Assembly (NCBI GenBank): GCA_964512995.1
Contig: CAZELM010000019.1
Location: forward strand, 12,406 to 76,405
Origin: an uncultured bacterium
GTDB taxonomy: Bacteria; CSSED10-310
Direction of reading: 5' to 3'
Length of the DNA stretch: 64,000 nucleotides
The notes beneath the pieces were generated by a model that worked only from the letters and a program-made list of their open reading frames with translations, was not told where the DNA came from and made no database searches. How positions within the stretch are numbered: position 1 is the stretch's first letter; the number at the start of each line of letters is the position of its first letter. The translations under genes were made by a program, and so were the position numbers. This document shows positions 1 through 64,000 of the stretch, in pieces.

Positions 1-345
1 ACTGTTTCATCGAATCGATTACGGGTTTTAACGAGAGTGTAAATGATACGAGCCAGTTTGTGAGCAGCAGCCGTAATTGCCTTGGGTGCTCCAAGTTTGG
101 CGCGCATCCTTCTGAAATACTCTCCGAGATATGAATGACTCCGACCTAAGGATTGGGCAGCTAGTTTGAGGGCATTGGCCAATCGATTAGCCCCCTTTCT
201 TGTTCTGGATAACAAAACACGACCACCGCTGATTTTGTTGTTCGGGCTATCAAGAGGGGTGGCTCTGCGAAGCCACGGTTTGATTGGATTCAGCACGGCT
301 TCTTGGAAAGCGAAGCAGAGACGGGGTGTGTTCTGAAATTTTGAC
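1..345 (-). pseudogene. IS110-family (Transposase_20 / DEDD transposase) C-terminal fragment; no in-frame start, runs off the window edge
   Basis: Minus-strand translation reads ...NNKISGGRVLLSRTRKGANRLANALKLAAQSLGRS...GAPKAITAAAHKLARIIYTLVKTRNRFDET. This matches the conserved C-terminal GRISK..LR..L..AA....KAI.A.ARKL motif of IS110 transposases. The frame opens right after a TAG at 346-348 with no Met, and the catalytic N-terminal domain is absent. Confidence 0.55.
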
Positions 346-440
346 TACACACCCCGTCACGCAGAATCAACGCTTCCAACAGGCATATCTGGTTTCAATA
401 ACTTGATTCTGCGTGACACTCCTCTTTTAAGAGGGGATCT
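321..440. repeat. Three consecutive palindromic hairpins (12-bp and 13-bp perfect stems, then a weaker third)
   Basis: gacggggtgtgt (321-332) pairs with acacaccccgtc (348-359). cacgcagaatcaa (359-371) pairs with ttgattctgcgtg (404-416). A third imperfect palindrome tcctcttttaagagggga lies around 421-438. Confidence 0.6.
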
Positions 441-605
441 TCCCAGTGAACGGTAACAATTTATTTTCTTGATTTCCTGTTCCTCGATTCCGTATATAAC
501 ATTCAGTTGTTGTGAATGCATATGTGACAGGTAACTGGGTATAGACGACAATCGTTATTCCATGATTCATTTCCATGTTCTTAACAGTTATCAGGAGGTT
601 CATGT

Positions 606-1295
606 ATGAAAAAAGCACAAAGCAATAAAATGTCGATGATTTATGCCACCCAGAACGCCTGTGAACGTCAAATCGACGTGGTCAACGAATTTCTCCCCTT
701 CAAGCAAGCATTTCAGGAATTCCGTGAATGTCTGACAGAGATCGGCGTGTTGTTCCGTATCCAGGATACGCCAACCATCGGGATCACTCAGAACAAGATC
801 TATCTGAAAACCGAAATGGCAAAAGCCGCCATCGAGATTGCCAATGGCATCTGTTTCTATGCCGAAGACACGAAAAACTATCAGCTTCTGGAAAAAGCGG
901 ATTTCTCCACCAGCGATATCATCCAGGCCCGGGATTTTATATCGGCCCAGCGATGTTTCATTCTCCAGGCTCTGGCCGAGGAACACCTCACCCCGCTCGC
1001 ATCATACGGGATCCACACCTCTCATCTGGAGGACTTTACCGCCAGGATCACCGCATTTGAATCCGTCATTATAGGCCCCCGTGAGTTTCAGGCTCAGAAA
1101 AAGGCCGCAACCCGCGCACTGGATGTGCTCATCAAAAAAGCCGACCATATCATGAAAAACAGGATGGATCGCATGGTGACGCGTCTTCGCAGCAGGCATC
1201 CGCAGTTCTATCAGGATTATTTCAATGCCCGGAAGATTATCAATACGGGATTACGCCACACCAAGCCAGCCGCTTCCCCATCGCCAGCCGCCTGA
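606..1295 (+). CDS. Hypothetical protein (229 aa), no recognisable domain
   Basis: Long ORF with an AGGAGG Shine-Dalgarno 6 nt upstream; the antisense ORF 600-986 is judged spurious. Confidence 0.5.
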   Translation: MKKAQSNKMSMIYATQNACERQIDVVNEFLPFKQAFQEFRECLTEIGVLFRIQDTPTIGITQNKIYLKTEMAKAAIEIANGICFYAEDTKNYQLLEKADFSTSDIIQARDFISAQRCFILQALAEEHLTPLASYGIHTSHLEDFTARITAFESVIIGPREFQAQKKAATRALDVLIKKADHIMKNRMDRMVTRLRSRHPQFYQDYFNARKIINTGLRHTKPAASPSPAA

Positions 1296-1555
1296 TCCCC
1301 CTGATCGACCCACTCAGGAAGCCCTGAACCATCTGTGAACGCAGCGGTGGATTCGCGACACATCCATCAAACCATCCGACACCGGGAATCGCTCGTCTGA
1401 GTCCACCGCTCCCTGCTCCCAATACCCCAGATCTTAGAGCCTGTTTGCAAACTCATCTTTGTTTGTGGGTGTAGAGGGGAATCGGGTAGCACCATTTTCG
1501 CGAATGCGGGAATTTCAAGGGGTTCCAGGAGATCTCCGCTACACCCAAACCATCA

Positions 1556-4500
1556 TCACAGCTCACCATCGATTTCATCGTAGCATCCACCGACTCCCAG
1601 CGCCGCATAGAAAATCTGCTGCGCATCCCCCACCGATATAATCCCATCATGATTGCAGTCCGCCGCACATTGCTCCTCAAACGTCCCTTCATAGGATCCC
1701 AGTGCAATCAGAAATGCCAGTTGCGCATCCCGTGACGAATGCATCCCATCCATATTGATATCCCCGTCATGAATACACACCGGCGTAGGCGTCGCTGTCG
1801 GTGTATTCGTCGGAGTCATTGTGCTGGTCGGCGTCTCAGTCGGCGTCTCTGTGGGAGTGGGCGTGTCTGTCGGGGTGGGCGTTGGTGTTTCCGTGGGGGT
1901 CGCTGTCATGGTCGGCGTTTCAGTCGGGGTTTCTGTAGGAGTCGGTGTGTCTGTCGGGGTGGGCGTTGGTGTTTCCGTGGGAGTCGGTGTCATGGTCGGC
2001 GTCTCCGTAAGCGTATCCGTCGGCGTGGGTGTGTCTGTGGGAGTCGGACTCGGTGTCTCCGTCGGGGTCCATGTCGGTGTCGGTGTGTCCGTCGGGGTAT
2101 TTGTGGGAGTGGGGGTGTTGGTCGGTGTCGGCGTATTCGTCGTCGTGGGAGTCAGTGTCGGGGTACGCGTTGGCGTATTCGTGGGAGTTTGTGTTGGCGT
2201 ATTCGTCACGGTCGGCGTCGGAGTCGGTGTTGGTGGCAGCATGATCAACTGTACTCTCAGCGTATTGGAACCAACCCACTGGATGATCCAATAGTCCTGA
2301 TCCTCCGGAGCCAGCGTCAAACCCGCATTCGTAATGCCACCACTCGCCGTCAGCACATCGAATGTCGATGTGAGCGGCGGCTCATAATCGTTGATCAGAT
2401 CGACATCCAATATACCGCTCAACGTCGCCGCGCCATTCACCACCAGCCGGTCATACCCGGTTCCAGCGCTCAATCCCCCGATTTCAATATTCAGGTTACC
2501 CGAACTCGATTGCGCATACGCGCCGGTCACTGTCAGGATACCTGCTGACATTCCCGGATTGACGGTTCCCTGATTGGTCAGCGACAATCCGGACAGACTG
2601 AGCGTCCCGTTTCCCCGGATGATACCGGCTGCCGCATTTGTAAACGACGCCCCCGTCACAGTGGCCGTTCCGGACACGACATCAAACTGACCATGATTCA
2701 CATGGACCGCTCCCGGTTTCCCAAATGCCGCGCTTGTTGAAAAATTCGTTCGGCCCCGATTATCCAGTTGGAGTGACAGTGTCCGGGATCCGCCAGTCCC
2801 AGGCAGCACCTCCAGCACGCCCGTTAATTCATTACGCAACGTGCCGTTTGTGACATTGAGTGTTGAGCTGTAAACGGAAATCGAATCCAATGTCAGAGTA
2901 CCGTAGTTGATGAACCCATTCGCAGCGGTCAGCGTGGAGTGGGCACCGGAACTCCCTTCGACCCGCACGGATTGCCGTTGTCCGATATTTCCGGTCAACT
3001 GATTGTTGGAGTTTCGGCAGATAATCAATCCCTGGCCCAGTGATCCCGCTCCGATATTCAGGTTACTGGAGTTCAGGATGACAGCACCCTCAATATCCCC
3101 GCCATTGAAATTGAATGTATTGCTCGATAGCGATAATGATCCGGACAGGTTCAGATCACCATCGTTCTGATTGAATACCTGGTTGTTCCCACTGATGGTC
3201 AGTGTTCTGGCAGCAGCGACCTGAAATAGACCGGTATTGGTAAATACACCATACGCCTTGTTAAAGCTCGTATCGACATTGATATTCACGGTTCCGGCGT
3301 TGCTCAGGCTGGTCGATACCGTTCGGGAACCACCTCCACCCGGCTCCACAGTAAAAAATCCTTGATTCGTGAGAAGCCCGTCACCACTCAATGTGGTGGA
3401 ATAGACGGAGTCCGATGTCAACACAATCTCCCCCTGATTCGTATATGGAGCAGTCGCGTTCAGCGAGGAATGCGCGGAACTGGTGGAACGGACTGTGATC
3501 GTCTGATCAGACGCAATGTCCCCGGATATCACATTATTGGTATTTAAGAACGTGAACCGTCCCGTACCAATCGAACCGGCACCGATATTGAGCCGGGATG
3601 ATGTTAACAGAATCGATCCATTGATATCTCCGCCATTGAAATTAAAGACATTGCTCGCCATCGAGAAATAGCCGAGTGCATTCAATATCCCGCCTTCCTG
3701 AGTGAATGTCTGCGTGTTTCCACTGATTGTCAATGTTTTGGCGGCAGCGACGTTGAACTCACCATCATTGCGGAAAACTCCGAGATACTTGTTGAAACTG
3801 GTATCGGTGTTGATATCCACAATACCATGATTGGTGAATGATCCGGAAATGGTTCGCGTTCCACCGACTCCCGGATCAACATGAAGATAACCGTTATTGG
3901 TCAGGATGCCATTGCCGGACAGAGTTGCGGAGTATACTGATTCGGAAGTCAACTGGATATCGCCATCGCTGACATAATCCGCCAGTGCATTGAGAGTCGT
4001 GTGCATGCTCATTGCACCCTTGACAATGATCGACTGCCCCGATGCAATATCACCGGTCAGTGTATTGTTCGAATTTGTAAATATGAATTGCCCGATTCCT
4101 GATGAGCCATCTCCAATGTTTAAGCTGGACGATTGTAAAGAGGCTGATCCGGTAATATCGCCGCCATTGAAATTAAATGTATTGCTGCTGATATTAAACG
4201 TGCCGGAAAGATCCAGCGTGCCGTCGTTCTGATTGAACGTCTGGGTATTACCGAGCATATTCAGGCTCTGATCCGCATCCAGATTGAAATCCCCGTAGTT
4301 CGTGTAAACCCCGGTGTATTTGTTTAACGCCGTTGTTATATGAACATTACAGACTCCATGATTCGTGAAACTCCCGGCAATCGTCCGGCCACCGCCGCTT
4401 CCGGTTTCCATATCGAGCGATCCCGTTGGACCAATGACCATCTCCCCGGATGTGACCGCGAATGTAGACGTATGAACCGATGTGGATATCAGAGTGATCG

Positions 4501-5545
4501 ACCCGTTGTTGGTAAATCCGGTTGCAGCAGTCAGGGTCGCGTGATTTCCATTTCCCGCTTCAATGAGGATGGATTGGGGAGCAGCGATATCCCCGGACAA
4601 TGTGCAATTGGTATTCCGAAAAATGAAGTCACCGCTTCCAGTCGATCCCTCACCAATATTCAGGTTGGACGAAAGCAGATTGACCGATCCGGTGATGTCA
4701 CCTCCATCAAAGTCGAATGTATTGGTGGTCAATGATAATGAACCAGCGATATCGAGTGTTCCGTCTTCCTGAGAAAATGTCTGCGTATTGCCGCTCATAA
4801 ACAGCGTTTTGCCGGTCGCGATATTGAAATCGCCGAGATTGCGATATAATCCATTGGCTTTATTAAACGTGGTGTCAGTATTGATATTGACAGCGCCGTT
4901 GTTGATCAGATGTGCGGTTAATGTGCGTCCCCCGCCGCTTCCCTGGGTGAAATGGATGATGCCGGTTGGTGCATTGGTCAACTCTCCCGCTGACATCGAT
5001 AATGTCGCGCTGTGGCTGCTCGATGAATCCAATGTGATCGTTCCATTATTGGTGAAACTTTGGGGGAGCGTCAGGGTGGTGTTTGCACTGGGACCTCCAA
5101 GAATCACAACCGTTCCGTTCTGCTGAAAAGGACAGTTGATGGCGGAGTTGGATTGGATACTGAGATATGATTGATTGGTCAATGCACCAGTGCCAGTCCA
5201 GGTGGAGTTGATCCAGAAAGTATCACCGGTACTGAGCAATGATGGACCGTTCACGGTGAATGTCCGGCCATTGGCGGAGAAATCGGCGCGTGGCGCATTG
5301 AGAGTAAATCCGGAAATGGTTGGATTGATATTTAACGTAACAGTGTAGTCCATGCCGGAAGCGGATATCGTGGCGATATCGCTGGCATCCGATCCCGGAT
5401 AACTCCCGGATGGATTCCATTTCGTTGTATCGTTCCAGTTGCCGGAAACGCCGGATGCCCATTGATAGGAAGTCGCCTGGAGATGATCCGGAACGGTTCC
5501 GATCACACATAAAAACAATACTGCATAGACAATATGCCCCTTCAT
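1556..5545 (-). CDS. Giant secreted repeat protein: signal peptide, four ~190-aa tandem beta-rich repeats, long Pro-Thr linker, C-terminal dockerin-like module
   Basis: N-terminus [16 protein letters not shown] after an AAGGTG Shine-Dalgarno. The unit ...[11 protein letters not shown]...IGxGSxGxGxFxF.N.N..L.GDIA..QSI occurs four times. The PTPTPT stretch is about 150 aa. The C-terminus [16 protein letters not shown]...[14 protein letters not shown] fits two EF-hand/dockerin Ca-loops (D1, N/D3, D5, G6, hydrophobic 8, D12). Confidence 0.8.
1780..2290. repeat. Low-complexity DNA repeat encoding the PT linker (antisense reads VGVSVGV)
   Basis: Degenerate 6-12 nt periodicity (ggcgtcggtgtc-like). 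The antisense ORFs 1821-2294 and 1739-2548 are artefacts of this repeat. Confidence 0.7.
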
Positions 5546-5760
5546 AATCCCCACCTTGTCACCCCGTAAATCTGGAAATAATGGTTAAAAACCAACTATC
5601 CATCTCATGTTCATTGAATTGCAGCCTGGAAACAGATTGAAGATAATATATTCAACGAGCGTTTTTAGATGAACAGCATTTTCTTCATAAATTATATATT
5701 GTGATTGAGGGATGTCAAATGGCGGACATGTCTGGGAGATGAAATTCGCAAACCCATCGT

Positions 5761-6324
5761 TCAGAGGATTCGAATGGACGCCATGATCTGATCTAACTCT
5801 TTCTCGTTCTTGTACTTTCCTTTGCCCGGACCGGAAAAACTGAATGTGAATATGAATCTGGGAGTGATGACGATGTATATCCTTGCCTGGCAGCGATAGA
5901 CATATCCATCTTCTGTACGGACCAGAAGATAGGATGCCCGGAGGTAAAGGGCTCTGTATCCTGCAAAAATGACATTTTCTTCCCGGTTCAGTATTCTCAC
6001 TCCCTCAAATGTGTCTTTGAGACGCGTCACACACTGTTCCAGTAATGGCCGATAATCCATTCGTTCCGCAGAGGTATTGATGTAAGCTACGGCCTGGACG
6101 GTTGGATATACCTCATCATTGCTGTCATGGTAATCTGTTATATAAAATATCGGTTTATTGCATTTTCGTAATATTTCAATAAATTCCTCATCATTTTGGA
6201 ACGTTTCTTCTTTCGAGGCGGTTGCCCATGGAACTGGAATGAAGTGCCACGAATCCGGTTTAACGAGCGTCAACCCGAGATAAGGATTGTCGTAGGTATT
6301 GCCCCTAATAAACTGCATGCTCAT
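5761..6324 (-). CDS. Hypothetical protein (187 aa)
   Basis: Clean ORF with no recognisable motif. Confidence 0.45.
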   Translation of the reverse strand: MSMQFIRGNTYDNPYLGLTLVKPDSWHFIPVPWATASKEETFQNDEEFIEILRKCNKPIFYITDYHDSNDEVYPTVQAVAYINTSAERMDYRPLLEQCVTRLKDTFEGVRILNREENVIFAGYRALYLRASYLLVRTEDGYVYRCQARIYIVITPRFIFTFSFSGPGKGKYKNEKELDQIMASIRIL

Positions 6325-6756
6325 CGTTCATGTCCTCACGGAAATCAACATTCTATCAAACGAACAAATGGGGTCATTTCTGATATCTTCATTTTTATCA
6401 TCGATCAGTATCTGAACGATTTTAACAGAATCAGTGTAAAATACCATGCATTTCCCCTTCGACCTCCGTGAGAAGGGACTGGGGGATGAGGGATCACGCA
6501 TTTTTGCTGCAAGGCGTTATGGAAACTAAAGCGCGTTCCCTCACCCCGCCGGCCATGTCAGAGATTGAACCTGGTGGCATTGGCCGGCGCTTCTCTCCCG
6601 GCGGGAGAGGGTCGTTAAGGATGCCAATCGGCCGATGTTGTATATCCCCCGCACTTGCGATATACTCCTTTGCGAATGGTTTCCCGGACAAACAAATGGC
6701 ATCCGATCCGAATCTCTTGCGGCGCACTGCCGATTGATCACACAAGGAGAATCCCA

Positions 6757-7683
6757 ATGATCACAGACTTGTTCCGTAAAACAGTTTATATCGCCATCCT
6801 TTTTCTGATCGTCTTGCCAGCATCCAGACTCCATGGACAGACCGGTTCCTGGGATCAGGTCGACCGGATCGTCGCAGTGGGCGATATTCATGGCGACTTC
6901 AGCAAACTGGTCACCGTGCTCCGTGCAAGCGCCATCATCGACGATCAGAATAAATGGATCGGAGGGAAAACCCATCTGGTCCAAACCGGGGACGTTCTCG
7001 ACCGAGGTCCGGACTCCCAGAAAGCCATGCGTCTCCTCATGCAGCTCGAAACCGAAGCGAGTAACGCCGGAGGCGCTGTTCATGCCCTGATCGGCAATCA
7101 TGAGGCCATGGTCCTGTCCGGGGATTTCCGATATGTATCTCCGGAAGATTTCGCATCATTGGGTGGAGAGGAAGGTTTCCGCACCGCATTATCCCCTGCC
7201 GGAGAATTCGGCAAATGGATCCTGAGCCACGATTCGGTGATCCGGATCAACGATCTCCTGTTCGTACACGGTGGCATCGGTCCGACTTACAATCAGCATT
7301 CGATCGAAACCATTAATGCGTCAATCCGCAAAGAACTCGCGTCAGGCGACAAATCCAAAACCGCCATGAGCCAGGCGGAAGACGGTCCCCTGTGGTACCG
7401 GGATTTGACATCCAAGCCCGAAGCCGATCTGGAAAAAGATCTGACCGGTATTTTCAAGGCGTTCAATGTCCATCATCTCATTGTCGGCCACACGATCTCA
7501 AAGGATGGGATTCAGACCCGCGGAAACGGCGGACTGATCATGATCGATGTCGGGCTCTCCAGTGTGTATGGCGGAACCCATACCGAATGTCTGGTGATCG
7601 ACAAGGGGGAATTTTTCGTGGTTGGACCGGAAACCAAAACCAAGCTGGCAGGAATACCTATCTTAAGTGAAGTTCGTCAATGA
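6757..7683 (+). CDS. Calcineurin-like metallophosphoesterase, probably secreted
   Basis: Motifs GDIHGD, GDVLDRG and GNHE in the canonical order. AAGGAGA Shine-Dalgarno before the ATG at 6757; hydrophobic N-terminus IAILFLIVLPASRLHG. Confidence 0.8.
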   Translation: MITDLFRKTVYIAILFLIVLPASRLHGQTGSWDQVDRIVAVGDIHGDFSKLVTVLRASAIIDDQNKWIGGKTHLVQTGDVLDRGPDSQKAMRLLMQLETEASNAGGAVHALIGNHEAMVLSGDFRYVSPEDFASLGGEEGFRTALSPAGEFGKWILSHDSVIRINDLLFVHGGIGPTYNQHSIETINASIRKELASGDKSKTAMSQAEDGPLWYRDLTSKPEADLEKDLTGIFKAFNVHHLIVGHTISKDGIQTRGNGGLIMIDVGLSSVYGGTHTECLVIDKGEFFVVGPETKTKLAGIPILSEVRQ

Positions 7684-7745
7684 GATATTGAATCTGCTCG
7701 CGCAATTTAGGCAGATTGTGCTTCACCACACGCCAAACAAGGAAA

Positions 7746-8084
7746 TTACGAGGTGATTGGGACATCTTCCAGCTCCGCTAAAATGCTGGGTCCGATAAAT
7801 GGACTCAGACCTTCCCGAGTGATTATCTCAACATCTCTTCCTAATAACTCTTCCAGGAAATAAATGGCATTGATAAAATTATCGTATGTTTTTTGATCAA
7901 AATCGGATTCCACCAGGAAATCGATATCAGTATCGTGTCTCTGATCACCTCTCACAAATGATCCAAACAATCCGATCCGTCTGATCCCAAACGCTTTCAG
8001 ACGATCCTGGTGCAGTTGTATCAACCTGAATATTGTCTGCTTACTTAACAATTGACTTTTATTGCGTTTGACTCTCTTTCCCAT
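7746..8084 (-). CDS. Minimal nucleotidyltransferase (MNT, antitoxin component of HEPN/MNT modules)
   Basis: GLFGSFVRGDQRHDTDIDFLVE matches the GS...D.D nucleotidyltransferase motif in a ~112-aa protein. An AGAGGA Shine-Dalgarno precedes the internal ATG at 8084. Confidence 0.7.
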   Translation of the reverse strand: MGKRVKRNKSQLLSKQTIFRLIQLHQDRLKAFGIRRIGLFGSFVRGDQRHDTDIDFLVESDFDQKTYDNFINAIYFLEELLGRDVEIITREGLSPFIGPSILAELEDVPITS

Positions 8085-8316
8085 ACCGCCAATTCCTCTG
8101 ATAATCAGTATAACACTCCCCATTGAATACCGGTAGAAACCATTCTGGGTTCATACGCATAATAACAAAGTCATACTTCACGATAGTTCTCCCGCCGGAT
8201 TCAATCACCAATAGGCAAAAGGGATCGTTCCCACCCGAACGGCAAGAAACAACATTAACGCTCGATTAAAACATACCGATACAAACGTCTATCACATTCA
8301 GCACACTACCCGGTAA

Positions 8317-8880
8317 TCACAACTCCATCTGATCGGATATCGTCTGCATCGCTTCCAGTGCGATCCGGGAGAATTCGTCCAGTTCCATTCCCAGTTCTTT
8401 GCATTTCATGATCTCCTGACGATCAGCTCCCGCTGCAAACCGCTTCTCTTTGAAGCGTTTCCTGATCGTATCCACGGAGACATTGGCCAGTTTCTTCTCC
8501 TTGATCAACGCGCAGGCGATAATCAAACCCGACATCTGGTCAGCGGCACACAGCGCCGTATCCAGCATCGACCGGCACGGCACATGCCCGGCATGTGCCT
8601 TGACCGCATGACAGATATCCGCGTCCAATCCCATCTCTTCCAGCCATGACGCTCCCAGGTTGCCATGAATGGCCGGATCATCGGTCGTCCCCAGATCGAT
8701 ATCATGGAGAATACCGGCCAATGCCCATTTCTCTGGTGACGCATTGAGATGAGCCGCGAGTTTCTCCATGATCACGCCGACCGCGATCATGTGTTTAACC
8801 AGATTCTCATTGGGTACTTTTTCCTGTATCAATGCCATCGCTTCGGTTTTATCCATTAATTCGCTCCAATCTATATTCAT
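8317..8880 (-). CDS. HD-domain metal-dependent phosphohydrolase
   Basis: H...HDIDLG motif. It sits downstream of rsmG on the same strand. Confidence 0.65.
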   Translation of the reverse strand: MNIDWSELMDKTEAMALIQEKVPNENLVKHMIAVGVIMEKLAAHLNASPEKWALAGILHDIDLGTTDDPAIHGNLGASWLEEMGLDADICHAVKAHAGHVPCRSMLDTALCAADQMSGLIIACALIKEKKLANVSVDTIRKRFKEKRFAAGADRQEIMKCKELGMELDEFSRIALEAMQTISDQMEL

Positions 8881-8898
8881 CGTCCATAAAAAACACAT

Positions 8899-9594
8899 TC
8901 ATCCCGGTATTCTCTCCATCCGCTGTAAAACCAGGCAGAGAACCGGTTCTTTTCGGAACGGAATTGCCAACTCGACCACTCCGCCATCACCATGGCATTG
9001 CCACTCCGGACGAAATGCCTGCCATTCCGCTACCGCATTCGTGCCTCTCGGGAGTATCAGAATGCCCGTTTCACTCATGACCGGCAAAGCCATCCGGACA
9101 ATCTGCGCCACGGAACCGAATGCCCGGGCAAACACACTCTGAAACCGGACAGCCTGCAACTCCGGTTCCCGACCGAATTTCTCGATCCGGTTCGTGATCA
9201 CTGTGATGTTCCGAAGCGCCAGTTCCCGGCAGATATGATGTAAAAAATCCGTTTTCCGGGAGATGGAATCGATGAGCCAGACGGGTTGGTCGGGACAAAG
9301 AATCCCGATAACCATTCCCGGAATCCCGGCTCCGGTCCCCAAATCCGCCCAGATTCCCGTGGAGTTGGAACCCGGTAAACTCTGACGCATCGCCACCAGT
9401 GCCGCAGACTCCAGAACGATCTTGTCAACCCGCTCCACCGGCTGGATTCCCGTCAGATTGATCGCATGATTCCACCGGTCCAGTTCCGCCAGCCAGGTCA
9501 CCAGCCGGTCCAACTCCACCGACGAAAACAGAAGCCCCAGCCGATGTAAACCATCGGCAATGGCCGTTCTTAGATCCCTTTCACTGTTCATCAT
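8899..9594 (-). CDS. rsmG: 16S rRNA (guanine527-N7)-methyltransferase RsmG (GidB)
   Basis: [10 protein letters not shown]...[16 protein letters not shown]...[12 protein letters not shown]...LRNITVI matches the RsmG signature. It lies directly downstream of mnmG, as in the gidA-gidB operon. Confidence 0.8.
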
Positions 9595-11488
9595 CCGGCA
9601 TCGTTCCCGGATCAACGGGCCGGTCTTTTTTACTTTTAATGTAAATCGACAACACGGATATCGCCGCAGGCGTGATACCGGGAATCCGGCCGGCCTGACC
9701 CAATGTTCGGGGTCGTACACTGTTCAACCGTTGACGACCCTCGATCGACAGACCCGGAACATCACCATATGAGATCGATTCCGGAATCAGCATCCGCTCC
9801 ATGTTCCGATACCGGTCCACATCGTCATTCTGACGGGCGATGTACCCTTCATATCGGATGGCGATCTCGAGCGGATCGATCAATTCCATAGGAAAATCCG
9901 GATCGTGCAGATTCAGTTTCCGAAGTTGCTCATACGTTATATCCGGCCGCTTCATCAGATCCTTCAGTGAAATGTGTCGGTGGATCGGCTGAATATCCAG
10001 TTCCTGAAGTCGAGCCAGCATCTCATTCGATGGAGCGATCCTGCTGCTGGCCAACCGCTCCATTTCCCGATCGAACGCAGTCTTCCGGTGGAGAAAGGTA
10101 TCGTAGTCGTTATCCGGAAGCAGACCGATATCATAACCCAGTGATGCCAGCCGGACATCGGCATTGTCAGACCGAAGCAGCAACCGATATTCGGCGCGGG
10201 ACGTGAACATACGGTACGGCTCATCGACCCCCCGGACTACCAGATCATCGATCATGATACCGATGTATGCCTGATCCCGCATCAGCACGACCGGCTCTCT
10301 GTCCATCAGCTTCATTGCGGCATTGATACCAGCCATCAGTCCCTGTCCGGCAGCTTCTTCATACCCGGATGTCCCATTGATCTGACCGGCCAGAAACAAG
10401 TGTTCGATGGCTTTTGTCTCCAATGTCGGTTTCAATTGCGTCGGAAGCACAAAATCATACTCCACGGCATACGCCGGGCGGATCAACCGTGCGTGTTCCA
10501 GGCCGGGAATGGAGCGGATCATCTGGACCTGCACGTCATAAGGCAGGCTGGTGGAAATGCCGTTGGCGTAGATCTCCAGGGAATCCAATCCTTCCGGCTC
10601 CAAAAAGATCTGATGCTGATTCCGATCCGGAAATCGCACCACCTTGTCTTCGATCGACGGACAATACCGGGGACCGATCCCTTCGATTTTACCGCTGTAA
10701 AGGGGCGACCGGTCGAGATTGGAGCGGATGATGTCGTGTGTTCGCTCATTGGTATAGGTCAGATAACAGCAAATCTGGGGCAATCGATTGCCGGGAGTTT
10801 CCCAGTGGGAAAAATAGGGATGGGGATCATCTCCGGGCTGCGGTTCCAGTCCGTCGAAACAGATGGTGCGCCGGTCGATACGCGCCGGTGTGCCGGTTTT
10901 GAGGCGACCGAGCGTCAACCCAACTCTCTTCAGGGATTCGGAGAGACCGGATGCGGGAAACTCCCCCAGTCGGCCGGCTGACCGGGATGTCAATCCGATA
11001 TGGATCAGACCGTTAAGAAACGTTCCGGGAGTCAGAATCACGGATCGGGAGCTGATCTCTTCACCGATACCGGTCCGGACACCTGTCACCCGGTCATGGT
11101 CCACCCGAATCGCCGTGACTTCATCCTGAATCAGATGGACATTGGGATGAGACTGGAGCAGAGCCAGGGCTTCGCGGCGATACAGGGCTTTGTCGTTTTG
11201 GGTGCGGAGTGACCAGACGGCTGGTCCTTTTTTGATATTCAGCGTCCGGAACTGAATCCCGGTCCGGTCCGCCAGTTTCCCGATCCAACCCCCCAATGCG
11301 TCGATCTCCCGGACGATCTGACTTTTTCCCAGACCACCGACTGCGGGATTGCACGGCATCTGACCGATCATCTCGATGTTCAGGGTGATCAGAGCGGTCT
11401 GAAACCCCAGTACAGCGCTGGCCATGGCGGCCTCGATTCCGGCATGTCCCCCGCCGATCACGATGATATCGTAATCGTTGGGATTCAT
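9581..11488 (-). CDS. mnmG: tRNA uridine 5-carboxymethylaminomethyl modification enzyme MnmG (GidA)
   Basis: N-terminus [23 protein letters not shown] (FAD binding); the ~635-aa length and conserved core support the call. Confidence 0.9.
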
Positions 11489-11828
11489 GTGTAATACCGA
11501 TGTTCGATTAAAAATGAGTGAACAGTATCCTGCATATATGCCTCTCGCCATTCATGGAGAGGGGTTGGGGTGAGGTCGTTTCTCATTTGAATCTTCTCCC
11601 AGTCGATCATCACTCCCCGAAATTATCCCAAACCGCTTCAGATATCAATCCTGGACCGCCCTGCCCATTTCGTTTGACGGTCAAGCAAGATTCCACTACG
11701 ATCGGAATGGCCTCCGAAAACCGGCTGTCCGGATGTGGTCCGGCAAACCAAACCATCATTGTGAGCGCTCATTCATGTTTTTTTTACCTCTCCAATTCAT
11801 CGGATTTCTTAAAACTTTTTTATTGGAG

Positions 11829-12494
11829 ATGCGTTTATCCGATCGACAGGGGGCATCCGGGAAAAAACGGGTCCATCTGAATGATCTCCAGGAGTTGCCG
11901 GATGAACAATTAATGGCCATGTACGCCTCAACCGGAAACAGTGTCGCATTTGAATGTCTGATGAACCGCTATCAAACACAGATTTATGGATTCCTGGTCC
12001 GCTCCTGTCAGGACCGGTCGGCAGCGGAGGATTTGTATCAGGAGACGTTCATCCGGGTGATCAAGGCAGCTCCTACCTATCGCCCGGCCGCAACATTCCG
12101 GACCTGGATTTTTACGATCGCCCGGAATCTGCTGATTGATTTCAGGCGCAGACAACGCACCCGCATCATCATGGTCGCAGAAAATCCTTCCGGAGACGAC
12201 ACGGCCGGGGACAGTCCGGACCTGCCGTCGACTCATACCGAAACAAATCCGGACCAGATGCTGGAAGCAGTGGAAATGCGTCGGATACTGAACGACATCA
12301 TCGATCAGTTACCAGAGGAGCAGAAAGAGATGGTATATCTTCGGGAGCAGGTGGATCTCGATTTCCAGGATGCTTCAACGATCGCGGGATGTTCGGTCAA
12401 TACCGCCAAAAGCCGGATGCGCTATGCCCTGATCAAGATCCGGGAGGAACTGATCCGGAGAGGCATTTTTCCTGGAAGGAGTTCGACCGTATGA
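11829..12494 (+). CDS. ECF-type RNA polymerase sigma factor (sigma-24 family)
   Basis: Region 2 reads DLYQETFIRVIKAAPTYRPAATFRTWIFTIARNLLIDFRRRQ and region 4 reads VYLREQVDLDFQDASTIAGCSVNTAKSRMRYAL. Confidence 0.8.
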   Translation: MRLSDRQGASGKKRVHLNDLQELPDEQLMAMYASTGNSVAFECLMNRYQTQIYGFLVRSCQDRSAAEDLYQETFIRVIKAAPTYRPAATFRTWIFTIARNLLIDFRRRQRTRIIMVAENPSGDDTAGDSPDLPSTHTETNPDQMLEAVEMRRILNDIIDQLPEEQKEMVYLREQVDLDFQDASTIAGCSVNTAKSRMRYALIKIREELIRRGIFPGRSSTV

Positions 12495-13591
12495 GCTGTT
12501 CCAGATACCAGCAATGGATCATCGACTCGATCTACGGAGAAATTTCTGCCCGAAACGCCAAACGCCTGGCGAGGCATCTATCGACATGCCCCGACTGCCG
12601 GGCGGAGATGGAGTCCTTGCGTCTCACTCACCAGATGATCCGGGAATCCCATCAACCGGAGATCCCCCCGGAAGCGATCCGGCACACTATTTTGCAGCAG
12701 GCGCAATCATTCGTTCCACAAAAAACCCGATCCCGATGGCTCCGGCCATTGCCTGCTTCTCTGGCTGCCGCCGCACTCGTGGTTGCAATTACAGGCGTGT
12801 ATATCCTGCATTTCCAGCCGGCATCGATGCTCTACTCGTCCCGAACAAAGGAATATGGGTTGTCTCAGGCTGTCAAACAAGAAGCCGCGGAAATGGATAA
12901 ACAGGATGGGTTACTTGAAAAAGGGGATCAGAGCATTGCTGAAGAAAAGTCCGCACCCGCTCCGAAGCCTGGCGGTGAAGGCGGTGCATCTCAACCGATG
13001 GATTCCGATGCGATGCCCGAAGTCGCCCCGTCCGATGAAACAGCACCTTCCATGTTGTACACCCAGGGTGATACCACGATGCAGAACCGACTGGCGCCAG
13101 AGCCTATCGATCAATCGATGGCTCCGCCCGCTTCTCTGTCCGAAACACGCAAATCCAAATCCATCGCTGTTCGTGAGATACCGGCATCCGAAAAAGAAAC
13201 CACGGGAGTCAGCCGCAATGAATTGCCACAGGAACACTCTCCGATCACTCGGATGTTCGAGGAACCCGGTCCGGAGATGCTGTCCGTCCAATCCCGGATC
13301 ATCGCTCAGGTGGCACCGCATCAGACCGCTCCCGAGATCATCCATCAGACCGAACCCGTATATCCGGAAGAAGCCCGTCGTCAACGGATTCAGGGAACCG
13401 TTGAATCACAAATCGTTGTGGATGAATCCGGTCATGTTCAGGAGTTGAAGATCAGCAGTTCCACGAATGCCATATTCAACAACGCTGTGACTGAAGCGCT
13501 CGTGAAATGGACATTTCGGGCAAGCAGAATCAATGGTAAGGCGTCATCCTGTGAGATGACGGTGATCACGGAGTTCTCGGTGAAACAGTGA
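12491..13591 (+). CDS. Anti-sigma factor (zinc-finger, single TM helix) fused to a TonB C-terminal domain
   Basis: ATGA overlap with the sigma gene. HLSTCPDCRAEM is a zf-HC2 motif. TM helix LAAAALVVAITGVYILHF, then an acidic/Pro-rich linker. The C-terminus EPVYPEEARRQRIQGTVESQIVVDESGHVQELKI is TonB_C-like. Confidence 0.6.
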   Translation: MSCSRYQQWIIDSIYGEISARNAKRLARHLSTCPDCRAEMESLRLTHQMIRESHQPEIPPEAIRHTILQQAQSFVPQKTRSRWLRPLPASLAAAALVVAITGVYILHFQPASMLYSSRTKEYGLSQAVKQEAAEMDKQDGLLEKGDQSIAEEKSAPAPKPGGEGGASQPMDSDAMPEVAPSDETAPSMLYTQGDTTMQNRLAPEPIDQSMAPPASLSETRKSKSIAVREIPASEKETTGVSRNELPQEHSPITRMFEEPGPEMLSVQSRIIAQVAPHQTAPEIIHQTEPVYPEEARRQRIQGTVESQIVVDESGHVQELKISSSTNAIFNNAVTEALVKWTFRASRINGKASSCEMTVITEFSVKQ

Positions 13592-13608
13592 TGCGGCTGG
13601 CTGGAGCG

Positions 13609-14265
13609 TCAATCGTTTTGTTTTAACATTTTTTCCACTTTTTTATGATTCTCTGTCAGGCGATCCTGTAACTCGATCCGCCAAAGCTCTGCGGATTCGG
13701 CGGAATTACCCTCGGGAACGGGAATCGGTTCCTCGTCGAAATAGATGATCACCGGCGAGAAGGGAAGCGGCAGATAGGTCTGGCACCAGGTTTTCCGGAA
13801 CACGAAACGCCAACGGGCGCGTGCGGTAACCGTGATCAGGGGGACTCCGGTTTTCTGGGCCAGCAGAATGACACCGGGCTTCGCTTCATGGCGTGGTCCC
13901 AACGGACCATCGATCGTGATCACGGCACTGGTTCCCTCCCTGATTTTTCGGATTAACTGGACCAGCGCCTGTGCGCCTCCTCTGGAACTGGATCCCCGGA
14001 CCGTCTGATATCCCATTTTTTCAAGCGCATAGGCGATGAGATCCCCATCATTCGATTGACTGACGAGAACACAGTAGGACTGATTGCGATTTGGGCCGAG
14101 TAGCGTCAGATCATCTTCGTGCCAATGACCGATCACGACCGGTGTTCCATGAAACCGGCTTCCCGGTGCTTTCGGATTGTTGATAAACCGGGTCCGATAG
14201 GTCATGGAATACAGCCGATAAAACAAATACAATCCATGTGCAAGCATCCGTTTCCAGGTATTCAT
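13609..14265 (-). CDS. DUF374-type lysophospholipid acyltransferase family protein
   Basis: HWHEDDL (HX4D acyltransferase motif). ATGA overlap with the upstream adenosine deaminase. Confidence 0.55.
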   Translation of the reverse strand: MNTWKRMLAHGLYLFYRLYSMTYRTRFINNPKAPGSRFHGTPVVIGHWHEDDLTLLGPNRNQSYCVLVSQSNDGDLIAYALEKMGYQTVRGSSSRGGAQALVQLIRKIREGTSAVITIDGPLGPRHEAKPGVILLAQKTGVPLITVTARARWRFVFRKTWCQTYLPLPFSPVIIYFDEEPIPVPEGNSAESAELWRIELQDRLTENHKKVEKMLKQND

Positions 14266-15299
14266 GACAAGCCCCTCCCCAGGATTGATTCCCATTCCAT
14301 TTCAAATTCGTTCATCAGCCGGGATTTCATTTCCGGCGGCAGGAACGATGCCCTGACTCCGTTCAGACTCATTTCTTTGAGTTCCGGGAGTTCGAAATGC
14401 AAGTCGTTCATCAGCGTCATATATTCCGAATGGATGGACGACTGGAACATGCCGGGATCATCGGAGTTGATGGTCACGCGGAGTCCCTGATCGAAATAGC
14501 GTCGGATGGGGTGTGTTGCAACCGAATCCCAGACGCCGGTCAGAATATTGCTGATCACGGATATCTCCAGAGGGATCTGATGGATCCGGAGATACGTGAT
14601 CAGTTGAGGATCCCGGTATGCGTGAAGGCCATGACCGATCCGTTCCACCTGTAAATCCAATAACGCAGACCAGATGGACTCCGGACCAACGGATTCGCCG
14701 GCGTGTGCGGTAAGCCGAAACCCCCGCCGCTGTGCTTCGCGATAGACATCAGCAAACGGTGACGCCGGATAATGGTGTTCCGTCCCTCCGATTCCGATGC
14801 CGATCACGCCATCATCCCGAAAGGGCGTGACCTGATCCAGAACGATAATGGCGTTATCCGGACCGAAATCGCGGACCAGATCGACGATCCAATTCGATTG
14901 GATTCCGAAATCCGCAGCGGCCGCCGTTCCCGCTTCAATCAGGTTCTCGGTGATACCGGTGATACTGAATCCATTGGGCTCAAAATCGGCCGGGGAGTAG
15001 AACAGTTCTGCGTATCTGACATTCTGTGCATGAAGCATCTGTAATGTCCGATAGGCAATCTCCCTGAAATCAGACTCCCGCTCGATAAACGTGTTTTTCC
15101 ATGTCCATCGCAGCAGGAAGTCTTCAAAGTCAGAATATCGGAACCGGGCTTTGAGGGATTCGAGATCGTGAATACGTTCCCGGCCGCTTCGCTGAATCAG
15201 TCGAAGGAGTGTTTCCAGAGGAATGGCTCCTTCCAGATGAATATGCAGTTCGACCTTGGGGATCCGGGAAACCAGATTCTGAATCGCATCTTTCATGCT
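14262..15299 (-). CDS. Adenosine deaminase family protein
   Basis: PKVELHIHLEGAI near the N-terminus and SDDPGMF near the C-terminus are the metal-binding motifs. Confidence 0.75.
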   Translation of the reverse strand, partial: SMKDAIQNLVSRIPKVELHIHLEGAIPLETLLRLIQRSGRERIHDLESLKARFRYSDFEDFLLRWTWKNTFIERESDFREIAYRTLQMLHAQNVRYAELFYSPADFEPNGFSITGITENLIEAGTAAAADFGIQSNWIVDLVRDFGPDNAIIVLDQVTPFRDDGVIGIGIGGTEHHYPASPFADVYREAQRRGFRLTAHAGESVGPESIWSALLDLQVERIGHGLHAYRDPQLITYLRIHQIPLEISVISNILTGVWDSVATHPIRRYFDQGLRVTINSDDPGMFQSSIHSEYMTLMNDLHFELPELKEMSLNGVRASFLPPEMKSRLMNEFEMEWESILGRGLS

Positions 15300-15345
15300 G
15301 AATCCAATCGGGTTGATTCGGGAGCCGTTCGTTCCGGAAGCCGGC

Positions 15346-17403
15346 TCATTCATGCCATCCGAATTCGAAACTGTCCCAATCACCGATCAATCCGGAGATA
15401 TTCTTATCGGTCATGGCGGCATGCCAGTAGATATGTTCCGCCTTACCGACACCCGTCGGCCATGTGAACGGCTGAAGAATGCGGATGACCGTCTCCCCTT
15501 GACTGATATCTTTGATGAAGTAGTCGTAACCGGAAAAAGATGGCGCGAAGAAGTAGTTCCCATATACATCCAATACAACAAAAATGGGGATTCGAAGATA
15601 TATTTTATCATCCGGATTACAGACACTGACATTGCAGTAACAGGAATCTCCGGGTCCAAAATCATGACCGGGCATGTCGATTTTACACCCGAGCGTGTCG
15701 CAGACTGGTGTTTCAGTGGGAGGCTCCGGCGTGTTCGTGGGGGTTGGCGTGCTGGATGGCGATGGAGTGGCAGTGGATAGAACGGGAGTCGATGTGATCG
15801 TTGGTGTGACGGTTGGTGTGGGAGTGGGATCCGGCCGATCGGTCAGCCAGACCACGAATTGGCGCATGATCCCATAAAATTCATCCGGATCAGCCGCACC
15901 AATCTCCAGTGTGGAAAAGATGGACTGAAACACATCGGTTGTATAGGAGATGGCGCAGGGAGCGGCTCCAGGGATTTCGATCAAGGGAAGAGCGCCCGGA
16001 ACCGGGACAAGCGTATCGGGATACAGGTTGGAGGCATGAAACGGCCCCCCCGTCGACGATCCATTCACAACAAAGGATAATCCATCCAGAATGCTTCCAT
16101 CCGAACCAGATGCCTCCACAACCTCTGCATTAGCCACGGAATCCTGTATCACTGAAGCGATCCCCAGATGCGTATTGAAGAAACCGGTTGCATTTCCCCA
16201 ACCCGAATGACTCCCCCACAGGATATCCTGTCCGATCATGATCAGACGCCCTCCGGAATCCAGGTAGGACATCAGTGCAACTTCGTCCGATTCTCCCAGG
16301 TTCCCCGGAGTTTCGTGATAGTTTTCGCCGGCCAGAACGATTACAATATCATATTGATCACGAGAAAATGGAACCGGCCACGGGATATCTCCGCCGGTGG
16401 GAGCATAAATGATATCCGAAACGATCCCACCCATATTTGTCACGGTTTCCGCATACGATGGTCCGGGATCCCAGAATCCGGGGTCTCCGTCGATATCCAC
16501 AGCGATCAATACCCGGAAATCTCCAGGCAGCATCGTCGGGGTGGCGGTTGGCGTCTCAGTGGGTGGCCGGATGGTCGGGGTGGATGTCGGAGGAACCGGA
16601 GTCGATGTTGGAGGGACAGTGGGGAGTGGTGTATGGGTATGAACCGGCGTGTTTGTGGAGACTGGCGTATATGTGGGAGTATTGGAACCTGAAGTCGGTG
16701 TCGGGGAAGGATCGGATTGAATGGCATATAATTCAAATGCATGATCCATGGGAGAACTGTGTGGGGTCCAATCCGTATATCCGACTTCCGGAAACAAGGT
16801 CAATCCGGAGCAAAGCTGAACGGGTTCAGATGTATTCACCCAGCCGATCTGTGGGCGATAATCCATTACGGCCTGAATGACCATCCAGTAATGCGTATCG
16901 GTCTGTGGCACAAACGGCGGATCCAATCGTGCCCAATAGGAGTACAGCTCCCGCTGATCCGTACAATACAACGTCTCATGACAATCGACCGCATCGATTT
17001 CCCATGTAGCCGCTGCATTGCTGGGATAGCAGTCATTGATATTGTTGTATATGAATATGTTCCATGAAGTCGGCGAAATATAGGGTGGAGCGCCATTAAA
17101 CTCACCCGCCCACCACCTAACACAGGTAATCGTGCCGGGTGCTTCCTCAAACATGAAATCGTCCGCAGACCGTGCGTCAAACAATGATCCGGATAAACTC
17201 AATTGAGATGGAAAAAGAGCGATGTTTCTGCAATCCGGATTCTGAGCCCACACCAGATCTCCATGACATTCCAGCACGGTGCTCATTCGATTTCCAGATT
17301 CCACATTCACTGGCACGGAACTGTCTATGTTCTGGTCCAGCGCCAATCCTGAAACAGCACCCACAACCAACAGAAAAAGCAGCAACGATGATGCCGTTCT
17401 CAT
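15346..17403 (-). CDS. Secreted multidomain protein with two Pro-Thr linkers; unassigned globular domains
   Basis: Signal peptide MRTASSLLLFLLVVGAVSG after an AGGAGG Shine-Dalgarno; PT-rich stretches; no confident domain call. Confidence 0.55.
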   Translation of the reverse strand: MRTASSLLLFLLVVGAVSGLALDQNIDSSVPVNVESGNRMSTVLECHGDLVWAQNPDCRNIALFPSQLSLSGSLFDARSADDFMFEEAPGTITCVRWWAGEFNGAPPYISPTSWNIFIYNNINDCYPSNAAATWEIDAVDCHETLYCTDQRELYSYWARLDPPFVPQTDTHYWMVIQAVMDYRPQIGWVNTSEPVQLCSGLTLFPEVGYTDWTPHSSPMDHAFELYAIQSDPSPTPTSGSNTPTYTPVSTNTPVHTHTPLPTVPPTSTPVPPTSTPTIRPPTETPTATPTMLPGDFRVLIAVDIDGDPGFWDPGPSYAETVTNMGGIVSDIIYAPTGGDIPWPVPFSRDQYDIVIVLAGENYHETPGNLGESDEVALMSYLDSGGRLIMIGQDILWGSHSGWGNATGFFNTHLGIASVIQDSVANAEVVEASGSDGSILDGLSFVVNGSSTGGPFHASNLYPDTLVPVPGALPLIEIPGAAPCAISYTTDVFQSIFSTLEIGAADPDEFYGIMRQFVVWLTDRPDPTPTPTVTPTITSTPVLSTATPSPSSTPTPTNTPEPPTETPVCDTLGCKIDMPGHDFGPGDSCYCNVSVCNPDDKIYLRIPIFVVLDVYGNYFFAPSFSGYDYFIKDISQGETVIRILQPFTWPTGVGKAEHIYWHAAMTDKNISGLIGDWDSFEFGWHE

Positions 17404-17902
17404 GTATAACCTCCTTCGCTTTCGAATAACCAAACAAAACAATCACAGGTTGATTAAAACCCTTTAATTTCAATAAATCTTACCATAATTGATTACTTAA
17501 TGTCAAAATGGAATTGGTTCATGGCATCGCCTGACTTCAAACAGAATGCTTTTAATTCCAATATGTTCCGGTTTGATGAACCGTACGGGAGTGGCTCTGC
17601 GACCGCATCTCCACACAAAATGAGAATGAGCCTGATCTTCGGTATCCATGCCGGATCAACGGTAATGCTCAAATTGACAACCGGAGATGCTCCCGATATA
17701 CACTTCACTTGCCTTTTTGTTGACGATTGCAGAAATCCTTTATCGGAAAATGGAGAGCAATTGTAGAGATGTCATGCAGCCTGAGATCATTTCCGTTGTT
17801 TTTTTCAATGGACGGGTACACCCGGGATTATCGGCCAATCTGTGGGCTCGTGGCCATAGTGGTTCACTATCCAAGTGAATTCCTCTCGACAAAGGAGCGA
17901 TC

Positions 17903-19771
17903 ATGAAACGCTGGGGAATGTTGTTTGCTGCTGTCATGGGACTGATTGCCGGCTACCATACGATTCCCGGTGGTATGGTTTCCGATGATTATGTACTCAT
18001 GGCAGTGACTCCGGACATCCCGATGGCTTCCATCCTGACATCCAACTGGCTCGGTGTGCGGGGAGAGGGTGGATTTTATCGGCCGCTGGTTACCCTTGCC
18101 TGGAAATTCGATTATTTACTCTATGGAACCAATCCCCGAGGGTACCATGTTACAAACGTGATATTACACATTTTGGTAACAGTACTGGTATATTTTCTCA
18201 TTTATCAATTCCATGAGGATATCTGGATCTCCACCATCAGTGCCTCCCTGTTTGCTCTCCATCCCGTACATCATGAAGCCATCGCGTGGATCAGCGGGCG
18301 GACCGATTTGCTTGCGGCATTTTTTTATCTCCTGAGCATCACGCTCTTTATCAGATTTCGGTTCCAACAAAGTATGAACCGGATGATTCTGGCCATCTCT
18401 CTGCTTTGTGGTGCGGCAGCGATGTTCTCCAAAGAAATGGCATGCACTCTCCCCTTCACAGTCGTCATGGCCGACTGGCTGTTGAGCCGGAAGCATGCAG
18501 TACCCAGGCGATTCAGTGCTGTTCTTCCCTACTTTATGCTCCTCTTATCAATTCTGGGAATTCGGTGGTATGCGTTGGGCGCTTTTCTGGGAGGGTATGG
18601 AGCGGGAAAACATCTGCGGACCGATTCCGTGATATTCTACTATCTCCTGCAATATTTCGAATGGATCATAGAACCGCTTGGGATTTATGCCAGTCACGGC
18701 TCGATTACCTGGATGGTCATCGCTTCATGTTTTCTGCTTCTGTTTCTTTGCACGTTTTTATCTCCGCCATACCGGGCGGGAGCATTCTGGTTCTGGATCA
18801 CAATGATGCCAGCCATCAATTTGAACCGGATGCAATATTTATATCTTCCATCCATCGGTATTGCGTGGGTGTTGGGGATATTGATCCGGAACGGGAGTTG
18901 GTCCAGCCGATCCATCGCGGGCAATGCCACCCGTGTGATCGTCATCTCCAGCCTGTTGATTGCATATGGAACGGTAACCATCGAAAAAAACAATGAATGG
19001 ACATATATGGGGTGGATGGGAACCGGAGTGCAGCGTGTGGTTCAATCGCTCTATCCAACCCTGCCGGACCACACGCGAATGGTGTTCATCAATCCTCCAT
19101 ACAGCCAGAAAATAAAGTTCGGCATATTTCAGAATGGTATTACGGAAGCAGTCCGGAAATGGTATGATAATCGAACGCTTACAGGATTTCGAGTCCCGGC
19201 AGCCGCTCAGTTTAAAAACTTTGACAAAAGTCAGGATGTTGTGTTTGAGTTCGACAACGAAAAAATCAGTGACGTCACCGATTATTTTATTTACGGAAAA
19301 CCGCATATCGTCTCCTGGCCCGGAATTCATTTCAAATCGTACATCATGAAAGCCGGGGATGTCCTGGACCTGAACGGTTCGGGAAGACCTGTCCGGAGCA
19401 TCCTAATCGACTCCCAACTATCCAATGCCACAGCCATCCGGCAAGGAACCCCTGTGGCGGAACTGTGCGTGACATATCCTTCCGGGGAGATGCAGACCTG
19501 GCCGATCCAGGCCGGCATTCATACATCCGAATGGGCATACGACCGGGCGGATGTCCGTCATGGCATCCAGCATCAGAGGGCACCGGTTCAATACAGCTAC
19601 ATTGCTGGAGATGTCGATTCCGACCCGATTCCCGGTCATATCTATCGCGCCCGTTTTCTGCTCGATCAAGCAAAAACGATTACCCGATTGAAGATCATCT
19701 CATTGCTTGATAAAGAAAGTCCTGGAGACGCGGTTCCATGTCTCGATATCCGTGGGGTATCCGAGGAGTAA
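17903..19771 (+). CDS. Integral-membrane glycosyltransferase, PMT/GT39-like (DUF2723/TMTC-like N-terminal module) with a soluble C-terminal domain
   Basis: FYRPLVTLAWKFDYLLYGTNPRGYHVTNVILHILVTVLVYFL resembles the first loop/TM2 signature of PMT-family mannosyltransferases. About 11 predicted TM helices. AGGAG Shine-Dalgarno upstream. Confidence 0.6.
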   Translation: MKRWGMLFAAVMGLIAGYHTIPGGMVSDDYVLMAVTPDIPMASILTSNWLGVRGEGGFYRPLVTLAWKFDYLLYGTNPRGYHVTNVILHILVTVLVYFLIYQFHEDIWISTISASLFALHPVHHEAIAWISGRTDLLAAFFYLLSITLFIRFRFQQSMNRMILAISLLCGAAAMFSKEMACTLPFTVVMADWLLSRKHAVPRRFSAVLPYFMLLLSILGIRWYALGAFLGGYGAGKHLRTDSVIFYYLLQYFEWIIEPLGIYASHGSITWMVIASCFLLLFLCTFLSPPYRAGAFWFWITMMPAINLNRMQYLYLPSIGIAWVLGILIRNGSWSSRSIAGNATRVIVISSLLIAYGTVTIEKNNEWTYMGWMGTGVQRVVQSLYPTLPDHTRMVFINPPYSQKIKFGIFQNGITEAVRKWYDNRTLTGFRVPAAAQFKNFDKSQDVVFEFDNEKISDVTDYFIYGKPHIVSWPGIHFKSYIMKAGDVLDLNGSGRPVRSILIDSQLSNATAIRQGTPVAELCVTYPSGEMQTWPIQAGIHTSEWAYDRADVRHGIQHQRAPVQYSYIAGDVDSDPIPGHIYRARFLLDQAKTITRLKIISLLDKESPGDAVPCLDIRGVSEE

Positions 19772-19782
19772 ATAGTGAGCTA

Positions 19783-21213
19783 ATGAAAAAAAAATCCCGT
19801 GTTTTATTGATTCTTCCTTATTTTCAGAACCGCCGGCATTATGGGAGCATGTCCAAGGTCGCGCCATCCCTGCTTCCGGTCAGTCTGGTTTACCTGGCTG
19901 GATACCTGGAACGGGAATCCTATCCCGTGCGTGTGTTCGATGGGCAGGTGGATCCGATGACGGAGTCCAGCATCGGGCAGGTATTGCGGGAATTTCAGCC
20001 GGATGTTGTGGGTATTACCTGTATGACGCCCATGGTTACAGAAACCCATATGGTCGCTCAAATCATCAAATCCATGAATCAGCGGATCACTGTTGTGGTC
20101 GGTGGCATCCATCCCAGCATACTCCCCGATGAAATCATTCAGGATACAAATATCGATGTGATCGTCCGGGGAGAAGGTGAAATCACCTTTCATGAACTCC
20201 TGGAACAATACCCGGACGGCAAACTGGGAACCATTCAGGGTATTACATACCGGGAAGGAGACGCGGTTGTCCATACTCCCAACCGACCACTCCTGAATGA
20301 CCTTGACAGCCTGCCCATGCCAGCCCGTCATCTGGTGAATTATGAAGGGTATCATCAGATTCCGGATGCCGTCTTCGCCGAACCCATGCGTGAAATACTC
20401 ACCTCCCGGGGTTGTCCATTCAGATGTATCTTTTGTTCTGCCCGTCTGATGTCCGGATACCAATACCGCTATCATTCTCCGGATCGGGTATTGGAGGAAG
20501 TGGATGTGTTGGTGAACCGGTATCATGCCCGACAGATCGCCGTGCTGGACGATAATTTTGTGGTCGATCGTCAGCGCACCATCGACATCTGCGAACGGCT
20601 GCTCCGGAAGAATTACCACAAACGGCTGGTCTGGACGACCGCGGCCCGAGCCGATCAGGTTGATCTCGAACTGCTCAAGCTGATGAAGGAGGCGGGATTT
20701 GCATTGATTTCATTTGGTGTGGAGACCGGCTCACCCCGGCTCCTGAAAATGATTCAGAAAAATGAGACGATGGATCAGATTGCCCGGGCGGTGGAGTGGT
20801 CTCATCAGGCGAGATTGAAAGTCCGGGGAACGCTGATACTCGGGTTGCCCACCGAAAGCGTGGAAGAAAGCCGGATGACGATCGAGTGGGCGAAGAAACT
20901 GAAACTGGATTTTGCCAAATTTTCATTGGCAACGCCTTATCCAGGGACTGTTCTGTTCGATATTGCGAAACAGCAGGGTATCGAAATGAACGACTGGTCG
21001 CACTTCTCGTCGATGGCTGGTTTCGCGGACTATGATCCGGTGTTCGTACCGGAAGGACGGGATGCCAAAGAACTGGCAAACCTCCAAAAACAGGCCATGA
21101 AGGAGTTCTATTTCCGTCCGAAACAAATCTACAATCTGCTCCGCAATATCACATCGTTCAATGACATCAAGATGTTTTATTATGGAGCCAGATCGGTTCT
21201 ATTCAAGGGGTAG
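19783..21213 (+). CDS. B12-binding-domain radical SAM enzyme (class B rSAM)
   Basis: N-terminal Rossmann-like B12-binding region (VGITCMTPMV...VVVGGIHPS), then CPFRCIFC (CxxxCxxC). The start lies 12 nt after the glycosyltransferase stop. Confidence 0.85.
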   Translation: MKKKSRVLLILPYFQNRRHYGSMSKVAPSLLPVSLVYLAGYLERESYPVRVFDGQVDPMTESSIGQVLREFQPDVVGITCMTPMVTETHMVAQIIKSMNQRITVVVGGIHPSILPDEIIQDTNIDVIVRGEGEITFHELLEQYPDGKLGTIQGITYREGDAVVHTPNRPLLNDLDSLPMPARHLVNYEGYHQIPDAVFAEPMREILTSRGCPFRCIFCSARLMSGYQYRYHSPDRVLEEVDVLVNRYHARQIAVLDDNFVVDRQRTIDICERLLRKNYHKRLVWTTAARADQVDLELLKLMKEAGFALISFGVETGSPRLLKMIQKNETMDQIARAVEWSHQARLKVRGTLILGLPTESVEESRMTIEWAKKLKLDFAKFSLATPYPGTVLFDIAKQQGIEMNDWSHFSSMAGFADYDPVFVPEGRDAKELANLQKQAMKEFYFRPKQIYNLLRNITSFNDIKMFYYGARSVLFKG

Positions 21214-21215
21214 CA

Positions 21216-22313
21216 ATGTTCAAGATCACCACCCTGTATCAAAAAATCAATGACCTGCATGCCGCTCTTCCCCGGCGATTCGGCAAGGGTTACGCTCTGC
21301 CGCCGTTGCGGGTGGGCTGTGTCTTATCTCACCGGTGCAATCTGAGATGTTCGATGTGCTTCGTCTGGAAGCGAGGCATCACCGGACTGGATAAAAGGGA
21401 ACTGAGCACGTTGGAATGGCTTGGAATCATCCGCCAGATCCCATCCTTCGCCATTGTGACCTTTACCGGAGGAGAACCGCTGATCCGGCCGGATATCCGG
21501 GAATTGCTTGCTGCGGCATCCCGATCTCACCGCGTTCATCTCGTTTCAAACGGCACGATGTTCCAGCCTCAGATGATCGAGTATTGCCTGAGTCTGGCTC
21601 CCCGGAAAATCTGGGATAAGGGACTTCTTTCTCTGGGCATTTCTCTGGAAGGTCCGGAAGCGATCCATGATGCCATGGTTAAAATACCCGGTTCTTTTGC
21701 AAAAACCATTCAGGCTCTGACTGATTTTGCGACCAGGAAACGGCAACTCGGACTGAAATACCCGCTCCTCGATATCAAAATTGTGATCTGCAACGAGACC
21801 ATTGGCTCCCTGACGGAACTGTATGAGATTGCAGATAATATCGGAGCAGATATTATCTCCTACCAGCAATGCTCCACTCAGGAATCGTCCTATGGTATTG
21901 ATGATGCACCAATGGATGCGATGTACACATCTCCTCCACCGGTAGATCCCATTCCGGAAGATGTGATCAAAGAATCGATCCGGAAGTTAGTGAATCGAGC
22001 CGCTGCCGGGCGAACGACCCTGCGATTCAATCCGGACATGTCAGCGGATTATTTTGCAGACCGCTATCAGAACCGGTTTCCTCTGGATCGGTTCGCATGT
22101 TCCGCCGCATGGAGTGTCATGCATATCGGGCCGTATGGAACGGTATATCCCTGTTTTTCGATCCCGATGGGCAATCTGCGGGAGAAAAGCCTGATGGCGA
22201 TATGGAATGGTCCGGAATACCGTGCATTTCGAGTCAAACTCCAAAAACACGACATTTTCAAGGGCTGCACCGGATGCTGTGTCATGAAACCGAAAGCATC
22301 TGCCAAGCAATGA
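21216..22313 (+). CDS. Radical SAM / SPASM-domain enzyme
   Basis: CNLRCSMC near the N-terminus and a Cys-rich C-terminus (C...PCFSIPMGNL...GCTGCC) typical of SPASM auxiliary clusters. It starts 2 nt after the previous stop. Confidence 0.8.
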   Translation: MFKITTLYQKINDLHAALPRRFGKGYALPPLRVGCVLSHRCNLRCSMCFVWKRGITGLDKRELSTLEWLGIIRQIPSFAIVTFTGGEPLIRPDIRELLAAASRSHRVHLVSNGTMFQPQMIEYCLSLAPRKIWDKGLLSLGISLEGPEAIHDAMVKIPGSFAKTIQALTDFATRKRQLGLKYPLLDIKIVICNETIGSLTELYEIADNIGADIISYQQCSTQESSYGIDDAPMDAMYTSPPPVDPIPEDVIKESIRKLVNRAAAGRTTLRFNPDMSADYFADRYQNRFPLDRFACSAAWSVMHIGPYGTVYPCFSIPMGNLREKSLMAIWNGPEYRAFRVKLQKHDIFKGCTGCCVMKPKASAKQ

Positions 22314-23344
22314 ACATCAAAAAGCTGATACATCGGACTCCCCGGCAACTCCTGAATACGATTCGGATACGTTATGGGAGATGCATACAACCGGAATGCC
22401 GGCACGATCCATCGGAGATCATGGTGTTCGTCACCAATCGCTGCAATTTCACGTGTTTTACATGCCCTTTCAAACAGCAGTCGCCATACTCCCCGCCAGA
22501 CAATATCCCGGATATATCACACATGCTGTTTGGAGAAATCCTGGACCACTATTCCGGTGCGTCTGTGATCGGGATCGTCGGTGGAGAGCCTTTGTTGCAT
22601 CCGGAACTGGAAGCATTGATACGGATTGGAGCGGATCACCGGATGACCGTAAATCTGTCCACCAATGGATCGCTCCTGACAACAGACCGGATCGGCCGGT
22701 TGCTGGATACGCCGCTGGGATTCCTCAATATTTCACTGGATGCGGCTACGGCTTCGGAGTATCAGCGCGTTCGCGGCGGATCTCCCGAGCTATTTTCCCA
22801 CATTGTCGAAAGTGCCCGTCGATTCACCGAACTGCGAACAAAAGTCTCATCACCCATAAAGCTGCTGCTCAGCTTTGTGACCGACCAGCACAATGTCATG
22901 CAGATACCGGATTTCGCCCGACTGGCTCTGGATATCGGAGCGGATCAGGTTTTCTGTCAGACGATTCTCTCGTATCAATGCTCCACGATCACTTCTGGGG
23001 CTGGTACGCTGAAAGATACTCCGGAGATGCGAACGGTTTTGAAGAATCTTCCGTTGCCATCCGGGATCTCGATTGTATTGCCCAAGCTCGTTCCCATCTC
23101 GGACTGTCGATGCGCTGATTGTATTCACCCGTTCACATCGCTGGCACTCGATGGCGCCGGCAATCTGTCGCCGTGTTGTGTCATTCCACCTCATCCCCGA
23201 TATGGGAATCTTGCGGAAGACATCCAGGCATGGCGACATGGGGTGGCCATGAAAAAGATCCGCAATGGAATCTTATCGGATACCGATGCATTTTCGGATA
23301 TCTGTCTGGATTGCTGGGAACGATTCTCCCTGAGAGGGGATTGA
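22310..23344 (+). CDS. Radical SAM / SPASM-domain enzyme (paralogue of the previous gene)
   Basis: CNFTCFTC rSAM motif and a C-terminal CRCADC...PCCVIPP...CLDCWE SPASM-like region; ATGA overlap with the previous gene. Confidence 0.8.
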   Translation: MNIKKLIHRTPRQLLNTIRIRYGRCIQPECRHDPSEIMVFVTNRCNFTCFTCPFKQQSPYSPPDNIPDISHMLFGEILDHYSGASVIGIVGGEPLLHPELEALIRIGADHRMTVNLSTNGSLLTTDRIGRLLDTPLGFLNISLDAATASEYQRVRGGSPELFSHIVESARRFTELRTKVSSPIKLLLSFVTDQHNVMQIPDFARLALDIGADQVFCQTILSYQCSTITSGAGTLKDTPEMRTVLKNLPLPSGISIVLPKLVPISDCRCADCIHPFTSLALDGAGNLSPCCVIPPHPRYGNLAEDIQAWRHGVAMKKIRNGILSDTDAFSDICLDCWERFSLRGD

Positions 23345-23556
23345 TCGTCGATTGTGGCAAATCACCCGCCGGTCCGGGCAGCACCGAACATACTCCGTCG
23401 CTGCCTTGCTCATCAGAAGGCCACACCAGAGCTAATCCACCCCTTGGCTTTGCAGAAGCACCCTTTTAAATAGAGGATTCCGGCAGGTTCCCACCTCCTG
23501 AATGGTTACAAAAAAAACATCCGCTCCGAAAACGATTGGAATCATCAACCAATTAC

Positions 23557-23585
23557 TTGACTATTTCTGTCAGGTATGATATTAT
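23557..23585 (+). promoter_or_regulatory. Near-consensus sigma70-type promoter (TTGACT, 17 bp spacer, TATTAT)
   Basis: Read directly from the sequence. There is no long ORF downstream before the terminator. Confidence 0.45.
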
Positions 23586-23592
23586 TTAAGAG

Positions 23593-23778
23593 ATCCTGGT
23601 CAAATGGCCGACTGACAAGAAGGGCGGAGATCAGGATGAATTATCTGGAACGGTTACTGTAATCGTTTCGGCTGGTGTGCATAGCACATGATTATTGTGA
23701 CAATTTCCATTGTCGCAAACCCCCAAAACCTCCTTTTACCCTTCATTTCGGGCCCGTGCCAACGGGCCCATTTTTTTC
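23593..23778 (+). ncRNA. Candidate small transcript (~185 nt) bounded by the promoter and terminator; function unknown
   Basis: It contains only tiny ORFs (MAD*, MNYLERLL*); the 42-codon ORF starting at 23688 runs through the terminator and is discounted. It is flanked by 23557-23585 and 23750-23777. Confidence 0.3.
23750..23777 (+). terminator. Rho-independent terminator
   Basis: gggcccg tgccaa cgggccc followed by a T7 tract. Confidence 0.65.
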
Positions 23779-23791
23779 AGGGAACAGGTGA

Positions 23792-24313
23792 CTACCATAA
23801 ATGGCTGGTATTGACGGGTTTGCCCATGAGTTTCAGATAATAGAAGAGCTGGCTTTTATGGGAAGACAGGTGTGCGACCATCTGAAGAAGGCGATGTCCC
23901 AGGATCATCTCGGTGGGATCCCAGCAAGCCGGAGCGATTTGGTTTGTCAGCGCGTCTTCGCCACATTCGTCCACCATCTGGAATGCGACTTTTTTGTCCT
24001 GTTCCAGCAGTTCCTTGGCCTCTTGCACGGATGATACCGTCGGCATTTTCTCAGCAGGCGGCATCATGGCTTCCGGAGGGATATCATCCAGACTCATGCC
24101 CTCGGGCAATCCCCAATCTCCGGTTACGAATCCGCGGCATGCCACTCCGCATGATTCGGTGATGTGTTTCAGAAGCTGACCCACGGTCATCCAGTTCGCT
24201 CCCGTGGCTGGTTTCCACTGGAGTTCATTGTCGTTGACCATATTGATGAGATTCTGAGTGATGGTATAGGCATACTCCATCTCGCTCTTCAGTAATGTTG
24301 TCCAGTTGATCAT
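23792..24313 (-). CDS. DinB/YfiT-like (DinB_2 superfamily) protein
   Basis: Four-helix-bundle-like sequence with conserved His positions; AGGAGG Shine-Dalgarno before the ATG at 24313. Confidence 0.5.
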   Translation of the reverse strand: MINWTTLLKSEMEYAYTITQNLINMVNDNELQWKPATGANWMTVGQLLKHITESCGVACRGFVTGDWGLPEGMSLDDIPPEAMMPPAEKMPTVSSVQEAKELLEQDKKVAFQMVDECGEDALTNQIAPACWDPTEMILGHRLLQMVAHLSSHKSQLFYYLKLMGKPVNTSHLW

Positions 24314-24753
24314 ATATCCTCCTATTCTGACTGTTTTTCCGACTCCCGATTCCTGAATGCAACCAAGCACCGATGTGGAGCAGGATACGGAATATTATTT
24401 AAAATGAGGCTCAAATCTGATGCACTATATCGGATTTTCTCTGGAATTCAAATCCGTTCGACCGGTGAAAATGAATCATGACGCTGACGGATAACTTTTT
24501 CATGAGCTGGGGTCAGCAAAAACATTTTAAAGTTATCCACCAATTTTACGTGATATTTGTCTTTATTCGAGAAAAATGATATCCTCTAAATAGTAATTTT
24601 CAGATTGATCTTTTTTGCTGGTGAGTGTTCTTCGGTTTATTACGAGGTATTAGTACTGTTTTCCAATTCGAAACAATATCCAGACGATTTTGTATCTTGA
24701 CACCATAACGTTAGTGGAGGAGCGATTTGACTATGTTCAAAAGGAGGCAAAAG

Positions 24754-27135
24754 ATGTTTACACATTTGACTGCAACGCGATGTCTGGGAGTGACTGCAAT
24801 CTGTGCAGCATGCATCTTGAACACCCATGCCGCGGCTGAGATGAGAGATGGTATGTTTCCATTATTCAATGCAAGGATTGATACTGCCAGGCTGAGTTTC
24901 CCAATTTTCGTATCCAGCGGAGAGGTTAATGGAGATGAAAATCAGGATTTAGCCGTAATTGAATCTGCGAGAGATACTATATCAATCCTTCTCGGCAATG
25001 GAAACGCTGGATTTCAACCAGCGATCACTTTTGGCACTGGAGAATATTCCTCATCCGTGGCTATCGGGGACTTAAATGGGGATTGCAATGCCGATCTGGC
25101 CATCGGTAGTTATTATAACTATCCTATCTCAATCTTTCTTGGAAATGGAGATGGCACATTCCAGGCAGGCGTCAATTACGAAGCAGGCTCCAGTCCCCTT
25201 TTCGTATCCATTGCGGAGTTCAATAACGATAGCAATCAAGATTTGGCAGTGATTAACTTTGGAAGCGATAATATATCCATTCTATTTGGTAATGGAGACG
25301 GGACATTCCAGGCAGCGGTCCACTACGCAACTGGTGAAAATCCCATGTCTGTATCTATCGGGCTGTTTAATGATGATGGAAATCAGGATTTAGCTGTAGC
25401 GAATAGTGGAAACGACACTGTGTCCATTTTGCTTGGCAATGGAGATGGGACATTCCAGACAGCAATCAATTATGACACAGGAACTTATCCAGTTTCCATA
25501 TCCATCGGGGAGTTTAACGGAGATGGCAATCAGGATTTGGCCGTCGCTAACTATGAGAGTTATAATTTCTCAATTTTTCTCGGTAACGGAAGAGGGGAAT
25601 TTCTTCCAGCGGTTAATTATAGCCTTGGGGAACAACCATATGCCATAACTATCGGTGAGTTTAATCGAGACGGGAATCAGGATATCGCAGTGGTGAGCTA
25701 TAACAGTAATAATATATCCATTCTCCTCGGCAACGGAAGCGGCGAATTTCTACCAGTAGTCAATTACGATGCAGGATATGATCCATATAATATATCCATC
25801 GGCGAGTTTAATGGTGACGGTACTCAAGATTTAGCCGTGGCGAATTATAGCAGCTATAATGTCTCAATCCTTCTCGGTAACGGAAACGGTGGATTCCTGA
25901 CAGCAACGAATTACAGCGCAGGACTTGATCCAGGCTCGGTAGCCATCGGGGAGTTTAACGGCGACCGAAATCAGGATTTAGTCGTAACAAATAATTTTGG
26001 ATACAATGTTTTAATTTTTTTGGGTAATGGTGATGGGATATTCCGGTCTGCGATTTATCAGAACGTAGGCCGCCATCCCAACTCTGTAGCCATCGGGGAG
26101 TTTGATGGCGATGGATATCAGGATCTGGTTGTAGGACTTGCGGTTGACTACAATGTTTCAATTCTTCTGGGTAATGGCGACGGAACATTCCAGACTGCGG
26201 TCAATTACGGAGTTGCAGGTGATATCAATTCCATATCAATCGGGGAGTTTAATGGCGATGGATATCAGGATTTAGCTGCAGCGATTAATTATTTTTATGT
26301 CTCAGTTCTTCTCGGCAATGGAGATGGGACATTCCAGACTGCCATCACTTTTGAAGCAGGGTGGCATCCCAGAGATATATCCGTTGGCGAGTTTGATCGA
26401 GATGGTAATCAGGATTTAGCCGTAGCGAATCTGAACAGCGAAGTTACCATCCTGCTTGGCAATGGAAACGGAACATTCCAGACACCGGTCAGTTATAGCA
26501 CCGGGAATAGGCCATCCTCTTTATTCATCGGCAAGCTCAATCGCGATGGATATCAGGATTTGGCTGTAACAAACGGGAGCAGCAGCACTGTGTCTATCCT
26601 GCTCGGCAATGGAAACGGAACATTCCAGGCACCAGTCAGTTACGGTACTGGGATAACTCCCTCGTCCGTATCCATTGGAGATTTCAATGGAGATCGATAC
26701 CCAGATTTAGCTGTCGCAAACTGGGAAAGCGACAACATGTCCATCCTGCTCGGCAATGGAGATGGCACATTCCAGACTGCGGTCTACTACGGTGCAGGGA
26801 ATGCTCCTCGATCACTGGTCGTCGGGGAGTTCAATGGAGACCAAAAACCAGATGTAGCCGTTGTAAACAATGAAAGCGACAATATTTCAATTTTTATCAA
26901 CCGCTGCCATTCAACTCAGTCTTGTGTCTACGATGGAGATGTTGATGGAAGTGGTGAGGTTACAGTAACTGACGCTCAGACGGCTTTTGGAATTGTACTG
27001 GGCTTCGGAACTCCGACACCCGAAGAATTATGTTCTGCCGATTGCAATGGCAATGGAATCATTACAGCCGCAGATGCCCAATCGATCTTCTCAACTGCTT
27101 TGGGATCGGGACATTGTATCGATCCACTCGAATAA
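24754..27135 (+). CDS. Secreted FG-GAP/VCBS-type beta-propeller repeat protein with a C-terminal dockerin-like module
   Basis: About 13 repeats of ...GEFNGDGNQDLAVAN...VSILLGNGDGTFQ...; signal peptide; AAAGGAGG Shine-Dalgarno. The C-terminus DGDVDGSGEVTVTDAQ...DCNGNGIITAADAQ fits two dockerin Ca-loops. Confidence 0.8.
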   Translation: MFTHLTATRCLGVTAICAACILNTHAAAEMRDGMFPLFNARIDTARLSFPIFVSSGEVNGDENQDLAVIESARDTISILLGNGNAGFQPAITFGTGEYSSSVAIGDLNGDCNADLAIGSYYNYPISIFLGNGDGTFQAGVNYEAGSSPLFVSIAEFNNDSNQDLAVINFGSDNISILFGNGDGTFQAAVHYATGENPMSVSIGLFNDDGNQDLAVANSGNDTVSILLGNGDGTFQTAINYDTGTYPVSISIGEFNGDGNQDLAVANYESYNFSIFLGNGRGEFLPAVNYSLGEQPYAITIGEFNRDGNQDIAVVSYNSNNISILLGNGSGEFLPVVNYDAGYDPYNISIGEFNGDGTQDLAVANYSSYNVSILLGNGNGGFLTATNYSAGLDPGSVAIGEFNGDRNQDLVVTNNFGYNVLIFLGNGDGIFRSAIYQNVGRHPNSVAIGEFDGDGYQDLVVGLAVDYNVSILLGNGDGTFQTAVNYGVAGDINSISIGEFNGDGYQDLAAAINYFYVSVLLGNGDGTFQTAITFEAGWHPRDISVGEFDRDGNQDLAVANLNSEVTILLGNGNGTFQTPVSYSTGNRPSSLFIGKLNRDGYQDLAVTNGSSSTVSILLGNGNGTFQAPVSYGTGITPSSVSIGDFNGDRYPDLAVANWESDNMSILLGNGDGTFQTAVYYGAGNAPRSLVVGEFNGDQKPDVAVVNNESDNISIFINRCHSTQSCVYDGDVDGSGEVTVTDAQTAFGIVLGFGTPTPEELCSADCNGNGIITAADAQSIFSTALGSGHCIDPLE

Positions 27136-27293
27136 ACCACCCTTTTCTGTTACCTTTCAGCATGGTATCATTTTTTTCTGTTGTGTGACCATGCGTTACA
27201 GTACAAAGATCATAGAATTTTTTTCGTTGTAAGCCGGAAAACGATCAATGGACTCATCCGGTTTCCGGTAGCAACGGTCCGGAGGATCCTGCA

Positions 27294-27626
27294 ATGAAAC
27301 CGACGACGCAGTATATCTATCGTCTTCAACCGGCCCGGGTTGGGATGGTAACGGGAGATCCGACCGAACATGAAATACGAATCATTGGGGAACATGTGGC
27401 TTATCTGGAGCAGTTGCTGGCAGACGGTACATTGATTATGGCAGGCCGGTCATTGAACAACGATGAGTGTACATTCGGAATCGTGATTCTGATTGCTGAC
27501 TCCGAACAATCCGCTCTCAGCGTGATGCAACAGGATCCGGCTGTCAGTCAGGGTATCATGACCGGGGAGCTATTCCCATTCCATGTCGCATTCTGGTCAT
27601 CAACAAAATCACTGCTCGATGGATGA
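27294..27626 (+). CDS. YciI-like protein
   Basis: About 110 aa with the conserved ...IMAG......G..I.IA.SEQ.A...M.QDP....GI pattern. Confidence 0.55.
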   Translation: MKPTTQYIYRLQPARVGMVTGDPTEHEIRIIGEHVAYLEQLLADGTLIMAGRSLNNDECTFGIVILIADSEQSALSVMQQDPAVSQGIMTGELFPFHVAFWSSTKSLLDG

Positions 27627-27849
27627 AGGGACTTACACTGCATACGAGTAGTCCTGCTGGCTGGGGGCGTTTATTTGCACCAACCAGCCAATCCTGGTCA
27701 GCGAATGAAACCGAATGGGAATATGTTACTGAAAAAGATCGAAACATTACTTGGCAGCGAGCATCTATCCAGGAACGATCCCAGCCATTGAACCGGGTGA
27801 TTCCCCGGATGATTTTATTACACGAAAACCCAAGGAAGAGAGGAATTCG

Positions 27850-30801
27850 ATGAAATGGATTGGCATAATCTTATGTTTTTGTCTGATCGTCATGCCGACA
27901 TTCGGCAGCATCATCATGGTACCCGATGAACAGCCCAATATTCAGGCAGGCATTGATGCCGCATTCAACAATGACACGGTCTTGATATCAGATGGGATAT
28001 ATACCGGTACCGGCAATACCAATCTTCAGTTCTTCGGCAAGGCAATCCGGGTGATGTCGGAGCATGGCCCGGACGTTTGTATCATTGATGGAGAAGGTAC
28101 CGAACAGGGATTCCGGTTTGACCATGGGGAAAGCAAGTTCTCCGTGTTATCTGGAGTGACCATTCGGAACTGTATATCGGACCGGGGTGGTGCCATATTC
28201 TGTGCCAACGCTTCTCCATCGATTTCTCAATGTATCATTGAAAACAATATCGCCCAATATGGTGGAGGCATCTATAGTGAGCTTCAGGCGCCATTCATCT
28301 CTTTCAGTACAATCCGGGACAACACGGCATCGGATGCTGGAGGCGGTATCTATTGTTCGAGAATCGCTACAATGCAGATATCCACGAATCTCATCACAGA
28401 AAACACGGCCGGGACTTCATCCATCGCCGGGATAGGGGGAGGGATTTATCTGGAGCAGATAACAGAATCGGTGAGTTTCTTCAACAACACCATCGATAAC
28501 AACCACGCGCAGGGTTCTCCAGGCAATCCCGGTATGGGCGGTGGCATTGCCGCACACCATATCAATTCAACCACCATCCAGAACTGTATCCTGTCGAATA
28601 ATACTGCAGAGCAAGGAGCTGGTCTCCACATGTCTGACTGCACCGCAAAATCCCTCGTCTACTCTGATATCTTCAACAATGCACTGGATGGCATCAGCCC
28701 GGATGTCACGTGTATCGATACAGCTCCCTTATTTGTATCCGGAATATTGGGAAATTATTATTTGAGTCACATTGATGCGGATCAAGCAATAGACAGTCCA
28801 TGTGTGAACGCGGGCCAACCGGACTCATCCACTATGTGTTTCAGTTACACCGGATCGAATATATGCCTGAATCAGACAACCACACGGACTGATCATGTGG
28901 CGGATCTCGGGTTATCCGATATCGGATTCCACTATCTGCCTTTCGAATCGCAGCCATTCACGCCCACCCCCCTTCCAACCCCGACATCAAGCCCCACCTC
29001 GATCCCCACATCCGGCGCCGCACAATTTTGGGGAGTTCATTATACGGCTTGGGAACCGGGATTACTCCCGGAGTCCAGTTGTTGGAAACCACTCCATGAT
29101 GGGATATCCGAAGCGATTGAATCGGCTGAAATCTGCAGTGAACATCCGGCATCCGGATCCTGTGCATTGTGTTGTGACTTTCATCTGATGGGTCAGCCTT
29201 CTCAGAATGCATCCGGAGAAGTCATGGTTGATCTGCTGTATTGCCCGCCGGTTTGTGATCTCTCATCCTGCATTGATGCGCCCATCGACCTCTCGGGAAC
29301 CGATGTTTCAGTAACCGTCCACTGTCCAACCGGTCTCGGTGGTGCTCCCGACGCGGAAAATTTCCTGCAACTTTTTGCCAAGGATATCCATGGTGAGTAT
29401 CACCTGGGAGTGGCAGTGAATGCACGGCAAGGCGGCATCTATCAACTCCACCTGAACGACAAAAATCGATCTTCAGCCGACCTGACCCGTATCCGATATC
29501 TGGGTGTGAAGATCGGAGCTAACGCCAATTGGGCGGGAGAAGTTAGGGGTTCACTCACGATCGATGACATCGATTGGATGGCTTCGGATGAGGATGCATG
29601 TCACCCGAAATATGGATTTGAAACAACTGCATGCACAGGATTCAACGAGATGTTAGAAGCCAATATCGGTGCGGTGTCACTGGTGGTCACCTGGTATATG
29701 GAAACGGCTTGCTCAAACGAAATCCAGGATATCCCGGCCATGCGTCCCAGTGATGTGGAGTTGATCGAGACGATCAACCGGATGCCGACCGGTACAAAAA
29801 CAATGCTCAAACCCCATGTTGACGTTCTTTCGGAATGTCCGACTCCATGTACAACATCGGATCTCTGGAGAGGTCATATCTGTCCGGCGGATGTTGAATT
29901 GTGGTTCCAGAGCTATTCCGACTTCATTCTCCATTATGCCCAACTGGCAGAACAAAACAGTGTGGATATGTTGTGTATCGGGACTGAGTTGCAAAGCATG
30001 ACGAATTTAGCCAATATCCCCCGATGGGCTGTTTTGACTCAGCAGATTCGAGAGGTGTATTCGGGATATCTGACATATGCTGCGAACTGGACGGAATACC
30101 GCTTCATTGAACATTCATTCTGGTTTCCTCTGGATTATGCCGGAATCAACGCATTCTTTCCCCTGTCTGCCAGTATCGATCCGCCCATGAATGAAATTCG
30201 ACTCGCATGGATGAGCAATAAGCAGAAAATCGAAAGTTGGCATTCAGATATTCAAAAACCGGTTCTGTTTACGGAGATTGGTTATGGCAGTCATGATTAT
30301 GCGGCTGCCGAACCATCGGAAGTATGTTTTCCGGATTGCCCTCACAATCCCAACTGCGATCTCCAACGCCGATGTGCGGAAGCCGCACTGCTCGAATTCA
30401 GCAACTACCCGTGGTTTTGCGGACTTTTCTGGTGGAACTGGAATCCAATGGGGGATTTTGGTGGTTGTTGTGATACATCCCACTCGCCACAACATAAACC
30501 AGTTATGGGTGTGTTTTCTGACTATTTCCCGACATTCACACCGACTCCAGATGCCACATCCACACCAACACCATCACCGACACCATCATGTTTCCATCAT
30601 GGAGATGTGACCCTGGATGGCTCGGTAACGGCCGGAGACGCTCAGCTTTCGTTCTGGATTGCCATGGGTCTTTATACGCCGACACATCAGGAGTTCTGCG
30701 CTGCGGATTGTACCGGCGATGATTCGGTAACCGCAGGAGATGCACAGTTGGTTTTCTACCGGGCGATGAGTCTCGGATCGTGTGTGGATCCTCTGGAATA
30801 A
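27850..30801 (+). CDS. Secreted right-handed beta-helix protein plus a TIM-barrel-like glycoside-hydrolase-like domain, PT linkers and a C-terminal dockerin-like module
   Basis: Signal peptide MKWIGIILCFCLIVMP. Parallel beta-helix repeats (NCISDRGGAIFCANASPSISQCIIENNIAQYGGGIY...). The central domain has CIGTELQ...VLFTEIGYG, which resembles the clan GH-A acid/base and nucleophile strands. The C-terminus DVTLDGSVTAGDAQ...DCTGDDSVTAGDAQ is dockerin-like. Confidence 0.7.
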   Translation: MKWIGIILCFCLIVMPTFGSIIMVPDEQPNIQAGIDAAFNNDTVLISDGIYTGTGNTNLQFFGKAIRVMSEHGPDVCIIDGEGTEQGFRFDHGESKFSVLSGVTIRNCISDRGGAIFCANASPSISQCIIENNIAQYGGGIYSELQAPFISFSTIRDNTASDAGGGIYCSRIATMQISTNLITENTAGTSSIAGIGGGIYLEQITESVSFFNNTIDNNHAQGSPGNPGMGGGIAAHHINSTTIQNCILSNNTAEQGAGLHMSDCTAKSLVYSDIFNNALDGISPDVTCIDTAPLFVSGILGNYYLSHIDADQAIDSPCVNAGQPDSSTMCFSYTGSNICLNQTTTRTDHVADLGLSDIGFHYLPFESQPFTPTPLPTPTSSPTSIPTSGAAQFWGVHYTAWEPGLLPESSCWKPLHDGISEAIESAEICSEHPASGSCALCCDFHLMGQPSQNASGEVMVDLLYCPPVCDLSSCIDAPIDLSGTDVSVTVHCPTGLGGAPDAENFLQLFAKDIHGEYHLGVAVNARQGGIYQLHLNDKNRSSADLTRIRYLGVKIGANANWAGEVRGSLTIDDIDWMASDEDACHPKYGFETTACTGFNEMLEANIGAVSLVVTWYMETACSNEIQDIPAMRPSDVELIETINRMPTGTKTMLKPHVDVLSECPTPCTTSDLWRGHICPADVELWFQSYSDFILHYAQLAEQNSVDMLCIGTELQSMTNLANIPRWAVLTQQIREVYSGYLTYAANWTEYRFIEHSFWFPLDYAGINAFFPLSASIDPPMNEIRLAWMSNKQKIESWHSDIQKPVLFTEIGYGSHDYAAAEPSEVCFPDCPHNPNCDLQRRCAEAALLEFSNYPWFCGLFWWNWNPMGDFGGCCDTSHSPQHKPVMGVFSDYFPTFTPTPDATSTPTPSPTPSCFHHGDVTLDGSVTAGDAQLSFWIAMGLYTPTHQEFCAADCTGDDSVTAGDAQLVFYRAMSLGSCVDPLE

Positions 30802-30873
30802 GACCGTTTTCGTATTCCAAAATTGCGATCAAACGCGCAGTCAGAAGGCTCCTGGATCGAAATCAAGTGCGTT

Positions 30874-32139
30874 TCAGTCTGTCAGATAATAAGCTTGAAG
30901 GATCTGCTGAAACTCCGATTCCGTAACGATCGGGGCCGGTACATTCTGACCCGACATGAGATTGAATATATCCCATTGATACGTCTTGTATGTCCGTGAG
31001 TTGAAATCGTAGATATCGCGATAGCGATCCCGGAAGCCGATAACATGGCCGAACTCATGCGCAGCGGTTTCGGGATCGACATGATAACTCAGTTCCGTGT
31101 CAGACAGCCAGGTTTCCGTTTCGGCTGCGCCACCGATACGGATACGAATACGCTCCGTATCTTCCGAACGAATGGCTTCAGAGATCCGCACTTCAACGCT
31201 CATACGAAACGGAATACCTTGAACATACCCGGACCAGTATTTTTCGATTCCATTGCGAATGATATCTGCGACCGATTGCCGAGCGCCCTCACCAAATAGC
31301 TCCATCAACACCACGCAGTGGTATCCTTCGGAAGTCAATGTAACGGACATTCCCGCTTTTTTTTGAAGTTTTCCATCATAGTACCAATCGTATACCGTCT
31401 GCTTGGCTTTCAGACAGGCCGATATCGTCTCATGATCACTGGGAATCACATGATAAAGATCCTGAAGTATGGATGGATCCGGAGATGAGGTTTCCAGATA
31501 AGCCCGAAGCAATTCGATTTCCTGTTGAAGTTGTCTGGGAGAGGCATCTTCCAGCAGCCACGGGCCTTTCCGGCACCATTCATCCCAGTTTTTCAGCCGC
31601 TGGAGATAATGTCGGTGAAGTGAGATCGTATCATTGATCCGTTCTTCCGTATCCCGTAACCGGGTTGTTTCCTCTATAGGGGTATTTCCATCCGGATATT
31701 TCAATTGAGTTTCCCGAATGGAGATGGAAAATGTCTGTATCCAATTCGCCAATACACTGCAAATCTGATCTTGAAGGATTGACCACCCGAATTCATTGGT
31801 TTTGATCCATCCGGTATTCTGCCATTCCTCAATCTCGGCGACGGTGTAGGTTTTTTTATACTTCGCAGCCGTGAAAGCTGGAGGAGCGGTATAACCTTTC
31901 ATTTTCTGGAGGATCCGGTGATTCGCCGCCATATTTTCCGCTGCACAATCCAACTCACGATCCAGGCGAACCGCCAGCACATCGTTGGAAAAATGGATAT
32001 CGATCAGAAAAGGATCAATCGGGAAAACTGTGGCAAAGGCAGGAGCATCGGTGAACAGCAGACATAGCACGATGATTCGTTTGACATGACAGTTCCGATC
32101 CGGAAAATATACTATCCATGAAAATGGAACCCGACTCAT
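30874..32139 (-). CDS. Secreted zinc metallopeptidase-like protein (HEXXH)
   Basis: AAHEFGHVIGF near the C-terminus; hydrophobic N-terminus. Confidence 0.5.
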   Translation of the reverse strand: MSRVPFSWIVYFPDRNCHVKRIIVLCLLFTDAPAFATVFPIDPFLIDIHFSNDVLAVRLDRELDCAAENMAANHRILQKMKGYTAPPAFTAAKYKKTYTVAEIEEWQNTGWIKTNEFGWSILQDQICSVLANWIQTFSISIRETQLKYPDGNTPIEETTRLRDTEERINDTISLHRHYLQRLKNWDEWCRKGPWLLEDASPRQLQQEIELLRAYLETSSPDPSILQDLYHVIPSDHETISACLKAKQTVYDWYYDGKLQKKAGMSVTLTSEGYHCVVLMELFGEGARQSVADIIRNGIEKYWSGYVQGIPFRMSVEVRISEAIRSEDTERIRIRIGGAAETETWLSDTELSYHVDPETAAHEFGHVIGFRDRYRDIYDFNSRTYKTYQWDIFNLMSGQNVPAPIVTESEFQQILQAYYLTD

Positions 32140-32407
32140 ATTTCATCCTGTATGGTGATTACAGTCTGGCGATAACCCAACCTCTGTATCGATCATCGGC
32201 GCGGTGTCAGAATCGACCGAAGGATTCCACAACACACCTTCCACCGGCGAAATCATACCACGGCATCAAATAAATCGAAAAGATATATGGGGCAGGTTTC
32301 CGCATGATCTTGTGATTGACATTTTTTCCCTGATAATGGATGATGATGGATATGGGAGCTGCATAGATCTATCTAAGATGAACGCACTGAAAAGAAAGGA
32401 AATCCGC

Positions 32408-32617
32408 ATGAAATATGGAGCAAGAAACAACATATCTGCGAAAGTGATCTCGATAAAAAAAGACGAAATCATGTCTTTGATAAAATTTGAGATCACCGGT
32501 CTGTCGGAGATGGCATCTGTGATCACTTCGGAATCCGTAGAAGATCTGGAACTCCAGGTTGGCGATGAAGTCCAACTGATCATCAAAGCGATCCATGTTC
32601 TGCCCGCCAAGAAATGA
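32408..32617 (+). CDS. Mop (TOBE) molybdate/tungstate-binding domain protein
   Basis: MKYGARNNISAKVISIKKDEIMSLIKFEI...SVITSESVEDLELQVGDEVQLIIKAIHV matches the Mop consensus (SARN.L.GKV...V...IT.ES...L.L.VGDEV.A.IKA..V). Confidence 0.65.
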   Translation: MKYGARNNISAKVISIKKDEIMSLIKFEITGLSEMASVITSESVEDLELQVGDEVQLIIKAIHVLPAKK

Positions 32618-32873
32618 ACTTTCACATTTCTTGGTTTGCTCTTCACCACGGAAGGTGACTTTCCCGGTTCATCGTTTTTCCATGTCTCTTCCTTGAATCT
32701 GGGCGAGATCAAATGATTTTGCGTTACACTCTCAAGGGAGATGGTTTTGTGTGATCAACTCACAGGACCTGCTTAACCTGAATTGAAAGAATCCGGACCG
32801 ATTGTCGTCAGTTCCAATATGAATATCACAGCAAATCATCAGGATTGACTGCGTTACTCTGGAGGAGAGTTTT

Positions 32874-35800
32874 GTGGAATACCTGTACGATGCTCTGACT
32901 CACATGATGACTCTCCCCATCAAAGTGTTTCATTATCAAATTATCAAAAGGCATCCGGAGTTGTTACACGAACCAGGCTCAATCGTACTGGAAGAGCTGC
33001 GGTCAAAAGCGATCAAATGCATTTCCAGCAGCTCTCTGAAAGCACTCTCTCGATTATATGCATTGAAGGACTTGTTGGAGAGATGCCGGTCGATGGGCGT
33101 TCTGAGAGGAATATTCGGAGCCGGAGAAACAAAGATACTCCCACAGATGCTGAAATATCCTGCGGACATCGAAAAACGACTCTATGATATATTTGCTACT
33201 GATCAATCACGGGATATCGATGAGCGAATTTCGTACATTGAGGGCATTCTGCTGCGACTGGATATAAACTATCACAGATTGTTATGGATCGAGTTGCATC
33301 AGCACATTGCGTTATTGCTTCTTCAACGTCTGGACCGAACCCAAACACAGAGTTTTGACGACGCCATTCGATTATGTAACTTGATACTGCAATGGTGTCC
33401 GGTGACCTTCAGCCCATATATCTGGGCGGATGTGAAAGAAATCCATGCTTATGCGCTCCAAAATATCCAGATTGGTATCCGTGTCGAAAATATCGAAAAA
33501 TCACTCGCGATTCTCAATGATATTCTGATGGTTCGAACAAAGGGCTCGCTTCCTTTGGAGTGGGCTCGGACGATGATACTGCTCGGTAATGGCTATCAGA
33601 TACGCCAGCAAGGTTCCCCCTCTGAAAACCTGGACGCTGCGATCAAGGCGTATCATGATGCATTGACTGTTTTCACGCGGGAAACGATGCCTTATGAGTG
33701 GGTATCGGGAATGATCAGTCTCGGCTCTATATATATCTATCACCCCAAGCAAGGGCGTCCCGAAGATCTGGAACTGGGGATTTCAATTTTCGAGAAAATA
33801 CTGACAGTTCTTACTCCGGAAATGGACGCCAATGAATATGCTCGAGCTCTGTTTTGTATTGGAGAAGCCTATCAGAAATGGCAGGCCGGTGATCTCGCAA
33901 ATATCCGGGAACGCTCCATCCGGGCGTATCATACAGCCCTGAAGGTCTGTCCCAAAGAGACAGCTCCCGTGAATTGGGCACGAATAAAAAGTCGGCTGGC
34001 CACGGCCTATACCAAACGACTGATCGGTGACCGTGCCGAGAATATTGAAATTGCCATTGCATTGTATCAGGAAGCATTGGAAATCAGAGACCGGAGAACA
34101 ATGCAGGTTGACTGGGCCAGCACGACCAATGATTTGGCTAATGCGTATTATTTCCGGGAACGCGGGGAGAGAGCAGACAATATCGAAAAAGCCATCGAAT
34201 TGTATCACAAGACGCTCACTGTACGAACACTCCGGTCCACACCCGATGACTGGGCATCTACGATGCATAATCTGGGTGTCGCATATCGAGAAAGAAACTA
34301 CGGCTCCCGAAAGGAAAATCTTTTAAAAGCAATCGAATGTTTCAATAACGCGTTGAATGTAAGACAAAGGGATTCCGCACCGGATCACTGGGTGTACACA
34401 AAATACAATCTGATTCTGGCCAATTATGCCTACCATCAGAAAAGTCCTGATATAACCGCCCAATGTATTGACGAACTGGAGGAATGTCTCGGCGTATTGG
34501 CTCGGTTTGTTTTTCCAATCCGCAGGATAAACATGCTACGCGATCTTGCTGATCTTCTGATGGCAAATGAAAACTGGGAGAAAGCCGCTGCCGTTTTTGA
34601 AGAAATTCATGAAATAAACATCATACTAAAAGCACGCGAATTAACCGTGGAATCCCAGTCCGACCGTATCAGAAGAACAGACAAGATTTATGCTGCCGCA
34701 GCGTATTGCTATGATCGGCTGGGACGATTCGATCAGTCGATCTGCTGGCTGGAAAGAGGGAAAACGCAGGTATTACGGGATCGAACAGCCAAAGATCAAG
34801 CATTGTTCCACAAGTTACGACATGAAGATTCGATGCAATATCGTATGATATTAAAGAAGTTATCGTTTTTAAATGCCCAGATCGATCGAACGGATTATTT
34901 CGTTCATATTTCCGATATGATCAAACAAGCCCAGAACGAGCTGACCGCACTTACTGCACATATCCGGCAATATCTTCCGGATTTCCTGTCATCCGGAATG
35001 GATTACAGCAATATCAAGAATCTGCTCGCGATCGATGGAGCCAAAGCTTTTATCATATTTAACATCACATCATATGGATCATCGGTTTCGATTCTGGCTG
35101 GAAAACCCGACGATCCCATTGAACGAACCTTCTTTTTAAATCACTTTACGGAGATGTCATTGAAAGAGATTCTGGAACGATGGGGGAATGCGCATCGTGT
35201 GTTGGCGAATGAATTTCGAACGTGTTCGGGGATTACGGATCTCGATTTCGGGCGATCGGTCGAAATCAAAGAGTGCGCGATACTGGCGTGGCAGAACACG
35301 GTTACGAAACTGCTTCAGGAACTCTATGCAATGTTGTTCGTTCCAATCCGGCATGTTCTCGAAACCCTGAAACCCAAACAACTTGTCCTGATCACGCACC
35401 ATGCGCTACATATTCTTCCGCTGTATCTGATTCCACTGGCTGGATATGGCAAGAAACAGTATCTGATCGATTTCTATGAAGTCATTCAGGCTCCCTCTTT
35501 TCATTTCCTGCAATCAGCGCATCCATCTTCTGGCAGCTCCTATCGGTCTTTCATGGGTATAGGTAATCCGATCGGAGATCTCCCGGGAGCGGACTTGGAA
35601 ATCGAAATTGCATCGACATTTTTCAGGGAAGCCGAAATCATTGCCGGAGAAAATGCCACGATTTCTGTGATAAAGAAAAAAGCACCTGCATTTGATATCC
35701 TTCATCTTGCCTGTCACGGTGTTCCGGATCTGATCGATATCAACAATTCTTATCTGTTGTTGGCTGCGGAGAATACTGAACAACGACCGATCAGTCGGCG

Positions 35801-36359
35801 TGAGGAAACACGTGAGGGAAGTATCCGGAGGTCATCGGATGGACTTCCGCTCCAGATCACCCGTGGTGCTGGAAATGGCGAAATAGAGACCATTTTTTAT
35901 GATTCAGCAGGCCATGTTCATACGCATCTGATCAAATACGAAGATGGACACATGTATCTTCTGTCCCCCGTCTCCAATACTCATCCCCGGGTCATCCTGG
36001 GTGAAGCCTGGACATTGCATGATATATTGCGAAATCTGACGCTTAACGAAACCAAACTGGTGGTATTGGCAGCATGTGAATCCGGACCGATCATCCTGGG
36101 AGCTCTGCCTGATGAATATATGAGCTTATCGGCTGGATTTCTGGCGGCTGGCGTTAGCACCGTCGTCCATACGCTCTGGGCGGTAGATGATTGGAGCACC
36201 TATCTTCTGATGCGCCAATTTTATCATTACCTTATCAATGAACATTTATCTCCCATCCATTCTCTGCGGAAAGCTCAACGATATCTCCGATCGATTCCGG
36301 GATATGAAAGCTTTTTCTACTGGGGAGCTTTCCAGGTTTCCGGAAGCAGTGATTCGTAA
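32874..36359 (+). CDS. TPR-repeat protein with a C-terminal CHAT (caspase-like) protease domain, 1161 aa
   Basis: Many 34-aa TPR-like units (A..Y..AL.V..RE..P..WA.....LG.AY). CHAT His in ILHLACHGVPD and Cys in LVVLAACESG. GTG start after a GGAGGAG Shine-Dalgarno. Confidence 0.75.
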   Translation: MEYLYDALTHMMTLPIKVFHYQIIKRHPELLHEPGSIVLEELRSKAIKCISSSSLKALSRLYALKDLLERCRSMGVLRGIFGAGETKILPQMLKYPADIEKRLYDIFATDQSRDIDERISYIEGILLRLDINYHRLLWIELHQHIALLLLQRLDRTQTQSFDDAIRLCNLILQWCPVTFSPYIWADVKEIHAYALQNIQIGIRVENIEKSLAILNDILMVRTKGSLPLEWARTMILLGNGYQIRQQGSPSENLDAAIKAYHDALTVFTRETMPYEWVSGMISLGSIYIYHPKQGRPEDLELGISIFEKILTVLTPEMDANEYARALFCIGEAYQKWQAGDLANIRERSIRAYHTALKVCPKETAPVNWARIKSRLATAYTKRLIGDRAENIEIAIALYQEALEIRDRRTMQVDWASTTNDLANAYYFRERGERADNIEKAIELYHKTLTVRTLRSTPDDWASTMHNLGVAYRERNYGSRKENLLKAIECFNNALNVRQRDSAPDHWVYTKYNLILANYAYHQKSPDITAQCIDELEECLGVLARFVFPIRRINMLRDLADLLMANENWEKAAAVFEEIHEINIILKARELTVESQSDRIRRTDKIYAAAAYCYDRLGRFDQSICWLERGKTQVLRDRTAKDQALFHKLRHEDSMQYRMILKKLSFLNAQIDRTDYFVHISDMIKQAQNELTALTAHIRQYLPDFLSSGMDYSNIKNLLAIDGAKAFIIFNITSYGSSVSILAGKPDDPIERTFFLNHFTEMSLKEILERWGNAHRVLANEFRTCSGITDLDFGRSVEIKECAILAWQNTVTKLLQELYAMLFVPIRHVLETLKPKQLVLITHHALHILPLYLIPLAGYGKKQYLIDFYEVIQAPSFHFLQSAHPSSGSSYRSFMGIGNPIGDLPGADLEIEIASTFFREAEIIAGENATISVIKKKAPAFDILHLACHGVPDLIDINNSYLLLAAENTEQRPISRREETREGSIRRSSDGLPLQITRGAGNGEIETIFYDSAGHVHTHLIKYEDGHMYLLSPVSNTHPRVILGEAWTLHDILRNLTLNETKLVVLAACESGPIILGALPDEYMSLSAGFLAAGVSTVVHTLWAVDDWSTYLLMRQFYHYLINEHLSPIHSLRKAQRYLRSIPGYESFFYWGAFQVSGSSDS

Positions 36360-36913
36360 TTACCGTACCAGTGGGGGAGGCCAGCGCACCTGACTATCCT
36401 CAGGCAGTTCCTGAGGATGTAACAGGACCCATGGAATGTGACCGGCATCGGAGGGAAATAAATACTCATCGAGCTCCAATTCCATCCCATTCAGATATGA
36501 AAACTCATTCAACAGATGCTTTTTCTGTAACATACGTTGTGTCTCATTCCCTAGTGTCTGTCATCCAGTAAAACCTGAATCTGTCTAATCGCACCATTGA
36601 TCCACTCCAACAGCGGTAGACAGTCGAAAAAATTTATATAAAGCCGAAGTTATCCGGCACATAAACGAAATTATCAATATCATAACGGCATGCAGGAGTA
36701 TTATTCATTGAACATTATTATATCAACAGCAAGATAAAAGTAAAGGTAATGCCAGACGAAGAACCATTTTCATATGCAGGCTTCCGCTCAAACCTGATTG
36801 GATTGATTTTAAAACACAACACGATATATAAAAAAAAGGACTTCAGTCAGACAAAAATGCGAGACCAAACCGTTTTTCAATAAACGGCGATATTGACGCT
36901 GACCAATTTTTAA

Positions 36914-37528
36914 GTGGAACCGAACCGAATGAGTGGAGATGATTCAGAAAAAAATCCATTGTTTCAAAGGCTATTGGAAGATTTCCCGGAAGCCTTCACC
37001 GAGTTTTATAACTCATACAAGCACAATGTCCTGAAAATGAATATCCGATTATTGCGCGATATCATGCTGGCTGAAAATGTGACAGCAGATTGCTTTTTAA
37101 AATTATACAAGGACCGGAATCAGATTTTACCCACTATTTCGAATATGCAACATCTGGTCGCCTTTTTTTATAAGATGAACAAAAACAGATGTCTGGATGT
37201 ACTTCGTCAGGAAATGAAGAGATCTCCGGAACCAGAAAAAGACTTTGGACGGGAGCGGGAAAACCGGCGAACTCATGGTGAACAACAAACCGCTCTTTAT
37301 GATGGCACCCGCGTCTTGTTATCGTTACAAATGGCCGATTGTCTGGCGAAAATTCCACTTCCGACACGTATGATTGTCATACAGAAAATCGTTTTTGGAT
37401 ATACGTTTATCGAAATCGCCAAACAGCTTCAGTATGCAACCAACAATCAGGGGATCAAAAAAGTGGAGCGAATTTTACGACAGGGGCTGGCTCAACTGAC
37501 ATCCTGTTTGAAGGGAAAAAGCAAATGA
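36914..37528 (+). CDS. Divergent ECF-like sigma factor
   Basis: Region 2-like AENVTADCFLKLYKD...HLVAFFYKMNKNRCLDVLRQ. Region 4-like RMIVIQKIVFGYTFIEIAKQLQYATNNQGIKKVERILRQGL. Confidence 0.5.
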   Translation: MEPNRMSGDDSEKNPLFQRLLEDFPEAFTEFYNSYKHNVLKMNIRLLRDIMLAENVTADCFLKLYKDRNQILPTISNMQHLVAFFYKMNKNRCLDVLRQEMKRSPEPEKDFGRERENRRTHGEQQTALYDGTRVLLSLQMADCLAKIPLPTRMIVIQKIVFGYTFIEIAKQLQYATNNQGIKKVERILRQGLAQLTSCLKGKSK

Positions 37529-38415
37529 ACCTTTCTCAGAACAATGATTATCCATCAGAATGTGGCACTCCGGAGATCAGACAGTTGTTGCTGTGCCATT
37601 CATCAACTGATGCATTTGAAAAACCACTGTTGACTCTGGATCCTGAAATTGTCGATCATATCACATCATGCCCGACATGTTTCCCACTTTATGTTCAATC
37701 AAATCGTGGTAAGCGCCATAAACAGGAACCTGAAATAGACACAAGCCGTCTCGATAAAAAAGTCCACCACCGGCTTCGCTGGATCATTCTTGAGGAGATG
37801 CTGGATCAACGTCTGAAGCAGCTCCAGGACATTATGCCATTTGCATTCTCAATGCCCGTGTCAGCAATTCTTCGCGGGATTTCTCCACCGCTTCCCGATA
37901 CAGAAATTACGAAAACTCCTTTTGATTTGAACGCCATCTATGCCACCATTGCGGAGCATCCACCCCGGATTTTTGAACTCAATCTATGCTGTCTGTCTAC
38001 AAACGTCCACGACCTGACACAATTACACTATTCCCGTGATCCCTATAAACCTGAAAGACTGGTCATCCGGTTACACGGACTGAATCCTGAACTCACAGAA
38101 TATGATGCGTACCTTGTATCGACACCCATGTTTCATCTCCAAGCGTTTACAGACAGCACTGATCCGGAAATTCTTATCGGAATTATCCGGGAGAAGCTGG
38201 AAAAGCTTGCTCAGGGTCCTGATCAGGCTATTGTAGATCTCTTCGCAGGAATATTCGATCAAAGCCTGGTAATCTTCCCGCAGATCAGCTCAGCCGGGGA
38301 AGGGAGTGACACCGGTTGTTTTGAATTTACCATCGATGCAGTGACTTCCGCCCTGCTGGCCAATACATCCAGACTGAATTTTCTTGTTTTTGGGAGTGAG
38401 TATCTGCTTGGATAA
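37525..38415 (+). CDS. Putative cognate anti-sigma factor (zinc-finger-like CPTC) or regulator
   Basis: ATGA overlap with the sigma gene. ITSCPTCFP motif; otherwise no recognisable domain. Confidence 0.35.
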   Translation: MNLSQNNDYPSECGTPEIRQLLLCHSSTDAFEKPLLTLDPEIVDHITSCPTCFPLYVQSNRGKRHKQEPEIDTSRLDKKVHHRLRWIILEEMLDQRLKQLQDIMPFAFSMPVSAILRGISPPLPDTEITKTPFDLNAIYATIAEHPPRIFELNLCCLSTNVHDLTQLHYSRDPYKPERLVIRLHGLNPELTEYDAYLVSTPMFHLQAFTDSTDPEILIGIIREKLEKLAQGPDQAIVDLFAGIFDQSLVIFPQISSAGEGSDTGCFEFTIDAVTSALLANTSRLNFLVFGSEYLLG

Positions 38416-38631
38416 ACAGTTTGATAGATGTCGGCCGTAAAACAAAATCCGGATTCGCCGCAATCATGAGCGATTTTGTATCCCGGAATTGCGGCATTCT
38501 TATTCCGGTGATCGAGTAACGATTAAAACGTATCGCTCATATCTCCAGCAGATGTCGCTTGTGTTGTTTCAATCGCTGCATAATAATTCATGTGGTGTTT
38601 ACGCATCTGGAATACAAACTGGAGTCACCGG

Positions 38632-39196
38632 AATGATTGAAACGCCTCGATTGCTTTTAAAAAAACACACACTGGACAATCTGGAAAGCTTGAAAAAATG
38701 GTTCAACGATCCGGAGTTATGTTTCTATGATGACGATGAACCCTTTCGATTCATACCGGGAGAGGCGATTTGGGAGATGCTTCAGGAAATGATACAAAAA
38801 GGTCCGGATTCAGATGGAACGGTCAAACACTTTGCCATTCACTTGAAATCAACCGATGCATTGATCGGATATTGCATGATCGCCATGATTGATCGGCATA
38901 ACCGGAGATGCAGTCTGGGACTGACGATCGGTAGCAAACATGAATGGAACAAGGGATATGCCAGGGAAGTCCTGATCGGTCTGCTGGCGTTTTGTTATTG
39001 TCAACTCAATATGCATCGGATTGAAGCGGAAATCTTTTCATTCAATCTTCGGTCGATCCGGTTGTTTGAAAGCGCTGGATTCAAAAGGGAGGGCATCCGG
39101 AGAGAGTCGGTATGGAAATCCGGCTCATTTTTCGATGCGTATCAGTATGGTCTTCTGGAGCATGAATGGCGTTCCGGCCAGTCAGTAAAAATATAG
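38632..39196 (+). CDS. GNAT family N-acetyltransferase (RimJ/RimL-like)
   Basis: LETPRLLLKK...W..D.E.....D... N-terminus and a Q/R-x-x-G-x-G/A-like motif (HNRRCSLGLTIG...KGYAREV). Confidence 0.7.
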
Positions 39197-39262
39197 TCAT
39201 CACCGGACTTCCCCCAAATGCATCTTTCCCATTACACTGATCCATCCGGGTGAATACAAAAA

Positions 39263-39311
39263 AGGTTCAATGACCGTCCATTCAGCGGATCATTAAACCT
39301 TTTTATTCCTG
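39263..39311. terminator. Possible bidirectional terminator (9-bp stem aaaaaggtt/aacctttttat with a large loop, T-runs on both strands)
   Basis: Located between the convergent GNAT and rnfA genes. Confidence 0.3.
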
Positions 39312-39331
39312 TATCAACTGGATACGATGGA

Positions 39332-39919
39332 TCAGAGCTTGACCAATCCGGCAAACCCCATGAAAGCCATCGACAGAATTGAAGCGGTAATCAATGCGAT
39401 CGGAATGCCTTTCAGAGAGGCAGGCACGTCTGCATAATCCAATCGTTCACGGATACTGGCAAACAAAACAATGGCGATCAAGAATCCCAGACTCGTTGAG
39501 ATAGCGAAGATAATCGAGACCAGAAAGCTGTAATTCTTCTGTACTGCCAGAATTGCAGTTCCCAGAATCGTGCAATTGGTGGTAATCAGCGGGAGATAGA
39601 TACCCAGGCTTTGGTACAGAGCCGGCATCGCTTTTTTCATAAAAAGCTCAACAAATTGAACCAGTGCAGCAATGATCAGGATGAATGCAATGGTACGCAA
39701 AAAAATCAGATCAAATTTTACCAGAATGAACCGATCAACAATCCAGGTAAATGCGGTGGATAACACCATGACGAATACAACCGCCAGGCTCATTCCGGTT
39801 GCCGTACTGATTTTCTTGGAAACTCCCAGATATGGACAGATGCCCAAGAACTGCATGAAAACGATATTGTTCACCAACATCGCAGAAATGGACAATAAAA
39901 TAATATATCCAAAGCTCAT
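39332..39919 (-). CDS. rnfA: Rnf electron transport complex subunit A
   Basis: MSFGYIILLSISAMLVNNIVFMQFLGICP is the conserved RnfA N-terminus; six TM helices. Confidence 0.9.
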   Translation of the reverse strand: MSFGYIILLSISAMLVNNIVFMQFLGICPYLGVSKKISTATGMSLAVVFVMVLSTAFTWIVDRFILVKFDLIFLRTIAFILIIAALVQFVELFMKKAMPALYQSLGIYLPLITTNCTILGTAILAVQKNYSFLVSIIFAISTSLGFLIAIVLFASIRERLDYADVPASLKGIPIALITASILSMAFMGFAGLVKL

Positions 39920-40539
39920 GATGACGCTCCTTTGTCCGCTTTACGCTGGTTGAGATAGGCAATGAGACCCATGAGATACCCCAATGTCAAAAACGCTCCG
40001 GGTGGCATGATCATGATCAGCAAAGAATTGAAGTGACTTCCAAATAGTGGAAAATTCATCCATGAGCCATTCCCCAGTATTTCCCGAACTGTTCCCATAA
40101 TAAACAAGGCGATGCCGAATCCCAATCCCATGCCAAATCCATCGATCAAGGATCGAACCACTCCATTTTTATATGCGAACGCCTCCGCTCGGCCGAGGAC
40201 GATGCAGTTGACAACGATCAATGGAATAAAAATCCCCAGGGAACGATAGAGTGCTGGAGTATATGCCTGAGTCAACATTTCAACAATTGTAACGAAGGAA
40301 GCGATAATGACGATAAAACATGGGATTCTCATCTTTTTGGGAATGATACCCCGAAGCAGAGAGACGACCAGGTTGGACCCAACGAGAACAAACGTCGTTG
40401 CGATGGCCATACCGAATCCATTCACGACATTACTCGATACTCCCAATGTCGGACAGGTCCCCAGTAATAAGACCAATACCGGATTACTTTTCCACAGGCC
40501 GTCAATCAGCACATTTTTAAGTGACTCATTGTTGCTCAT
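39916..40539 (-). CDS. rnfE: Rnf complex subunit E
   Basis: LIDGLWKSNPVLVLLLGTCPTLGVS.. is the RnfE signature; ATGA overlap with rnfA. Confidence 0.9.
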   Translation of the reverse strand: MSNNESLKNVLIDGLWKSNPVLVLLLGTCPTLGVSSNVVNGFGMAIATTFVLVGSNLVVSLLRGIIPKKMRIPCFIVIIASFVTIVEMLTQAYTPALYRSLGIFIPLIVVNCIVLGRAEAFAYKNGVVRSLIDGFGMGLGFGIALFIMGTVREILGNGSWMNFPLFGSHFNSLLIMIMPPGAFLTLGYLMGLIAYLNQRKADKGASS

Positions 40540-41099
40540 AATGCACCTCGATACTGCTTGAAAATCGCCAATCCTTTTTCCATTGCATGAGTAACCGCTC
40601 GGGATGTGATGGTCGCTGCAGTAATCGCATCCACATCTCCTGCATCCTTTTTGACTTTGAACTTGAAATTATCCAACGATTTCCCGATGAACTGTCCCCA
40701 AAAACCCTCCGAAGCGGCTTTCGTTCCCAGTCCGGGGGTTTCTTTTTGGTCCAGCATACAGAATCCGATGATCTTTCCTTCGTGATCGACCCCCATCAGA
40801 AACTCGATCCGGCCACTGTATCCCTCATTGGTGTGCATCTTGATCGCGGCTCCTCTGAACTGGCCGTTTTCATTGACAGCATATAATGTGTAGGGATCCT
40901 TATCGCTTTTTTCATCGGGTATCGTTTCTTCCTTGTATTCATCCTTCAGAAAAGGAACGACCTTTTTTAGAGCGGATTGAAGTTCCTGCTGCTTCACCTC
41001 GGCGATTCTATCCTTGGTAGCGGTATAAACGACGCTGAGGCTAAGGCCGACGAACACTGAGATCAGCAACAGTATGATAACATCCTTAAATCCCTTCAT
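40536..41099 (-). CDS. rnfG: Rnf complex subunit G (FMN-binding)
   Basis: Single N-terminal TM helix and ...DAITAATITSRAV (FMN-binding Thr motif). Confidence 0.85.
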   Translation of the reverse strand: MKGFKDVIILLLISVFVGLSLSVVYTATKDRIAEVKQQELQSALKKVVPFLKDEYKEETIPDEKSDKDPYTLYAVNENGQFRGAAIKMHTNEGYSGRIEFLMGVDHEGKIIGFCMLDQKETPGLGTKAASEGFWGQFIGKSLDNFKFKVKKDAGDVDAITAATITSRAVTHAMEKGLAIFKQYRGAL

Positions 41100-41108
41100 A
41101 GATCACCT

Positions 41109-42071
41109 CTAACCTCCAAATTTACGGACCTCGGTATATTTATCGATCAATGGTACCAAGGAATTCATGATGAGAATAGCAAACGATACTCCTTCCGGAT
41201 ATCCTCCGAAGAGCCGTATAATGCTTGTCAGAAGCCCGATTCCTGCTCCAAAGATAATCATTCCTTTACGAGTCAGCGGCGAAGTGACCATATCCGTTGC
41301 CATAAAAAAAGCACCCAGTACAGCTCCGCCGGTCAGGATATGGAACAATGGATCGGCATACTTACCCGAATCGACCAGATAAAAAATGCCGGTGAAGATA
41401 AACATGGAACCCAGCATGGAGATGGGGATCTCCCATGTAATGACTCTTCGGATCAGCAGATAAACAGCGCCGATGATCAGTGCAGCGGCTGAAATTTCAC
41501 CCAGAGATCCCGGGATAGTGCCATAGAAATAGCTGCTGAGACTGAAATGGGAGCGAACCGCTTCGATTCCTTCGGTTTTCAGTAATCCCAATGGGGTAGC
41601 GGTGGAAACGGCATCGGTCACGAAGTAAGTCGGCGTGGTCCACTGGGTCATCTGTACGGGAAACGAAATGAGCAGAAATACGCGAGAGACCAATGCTGGA
41701 TTGAACAAATTATATCCCAGTCCGCCGAATGTCTGCTTGGCGATCACGATGGCGACAAAACTGCCGATAAAAACCATCCACAGTGGAGACGTCGGAGGAA
41801 GATTCATCGCCAGAAGGATGCCGGTGATGATGGCGCTGCCGTCATACATTGTTTTCTTGATATTTGGTTTGCCCAACAACCGAAGGAGCAGACCTTCGAA
41901 CAATACGGATGTGACCACTGCTGCCACCACGACGATGAATGAATAAATACCGAACAAATAAAGGCTCAGTAAAATGGCAGGGATGAGTGCTATCACGACA
42001 TCGTACATGATCCTGGGAAGATCTTCCTTTGTACGAACATGGGGGGATGATGCGATGACAATGGGTTTCAT
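41109..42071 (-). CDS. rnfD: Rnf complex subunit D
   Basis: SSPHVRTKEDLPRIMYDVVIALIPA...MNLPP...AT...GG is the RnfD/NqrB-like pattern. The start overlaps the rnfC stop. Confidence 0.9.
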   Translation of the reverse strand: MKPIVIASSPHVRTKEDLPRIMYDVVIALIPAILLSLYLFGIYSFIVVVAAVVTSVLFEGLLLRLLGKPNIKKTMYDGSAIITGILLAMNLPPTSPLWMVFIGSFVAIVIAKQTFGGLGYNLFNPALVSRVFLLISFPVQMTQWTTPTYFVTDAVSTATPLGLLKTEGIEAVRSHFSLSSYFYGTIPGSLGEISAAALIIGAVYLLIRRVITWEIPISMLGSMFIFTGIFYLVDSGKYADPLFHILTGGAVLGAFFMATDMVTSPLTRKGMIIFGAGIGLLTSIIRLFGGYPEGVSFAILIMNSLVPLIDKYTEVRKFGG

Positions 42072-43420
42072 TTTCCGCTCCTTGACGCATTTCGAAAAAT
42101 CGTTTTTCCTATTCGAAGCCAGTGCACCAATTGCCGATGGGTCGGGCAGATATAGCTGCAAGTTCCGCATTCAATGCAGTCCATGATGTTTTTCAGGCCG
42201 TCGGGGTTGTTGAATTGAGCGGCCATCGCAAGTGCTGTCGGCATCAACCCCATCGGACAATGCGACACACATCGGCCACAACGGATACAGGGACCTTCCG
42301 GTTCATAGTGAATATCCTCATCTGCAAGCACAAGAATGCCGGATGTTCCTTTTGTCAGCGATACATCCAATTGGCGAACGGTTTTGCCCATCATCGGTCC
42401 ACCATTGATGACTTTGTTCACTCGGTCATTATCTTTGAATCCGCCTGCTCCGGCATTGACAGCATGCTCAAAGGTCGTGCCGATCCGGATTCGGAAGTTT
42501 CCCGGATTCTGTACAAAACCGGTAATGGTCGTCACCCGCTCCCACAATGATTTATTGCGATAAATCGCTTCATAGATGGCATAAACTGTCCCGATATTCT
42601 GAACCAGACAACCGACATCGAATGGGAGTTTTCCGGAGGGAACCTGTCGACCGAGCACAGCCTGTATCAGCTGTTTTTCGCCGCCTTGGGGATATTTCGT
42701 CTTCAACCCAGCGACGGTAATGCCGGGAAAGGAGTTTGAGTTCAGGCATTGTTGAAACCGGTCCATGGCATCTGGCTTATTATTTTCTATACCGATATAG
42801 ACGGTTTGCACATTGAGAATTTTCTGGATGATCTGAATGCCTTTGAGAATCTGTTCGGTCTGTTCAAGCATCAACTGATGGTCAGCGGTCAGAAATGGTT
42901 CACATTCTGCGCCGTTGATCAGAATGGAGTCGACCTTTTTGTCGGGCGGAGGGGATAGTTTTACATGCGTCGAAAAGGTGGCTCCTCCTTCGCCGACAAT
43001 TCCATGTTCCTTGATTTTGTCGAGCAGATCCTTTTGAGAAATGCGGTTGATATCGATGTCAGCCGGTTCACGGAATTTCAACGAATCCTGCTCTGTTTTT
43101 TCCTTATCCACATCAATAACAATGGTCTCCGCCATCGTTCCCACCGCGGTCATCATCTGCTGGATTTTTTTTACCTGACCGGACACCGAGCTGTGGACGT
43201 GGGCGGAGATGAATCCATCCGCTTCTCCGATTCGTTCCCCTACCGAGACATCCTGTTTGGCTTTCACCAGACACTTGGCGGGTTTCCCCAAGTGTTGGTT
43301 CAAATTGATGAATACAGTATCCGGCAGGGGGATTTCGGTGATGGATTTGTGCTCACTGATAGTTTTATTTTCCGGAGGATGCACACCGCCACGCTGAAAT
43401 GTAAATAATCTTATGGCCAT
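42068..43420 (-). CDS. rnfC: Rnf complex subunit C
   Basis: FQRGGVHPPENK N-terminus; two 4Fe-4S ferredoxin motifs (CIRCGRCVSHCP and CIECGTCSYICP). Confidence 0.9.
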   Translation of the reverse strand: MAIRLFTFQRGGVHPPENKTISEHKSITEIPLPDTVFINLNQHLGKPAKCLVKAKQDVSVGERIGEADGFISAHVHSSVSGQVKKIQQMMTAVGTMAETIVIDVDKEKTEQDSLKFREPADIDINRISQKDLLDKIKEHGIVGEGGATFSTHVKLSPPPDKKVDSILINGAECEPFLTADHQLMLEQTEQILKGIQIIQKILNVQTVYIGIENNKPDAMDRFQQCLNSNSFPGITVAGLKTKYPQGGEKQLIQAVLGRQVPSGKLPFDVGCLVQNIGTVYAIYEAIYRNKSLWERVTTITGFVQNPGNFRIRIGTTFEHAVNAGAGGFKDNDRVNKVINGGPMMGKTVRQLDVSLTKGTSGILVLADEDIHYEPEGPCIRCGRCVSHCPMGLMPTALAMAAQFNNPDGLKNIMDCIECGTCSYICPTHRQLVHWLRIGKTIFRNASRSGK

Positions 43421-43432
43421 AACTGATCTCCC

Positions 43433-44272
43433 CTAAGCAGTAAGAACATTTTCTTTGGTCGAAGTTTCTTTGATCGCCATGGACCCATCCCGAAACAAGA
43501 TGGTTTTCGTCGGGCATTTTTCGACACACGCCATGCATTCCGTGCAGTTCTGTGGATTGACCCGAGAAAGAAATGGCTGATACTCAATGGCACTATAACT
43601 ACATGCTTTTTCGCACAATTTGCACCCGATGCATCCCACCGAACAGTATGATTTGACATCCGCACCCTTTTCCGGAGAGCTGCAGGCGACATAGACCCGT
43701 TTCGCATAGGGTGTCATGGAAATCAGGTTTCGAGGACAGGTTTTTACGCATGCGCCACAAGCGACGCATTTATCCTCATCAACCACTGCCAATCCATTGA
43801 TCAGTTTGATTGCATCGAACTTGCACGCACGGATACAATCTCCCAACCCCATGCACCCGTACGGGCATACGAGATCAACGGAATTTCCGATCGTTGCCGC
43901 TGAGCAGTTCCGGATACCCAGATAAGTGGCTTCACGTCGACTATCAGCTCCACCCCGGCAATTGACACGAGCGACCATACGGTCTGTCTGGATCATCTCT
44001 ACACCTAATACTTTTGCGATCTGTTGCATTACGTTGGCACCTGCCACAGGACATGTCCGGCTCAGATCATTCGAATCAACCAATCCTTCCGCAAATGCAC
44101 GGCAACCTGCAAACCCACATCCGCCACAATTCGCTCCCGGCAATAATGCTTCCACATCATCAATCAGTGGATTTTCCTGAACGGCAAATTTTTTAGATGC
44201 AAGGAATAAAACAACTCCGGAGAGGAACGCGATAGCACCTAAACTCACCGTTGTGATGACAATGACATTCAT
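43433..44272 (-). CDS. rnfB: Rnf complex subunit B
   Basis: N-terminal TM helix, then ANCGGCGFAGCRAFAEGL and several CxxCxxCxxxC ferredoxin motifs. Confidence 0.9.
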   Translation of the reverse strand: MNVIVITTVSLGAIAFLSGVVLFLASKKFAVQENPLIDDVEALLPGANCGGCGFAGCRAFAEGLVDSNDLSRTCPVAGANVMQQIAKVLGVEMIQTDRMVARVNCRGGADSRREATYLGIRNCSAATIGNSVDLVCPYGCMGLGDCIRACKFDAIKLINGLAVVDEDKCVACGACVKTCPRNLISMTPYAKRVYVACSSPEKGADVKSYCSVGCIGCKLCEKACSYSAIEYQPFLSRVNPQNCTECMACVEKCPTKTILFRDGSMAIKETSTKENVLTA

Positions 44273-44577
44273 CTGTTACTCCTTATCAATTCATCCTTTT
44301 GTGACATATAAAACAATGATTCACATCTGTTCTCAAACAAACCACCACTCATTATGCTGCAAACAGCATGGTCCAGTGCTTTGTCATATCACAACAGAAT
44401 CCCCAATTAAATACATGGACCGAGCCAACTGGATGGGTGCCTTCAGATGACTCAATTTTGTGGAATCTGCTTTTCAATCTTTTAACTTCCAAATACATAC
44501 CCCTTGCAAGCACCGTTGAGTTGATGTTAAAAACCATAAACGGAATCGAATCATCCGTGATGGAATGGAGGAATACA

Positions 44578-45561
44578 ATGCTGGATCTTTCTACCGAATA
44601 TATGGGTTTGAAGTTAAAAAATCCTTTGATTGTTGCCAGTTGCAGTCTGGTGAAATCTGTCGACAACATTATCAGATGCCAGGAAGCCGGTGCAGGTGCT
44701 GTTGTGTTAAAATCATTATTTGAGGAGCAGATCTCGCATGAAGCGAAGCATCTGCTTGAATCATCCACCGCAGATTGGCACCCGGAAAGCTACGACTACA
44801 TCATGAACATGCAGATGGAGTTCAGTGAAATTGATTATCTCAATATTGTAACTGAAGCCAAAAAGTCTGTTTCCATTCCCGTAATCGCAAGTATTAATTG
44901 TTCAACAGCAGGTGGATGGCTGGATTACGCTCGTAAATTGGAAGATGCCGGTGCCGATGGACTGGAACTCAATATCGCACTGCTACCCACCAGCCCCAAA
45001 CAGATCGGTCGCGACATTGAAGAACATTATATCAATATTCTAAAAGCCATAAAGGAGAAAACCAGTATTCCAATCGCCATAAAAATCGGACCCTATTTCT
45101 CTTCCATCGCTCGAATAGCAGCGGAACTCAGTTGGAATGGCGCATCTGCCCTCGTCCTGTTTAACCGGTTCTATCAATTCGATATCGATATTCATTCAAT
45201 GAAAATCCGACCTGGAAATCGATTCAGCACATCAGACGAAATAAGTCTCCCACTTCGATGGGTTGCGATTCTAGCTGGCCGATTGGGATCAGATATCTGT
45301 GGAACAACCGGTGTACACACGGGTGAAGATGTCATCAAATTCCTGTTGGCGGGTTCCAATGCTGTTCAGATCTGTTCAACGCTCTATCTTCATGGACTGA
45401 ATCACATCGACACTATTCTCCAACAAATCTCGGATTGGATGCATCACAATCACTTCCAGAGCATCTCCGCGTTCCATGGATTGCTCTGCCAGAAAAACAG
45501 CGATACGCCGGTCAGCTATGAACGGCTTCAATATATCAAAGCACTGGTCAATATCGAATAG
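44578..45561 (+). CDS. Dihydroorotate dehydrogenase-like (class 1 PyrD / PreA-like) flavoprotein
   Basis: GLKLKNPLIVASCSL...AGAVVLKS...INCST.AGGWLDYARKLEDAGADGLELN pattern. GGAGG Shine-Dalgarno before the ATG at 44578. Confidence 0.65.
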   Translation: MLDLSTEYMGLKLKNPLIVASCSLVKSVDNIIRCQEAGAGAVVLKSLFEEQISHEAKHLLESSTADWHPESYDYIMNMQMEFSEIDYLNIVTEAKKSVSIPVIASINCSTAGGWLDYARKLEDAGADGLELNIALLPTSPKQIGRDIEEHYINILKAIKEKTSIPIAIKIGPYFSSIARIAAELSWNGASALVLFNRFYQFDIDIHSMKIRPGNRFSTSDEISLPLRWVAILAGRLGSDICGTTGVHTGEDVIKFLLAGSNAVQICSTLYLHGLNHIDTILQQISDWMHHNHFQSISAFHGLLCQKNSDTPVSYERLQYIKALVNIE

Positions 45562-45822
45562 AATGGTCATGTAAATTGACCGCCTGTCCACACACTCGCC
45601 GCCCTGAAGATCCTTATTCGGATGCAAGGATGGACATGGTCTGTCTGTTTATCATACTCTGAGTTGGGTTTCTTTTCGATACGTACCGACAATTTCAATA
45701 TTATTAGACGTTATTTTCTGTAGAAAAGGGCAACATAAAGCCGACGAAAACCGGGATCAGATCCTTTTCATCGCCAATATTGACATGGTGAGTTTAGAAT
45801 CGCAGCTAAGGAGGCTTTTTCA

Positions 45823-46914
45823 ATGGCTGAACAATATGACAATGCAAATAACTCCATGAACTTAAAAAATATTTCCTGTCACGTGATGGAGTATCTCACA
45901 GAAGGTATTTTTCAGCTCAATCATCTCCAAGAAATCGAATACATCAATACCTCCGCCGCTCGCTTCTTAAAATTGAATGGGCATCCTGTTTATAAGCAAC
46001 GATGGGACGATATCGGATTGCGATGTGGTCATCCATCACTGTATAATTGGCTTACAGAGGTCATACGAAATAAATCTTCGGAATACAGTGCACAACTTCT
46101 GACCAATATCGATAGTTCTACACAAATGGTGAAATGCATGCGCTCGGAGTCAGAAAATGGGATTATCATTGTGTTCAGTATCATGGCAACCCCCTCATCA
46201 GTACACTCATTCTTGCCGGAAAAATCCGATATCACAAACGATGTCCTTATGGAATTCATTGTTCATGCATTCAGCAATCTCCTGACACCGATGATGGCTC
46301 TCCCGGATATGATAACTCCTAAGTCGCACGGGGATACACATCCGGCCAATTTCATGGTGTATATTGAAGCATGTGTTCAACGGATGGCGGATTTAACTTA
46401 TCACATGGATACCTGGTCGAAACTGGGGAACTATGGTTTTTGCGAAGCTGACATCAACGAGTTGCTTCAAGATATTGTCACTGATTCACGAATCCCCAAT
46501 ACCATCACGATATCGATTGATCCTGCAAAGAATCCTCTGAATACGATGATTGATACGGCACAGATCACTCGTGCAATGATGAATATTATAAAAAATGCAT
46601 GTGAGGCGATGGATCAGCGCGGAAAAATCCATATCAGCACCGAGTATCTGACAGGTAACGAGTCCATGATCAAAAATCCAACCGGTTCTTCCGCTCGAAT
46701 CGGAATCCGTGACCATGGACCGGGAATCAGTGGTTCGATTGCCAAACAACTTTTTTCTCCATTCTTTACAACAAAACCGAAACCGAATCACGGCCGAGGA
46801 CTCGGGCTTTGGCTGGCTCAGAAGATCATCTCCGATCACCATGGAATCATTTCTTTTGCCAATCATCCCACAGGAGGTTCGGTCTTTTACGTTCACCTTC
46901 CTGTGATCACGTGA
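45823..46914 (+). CDS. Sensor histidine kinase (cytoplasmic, PAS-like N-terminus)
   Basis: HATPase_c motifs (N-box NIIKNACEAM, G-boxes DHGPGI and GRGLGLWLAQKII); candidate H-box VHAFSNLLTP. Confidence 0.8.
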   Translation: MAEQYDNANNSMNLKNISCHVMEYLTEGIFQLNHLQEIEYINTSAARFLKLNGHPVYKQRWDDIGLRCGHPSLYNWLTEVIRNKSSEYSAQLLTNIDSSTQMVKCMRSESENGIIIVFSIMATPSSVHSFLPEKSDITNDVLMEFIVHAFSNLLTPMMALPDMITPKSHGDTHPANFMVYIEACVQRMADLTYHMDTWSKLGNYGFCEADINELLQDIVTDSRIPNTITISIDPAKNPLNTMIDTAQITRAMMNIIKNACEAMDQRGKIHISTEYLTGNESMIKNPTGSSARIGIRDHGPGISGSIAKQLFSPFFTTKPKPNHGRGLGLWLAQKIISDHHGIISFANHPTGGSVFYVHLPVIT

Positions 46915-46943
46915 TCTGGATGTGAACCTTCCCACCGGATGGC

Positions 46944-47153
46944 TCAAGTGAAGAGAACCCGGGATGGAGACCGGTCTGATTTATCAAGATACTGATTCAG
47001 AGACCATGCATCCGCTTCAGTGCTGCTTATCGATGGTTTATGCTTGAGTGAAGAGGCTTCATACTGCCAGCCACGCATGCCCTGCAAATGATCCTGCTCC
47101 GCACCATCCATTGTCATATTATGCCATATATGTGGTTCATACGGGTAAATCAT
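46944..47153 (-). CDS. Possible small protein (69 aa), unknown
   Basis: GGGAGG immediately before a tandem ATG ATG; no homology recognisable. Confidence 0.25.
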   Translation of the reverse strand: MIYPYEPHIWHNMTMDGAEQDHLQGMRGWQYEASSLKHKPSISSTEADAWSLNQYLDKSDRSPSRVLFT

Positions 47154-47510
47154 CATCCGCCTCCCTTCCAAATCCGAATACACCTGATCCGGATACTTTT
47201 AAAGAAAGCAAAGGCTGTACCAATAACCAGCGGACGATTCATCAGAAATGATTACACCATATCGACTCCACCATGATGAATGACAAAATAAGAAACAACA
47301 CCCGTAAGGGACAGATGATTCCGTTTATCGAAAGGGAAAATTGAAAGGGCTTTTTTAAAACTTGGAACAGACGAACAGGGAGGTTCAATAAAGTCCAATA
47401 TGACCATTATCTTTGCGCCTACAAACTAGGCACATGCCAACCAAATCACACTGAATCTGTAAACTCAGTGAAAGGAAACCAATTGGACGATATTTTCAAG
47501 GAAACCGAAG

Positions 47511-50500
47511 CTATTGGATCTTCCATGTGATCGGCCATGGAGACGATGTGATTCCATCGATATCCGTCGATTCGATTCCGATATCCACTTCCACGGGGGA
47601 TTGTGTCTCCAGTTTTTCATAGAAAAAAAGAAGACCATAATAGCCATCTTCTTTTTCCAGATCACCATGAAGTCCGTCATCGATCAGTTCAATGCCGGTT
47701 GGTTGATTCATGTAGGTGATTTCCACTTTCGCGATATGATTTCTCCCGAAAGGATGTTCCACTTTCGCGATAATCCATAAAAACCCCAAGTCATGGGTGC
47801 TGGCGATGTCGACCGGTGAGTACCAGATATGACGACCCGAGATCGCAGGCCGAAGAATCGTTTCGTTGCGTTCCACCAGAATGACATAAGGTACTTTTTC
47901 ACTCGTTCGTCCTTGTTTATCAAACGCAACCACATACATTTTATATTCATGCGGCGGCAGATAATAGGCCGACAGCTTAAGCCATCGCGTATACCGGCCG
48001 TCGTTGGCTGTTGAATCGCCATGCGTTCCATCATCGTACAGCTTCCAGGATGTAGGAAAATTCTCCCAATACAGCTCCACGGTATCGATCACTCCACCTT
48101 TTGCTGGATGGGTGACTTTTGCAGATATCAGAAATGACATCTCCGCATTCGCACGGAAATCTTCCGTTGAACCCAGAATATCTTCGATGATGGGATTTTC
48201 GGGCGGTCTGGGAGTTGGTGTGCCGGAAGCAACCATGGGATAATGATATCCGATATCAGCGAACCGGATATCCGGGAATTCGTATGGGAGTTGATCCGGG
48301 CAGGTTGTCAAAGATTCCATGTTGATGGAATAGCCGCCGGGCACCGGGAAAAATACGCTCTCCGAAGTCACTCCTCCGGTATTCACATTCGGGCTGAAAG
48401 AATGACCCGGAACATTCTGGTAAAGGTAGTGATCTCCTTTGGGTCCAGAAACAAAGACAGGATCGGAATGGAAGGAGTGCTGGGCATTGATGTCGTTCGG
48501 AATATTGGAATACTCCCCATACGATATATCGATGCCGATATCTTCTGGACCCCAGAAACACGTCCTGATGAGATTTACGATCCCATAATCCACAGTTCCA
48601 CTCACCGCATAACGACTGTTCCCTGCATAAGTGCAGTTGATGATATCAGCCGAACCAACCCGCACATCGGTTCCGCCGCTGTTTCGCACAAACAGGCAGT
48701 TCGACAACTCCAGGAAACAGCTTTCACCGGATTCAAAGACCAGTGCATTGTTTCGATTGTCGAAAAACTCACAACTCGTCAACTTCGGTTCAGCTCCATA
48801 TTGAATATATATCCCCCCAGCATTGTTATAACTGCCGCAACAGTTATCACTGATCTTTGTCTGGTAGATCACAGGAGCAGGATCATGCCAGCCCAGGATG
48901 GAAACAGCTCCCCCACCCCATCCCGCTTCGCAATGTGAAATGTCTGTATTCTCCATTGTGAATCCGGAGCTGACGGCATGAATGCCGCCTCCAGACGACA
49001 ATGCCTGGCAATGGACGATCCGACAGTTCCGTATCTGCGGCGACGTGCCCGGAAGCAGCAGAATTCCAGCGCCAATATCGTGAAATCCACCCATAATGGT
49101 GAATCCATCCAAAACACATCCAGACTCATCCCCGGATTCGAAACGGAATCCACGATGCGGCTGAGTATCTGTACCATTACAGTCTATAATTGTCGTATCT
49201 GGACCGCGGTGCGATCGGACAGTGATTGGCTTTCCTAAAAATACGATATCGGTGTTCCCAAGTCCGGAATAAGTACCATCAAAAACCAAAACACACTCCC
49301 CCGGTTCTGCATGACGGATCGCGGACTGAATCGTTTGATATTGAAACGGCACATACCGGACTCCCTCCATCGGAGTCGGAGTCGGATAACCAAGGGTTGG
49401 GGTCGGTGTTGGGGTTGGCATGACCGGCGTAGGCGTCGGAGTGACGGAAGTGGGAGTTGGTGGCACCAAAGTCGGAACCAGTTCCGGTAAATCACTCCGG
49501 CGATGAAAACCCAGATCGATAATCAGTTCATCCGATACCGCATCCGTTCGCGTGAATCCCCGAGGCATCGTAATGCCATCTCCCATATCGACACATGGGC
49601 TGTCAATGCCCTGACCCGCAGATATTTGCGAAAGGTAAAACCACCCCAGTTCTCCCTGTGTAAAGAGAGGATCCACTGAGACATCCGATTCTGATGGTTC
49701 CGCGCCGCTATAATCGACTGTGTTATTCCAGATATCATTATATTCCAGGATAACGCATGCGCTTTGCTCTGATTCGATACCAACCCGATTGGAACAGATG
49801 ATGTTGCCGCGAAGCAAAGCAGATCCTGTCACTTCAACCGCTGTTTGGGCGTTGTTGGATACGGTGTTATATAGCAACATCGATTCGTCATGCATCAATC
49901 CGATCGAGAATCCATCGGATGTGTCCGATCGGGAATCTGTGATCAGTGAAAACTCCACGAGGCACGGTGCATTACTGAATATCGCCGCACCCATTTCCGC
50001 CCAGTTTCCGATAAATTCACAATTTTTTACGATCAGTGTTCCCGCGAGATGGGTCACCGCTCCACCTGCATCACAAGAAAATCGATTAAAATTTTCTGAC
50101 AACACGCACCCTTCGAGCCAGACAAGGCACCCAGGACAATTGACGGTCAATCCGGAGCCCGATGAACAGAGCGCATAATGACGATGAATCAGACAGCGAA
50201 TCATGGTCACATCTGAATCGATGCATACGATTCCGGGGCGATCGAGGTTCCCCAATGAATCCGGGATGGCAAGATTGTCCGAGATATCACACTGCGTCAT
50301 CACCACTGTAGACGCCTCGATATGAATCCCGGCACCGCCGCTGCTATGAATTCCCCGGGTCGCACGTATTCCCGATAAAGCGGCGCCGGGAGCCGGCACA
50401 TCAGAAATTACGATCACACGATCCCTCAGACCACCATCGATGATGACACTCCCAGGCTCGCCGGCTGCAATGATCCGGATTCCGGGAGTATGCGGCCATT

Positions 50501-50783
50501 GGAGATTCTCCGGGTATGTTCCAGGGGATATGTAAATTTCAGTATGCGCGGCTGCTGCATCGAGTGCCTCCTGGATTGTTTCGAAATCCGCCGGAACATA
50601 AAGAACCATCGTAGGAGGGATCGGTGTTGGTGAAAAAAACGGAGTATAGGTTGGAGGAGGAGTATTCCGATGGCTCATCGTGATGGCATCCAAATCAGAA
50701 GCCCTCAAAATATTGCGATTACCGCTATTCACAGAAGCCAGAACAATAAAACTTATCATTAAAAAAGGAATCCCCTGTTTCAT
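47511..50783 (-). CDS. Secreted right-handed beta-helix (pectate-lyase-fold) protein with PT linkers and C-terminal tandem beta-sandwich repeats
   Basis: Signal peptide MKQGIPFLMISFIVLASV. Two beta-helix regions separated by PT-rich linkers. C-terminal ~100-aa repeats containing DDGTHGD...DG.Y motifs. Confidence 0.7.
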   Translation of the reverse strand: MKQGIPFLMISFIVLASVNSGNRNILRASDLDAITMSHRNTPPPTYTPFFSPTPIPPTMVLYVPADFETIQEALDAAAAHTEIYISPGTYPENLQWPHTPGIRIIAAGEPGSVIIDGGLRDRVIVISDVPAPGAALSGIRATRGIHSSGGAGIHIEASTVVMTQCDISDNLAIPDSLGNLDRPGIVCIDSDVTMIRCLIHRHYALCSSGSGLTVNCPGCLVWLEGCVLSENFNRFSCDAGGAVTHLAGTLIVKNCEFIGNWAEMGAAIFSNAPCLVEFSLITDSRSDTSDGFSIGLMHDESMLLYNTVSNNAQTAVEVTGSALLRGNIICSNRVGIESEQSACVILEYNDIWNNTVDYSGAEPSESDVSVDPLFTQGELGWFYLSQISAGQGIDSPCVDMGDGITMPRGFTRTDAVSDELIIDLGFHRRSDLPELVPTLVPPTPTSVTPTPTPVMPTPTPTPTLGYPTPTPMEGVRYVPFQYQTIQSAIRHAEPGECVLVFDGTYSGLGNTDIVFLGKPITVRSHRGPDTTIIDCNGTDTQPHRGFRFESGDESGCVLDGFTIMGGFHDIGAGILLLPGTSPQIRNCRIVHCQALSSGGGIHAVSSGFTMENTDISHCEAGWGGGAVSILGWHDPAPVIYQTKISDNCCGSYNNAGGIYIQYGAEPKLTSCEFFDNRNNALVFESGESCFLELSNCLFVRNSGGTDVRVGSADIINCTYAGNSRYAVSGTVDYGIVNLIRTCFWGPEDIGIDISYGEYSNIPNDINAQHSFHSDPVFVSGPKGDHYLYQNVPGHSFSPNVNTGGVTSESVFFPVPGGYSINMESLTTCPDQLPYEFPDIRFADIGYHYPMVASGTPTPRPPENPIIEDILGSTEDFRANAEMSFLISAKVTHPAKGGVIDTVELYWENFPTSWKLYDDGTHGDSTANDGRYTRWLKLSAYYLPPHEYKMYVVAFDKQGRTSEKVPYVILVERNETILRPAISGRHIWYSPVDIASTHDLGFLWIIAKVEHPFGRNHIAKVEITYMNQPTGIELIDDGLHGDLEKEDGYYGLLFFYEKLETQSPVEVDIGIESTDIDGITSSPWPITWKIQ

Positions 50784-51511
50784 GATTACCTCCGGATCAG
50801 GATCACTCCGAGAAGCTTCTGGAAAACATCCGCAGAAACCCCGAATAGATCTCAAAACTTTCCTGGATTCAGTATTTTTCTGAATCAGCCCGGCATTCTC
50901 TCTGTGTCTTCACATCTGCAAATATTGTGACAAGCTTACCGATTAAAAGCAAAATCATTAAAAACAACTGCAATTCAAGCGATTGGGCAAAATTCGCGAG
51001 GACTTATAAACCTGCCCTGACCCATCACCCGAGACAATTGCAGAATTAAAAGCCAAGCCCTCGTTTGCCACGGTGAATGATGATCTGCGGGGAATGAACA
51101 ACAAATGAAAAATCCATCGGGACGAAGAAAAATAAACAATCGCTGTTTCTTGCTCTTGAAAAGATCTAATATCTAACATCATATAATTAAATCATTTTGA
51201 AATTTTCAGATCCGATATGGACGAATCAGAAATTCTTGGAGGGTCTCCGGCTCATCTTCCATATGAATCTTCTAACTCATTATTATTAAATTATTTTTTA
51301 TATTATTTGCCGATGCCGTCCATTCTGTTGCATCTCATACGAAAAAAAACGCGAGGCAGCCGCGGCCGGAGGATTGATTTTAAAAATTAATCGTATCATA
51401 ATCCGCCTCAATCAGGGGGACATCCTCCTGAGAGTAGTGACAAAGTCAATTGTTTAAAGAAGTTTGTGAATGTTGTGGTAACTTTTTGAAGTTCCACTAA
51501 GGAGGAAGAAA

Positions 51512-51847
51512 ATGAAACGTTTATTCGTAATTTTAAGTACAGTTGCAATGATCATTGGTATGACCGCTCTCGTCAGTGCCCAGGCACCCGATGCCAAAGC
51601 TCCCGAAGCCAAAGCACCCGCCGCCGCTGCTGCTCCAGTTATGGGAAAAGTGGTTGAACTCAATGCCCAGATGCTCAAAGTCGAAGTTATGGTCAATGAC
51701 AAAGCCGAAGTAAAAGAATTCGCTTTGGAAAAACCAGTTATGGACGTCAAAGTTGGCGACCAGGTGAAAGTTACCTTCGTTGCAAAAGACGGCAAGAATA
51801 TTGCTCAGACTGTTACAAAAGCAGAAGCAGCTCCGGCTGGCAAATAA
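51512..51847 (+). CDS. Small secreted protein (111 aa), unknown function
   Basis: AAGGAGG Shine-Dalgarno; cleavable signal peptide (LVSAQA); Ala/Pro-rich linker. Its own terminator lies at 51873-51905. Confidence 0.5.
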   Translation: MKRLFVILSTVAMIIGMTALVSAQAPDAKAPEAKAPAAAAAPVMGKVVELNAQMLKVEVMVNDKAEVKEFALEKPVMDVKVGDQVKVTFVAKDGKNIAQTVTKAEAAPAGK

Positions 51848-51872
51848 TTAAGTTTTAAGTATTGCATATTGA

Positions 51873-51905
51873 GCGCGAAGAGTTACTCTTCGCGCTTTTT
51901 TTTTA
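51873..51905 (+). terminator. Rho-independent terminator
   Basis: gcgcgaagag tta ctcttcgcgc followed by a T9-10 tract. Confidence 0.8.
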
Positions 51906-52033
51906 TCGAATGCTTTCAATCCCTCATCCAATGATATTCCGCTTATGTGCTTGCATCATCGATCATTGGTGTTTTCTGAATACCTTTTATTCTCCCACGA
52001 TGATCTCTAAAATATGATTCCAGGAGACGCGAT

Positions 52034-53377
52034 ATGAGATGGTTCTGTCTGGTATTGATCATTTTTGAGCTTTTCACAGCATCATCAGATGCAGCCAGCC
52101 GTACGAATCTGCGACATTTTCTGATCTATGCACGATCCAACAATCCGGAATACGGCGAGTATAAAAAAATGCTCAAGAAAGCCCGGCAGAATGTCAAAAC
52201 AGTCCAATCCGATACCGGTCCATCAATCGATCTGACGGCATGGAGCCGGGTTGTTTCGATCGTGCCGGAAATGGATCAACCCTCCCTCACCATTCCACTC
52301 CCGACCGGAGACATGACCATTCCCGGGAAAACATCCACTCTCGGTGATTATGACTCCCACTCCATTGATCTCGGCATCTATAAAGTAATCTATGCGGGGG
52401 GACGATTGGCGGGTTCGATCGAGCAGGCCCGGCTCATGGAATCCGTCTCCGGAGCACAGCTCACCCAGGCCATGACCGCCTTGGATGCCAAGGTCAGCAT
52501 GACATTTCTGTCCCTTGTCAAAACCCGCCAATTGCACGAGGCAGCCAAAGAAACACTCCAGCTTACCCGAGAACATGCCAGAGACGTAAAAAATAAGCTC
52601 GAAGCCGGGCTCGTTACCGACAATGAGCTGTTAAAAGCGGAACTTCGCGTAACGGAAACCGAAGCCATGGCTGCCACTTTGGATCATCAACTGGCCATTC
52701 TTCGCGAACAACTCCGAATCCTTACGAGTGTTGAAATTTCCCCATTGACCATTTTTGAGTCACCCGCTTTGTCTGACCGGCCGGAACCGGATTTCACCCG
52801 GAGTCTTTTTGCTGCGAAAGACCAACGCGTCGAACTCCAGGTGATCGACCGGCAGATCGAACTCGCAGAAAAACAGCGCGATCTGCTGCAGCGCGAAAAA
52901 TTGCCGACCATCACCGCCTTCGGGAAAATCTCCTATGGCAAACCCGGTCCGGATTTCATCGAAAATCGGTGGACCGATTCCTATTCGGCCGGCATCAACT
53001 GCTCGGTCAATGTCTGGGACAGCGGTCGGAATCTCAACCGCGACCGTCAGATGGTCACGGAAATCGAACGCCTGACGATCCGGCGGAAAACGATCGAATC
53101 TGCCCTTGAACTTGAAGTCACGCAGGCGATTCTCGGGATAACAGACGCAAAATTCAGGAAAACCGTCGCTGAACGCGCAGTCGCTCAAGCCTCAGAAAAC
53201 TTGCGGATCACCACTGATCGATTCAAAGAAGGCATTCTCACAAATACGGATTTTCTGGATGCGGAAATCGCAGCCTCCAATTCACGGTCTGCGTTGATCC
53301 GTGTGAACGCAGAACTGGATCAGGCGTGGATCTCGTATCTTTTAGCGATTGGGAAAGATCTTTTGGTGGAATTATGA
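52034..53377 (+). CDS. TolC-family outer membrane efflux protein
   Basis: Signal peptide and two ~200-aa coiled-coil/beta-barrel repeats typical of outer-membrane factors. Confidence 0.75.
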   Translation: MRWFCLVLIIFELFTASSDAASRTNLRHFLIYARSNNPEYGEYKKMLKKARQNVKTVQSDTGPSIDLTAWSRVVSIVPEMDQPSLTIPLPTGDMTIPGKTSTLGDYDSHSIDLGIYKVIYAGGRLAGSIEQARLMESVSGAQLTQAMTALDAKVSMTFLSLVKTRQLHEAAKETLQLTREHARDVKNKLEAGLVTDNELLKAELRVTETEAMAATLDHQLAILREQLRILTSVEISPLTIFESPALSDRPEPDFTRSLFAAKDQRVELQVIDRQIELAEKQRDLLQREKLPTITAFGKISYGKPGPDFIENRWTDSYSAGINCSVNVWDSGRNLNRDRQMVTEIERLTIRRKTIESALELEVTQAILGITDAKFRKTVAERAVAQASENLRITTDRFKEGILTNTDFLDAEIAASNSRSALIRVNAELDQAWISYLLAIGKDLLVEL

Positions 53378-54438
53378 ACGATGTCACTCCCAGTAAAATA
53401 TACAGACAAGCTTCCGATCTCCCATTGGGAATGGTCCAGGAATCTTCAACCGATCGCTGCACTGCTTCTGACCGTAAACGTAACGGGACTACTTTAACTG
53501 CTCATCGGTTAGCTTTTCGGTTTGAATGGGTCATTGGACTGTATCTGATATTATTCTCGGGATGCACAACGCCATCTCCCACCATCACAGGATCGGGTGT
53601 CATTGAAGCGGTTGAAATCATGATCAGCCCGGCAATTGCGGGTGAAATTCGCCAATTACCACTCGATGAAGGTACTTTCGTAAAAAATGGCGATCTGATC
53701 GCACAGTTGGATACCGAAAGTATCGAACTGGAACGCGAAGCCGCCATCGCTGGAATCGCAGAAATCGATGCAGCAGAAATCCATGCCACCGCTCAGATTT
53801 CTCAAGCCCGGACAGTTCTGGAAGGCGTGAAAAAAACCTACGACCGATCGCTCGCTCTCAAGAAAAAAGGCTCTATTTCGGACCAGGTCTTCGATGACGC
53901 AGAGTCTGCCTATCGGGTTGCCATCAAACAAGTGGCGACATTGGAATCAGCACTCGAACCGATCACCGCCAAACGAAAAACCCTGGATGCCCGGATCACG
54001 ATTTTAAACCGCACCATCCGGGATGGCATCATCAAAGCACCCATCGCCGCCATTGTTCTTGAAAAGTATGCTGAAATCGGGGAACGGACCATGCCCGGTC
54101 GCAGCATCGTAAAAATCGGCGACCTGTCCCGTGTCTGGACAAAAATTTATGTCTCGGAAACCGATCTGGGGAAAGTGAAACTCCAGGCAAATGCCAAAAT
54201 TCTCGTGGATTCGTATCCGGATACTTTTTTTTCGGGAGCTGTCACATGGATATCCAGTGCCGCGGAATTTACTCCCAAGAATATCCAGACCCGCGACGCA
54301 CGCAGTGAGCTTGTGTATGGCGTCAAAATCATGCTTCCCAACCCGGATGGCATTTTCAAAATCGGGATGCCCGTCGATGTGCTCCTGGAAGGATTCCCGG
54401 AGTTCACCACTCAATCCAGAAACCAGCACTCCTCATGA
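53374..54438 (+). CDS. HlyD-family membrane fusion (periplasmic adaptor) protein, YbhG-like
   Basis: Single TM helix, long coiled-coil, beta-barrel C-terminus; ATGA overlap with the TolC gene. Confidence 0.8.
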   Translation: MNDVTPSKIYRQASDLPLGMVQESSTDRCTASDRKRNGTTLTAHRLAFRFEWVIGLYLILFSGCTTPSPTITGSGVIEAVEIMISPAIAGEIRQLPLDEGTFVKNGDLIAQLDTESIELEREAAIAGIAEIDAAEIHATAQISQARTVLEGVKKTYDRSLALKKKGSISDQVFDDAESAYRVAIKQVATLESALEPITAKRKTLDARITILNRTIRDGIIKAPIAAIVLEKYAEIGERTMPGRSIVKIGDLSRVWTKIYVSETDLGKVKLQANAKILVDSYPDTFFSGAVTWISSAAEFTPKNIQTRDARSELVYGVKIMLPNPDGIFKIGMPVDVLLEGFPEFTTQSRNQHSS

Positions 54439-54475
54439 TCATCATTCACCCCGATTCCCTGCCCACCTGATCCCG

Positions 54476-55411
54476 ATGAATGAGTCCATCTCTGTCCAGC
54501 AAATATCCAAGTGTTACGGGTCGTTGGCCGCTCTGACGGATGTTTCTCTGACCGTGAAGCCCGGAGAACGGTTTGGATTGATCGGACCCGATGGTGCAGG
54601 GAAAACGACATTGATGCGGATATTGTGTGGCCTGCTCAAACCCGATCACGGCGAGTTTACCATTCAAGGACATCATGGAATTCGGGAGGTTCAGACGATA
54701 AAAAGCATCATCGGGTATATGCCTCAGAAATTCTCTCTGTATCCTGATCTCACAGTGGCAGAAAATATGCAGTTTTTTGCGGATCTGTTTGGAGTGATCG
54801 GGAACGAACGAAAAAACAGGCAGGATCGGCTCCTGAAATTCAGCCGGTTGGGATCGTTCATCCACCGCCGCGCTTCGGCATTATCGGGAGGAATGAAACA
54901 GAAACTGGCTCTGTCCTGTGCACTCATACACACCCCCCATGTGCTCATCCTCGATGAACCGACGACTGGCGTTGATCCGCTGTCCCGCCGGGAATTCTGG
55001 GATATCCTTTGCGAGCTTTCCGACCAGGATGGTGCCAGCATCCTGGTGTCAACTCCCTATATGGATGAAGCATTGAAATGCCATCGCGTCGCGTTTCTGC
55101 ATCACGGAAGAATCCTGGCAACCGATGATCCCGCAAAAATTCCCGATCTGTACCCCAATACAATCATCGAAATTCTGTCAGACGATATCCCCATTCATGA
55201 TATCCCTATCCCGAAGATCCCGGAGATCATCTCGGTGAGTCCGATGGGGGATCGCCTTCGGATTGCAGTCCGGGAACCACAACAGTCGCTGAAGGCGATT
55301 CGGGATCATTTGACACAGTCAGGATTGGATCGAGCGGAAGTCCATATGTCGGCACCTCGATTGGAGGATGTTTTCATTCATCTGCTCGGAGAGATTCATG
55401 ACCACGTCTGA
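54476..55411 (+). CDS. ABC transporter ATP-binding protein (first half of a YbhF-like pair)
   Basis: Walker A GPDGAGKTT, signature LSGGMKQK and Walker B ILDEPT. Confidence 0.85.
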   Translation: MNESISVQQISKCYGSLAALTDVSLTVKPGERFGLIGPDGAGKTTLMRILCGLLKPDHGEFTIQGHHGIREVQTIKSIIGYMPQKFSLYPDLTVAENMQFFADLFGVIGNERKNRQDRLLKFSRLGSFIHRRASALSGGMKQKLALSCALIHTPHVLILDEPTTGVDPLSRREFWDILCELSDQDGASILVSTPYMDEALKCHRVAFLHHGRILATDDPAKIPDLYPNTIIEILSDDIPIHDIPIPKIPEIISVSPMGDRLRIAVREPQQSLKAIRDHLTQSGLDRAEVHMSAPRLEDVFIHLLGEIHDHV

Positions 55412-56153
55412 TCTCGAACTCGCGGTTCATACCACGGATCTGACCCGGACGTTCGGTTCATTCATCGCTGTCGATCATGTCAGTTTAAACGTACGTAAAG
55501 GCGAAATATTTGGATTTCTGGGAGCAAATGGTGCGGGAAAAACGACCACAATCCGTATTCTCTGCGGCCTGCTGCGTGCCACTTCGGGAACAGCCCGGGT
55601 CGCTGGGATCGATCTGATCCGATATCCGGAAAAAGTCAAACAACACCTCGGTTACATGTCCCAGAGATTTTCCCTGTACGATGATCTCAAAGTGAAAGAT
55701 AATCTGATCTTTTTCGGGGGAGTTTATGGATTACCTGGCAGCGCACTCAAACAACGGATCGCAGACATTTCTGAAGCGATCGGATTGACCGCCCTTTGGA
55801 CCCGGCCGGTCAAAGGATTACCGACCGGATGGAAACAGAGACTGGCACTGGCAGCCTCAATTTTGCATGATCCGGAAGTCATCTTTCTGGACGAACCCAC
55901 GGGTGGTGTCGATCCCGCATCCCGAAACGCTTTCTGGGGACTCATTTATTCTCTCGCTGAATCCGGGAAAACCATATTCGTCACCACGCATTACATGGAT
56001 GAAGCGGAATATTGCCATCGGATCGCCGTGATGTACCGCGGACGGATACTGACCTGTGATTCCCCAGGTAAAATCAGACGGGCCAGCGGCTATCCGACAT
56101 TGGAAGAAGCGTTCATTCATCTGATTTCAACAGAAATCAATGCAGACAGATGA
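55398..56153 (+). CDS. ABC transporter ATP-binding protein (second half of a YbhF-like pair)
   Basis: Walker A GANGAGKTT and Walker B FLDEPTGGVD; overlaps the previous gene by 14 nt. Confidence 0.85.
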   Translation: MTTSDLELAVHTTDLTRTFGSFIAVDHVSLNVRKGEIFGFLGANGAGKTTTIRILCGLLRATSGTARVAGIDLIRYPEKVKQHLGYMSQRFSLYDDLKVKDNLIFFGGVYGLPGSALKQRIADISEAIGLTALWTRPVKGLPTGWKQRLALAASILHDPEVIFLDEPTGGVDPASRNAFWGLIYSLAESGKTIFVTTHYMDEAEYCHRIAVMYRGRILTCDSPGKIRRASGYPTLEEAFIHLISTEINADR

Positions 56154-56207
56154 AAGATGGGATCGAGTTGAAAAAAATGCCGATCAAGCAGAATCATTGA
56201 GGATTGT

Positions 56208-57392
56208 ATGCGCCGGTTTATGGCAATCATCCGAAAGGAGATATTACATATTTCGAGAGATCCACGCTCTCTGTTCATCATCTTCCTGATGCCCGTATTG
56301 ATGATCTTCATTTTTGGATATGCGGTTCGCCTGGACGTCCGGAATATTCCTCTGCTCATCATGGATCTGGATCACTCCCCAACCAGTCGATCACTCGTGC
56401 AAACCTTCAAATCCTCCGGGTATTTTCATGTGGAGGATATCCTCTGGAGTCATGAAAACCCGGATCTGCTTTTTCGGGAAGGAATTTCGAGCGCAAAGAC
56501 CGGTTCAGCGCCTACAGCTATGGGAGATGTCACCCGCAATCTCCTGCTCCCACTAAACGAAAAACAGATACCGCGCGCCATTCTGATCATCCCGTCAGAT
56601 TTTGGAACATCAACAGAGAATGGAACCGTTTCACCAGTCCAGTTTTTGACCGATGCATCCGATTCCAATACCGCGACCATCGCCAGCCAGTACGCCGAGC
56701 AGATCATGGCGGTTTATTGGCAGTCCCGTCTTCCCGGAATTCAGGCGTTTCCGGATACCCGAGTCATGATTTTGTTCAATCCGGAACTGGAATCCACTCA
56801 TTTTATCGTCCCAGGACTCGTGGCGATCTTGTTCATCATGGTCTGTGCCCTTTTGACATCCATGACGATCACCCGGGAGAAAGAGAGTGGCACACTGGAA
56901 CAGATACTCGTATCTCCCGTTCGACCGTGGGAAATCATTCTGGGAAAAGTATTGCCTTATATGTTCCTGGCTGCCATCGTGGGATCCATTGTCATCTCGA
57001 CCGCCATGCTCTGGTTCGATGTGCCATTCCGTGGCAATGTGCTCGAACTGATCATCTACTCCCTGATATACATCATCTGTTCTCTGGCATTGGGCATTCT
57101 GATCTCGACCAAAGTCAACACGGTTCAGGTTGCATTGATGATTGCATTGATCACCACCATGCTGCCATCCGTGATGTTATCCGGATTCATGTTCCCGATC
57201 TCCTCTATGCCGACTCCCATCCGGATCATTTCCCACATCGTTCCGGCACGGTACTATCTGGTGATCATTCGGGGAATCATGCTCAAAGCAGTCGGGTTCT
57301 CCGAATTAAAAATACATATCGCATCTCTGGGTATTATTTCTTTGATTCTGCTGACCATCAGCATCCGACGATTCAAAGCTTCCCTGGAATAG
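56208..57392 (+). CDS. ABC-2 type permease (YbhS-like)
   Basis: N-terminal TM helix, a large periplasmic loop, then 5 TM helices. Confidence 0.85.
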   Translation: MRRFMAIIRKEILHISRDPRSLFIIFLMPVLMIFIFGYAVRLDVRNIPLLIMDLDHSPTSRSLVQTFKSSGYFHVEDILWSHENPDLLFREGISSAKTGSAPTAMGDVTRNLLLPLNEKQIPRAILIIPSDFGTSTENGTVSPVQFLTDASDSNTATIASQYAEQIMAVYWQSRLPGIQAFPDTRVMILFNPELESTHFIVPGLVAILFIMVCALLTSMTITREKESGTLEQILVSPVRPWEIILGKVLPYMFLAAIVGSIVISTAMLWFDVPFRGNVLELIIYSLIYIICSLALGILISTKVNTVQVALMIALITTMLPSVMLSGFMFPISSMPTPIRIISHIVPARYYLVIIRGIMLKAVGFSELKIHIASLGIISLILLTISIRRFKASLE

Positions 57393-57410
57393 TTCCTGGA
57401 AAGGCGTGAC

Positions 57411-58502
57411 ATGCGTGTAATACTCCATTTAATCCGGAAAGAGTTCCTGCAGGTGATGGGTGATCGAGCCATTCTGGGAATTATTTTCATCATGCCCATC
57501 GTACAGTTATTCGTGCTGGGATACGCGATCAATACCGATGTCAAAAATATCGCTCTGGGAATATGTGACGCCGACCACACTGCCGAAAGCCGCGCTATCC
57601 TCGACCGATTCACCCATTCCGCCCGGTTCAGAATCGTTGCCAATACCGATCGAATCCGGGATATGAATGATCTCATCGATCGAGGTGAGGTATCGATCAT
57701 CCTGAATATCAAAAAAGGATTTGGAGAACTGATCCAGATGGGTCAACGACCGGAGATCCAGATTATCGTCGACGGCGTGGATTCCAATTCAGCGCTCATA
57801 GCCGCAGGATATGCCCGAAACATCATCATCGGACATTTTCAGTCCCAGTATCACCTCCCGGTGGCGGACATCATTCGGCTTCGGGCGTTGTACAATCCGG
57901 AACTCGAGAGCCGCTTCACGATCGTGCCGGGGATCATCGCGGTGCTTCTGACAATTGTCACGATGCTTCTCACGGCATTGGGTTTAGTTCGTGAACGAGA
58001 GATTGGCACACTGGAACAGCTCATGGTCACACCGATTCGACCGATTCAACTGGTCATCGGCAAAGTCATGCCCTTCGCGTTCCTGGGTGGAGCAGCGTTC
58101 GCGGTGGCGGTGACAACCGCAATGTTTCATTTCAAAATACCGTTGAATGGAAGCATCTGGAACCTGATTCTGTTTACGGGGATCTACCTGCTGACCACAC
58201 TGGGGCTCGGAATGTTCATCTCCACCGTCACATCCACCCAACAGCAGGCGGTATTTCTGGCGTGGTTTCTCCTCGTCGCATCCATCCTCATGTCAGGTTT
58301 CATGTTTCCAATTTCGAACATGCCATTGTTCCTCCAGCGAGCCACTTACCTGATCCCGTTGCGATACTATATTTCCGCCATCCGGGAGATTCTTCTGAAA
58401 GGTTCATCCTTATCAGAACTCCAATTCCAGTTGACCGCCCTGACTCTCTTCGGTGTATCGATTTTCAGTTTCAGTGTCCTGAAATTCAAAAAAACGATGT
58501 AG
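57411..58502 (+). CDS. ABC-2 type permease (YbhR-like)
   Basis: Paralogue of the previous permease with the same topology. Confidence 0.85.
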   Translation: MRVILHLIRKEFLQVMGDRAILGIIFIMPIVQLFVLGYAINTDVKNIALGICDADHTAESRAILDRFTHSARFRIVANTDRIRDMNDLIDRGEVSIILNIKKGFGELIQMGQRPEIQIIVDGVDSNSALIAAGYARNIIIGHFQSQYHLPVADIIRLRALYNPELESRFTIVPGIIAVLLTIVTMLLTALGLVREREIGTLEQLMVTPIRPIQLVIGKVMPFAFLGGAAFAVAVTTAMFHFKIPLNGSIWNLILFTGIYLLTTLGLGMFISTVTSTQQQAVFLAWFLLVASILMSGFMFPISNMPLFLQRATYLIPLRYYISAIREILLKGSSLSELQFQLTALTLFGVSIFSFSVLKFKKTM

Positions 58503-58571
58503 AAATATTATCTATACCGACCATCACTCTAAATGCTGGAGGTTCGTGATCGGAATAGCATCCGGGAGGAG

Positions 58572-60101
58572 TCAGTCCGTTTTAAATATCTGCCGATAAT
58601 GCTCTTCGAACGCATGCTTTCCGGCAGCCAACATCATACAAAACGGCATTTCCTCCCGAGCCAACTGGATCATCCGGCCGGCGATCTCCCGGATATCCCA
58701 TTGCGCATGGACATCTTCCCGCAGTCTGGACAGATGGATCAGCTCCCGGGCATTGATCTTGATCAGCACACGCCGGCGATGAGCACCCAACAATGCATAC
58801 GGAGCCGCTTCGGGAGCGATCGGCCAGATCCGATGAAACAGCACTTCTGACTCCTTCGCTGATGCATCCAGAATATCCTCCAGACCACAGTCCGCAAACG
58901 ATGGTGGAGTCGTATATGCCCATTTGGGATGATAGGGAGCTGCGATCAGGGTAGCCATGCGATGCCGCTTCAGTTGTGCAAATGCGGCCGCGCTGATCAC
59001 CAGCACGAATTGCGCTTCCGCACACTCAAACTCCCTTGGAACCGCATCCCATGGTTCAAGTCCCCGGAACATCTCCCGGAAAGTATGTTCCATCACACCA
59101 TCGGGAATGGAAGGCGACGACGGATCGCCGAAACCATTCTCTCCCGTCAGACGGAACCGGACGGCTTCCATCACGCGTTGATCGGCATGAGGCGTGACAT
59201 ACTGGAGTTTCACGGGTGCTCCCGGATCTGCGGCTTCCGGGGATTCCGCCTCCGGGAGTTTACCCTTTCGGCTGCCTGGCACAGTCAGACAATCCCGTAA
59301 CCGTTTGTCCCGATCGACCGTTTCTGTTCGGGCAGCCGTATATTTGATCAGGGAGGGAGCGATTCCATCGATCACACGAAACAGATTCCGGCCGAATTCC
59401 CGATGCTCCATGATGCCCGAAGATGCGGCGGTCTGAAGCATATACTCGATGTTCCGGGCATTGGCTGTCATTCCCATCTGAGTGGTGACGGACATCGGAA
59501 GCAGATACCGGGCATCCTCTCCAGCCGTTTCCAGCGGTCGACCGCCTGATTGAAGCTCCTGAAGAGCGGTCTCGTAGCGTTGGAACTGGCGCCGCACAAA
59601 CGATTCAAATGCATCTGAAATGCCTGCGAGCCGCACCTCCTCAGGAATGATGAAATCCTCACCCAGCCGGATATATCGCTGGGATTTCTCGGTGAACGAA
59701 CAGAGACGATGATGCTGGATCAGTTCCGCCAATAACCGTGACACGCCGATGATATCGATGTTGAATACCGCATGCTCGGCAACCGACGCATGTCCCATTC
59801 CGAAGATGATATTCCGATTGGAGCGGCGGGCTTTGCCCACCCAATGACACGCTTCAGTCCGAAGAATATCGACCGGCCGGGGATCCCGGCTGATCCGGGC
59901 ATACGCGGCGGATATCGTCTCCGGAGTTCGATTTCCGGCATCCAGCGCTTCCCGGCACGCCACGCGAATCTCTTCGGGAGACAAACCGGTCACATTGGCA
60001 GAGCAATCCGGATTCAGGGATGTCTCGATCGTTTCAAGCAGCAACCGGTCAGCCATCAGAACGGTCTGATCAATATTCATACCAGCCAGAATGATTTTCA
60101 T
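58572..60101 (-). CDS. thyX: FAD-dependent thymidylate synthase ThyX, tandem-duplicated (two ThyX domains in one 509-aa chain)
   Basis: Domain 1 reads HASVAEHAVFNIDIIGVSRLLAELIQHHRLCSFTEKSQRY, i.e. a ThyX motif with HHR in place of RHR. Domain 2 carries LKRHRMAT (RHRxxxxxS/T). Confidence 0.6.
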   Translation of the reverse strand: MKIILAGMNIDQTVLMADRLLLETIETSLNPDCSANVTGLSPEEIRVACREALDAGNRTPETISAAYARISRDPRPVDILRTEACHWVGKARRSNRNIIFGMGHASVAEHAVFNIDIIGVSRLLAELIQHHRLCSFTEKSQRYIRLGEDFIIPEEVRLAGISDAFESFVRRQFQRYETALQELQSGGRPLETAGEDARYLLPMSVTTQMGMTANARNIEYMLQTAASSGIMEHREFGRNLFRVIDGIAPSLIKYTAARTETVDRDKRLRDCLTVPGSRKGKLPEAESPEAADPGAPVKLQYVTPHADQRVMEAVRFRLTGENGFGDPSSPSIPDGVMEHTFREMFRGLEPWDAVPREFECAEAQFVLVISAAAFAQLKRHRMATLIAAPYHPKWAYTTPPSFADCGLEDILDASAKESEVLFHRIWPIAPEAAPYALLGAHRRRVLIKINARELIHLSRLREDVHAQWDIREIAGRMIQLAREEMPFCMMLAAGKHAFEEHYRQIFKTD

Positions 60102-60820
60102 GATTCCTCTTCCAATATCCTGTGTTTTATGGATTCCGACAGATAAAAAGGCGCATGTACTGTGACACCCGGTTTGCCGCCGGCAGTGGATCGCGTCAGA
60201 ACAAACAACGCCCGGCCATCGCGGTGGTGTAAAAACGTAATGTCCTTCAGAGTGAATCCCGCCCGATCCAGTTCCAGAATCAGGTGATCGAATCGAAGGG
60301 GGTGATAAAGCATGATCAGATCGCTCCCGGTTTTCAGCAGATATCGAGCCGCCTGAAGGAATCGAGGGAGATCCGCAGTACTCTCCTGACGGGCAGCTTC
60401 TTCGGATGCATTCCGACAGGGATAATCCTGTTTCCGGGTGAAAAACGGCGGGTTCATGACCACCAGGTCGAACGAGGCTTTCTGAAAAATGGTGCGGAGT
60501 TTCCGCACATCGCCCTGGTGGATTTGGATGATCCCATCCAGTTGATTCCGTTTAATACTTCGGGATGCCCGATCGCAAGCGCTCGGGTCGAGTTCAATCG
60601 CCCAGATTTCTTCGATTGATTTGTGAGCGGCGATGAGCATGGCAATGACACCATCACCGCTCCCGAGATCCGCTGCACGCCGATACCGTTTTGCCGGAAC
60701 AAACGCCGCAAGTTCGATCGATTCCTGACCAAAAACATAGCCGTCCGGATCGATTATGATGTGCAGATTGGTTTCCGGTATTAATACTTCTTTCTCAGAA
60801 TTCACACCGTTCATCGGCAC
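60098..60820 (-). CDS. Class I SAM-dependent methyltransferase, TrmN6-like N6-adenine MTase
   Basis: DLGSGDGVIAMLIAAH (motif I) and VVMNPPFF (NPPF motif IV); ATGA overlap with thyX. Confidence 0.55.
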   Translation of the reverse strand: MPMNGVNSEKEVLIPETNLHIIIDPDGYVFGQESIELAAFVPAKRYRRAADLGSGDGVIAMLIAAHKSIEEIWAIELDPSACDRASRSIKRNQLDGIIQIHQGDVRKLRTIFQKASFDLVVMNPPFFTRKQDYPCRNASEEAARQESTADLPRFLQAARYLLKTGSDLIMLYHPLRFDHLILELDRAGFTLKDITFLHHRDGRALFVLTRSTAGGKPGVTVHAPFYLSESIKHRILEEES

Positions 60821-61300
60821 GTACCATACTAAAATATTTCAGATCAGACCACCGCGGTTCTAACCGATGTCCGATTAATCCTTCCCCCCCGGGAGAAGGA
60901 TTGAGGATGAGGGTGGCAATTGGAATGCTTCTGATTAGTACCACGATCGTGAACCCGTTTTCAGTTACACTGCCCGATGGTATTGGCATAATTCCCTCAC
61001 CCCACCGGCCAGGTTTATATGTTAATCCATGTTGGCTCAGCCGGCGACCCGCTCCCGGCCGTTCCACTGGGAGGTCGTACACGCTCCGCATGACACTAAA
61101 TGAAGAAACCTATAAAACGACCGCTCGTGAAGAGGTTTCTTAGCAGAGGATATAGAAGGAATCGTGCCCAGAACCCTCTGGATTTACTGTTACCTACCCT
61201 TCCGGTCTTTTAAAAAATTGGGATTCTTTTATAATAAGAACGATATTTCAGTTTTGGTCAGGAAACTGAACCAATGGCATAGGATAGGAGGCCATCCGGT

Positions 61301-61483
61301 ATGAAAACGAATCAGAAAGGACTTTTTCGCGGAGAATGGATCACCTTGCTCCTGATTTTCGCCATCTCCGGCATTACCGCCTTTTTCTACACACGATCGC
61401 AGCTTCAGGAGAAAGAAACGATTACGGCGATCGAAGCGCTCACGCCAACGCCGGAGACTGATCTGGAAACACCCGTTCCATGA
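61301..61483 (+). CDS. Small membrane protein (60 aa, single TM helix)
   Basis: AGGAGG Shine-Dalgarno 9 nt upstream; ATGA overlap with the following gene. Confidence 0.45.
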   Translation: MKTNQKGLFRGEWITLLLIFAISGITAFFYTRSQLQEKETITAIEALTPTPETDLETPVP

Positions 61484-62625
61484 ACCTCTATTTTGACAAT
61501 GCTGCCACATCCTGGCCGAAACCCCCGGCAGTGTCACGAGCCGTAGCCGACTGCATCGATCATTATATGGGCAATCCCAACCGCTCCATCGGTACGGAGG
61601 GTCGCCGGATTCTTTATGACACCCGAAATCAACTGGCATCCCTGCTTAACATTCGGGATTCCTCCCGGATCATTTTTTGTTTCAATACGACCCACGCCAT
61701 CAACATCGGCATTCAGGGACTTCTCTGCACCGGAGACCATGTGGTGACCACGTCGATGGAGCATCACGCCGTGGGACGGATTCTCCGTCATCTGGAACGC
61801 ATAAAGAAAATCACATTGGATATCGTAAGATGCACTCCCGAAGGATACCTGGATCCGGATGATCTGAAAAAATCACTGGGGAAACCAACTCGGCTCGTGG
61901 TCGTGAATCATGCTTCCAATGTTACGGGATCGGTCAACAGATTGCAGGAATTGGGTCATCTGGTAAAGACACATCACGGCATTTTCATGGTAGACTGCGC
62001 TCAGAGTGTCGGCGTTGTGACCATTGATGTCGAACGGGATCAGATTGATCTGTTAGCGGGACCCGGTCACAAAAACCTTCTGGGTCCATCCGGAACCGGA
62101 TTCCTGTATATCCGGTCAGGCATCGAGCTGAATCCGCTGATTTTCGGCGGAACGGGAAGCTTTTCCGAACGGGAGAGCCAACCGGACCAGATTCCGGATC
62201 GATTCGAGTCCGGCACGCCGAATTTTCATGGTCTGGCTGGATTGCATGCAGGGCTGGCGTATCTTTTCGAACAGGGAGTCGAAACGATACAATGGCACGA
62301 AAGTCAGATCACGCAAAAAACACTGGAAGAGCTCAATCATATCTCCGGTATCCGCATCATCGGCCCAACGCATGCAGCAGACCGGCTGCCGATATTCTCC
62401 ATTATTACTCCCCAGACAGATCTGGCGGTTATCGCTGATACACTTTATGAAAATTACGGGATTATCGTCCGTCTGGGACTCCACTGTGCTCCCTGGGCAC
62501 ATCAGACGGCTGGGACATTCCCCGGGGGAACACTCCGGATATCACCCGGCCTGTTTCATACGGATGAAGACCTCCGATTCCTCTTCCATGCCTTATCCCA
62601 AACGATCAGCCATGATATCCGATAA
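61480..62625 (+). CDS. Class II (SufS/CsdA-like) cysteine desulfurase / aminotransferase class V
   Basis: PLP-Lys in GPGHKNLLGPSGTGFLY and catalytic Cys in RLGLHCAP (RxGHHCA-like). Confidence 0.75.
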   Translation: MNLYFDNAATSWPKPPAVSRAVADCIDHYMGNPNRSIGTEGRRILYDTRNQLASLLNIRDSSRIIFCFNTTHAINIGIQGLLCTGDHVVTTSMEHHAVGRILRHLERIKKITLDIVRCTPEGYLDPDDLKKSLGKPTRLVVVNHASNVTGSVNRLQELGHLVKTHHGIFMVDCAQSVGVVTIDVERDQIDLLAGPGHKNLLGPSGTGFLYIRSGIELNPLIFGGTGSFSERESQPDQIPDRFESGTPNFHGLAGLHAGLAYLFEQGVETIQWHESQITQKTLEELNHISGIRIIGPTHAADRLPIFSIITPQTDLAVIADTLYENYGIIVRLGLHCAPWAHQTAGTFPGGTLRISPGLFHTDEDLRFLFHALSQTISHDIR

Positions 62626-62881
62626 CAACTCCCCCGATATTTTAATCATTCTCGAATCCATTCATCATATCTTCAAAATGGAAGATGAACTGGAGCGGAA
62701 AAAAATCCCTTATCGGATTGTAAACAAACCGCGATCGATCAGTACTGACTGCGGAGTAGCCATTCGTTCGAAATATTGTTATCTGTCTGTCATTCAGGAG
62801 ATCGCAGTGGAGCACAATTGCATGATTGCAGCGATTTATCTCGATCAGAACCAGTCCTGGTCATTGATCGGCGCCGGATAA
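62612..62881 (+). CDS. DUF3343-like small protein (putative S/Se-carrier-like), overlapping the desulfurase 3 prime end
   Basis: 89-aa ORF starting MISDNNSPDILIILESIHHIF...; DUF3343-type proteins commonly accompany cysteine desulfurases. Confidence 0.45.
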   Translation: MISDNNSPDILIILESIHHIFKMEDELERKKIPYRIVNKPRSISTDCGVAIRSKYCYLSVIQEIAVEHNCMIAAIYLDQNQSWSLIGAG

Positions 62882-63090
62882 ACGCATATTGATGGAAAGG
62901 ATAACTGTGCCGGCCGCATTTCAACTGGATATCTCCAAATATCTCCTCGCAATCACGACCGATACTGACCCTTAAAATTCCGGAACAGGAGATTTTAACT
63001 TGTCCTTGTTTCGAGTAAAATAGGAATACGTGTCTGGAATGGACATGGAACGTTTTTGTTGAAACGACTTCTTAAGAGGAGATTTCTGAA

Positions 63091-64000
63091 ATGTCATCGA
63101 AACGAGTTCAATCGTTGCAGCCATCCTTGACTTTAAAGATTGCAGCAAAAGCAAAAGAAAAGAAAAATCAAGGAATTCCAGTGATTGATTTCAGTGTTGG
63201 GGAGCCTGATTTTCCAACACCAGACGCTGTAAAACATGCCGGCATGGAAGCGATCACGGCCAATTTCACTCGTTATACCCAAACAGACGGAACACCCAGC
63301 CTTAAAAAAGCGATTTTAAAACGGCTGATCGAAGATGATGGTGTCGAGTACAAACCGGAAGAGATCATCATCAGTCCGGGAGCCAAGGCATCGATCTATC
63401 TGGCACTGGCCGCATTGCTGAATGACCATGATGAAGTCATTATTCCATCGCCCTATTGGGTTTCTTATCCGGAACAGGTCCGTCTGAACGGAGGAACTCC
63501 GGTCTTTGTGGAAACAACCGAAAGAAATGGATTCCGTCTTGGAATCGAGTCATTCCTCGAAAAAATCACCCGCAAGACGAAAGCGGTCATAATCAATAAT
63601 CCTTCCAATCCCACGGGCGCTGCATATCCTCCACAGGAACTGGCGGAAATACTCGAAGTCGCACTCGCACACAACATCTATGTCATCTCTGACGAAATCT
63701 ATTCTAAAATCATCTACGATCAGTTTAAGTTTGAACGTGCGATTAAAATCAATCCAAATCTCAAATCACTGATCATCACCATTGATGGTGCATCGAAAGT
63801 CTATTCCATGACCGGCTGGCGGATTGGGTTTGCGGCTGGTCCCAGAGAGATCATCAAAGCCATGTCCGACATTCAGGGGCACCTGACATCCAATCCGTGT
63901 TCCATTTCCCAGGCGGCAGCAGAAGCTGCCTATGCCGGTGATCAGTCTGAAATCCTGGATCGGGCACACGTGTTCCAGGAACGGCGCGATTACATACTGG
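63091..64000 (+). CDS. Aspartate/aromatic aminotransferase (class I), 3 prime-truncated by the window end
   Basis: AAGAGGAG Shine-Dalgarno. ...VIDFSVGEPDFPTP...NPSNPTGA...SKVYSMTGWRIGF... places the PLP-Lys in the SKxxxMTGWR motif. Not in the ORF track because there is no stop before 64000. Confidence 0.8.
   Translation, partial: MSSKRVQSLQPSLTLKIAAKAKEKKNQGIPVIDFSVGEPDFPTPDAVKHAGMEAITANFTRYTQTDGTPSLKKAILKRLIEDDGVEYKPEEIIISPGAKASIYLALAALLNDHDEVIIPSPYWVSYPEQVRLNGGTPVFVETTERNGFRLGIESFLEKITRKTKAVIINNPSNPTGAAYPPQELAEILEVALAHNIYVISDEIYSKIIYDQFKFERAIKINPNLKSLIITIDGASKVYSMTGWRIGFAAGPREIIKAMSDIQGHLTSNPCSISQAAAEAAYAGDQSEILDRAHVFQERRDYIL

Follow-up and report, generated by a model that had tools for sequence, protein, structure and literature searches.

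Several multi-component transmembrane glycosylation systems are known in which a polytopic GT-C enzyme, working outside the membrane, takes a sugar off its polyprenyl-phosphate carrier and transfers it to an acceptor in the envelope, including CsbB-GtcA-YfhO (teichoic acids), the GtrA/GtrB/Gtr-type systems (O-antigen) and ArnC-ArnE/F-ArnT (lipid A). Radical-SAM remodeling of a lipid-attached sugar has been proposed for HpnI-HpnK-HpnJ, which makes the bacteriohopanetetrol cyclitol ether, and for the calditol synthase Cds; HpnJ, a bacterial protein with a B12-binding domain, is proposed to contract the ring of lipid-linked glucosamine in analogy to calditol synthase (PMC13459092). Radical sugar chemistry is also performed by AprD4, the GenK-type B12 methylases, BlsE, DesII and BtrN, which contain B12-binding or SPASM/twitch domains. 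The substrates of these antibiotic-pathway enzymes are soluble nucleotide-sugars or aminoglycosides. The enzymes belong to secondary-metabolite clusters and, to our knowledge, do not occur together with a GT-C transferase; we likewise know of no GT-C enzyme and no SPASM/twitch pair in the HpnJ and Cds pathways. RiPP pathways are the best-known setting of SPASM enzymes and of many B12 radical-SAM enzymes; there, PqqE, SkfB, AlbA and the sactipeptide and ranthipeptide synthases join a radical-SAM core to a C-terminal cysteine-rich auxiliary-cluster domain. Among membrane glycosyltransferases, TMTC1-4 (CAZy GT105) are accompanied by a bacterial group of TPR 'protein O-mannosyltransferase'-like proteins, of which we know no member with a known substrate.

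The locus described here is a four-gene cassette within a window of 64,000 nucleotides (the whole stretch of DNA that was analysed). The source is an uncultured anaerobic bacterium of the phylum CSSED10-310. The genes, called g1 to g4, and the features downstream of them are:

17903-19771, plus strand: g1, polytopic glycosyltransferase of the GT-C fold, 622 aa (homology, motifs, AF2 model and Foldseek)
19783-21213, plus strand: g2, class B (B12-binding domain) radical-SAM enzyme, 476 aa (Pfam domains)
21216-22313, plus strand: g3, radical-SAM enzyme with a SPASM-type C-terminal Fe-S domain, 365 aa (Pfam)
22310-23344, plus strand: g4, radical-SAM enzyme with a SPASM/twitch-like cysteine-rich end, 344 aa (Pfam)
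23750-23779, plus strand: terminator-like hairpin, GGGCCCGT-GCCA-ACGGGCCC followed by T7 (pattern scan and direct reading)
24727-27135: FG-GAP/dockerin protein, large and of secreted type
27751-30801: GH113/NosD protein, large and of secreted type

The open reading frame listing, direct reading of the junctions and the gene order kept in relatives bear out a preliminary description of four tightly coupled genes, including its 2-nt gap between g2 and g3 and the ATGA overlap of g3 and g4 (4 nt, 22310-22313); the gap between g1 and g2 is 11 nt and not the 12 nt given there. These junctions indicate co-translation in the window. The g1 start is preceded by AAAGGAG 7 nt 5′ of the ATG, the g2 start at 19783 yields 476 aa in agreement with homologue lengths of 475-477 aa (an alternative in-frame ATG lies upstream at 19738), and the alignments of g4 homologues begin at residue 1. 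Short gaps or overlaps are found again in the relatives' cassettes, and the packing goes beyond chance since the identical gene order recurs in independent genomes, making the four genes a single tightly coupled unit with conserved adjacency. The hairpin at 23750-23779 is the first strong terminator-like site 3′ of g4 and possibly ends the transcription unit, with a promoter-like site (23557-23585) lying between it and g4. The combination of g1 with three radical-SAM enzymes, singled out as unfamiliar in the preliminary description, has no description in the literature searched, and the cassette is uncharacterised.

The g1 product consists of a TMTC-like membrane core (about residues 1-383) and a periplasmic C-terminal domain of 240 aa (about 384-622). 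The core resembles TMTCs in its motifs and in its inferred topology of about 11 TM helices with the N-terminus in and the C-terminus out, whereas the TPR repeats of the TMTCs are absent. The C-terminal domain, which the AF2 model renders as a lectin/CBM-like β-sandwich, stands where TPR or MIR domains would be expected. There are 15 full-length homologues with 36-46% identity, beyond which matches are N-terminal only, to TPR proteins labelled 'protein O-mannosyl-transferase'; the nearest sequence relatives of the core are TMTC-like, with E values from 1e-31 to 1e-20 and about half of the protein aligned. Residues invariant across 16 sequences are D28-D29 (the DD motif of EL1), Y59-R60-P61, R133/D135, K177-E178...T182 (KExxxT) and R309...Y312 (RxQY). 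They match motifs M1-M4 and M7 of the TMTCs, and the DD, YRP, RxD, KExxxT and RxxY-type motifs of TMTCs are assigned to binding of metal and dolichyl-phosphate-mannose (PMC7801869). In a Foldseek comparison of the AF2 model (pLDDT 87.7) with the PDB, the 36 top matches are without exception GT-C enzymes, including EmbB, AglB, ArnT, STT3, Pmt4, PglB and AftB. The donors of these transferases are lipid-phosphate-sugars, and its modelled fold and motifs suggest that g1 is active as a GT-C enzyme. The preliminary label 'PMT/DUF2723-like' holds at the level of the superfamily, by homology and fold, but is not reproducible by HMM because g1 has no match in Pfam or NCBIfam, even at E = 10, with the YfhO, PMT, PMT_2, ArnT-type and DUF1736 models of Pfam all silent; membership of GT39/PMT or DUF2723 is thus not demonstrable. 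A sub-domain of the C-terminal domain is also present in YfhO-family proteins (YfhO-type glycosyltransferases), while Foldseek returns nothing for the domain at E ≤ 0.001 and jelly-roll folds are promiscuous. As YfhO-family enzymes in streptococci also glycosylate proteins, at Ser/Thr-rich regions (PMC12041528), having this module in common does not tell which class of acceptor g1 uses.

The assignment of g2 as a class B radical-SAM enzyme is confirmed by Pfam matches to B12-binding (84.9 bits) and Radical_SAM (85.7 bits) and by a CX3CX2C motif at C211/C215/C218. HpnJ is its best-scoring named NCBIfam model, but with 222.5 bits against a cut-off of 577.6 g2 is not an HpnJ; BchE (215.7 bits, cut-off 481), HpnR and 'lipid biosynthesis B12-binding/radical SAM protein' are also among the top models, and the ApyD and RiPP C-methyltransferase models score 117-179 bits. 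Homologues in CSSED10-310 genomes are 73-79% identical, and at 33-56% identity the family is spread across bacteria and archaea, where the neighbours of the more distant homologues are mixed (UbiA, Ser/Thr kinase, sulfatase, GT2), a point against the glycosylation pathway favored below.

The g3 and g4 enzymes are distant paralogues with 25% identity over the radical-SAM core, carrying CX3CX2C motifs at C41/C45/C48 and C45/C49/C52, respectively. Their description as two SPASM proteins stands for g3 (Radical_SAM 55.4 bits, SPASM 59.6 bits), whereas in g4 (Radical_SAM 55.2 bits) the SPASM score of 18.4 bits falls under the gathering score of 21.5. The cysteine set of the SPASM/twitch region is shortened in both (C-terminal Cys 295, 313, 351, 354 and 355 in g3; 266, 268, 271, 289, 290, 332 and 335 in g4). 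No NCBIfam model reaches its cut-off for g3, AhbD coming closest with 79 bits, ahead of the tungsten-cofactor maturase with 78 bits, and its best solved matches are PqqE and SkfB. By sequence, the nearest solved relatives of g4 are the sugar-modifying BlsE (48.6 bits) and DesII (34 bits), and that of g2 is AprD4 (82 bits). That these relatives act on sugars supports a sugar substrate, but the similarity to antibiotic-pathway enzymes is low (34-82 bits) and reflects in large part the shared radical-SAM core.

At least five further CSSED10-310-like genomes share the order g1-g2-g3-g4, as g1-g2-g3-(IVP)-g4 in L001/L002, L003, L005/L006, L008 and L010, so that the adjacency is conserved. In these loci g3 is 60-64% and g4 53-59% identical, g4 orthologues being confined to the CSSED10-310 group, and g3 adjoins the g2 orthologue in all loci with a g2 identity of at least 53%, except L012. 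The foremost alternative, which we regard as unlikely, is that the order is inherited synteny without a common pathway, with g2-g3-g4 forming one unit (for example in cofactor or metalloenzyme maturation) and g1 being an independent envelope glycosyltransferase whose upstream position in one lineage is accidental. The top NCBIfam matches of g3/g4 are indeed cofactor and metalloenzyme maturases (AhbD, NirJ, tungsten-cofactor maturase), and g1 evolves much faster than g2 in the same genomes (33-49% against 73-77% identity). The link of g1 to the trio is frequent but not obligate: in L007 and L009 the g1 orthologues are accompanied by no radical-SAM genes, and in L011 the trio, adjoining DUF374 and TerB, has no g1 within 10 kb. 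The flanking ECF sigma, anti-sigma and DUF374 genes are also kept in L005 and L008, so gene order in the phylum is partly inherited. However, the tight junctions and their recurrence in relatives argue against mere neighbourhood, and in L004 and L090 g1-g2-g3 stay together despite identities of about 32%, 60% and 45-48% and entirely different flanking genes. Furthermore, L091 and L092 represent an independent lineage in which g2-g3 accompanies different GT-C genes, four or five of the PMT_2 type.

Maturation of a protein or peptide, in which g2-g4 would cross-link or C-methylate a ribosomal peptide or a secreted or surface protein that g1 would O-glycosylate after export, is quite unlikely, and SPASM cross-linking, the main framing of the preliminary description, loses ground accordingly. 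The g2 matches to RiPP C-methyltransferase models and the g3 matches to PqqE, SkfB and sactipeptide models are in its favor, as are the TMTC-like core of g1, TMTCs being protein O-mannosyltransferases (PMC7801869), the module shared with the streptococcal protein glycosylators of the YfhO family (PMC12041528) and the large secreted-type proteins encoded nearby, which had been pointed out before. Against this, all RiPP models score far under cut-off, and the lectin/CBM-like sandwich of g1 takes the place of a protein-binding TPR array. Pfam shows no PqqD/RRE domain in either g3 or g4, and a PqqD-like peptide-recognition domain would not fit, since their radical-SAM cores start at residue ~35-40. 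The two small frames noted beforehand, an 88-aa ORF at 17500-17766 and a TTG frame at 23341-23469 (the tail of a 116-codon frame starting at 23119), both exist, but neither matches anything in related loci, and no small ORF adjoining the cassette is conserved in any of them, in agreement with the impression that no conventional precursor gene is evident. The cassette also lacks a protease and an exporter, and peptide, protease and exporter genes are absent from the distant clusters, which contain GT4, GT2, acetyltransferase, flippase-like and SDR genes instead. The alternative that the SPASM enzymes are sulfatase maturases beside a sulfatase does not apply, no sulfatase adjoining the cassette.

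Tailoring of a membrane-lipid core, with g2-g4 methylating, cyclising or coupling hydrocarbon chains or polycyclic cores as do HpnP/HpnR, GrsA/B, Tes or the ladderane-type B12 enzyme, and with g1 as head-group adder, extender or mere neighbor, is improbable: it draws on the HpnJ, HpnR and lipid-biosynthesis models of g2, weak matches of g3/g4 to HpnH and Tes / GDGT-MAS, an SDR in L090 nearest to HpnA, OleD and a sterol demethylase component, UbiA prenyltransferases beside g2 homologues in L014 and L015 and the expanding field of radical-SAM lipid tailoring (PMC13459092), but the lipid models score 35-222 bits against cut-offs of 225-650, the scanned window ORFs and the cassette's relatives contain no squalene/hopene cyclase, polyprenyl or ether-lipid genes, and the GT4, WcaF-like acetyltransferase, GT2 and several GT-C genes of the distant clusters typify sugar rather than chain chemistry.

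The fallback reading of a lipid or glycan substrate therefore fits the evidence best, which on function comes entirely from context. We favor, with a probability of roughly 0.45, a reading in which the cassette combines radical chemistry with the outward-facing arm of a glycosylation pathway that depends on a lipid carrier (a 'multi-component transmembrane' pathway). Its distant relatives have glycan-type clusters. Downstream of g1-g2-g3, L004 and L090 carry a methyltransferase (UbiE-like), a GT4, an acetyltransferase (WcaF-like), an SDR (HpnA-like), a flippase-like protein of the LPG_synthase_TM type and additional B12 radical-SAM genes. The glycosyltransferase, SDR and flippase-like protein recall the Hpn system, although hopanoid and tetraether genes are missing from the cassette's surroundings. 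In L091 and L092, g2-g3 occurs with a GT4, two further SPASM enzymes, an acetyltransferase, and a flippase-like protein and small GT2 as in multi-component systems. Unlike those systems, the operon and the scanned window ORFs contain no GT-A sugar-activating enzyme, flippase or nucleotide-sugar gene, and three radical-SAM enzymes like those of the cassette are found in none of the described systems (PMC8035078).

The favored glycosylation pathway, in which the sequence of steps, the kind of sugar, the tailored molecule (donor or acceptor) and the acceptor are all inferred, would run as follows. In the cytoplasm, g2 together with g3/g4 would tailor a sugar that is probably already lipid-attached, on a polyprenyl-phosphate carrier or a glycolipid. 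For g2, C-methylation or an HpnJ/Cds-like rearrangement would be plausible, and for g3/g4 an oxidation, decarboxylation, epimerisation or dehydration. The sugar would then be flipped, with the GT-A enzyme and flippase encoded outside the operon, and g1 would pass it on, on the periplasmic side of the membrane, to an acceptor in the envelope that the lectin/CBM-like C-terminal domain of g1 holds. Taken together, the cassette most likely makes an unusual sugar and attaches it to the cell envelope.

The four genes g1 to g4 form a tightly packed block on a single strand, as had been proposed from the sequence alone and as the ORF list and the reading of the junction sequences confirm:

17903-19771, + strand: g1, 622 aa, predicted GT-C glycosyltransferase, AAAGGAG 7 nt before the ATG
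19783-21213, + strand: g2, 476 aa, predicted B12-binding radical-SAM enzyme
21216-22313, + strand: g3, 365 aa, probable SPASM/twitch-type radical-SAM enzyme
22310-23344, + strand: g4, 344 aa, probable SPASM/twitch-type radical-SAM enzyme

The 2-nt gap between g2 and g3 and the ATGA overlap of g3 and g4 agree with the preliminary description, whereas the g1-g2 gap, given there as 12 nt, reads as 11 nt. The g2 start at 19783 is backed by homologue lengths of 475-477 aa, and the g4 start at 22310 by alignments that run from residue 1 in five other genomes. In the public annotation of an identical contig (L093, 4308-5129; L001-L093 are contig regions carrying related or identical genes), g4 is called as a 273-aa protein from an internal ATG, which removes the CX3CX2C radical-SAM motif (C45-C52), and homologues favour the 344-aa form. 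The g3 sequence is also present at 100% identity on public contigs, and the GC content of the operon (0.50-0.51) is unremarkable in a window ranging from 0.43 to 0.55.

Based on sequence homology, motifs and fold, g1 is predicted to be a GT-C enzyme of TMTC-like lineage. A database search returned 15 full-length homologues at 36-46% identity and, beyond these, hundreds of TPR-repeat proteins that match the N-terminal half only, many of them labelled 'protein O-mannosyl-transferase' by their source. Across the alignment of 16 full-length sequences (34-46% identity to the window protein), S27-D28-D29, F58/R60/P61, R133, S176-K177-E178...T182 and R309...Q311-Y312 are invariant and D135 is nearly so. 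These residues match the TMTC motifs DD, SHKSYRP, RxD, KE(T/Q)xxT and ERxxY, at positions including M1, M4 and M7, and the same motifs in TMTCs have been assigned to metal and dolichyl-phosphate-mannose binding (PMC7801869); the D-W of TMTC motif M5 is not kept in the g1 family, where W254 alone is mostly retained. The likeness to the GT105-type TMTCs covers the DD, (F)YRP, RxD, KExxxT and RxQY motifs and does not include the C-terminus, where TMTCs have a TPR array and g1, with no TPR Pfam match, has strands instead of TPR helices from residue ~390. An acidic DD in the predicted first extracytoplasmic loop and putative basic lipid-phosphate residues (K177, R309) correspond to the motif pattern of GT-C enzymes. 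In the AlphaFold2 model (pLDDT 87.7, pTM 0.85), g1 would have 11 membrane helices with the N-terminus inside and the C-terminus and motif-bearing loops outside. The best 36 Foldseek matches of the model in the PDB are all GT-C proteins (E 1.7e-7 to 1.3e-3, probability 0.99-1.00), including EmbB, AglB, ArnT, STT3, Pmt4, PglB, AftB, AftD and DPY19, and because the TM-scores are only 0.27-0.43 the search points to the superfamily and not to a specific family. The original label of a PMT/GT39-like glycosyltransferase is thus upheld by fold, motifs and homology as far as the GT-C superfamily is concerned, but its PMT/DUF2723 part is not reproducible by HMM, because no Pfam model matches even at E = 10 and no NCBIfam model matches; a PDB sequence search with g1 gave a chance match alone. 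Membership of GT39/PMT is not demonstrable, with no Pfam PMT (PF02366) or PMT_2 (PF13231) match and no beta-trefoil (MIR) in the model, where the soluble domain is a C-terminal beta-sandwich.

This soluble part of g1, from residue ~384 onward, consists of an alpha/beta sub-domain followed by the beta-sandwich and is modelled alone with a pLDDT of 88.5. For this domain, Foldseek returned no more than weak matches, of the same fold type, and an exhaustive phmmer search recovered 493 proteins. The shared core of ~100 residues corresponds to g1 ~486-606 (window ~19358-19720), contains the invariant residues T541, E543, W544, D547, R559 and H579 in the motif HTSEWAYDR...H.RAP, and occurs in about 490 representative proteins (carriers listed as P0341-P0483), recurring in proteins of 800-1700 aa, often in two or three copies and often in tandem. 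The C-terminal segment of Pfam YfhO is present in six of the nine module-carrying proteins scanned. The g1 protein itself does not qualify as a YfhO family member, as it lacks a Pfam YfhO (PF09586) match and has only the C-terminal ~100-aa sub-domain in common with the YfhO-segment proteins. YfhO enzymes are GT-C transferases that decorate teichoic acids outside the membrane with sugars taken from C55-P carriers, and they have been noted to hold putative extracellular carbohydrate-binding domains (PMC5836110, PMC8035078), and streptococcal members of the family glycosylate Ser/Thr-rich protein regions (PMC12041528). Since the module is shared with enzymes acting on teichoic-acid and Ser/Thr-rich protein acceptors, it may be taken to mark an extracytoplasmic acceptor-binding role, compatible with a glycan or a protein acceptor. 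No Pfam model matched the module in g1 or in the nine carriers scanned, where the YfhO C-terminal segment was the only match; with apparently no Pfam model of its own and hundreds of GT-C proteins carrying it, the module could deserve a domain family entry.

Among the three radical-SAM enzymes, g2 is classed by sequence as a class B enzyme through its N-terminal B12-binding domain (PF02310, 84.9 bits against a cut-off of 32.1), radical-SAM core (PF04055, 85.7 bits) and CX3CX2C motif (C211/C215/C218), in agreement with the first description of this gene and with cobalamin binding predicted. It reaches the cut-off of no NCBIfam model; the best are HpnJ (222.5, cut-off 577.6) and BchE (215.7, cut-off 481.35), so that g2 is an equivalog of neither. 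Both g3 and g4 have a radical-SAM core, with CX3CX2C at C41-48 and C45-52, respectively, and share 25% identity over it. Judged by the Pfam gathering score and the seven-cysteine motif CX9-15GX4C...CX2CX5CX3C...C, the initial assignment of both as SPASM enzymes stands for the Pfam match of g3 (59.6 bits) but falls below threshold for g4 (18.4 bits against 21.5). The g3 protein has five C-terminal cysteines (295, 313, 351, 354, 355) and ends 10 residues past the last, and g4 has seven, including a CX17C with GX4C and a CX2C 9 residues from the end. Because these sets fall short of the canonical seven-cysteine SPASM motif, g3 and g4 are here named SPASM/twitch-type, and each likely holds at least one auxiliary cluster. 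By sequence, the solved structures nearest to these enzymes, all weak matches, are AprD4 for g2 (82 bits), PqqE/SkfB/BlsE for g3 (30-40 bits) and BlsE/DesII/MoaA for g4 (33-49 bits).

The order g1-g2-g3-g4 recurs in L001/L002, L003, L005/L006, L008 and L010, with identities of 73-77% for g2, 60-64% for g3, 53-59% for g4 and 33-49% for g1, so that the proposed adjacency is a conserved one. The quartet is confined to one uncultured phylum and is uncharacterised. Going by the source names of the closest homologues, that phylum is CSSED10-310, and the window falls within it or near it. Orthologues of g1 occur alone in L007 and L009, and L011 has g2-g3-g4 followed by a TerB-domain gene, with DUF374 directly abutting g2 and no g1 within 10 kb. 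Comparison of three homologue lists suggests that g2 and g3 always occur together and that g1 joins them in roughly half of the contigs. Synteny without a shared pathway is the likeliest of the rival readings, though unlikely in itself.

In at least four relatives a 23S_rRNA_IVP-family (four-helix-bundle) gene lies between g3 and g4 (L001/L002, L003, L005/L006, L008; coordinates L001 12412-13017, L003 12438-13049, L005 9299-9931, L008 12434-13051), and several have a TerB-domain gene after g4 (L005 10988-11434, L008 14092-14550, L011 13583-14056). Neither is a core part, because the operon of the window has neither. Before g1, an RHH-type gene (62-75 aa) and a 140-150-aa gene that overlaps the g1 start by 4 nt are found in L003 (7331-8004), L005 (4118-4876) and L008 (7358-8004). 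The pair looks like an antitoxin with a PIN-like toxin, the faint or weak Pfam matches being to the RHH gene only. It is absent from the window, no remnant was seen in the upstream spacer, and the 88-aa ORF there together with a 59-aa frame ending at the g1 ATGA shows no similarity to the 140-150-aa gene, as a frameshifted remnant of it would. Farther upstream, an ECF sigma factor, a zf-HC2/TonB_C anti-sigma factor and a divergent DUF374 gene are syntenic between the window (11733-14295), L005 (1356-3962) and L008 (4807-7219); between them and g1, the window has genes for an adenosine deaminase (14262-15383) and a DUF7901 protein (15346-17442). Two relatives have a circularly permuted ATP-grasp gene before the cassette (L001 6456-7835; L003 2988-7119), accompanied in L003 by two PmbA/TldD-type genes, all absent from the window. 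Elsewhere, the ATP-grasp and PmbA/TldD families are associated with the ligation and processing of peptides.

More distant relatives place the genes in glycan-type clusters. In L004 and L090, a full-length g1 homologue (~32% identity) is still adjacent to g2 (60%) and g3 (45-48%), and after them come a UbiE-like methyltransferase, a GT4, a WcaF/WbbJ-like acetyltransferase and a flippase-like LPG_synthase_TM protein, with an SDR nearest HpnA (178 bits, under its cut-off) and one more B12 radical-SAM enzyme. Upstream of the g1 homologue, L090 (1209-6298) also encodes two more B12 radical-SAM enzymes, a second flippase-like protein and a URO-D/MtaA-CmuA-like protein, the MtaA/CmuA match being weak (30 bits). 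MtaA/CmuA-type proteins are corrinoid methyltransferases; if the L090 protein restores methyl groups to cobalamin, as it might, the local B12 enzymes would more probably be methylases. In L091 and L092, a large GDSL/Glucodextran_B protein precedes g2 (53-54%) and g3 (42%). The same clusters encode four or five GT-C proteins of PMT_2 type, two more SPASM enzymes, a GT4 and a small GT2, besides an acetyltransferase and a flippase-like protein. A lone g2 homologue in L012 (55%) precedes a GT2, a Bac_transf phosphoglycosyl transferase and a GDSL protein. Around g2 homologues that are more distant still, the gene content is mixed (UbiA, kinase, sulfatase, GT2) and makes for weaker evidence. An FG-GAP/dockerin protein lies at 24727-27135 of the window, 1.4 kb downstream of g4, and in L017 (11733-14468; Zhuqueibacterota) one with the same architecture comes right after a g2 homologue of 43% identity, maybe by coincidence.

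Taken together, the genomic context is best read as a pathway, with a probability of about 0.45, in which a lipid-linked sugar is tailored by radical-SAM chemistry, flipped and transferred by g1 to an acceptor in the envelope. The three cytoplasmic radical-SAM enzymes would act on a sugar either already carried by a lipid or loaded onto one later; once flipped across the membrane, the tailored sugar would be passed by g1, at the outer face, to an envelope acceptor that the lectin-like domain of g1 holds. The part played by g2 may be methylation or rearrangement, and those of g3 and g4, as well as tailoring of the donor rather than the acceptor, are presumed from the same context. For the transfer step the nearest analogy is provided by the Arn and CsbB/GtcA/YfhO pathways, for radical sugar chemistry by AprD4, BlsE and DesII, and for radical remodelling of a lipid-bound sugar by HpnI-K-J and calditol synthase (PMC13459092). 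A bolder version, speculative and rather doubtful, has a sugar beyond ordinary metabolism (C-methyl-branched or ring-contracted, cyclitol-like) being built on the lipid carrier by three successive radical-SAM steps and then installed on the envelope of an uncultured anaerobic phylum by a dedicated GT-C enzyme that clamps the acceptor with its lectin-like domain. Such a pathway would be without precedent as a transmembrane glycosylation system that depends on radical-SAM enzymes, and would add a new class of envelope modification.

Tailoring of a lipid core, with HpnJ as the best-scoring model of g2 on its side and the glycosyltransferases of the distant clusters on the other, is quite improbable. 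Maturation of a protein or peptide has about the same small chance. Behind HpnJ and BchE, the NCBIfam ranking of g2 continues with RiPP and P-methylase models, and RiPP maturases typically carry a peptide-recognition domain of ~90 residues. The radical-SAM core of g3 and g4 starts at residue ~35-40, and as the motif lies ~40 residues from the N-terminus there is no room for such a domain. Neither protein has a PqqD match. The observation that no conventional leader-peptide gene lies beside the cassette holds, as the 88-aa ORF (17500-17766) and the 42-codon TTG frame (23341-23469) have no counterpart in L001-L092 by tblastn and blastn, and the intergenic DNA flanking the cassette is not conserved in these loci. 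With no conserved precursor gene at the locus and no RRE/PqqD element, the cassette does not qualify as a RiPP gene cluster, though a precursor may be encoded elsewhere, and the peptide-centred framing of the preliminary description is less likely than the glycan or lipid substrate it gave as an alternative. Nor do g3 and g4 resolve as anaerobic sulfatase maturases, a possibility raised at the outset, since the 25 best NCBIfam matches of each include no anSME model and no sulfatase adjoins the cassette in the window or in orthologous loci. A defence role, prompted by the TerB, toxin-antitoxin-like and Avd-like IVP genes of relatives, is rejected: the window lacks these genes, and the PADLOC matches are to the generic radical-SAM core, weakly (pVip 41-56 bits, PDC-M51A 78 bits), with none for g1.

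Elsewhere in the window, the other genes scanned are housekeeping genes (GidA, adenosine deaminase, Rnf complex, ABC-2 exporter, ThyX), and no other glycan genes are among the ORFs scanned, which comprise part of the large ORFs. A metagenome scan with g4 alone gave one true relative, already known. Rfam has no family in or around the operon and no cobalamin or SAM riboswitch upstream or downstream. The 447-nt spacer after g4 contains three features (23557-23780, + strand), namely the first two of the elements below and a 190-nt stretch with five hairpins (-69.3 kcal/mol, z = -4.3, 0/200 shuffles as good) that follows the first and ends in the second:

23557-23585, + strand: good promoter-like site, TTGACT-17-TATTAT with TG
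23750-23779, + strand: strong terminator-like hairpin with T7, ending the 190-nt folded stretch
39332-44272, - strand: Rnf-type ion-translocating ferredoxin:NAD oxidoreductase operon
52034-58502, + strand: OEP/HlyD/ABC-2 exporter operon, ordinary and unrelated to the cassette

The spacer matches no Rfam family at threshold and no similar DNA in related loci, and the element at 23557-23780 may represent a small RNA or else a structured 3' region. The Rnf operon fits an anaerobic lifestyle and is also ordinary and unrelated to the cassette.

Lipid-carrier GT-C glycosylation and radical-SAM tailoring are each well known, and their joining in a conserved operon is a pairing not previously described; a literature search for radical SAM, B12 and SPASM in combination with glycosyltransferase or undecaprenyl found nothing relevant. 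If the reading of a radical-tailored, lipid-linked sugar is wrong, the cassette stays a conserved radical-SAM trio of unknown substrate, common in uncultured anaerobes. If it is right, the cassette would define how an uncultured anaerobic phylum obtains envelope sugars shaped by radical chemistry, and three unnamed protein families would gain a first functional context: the TMTC-like GT-C enzymes that carry a YfhO-type beta-sandwich, a widespread HpnJ/BchE-like B12 radical-SAM clade and a small SPASM/twitch clade.
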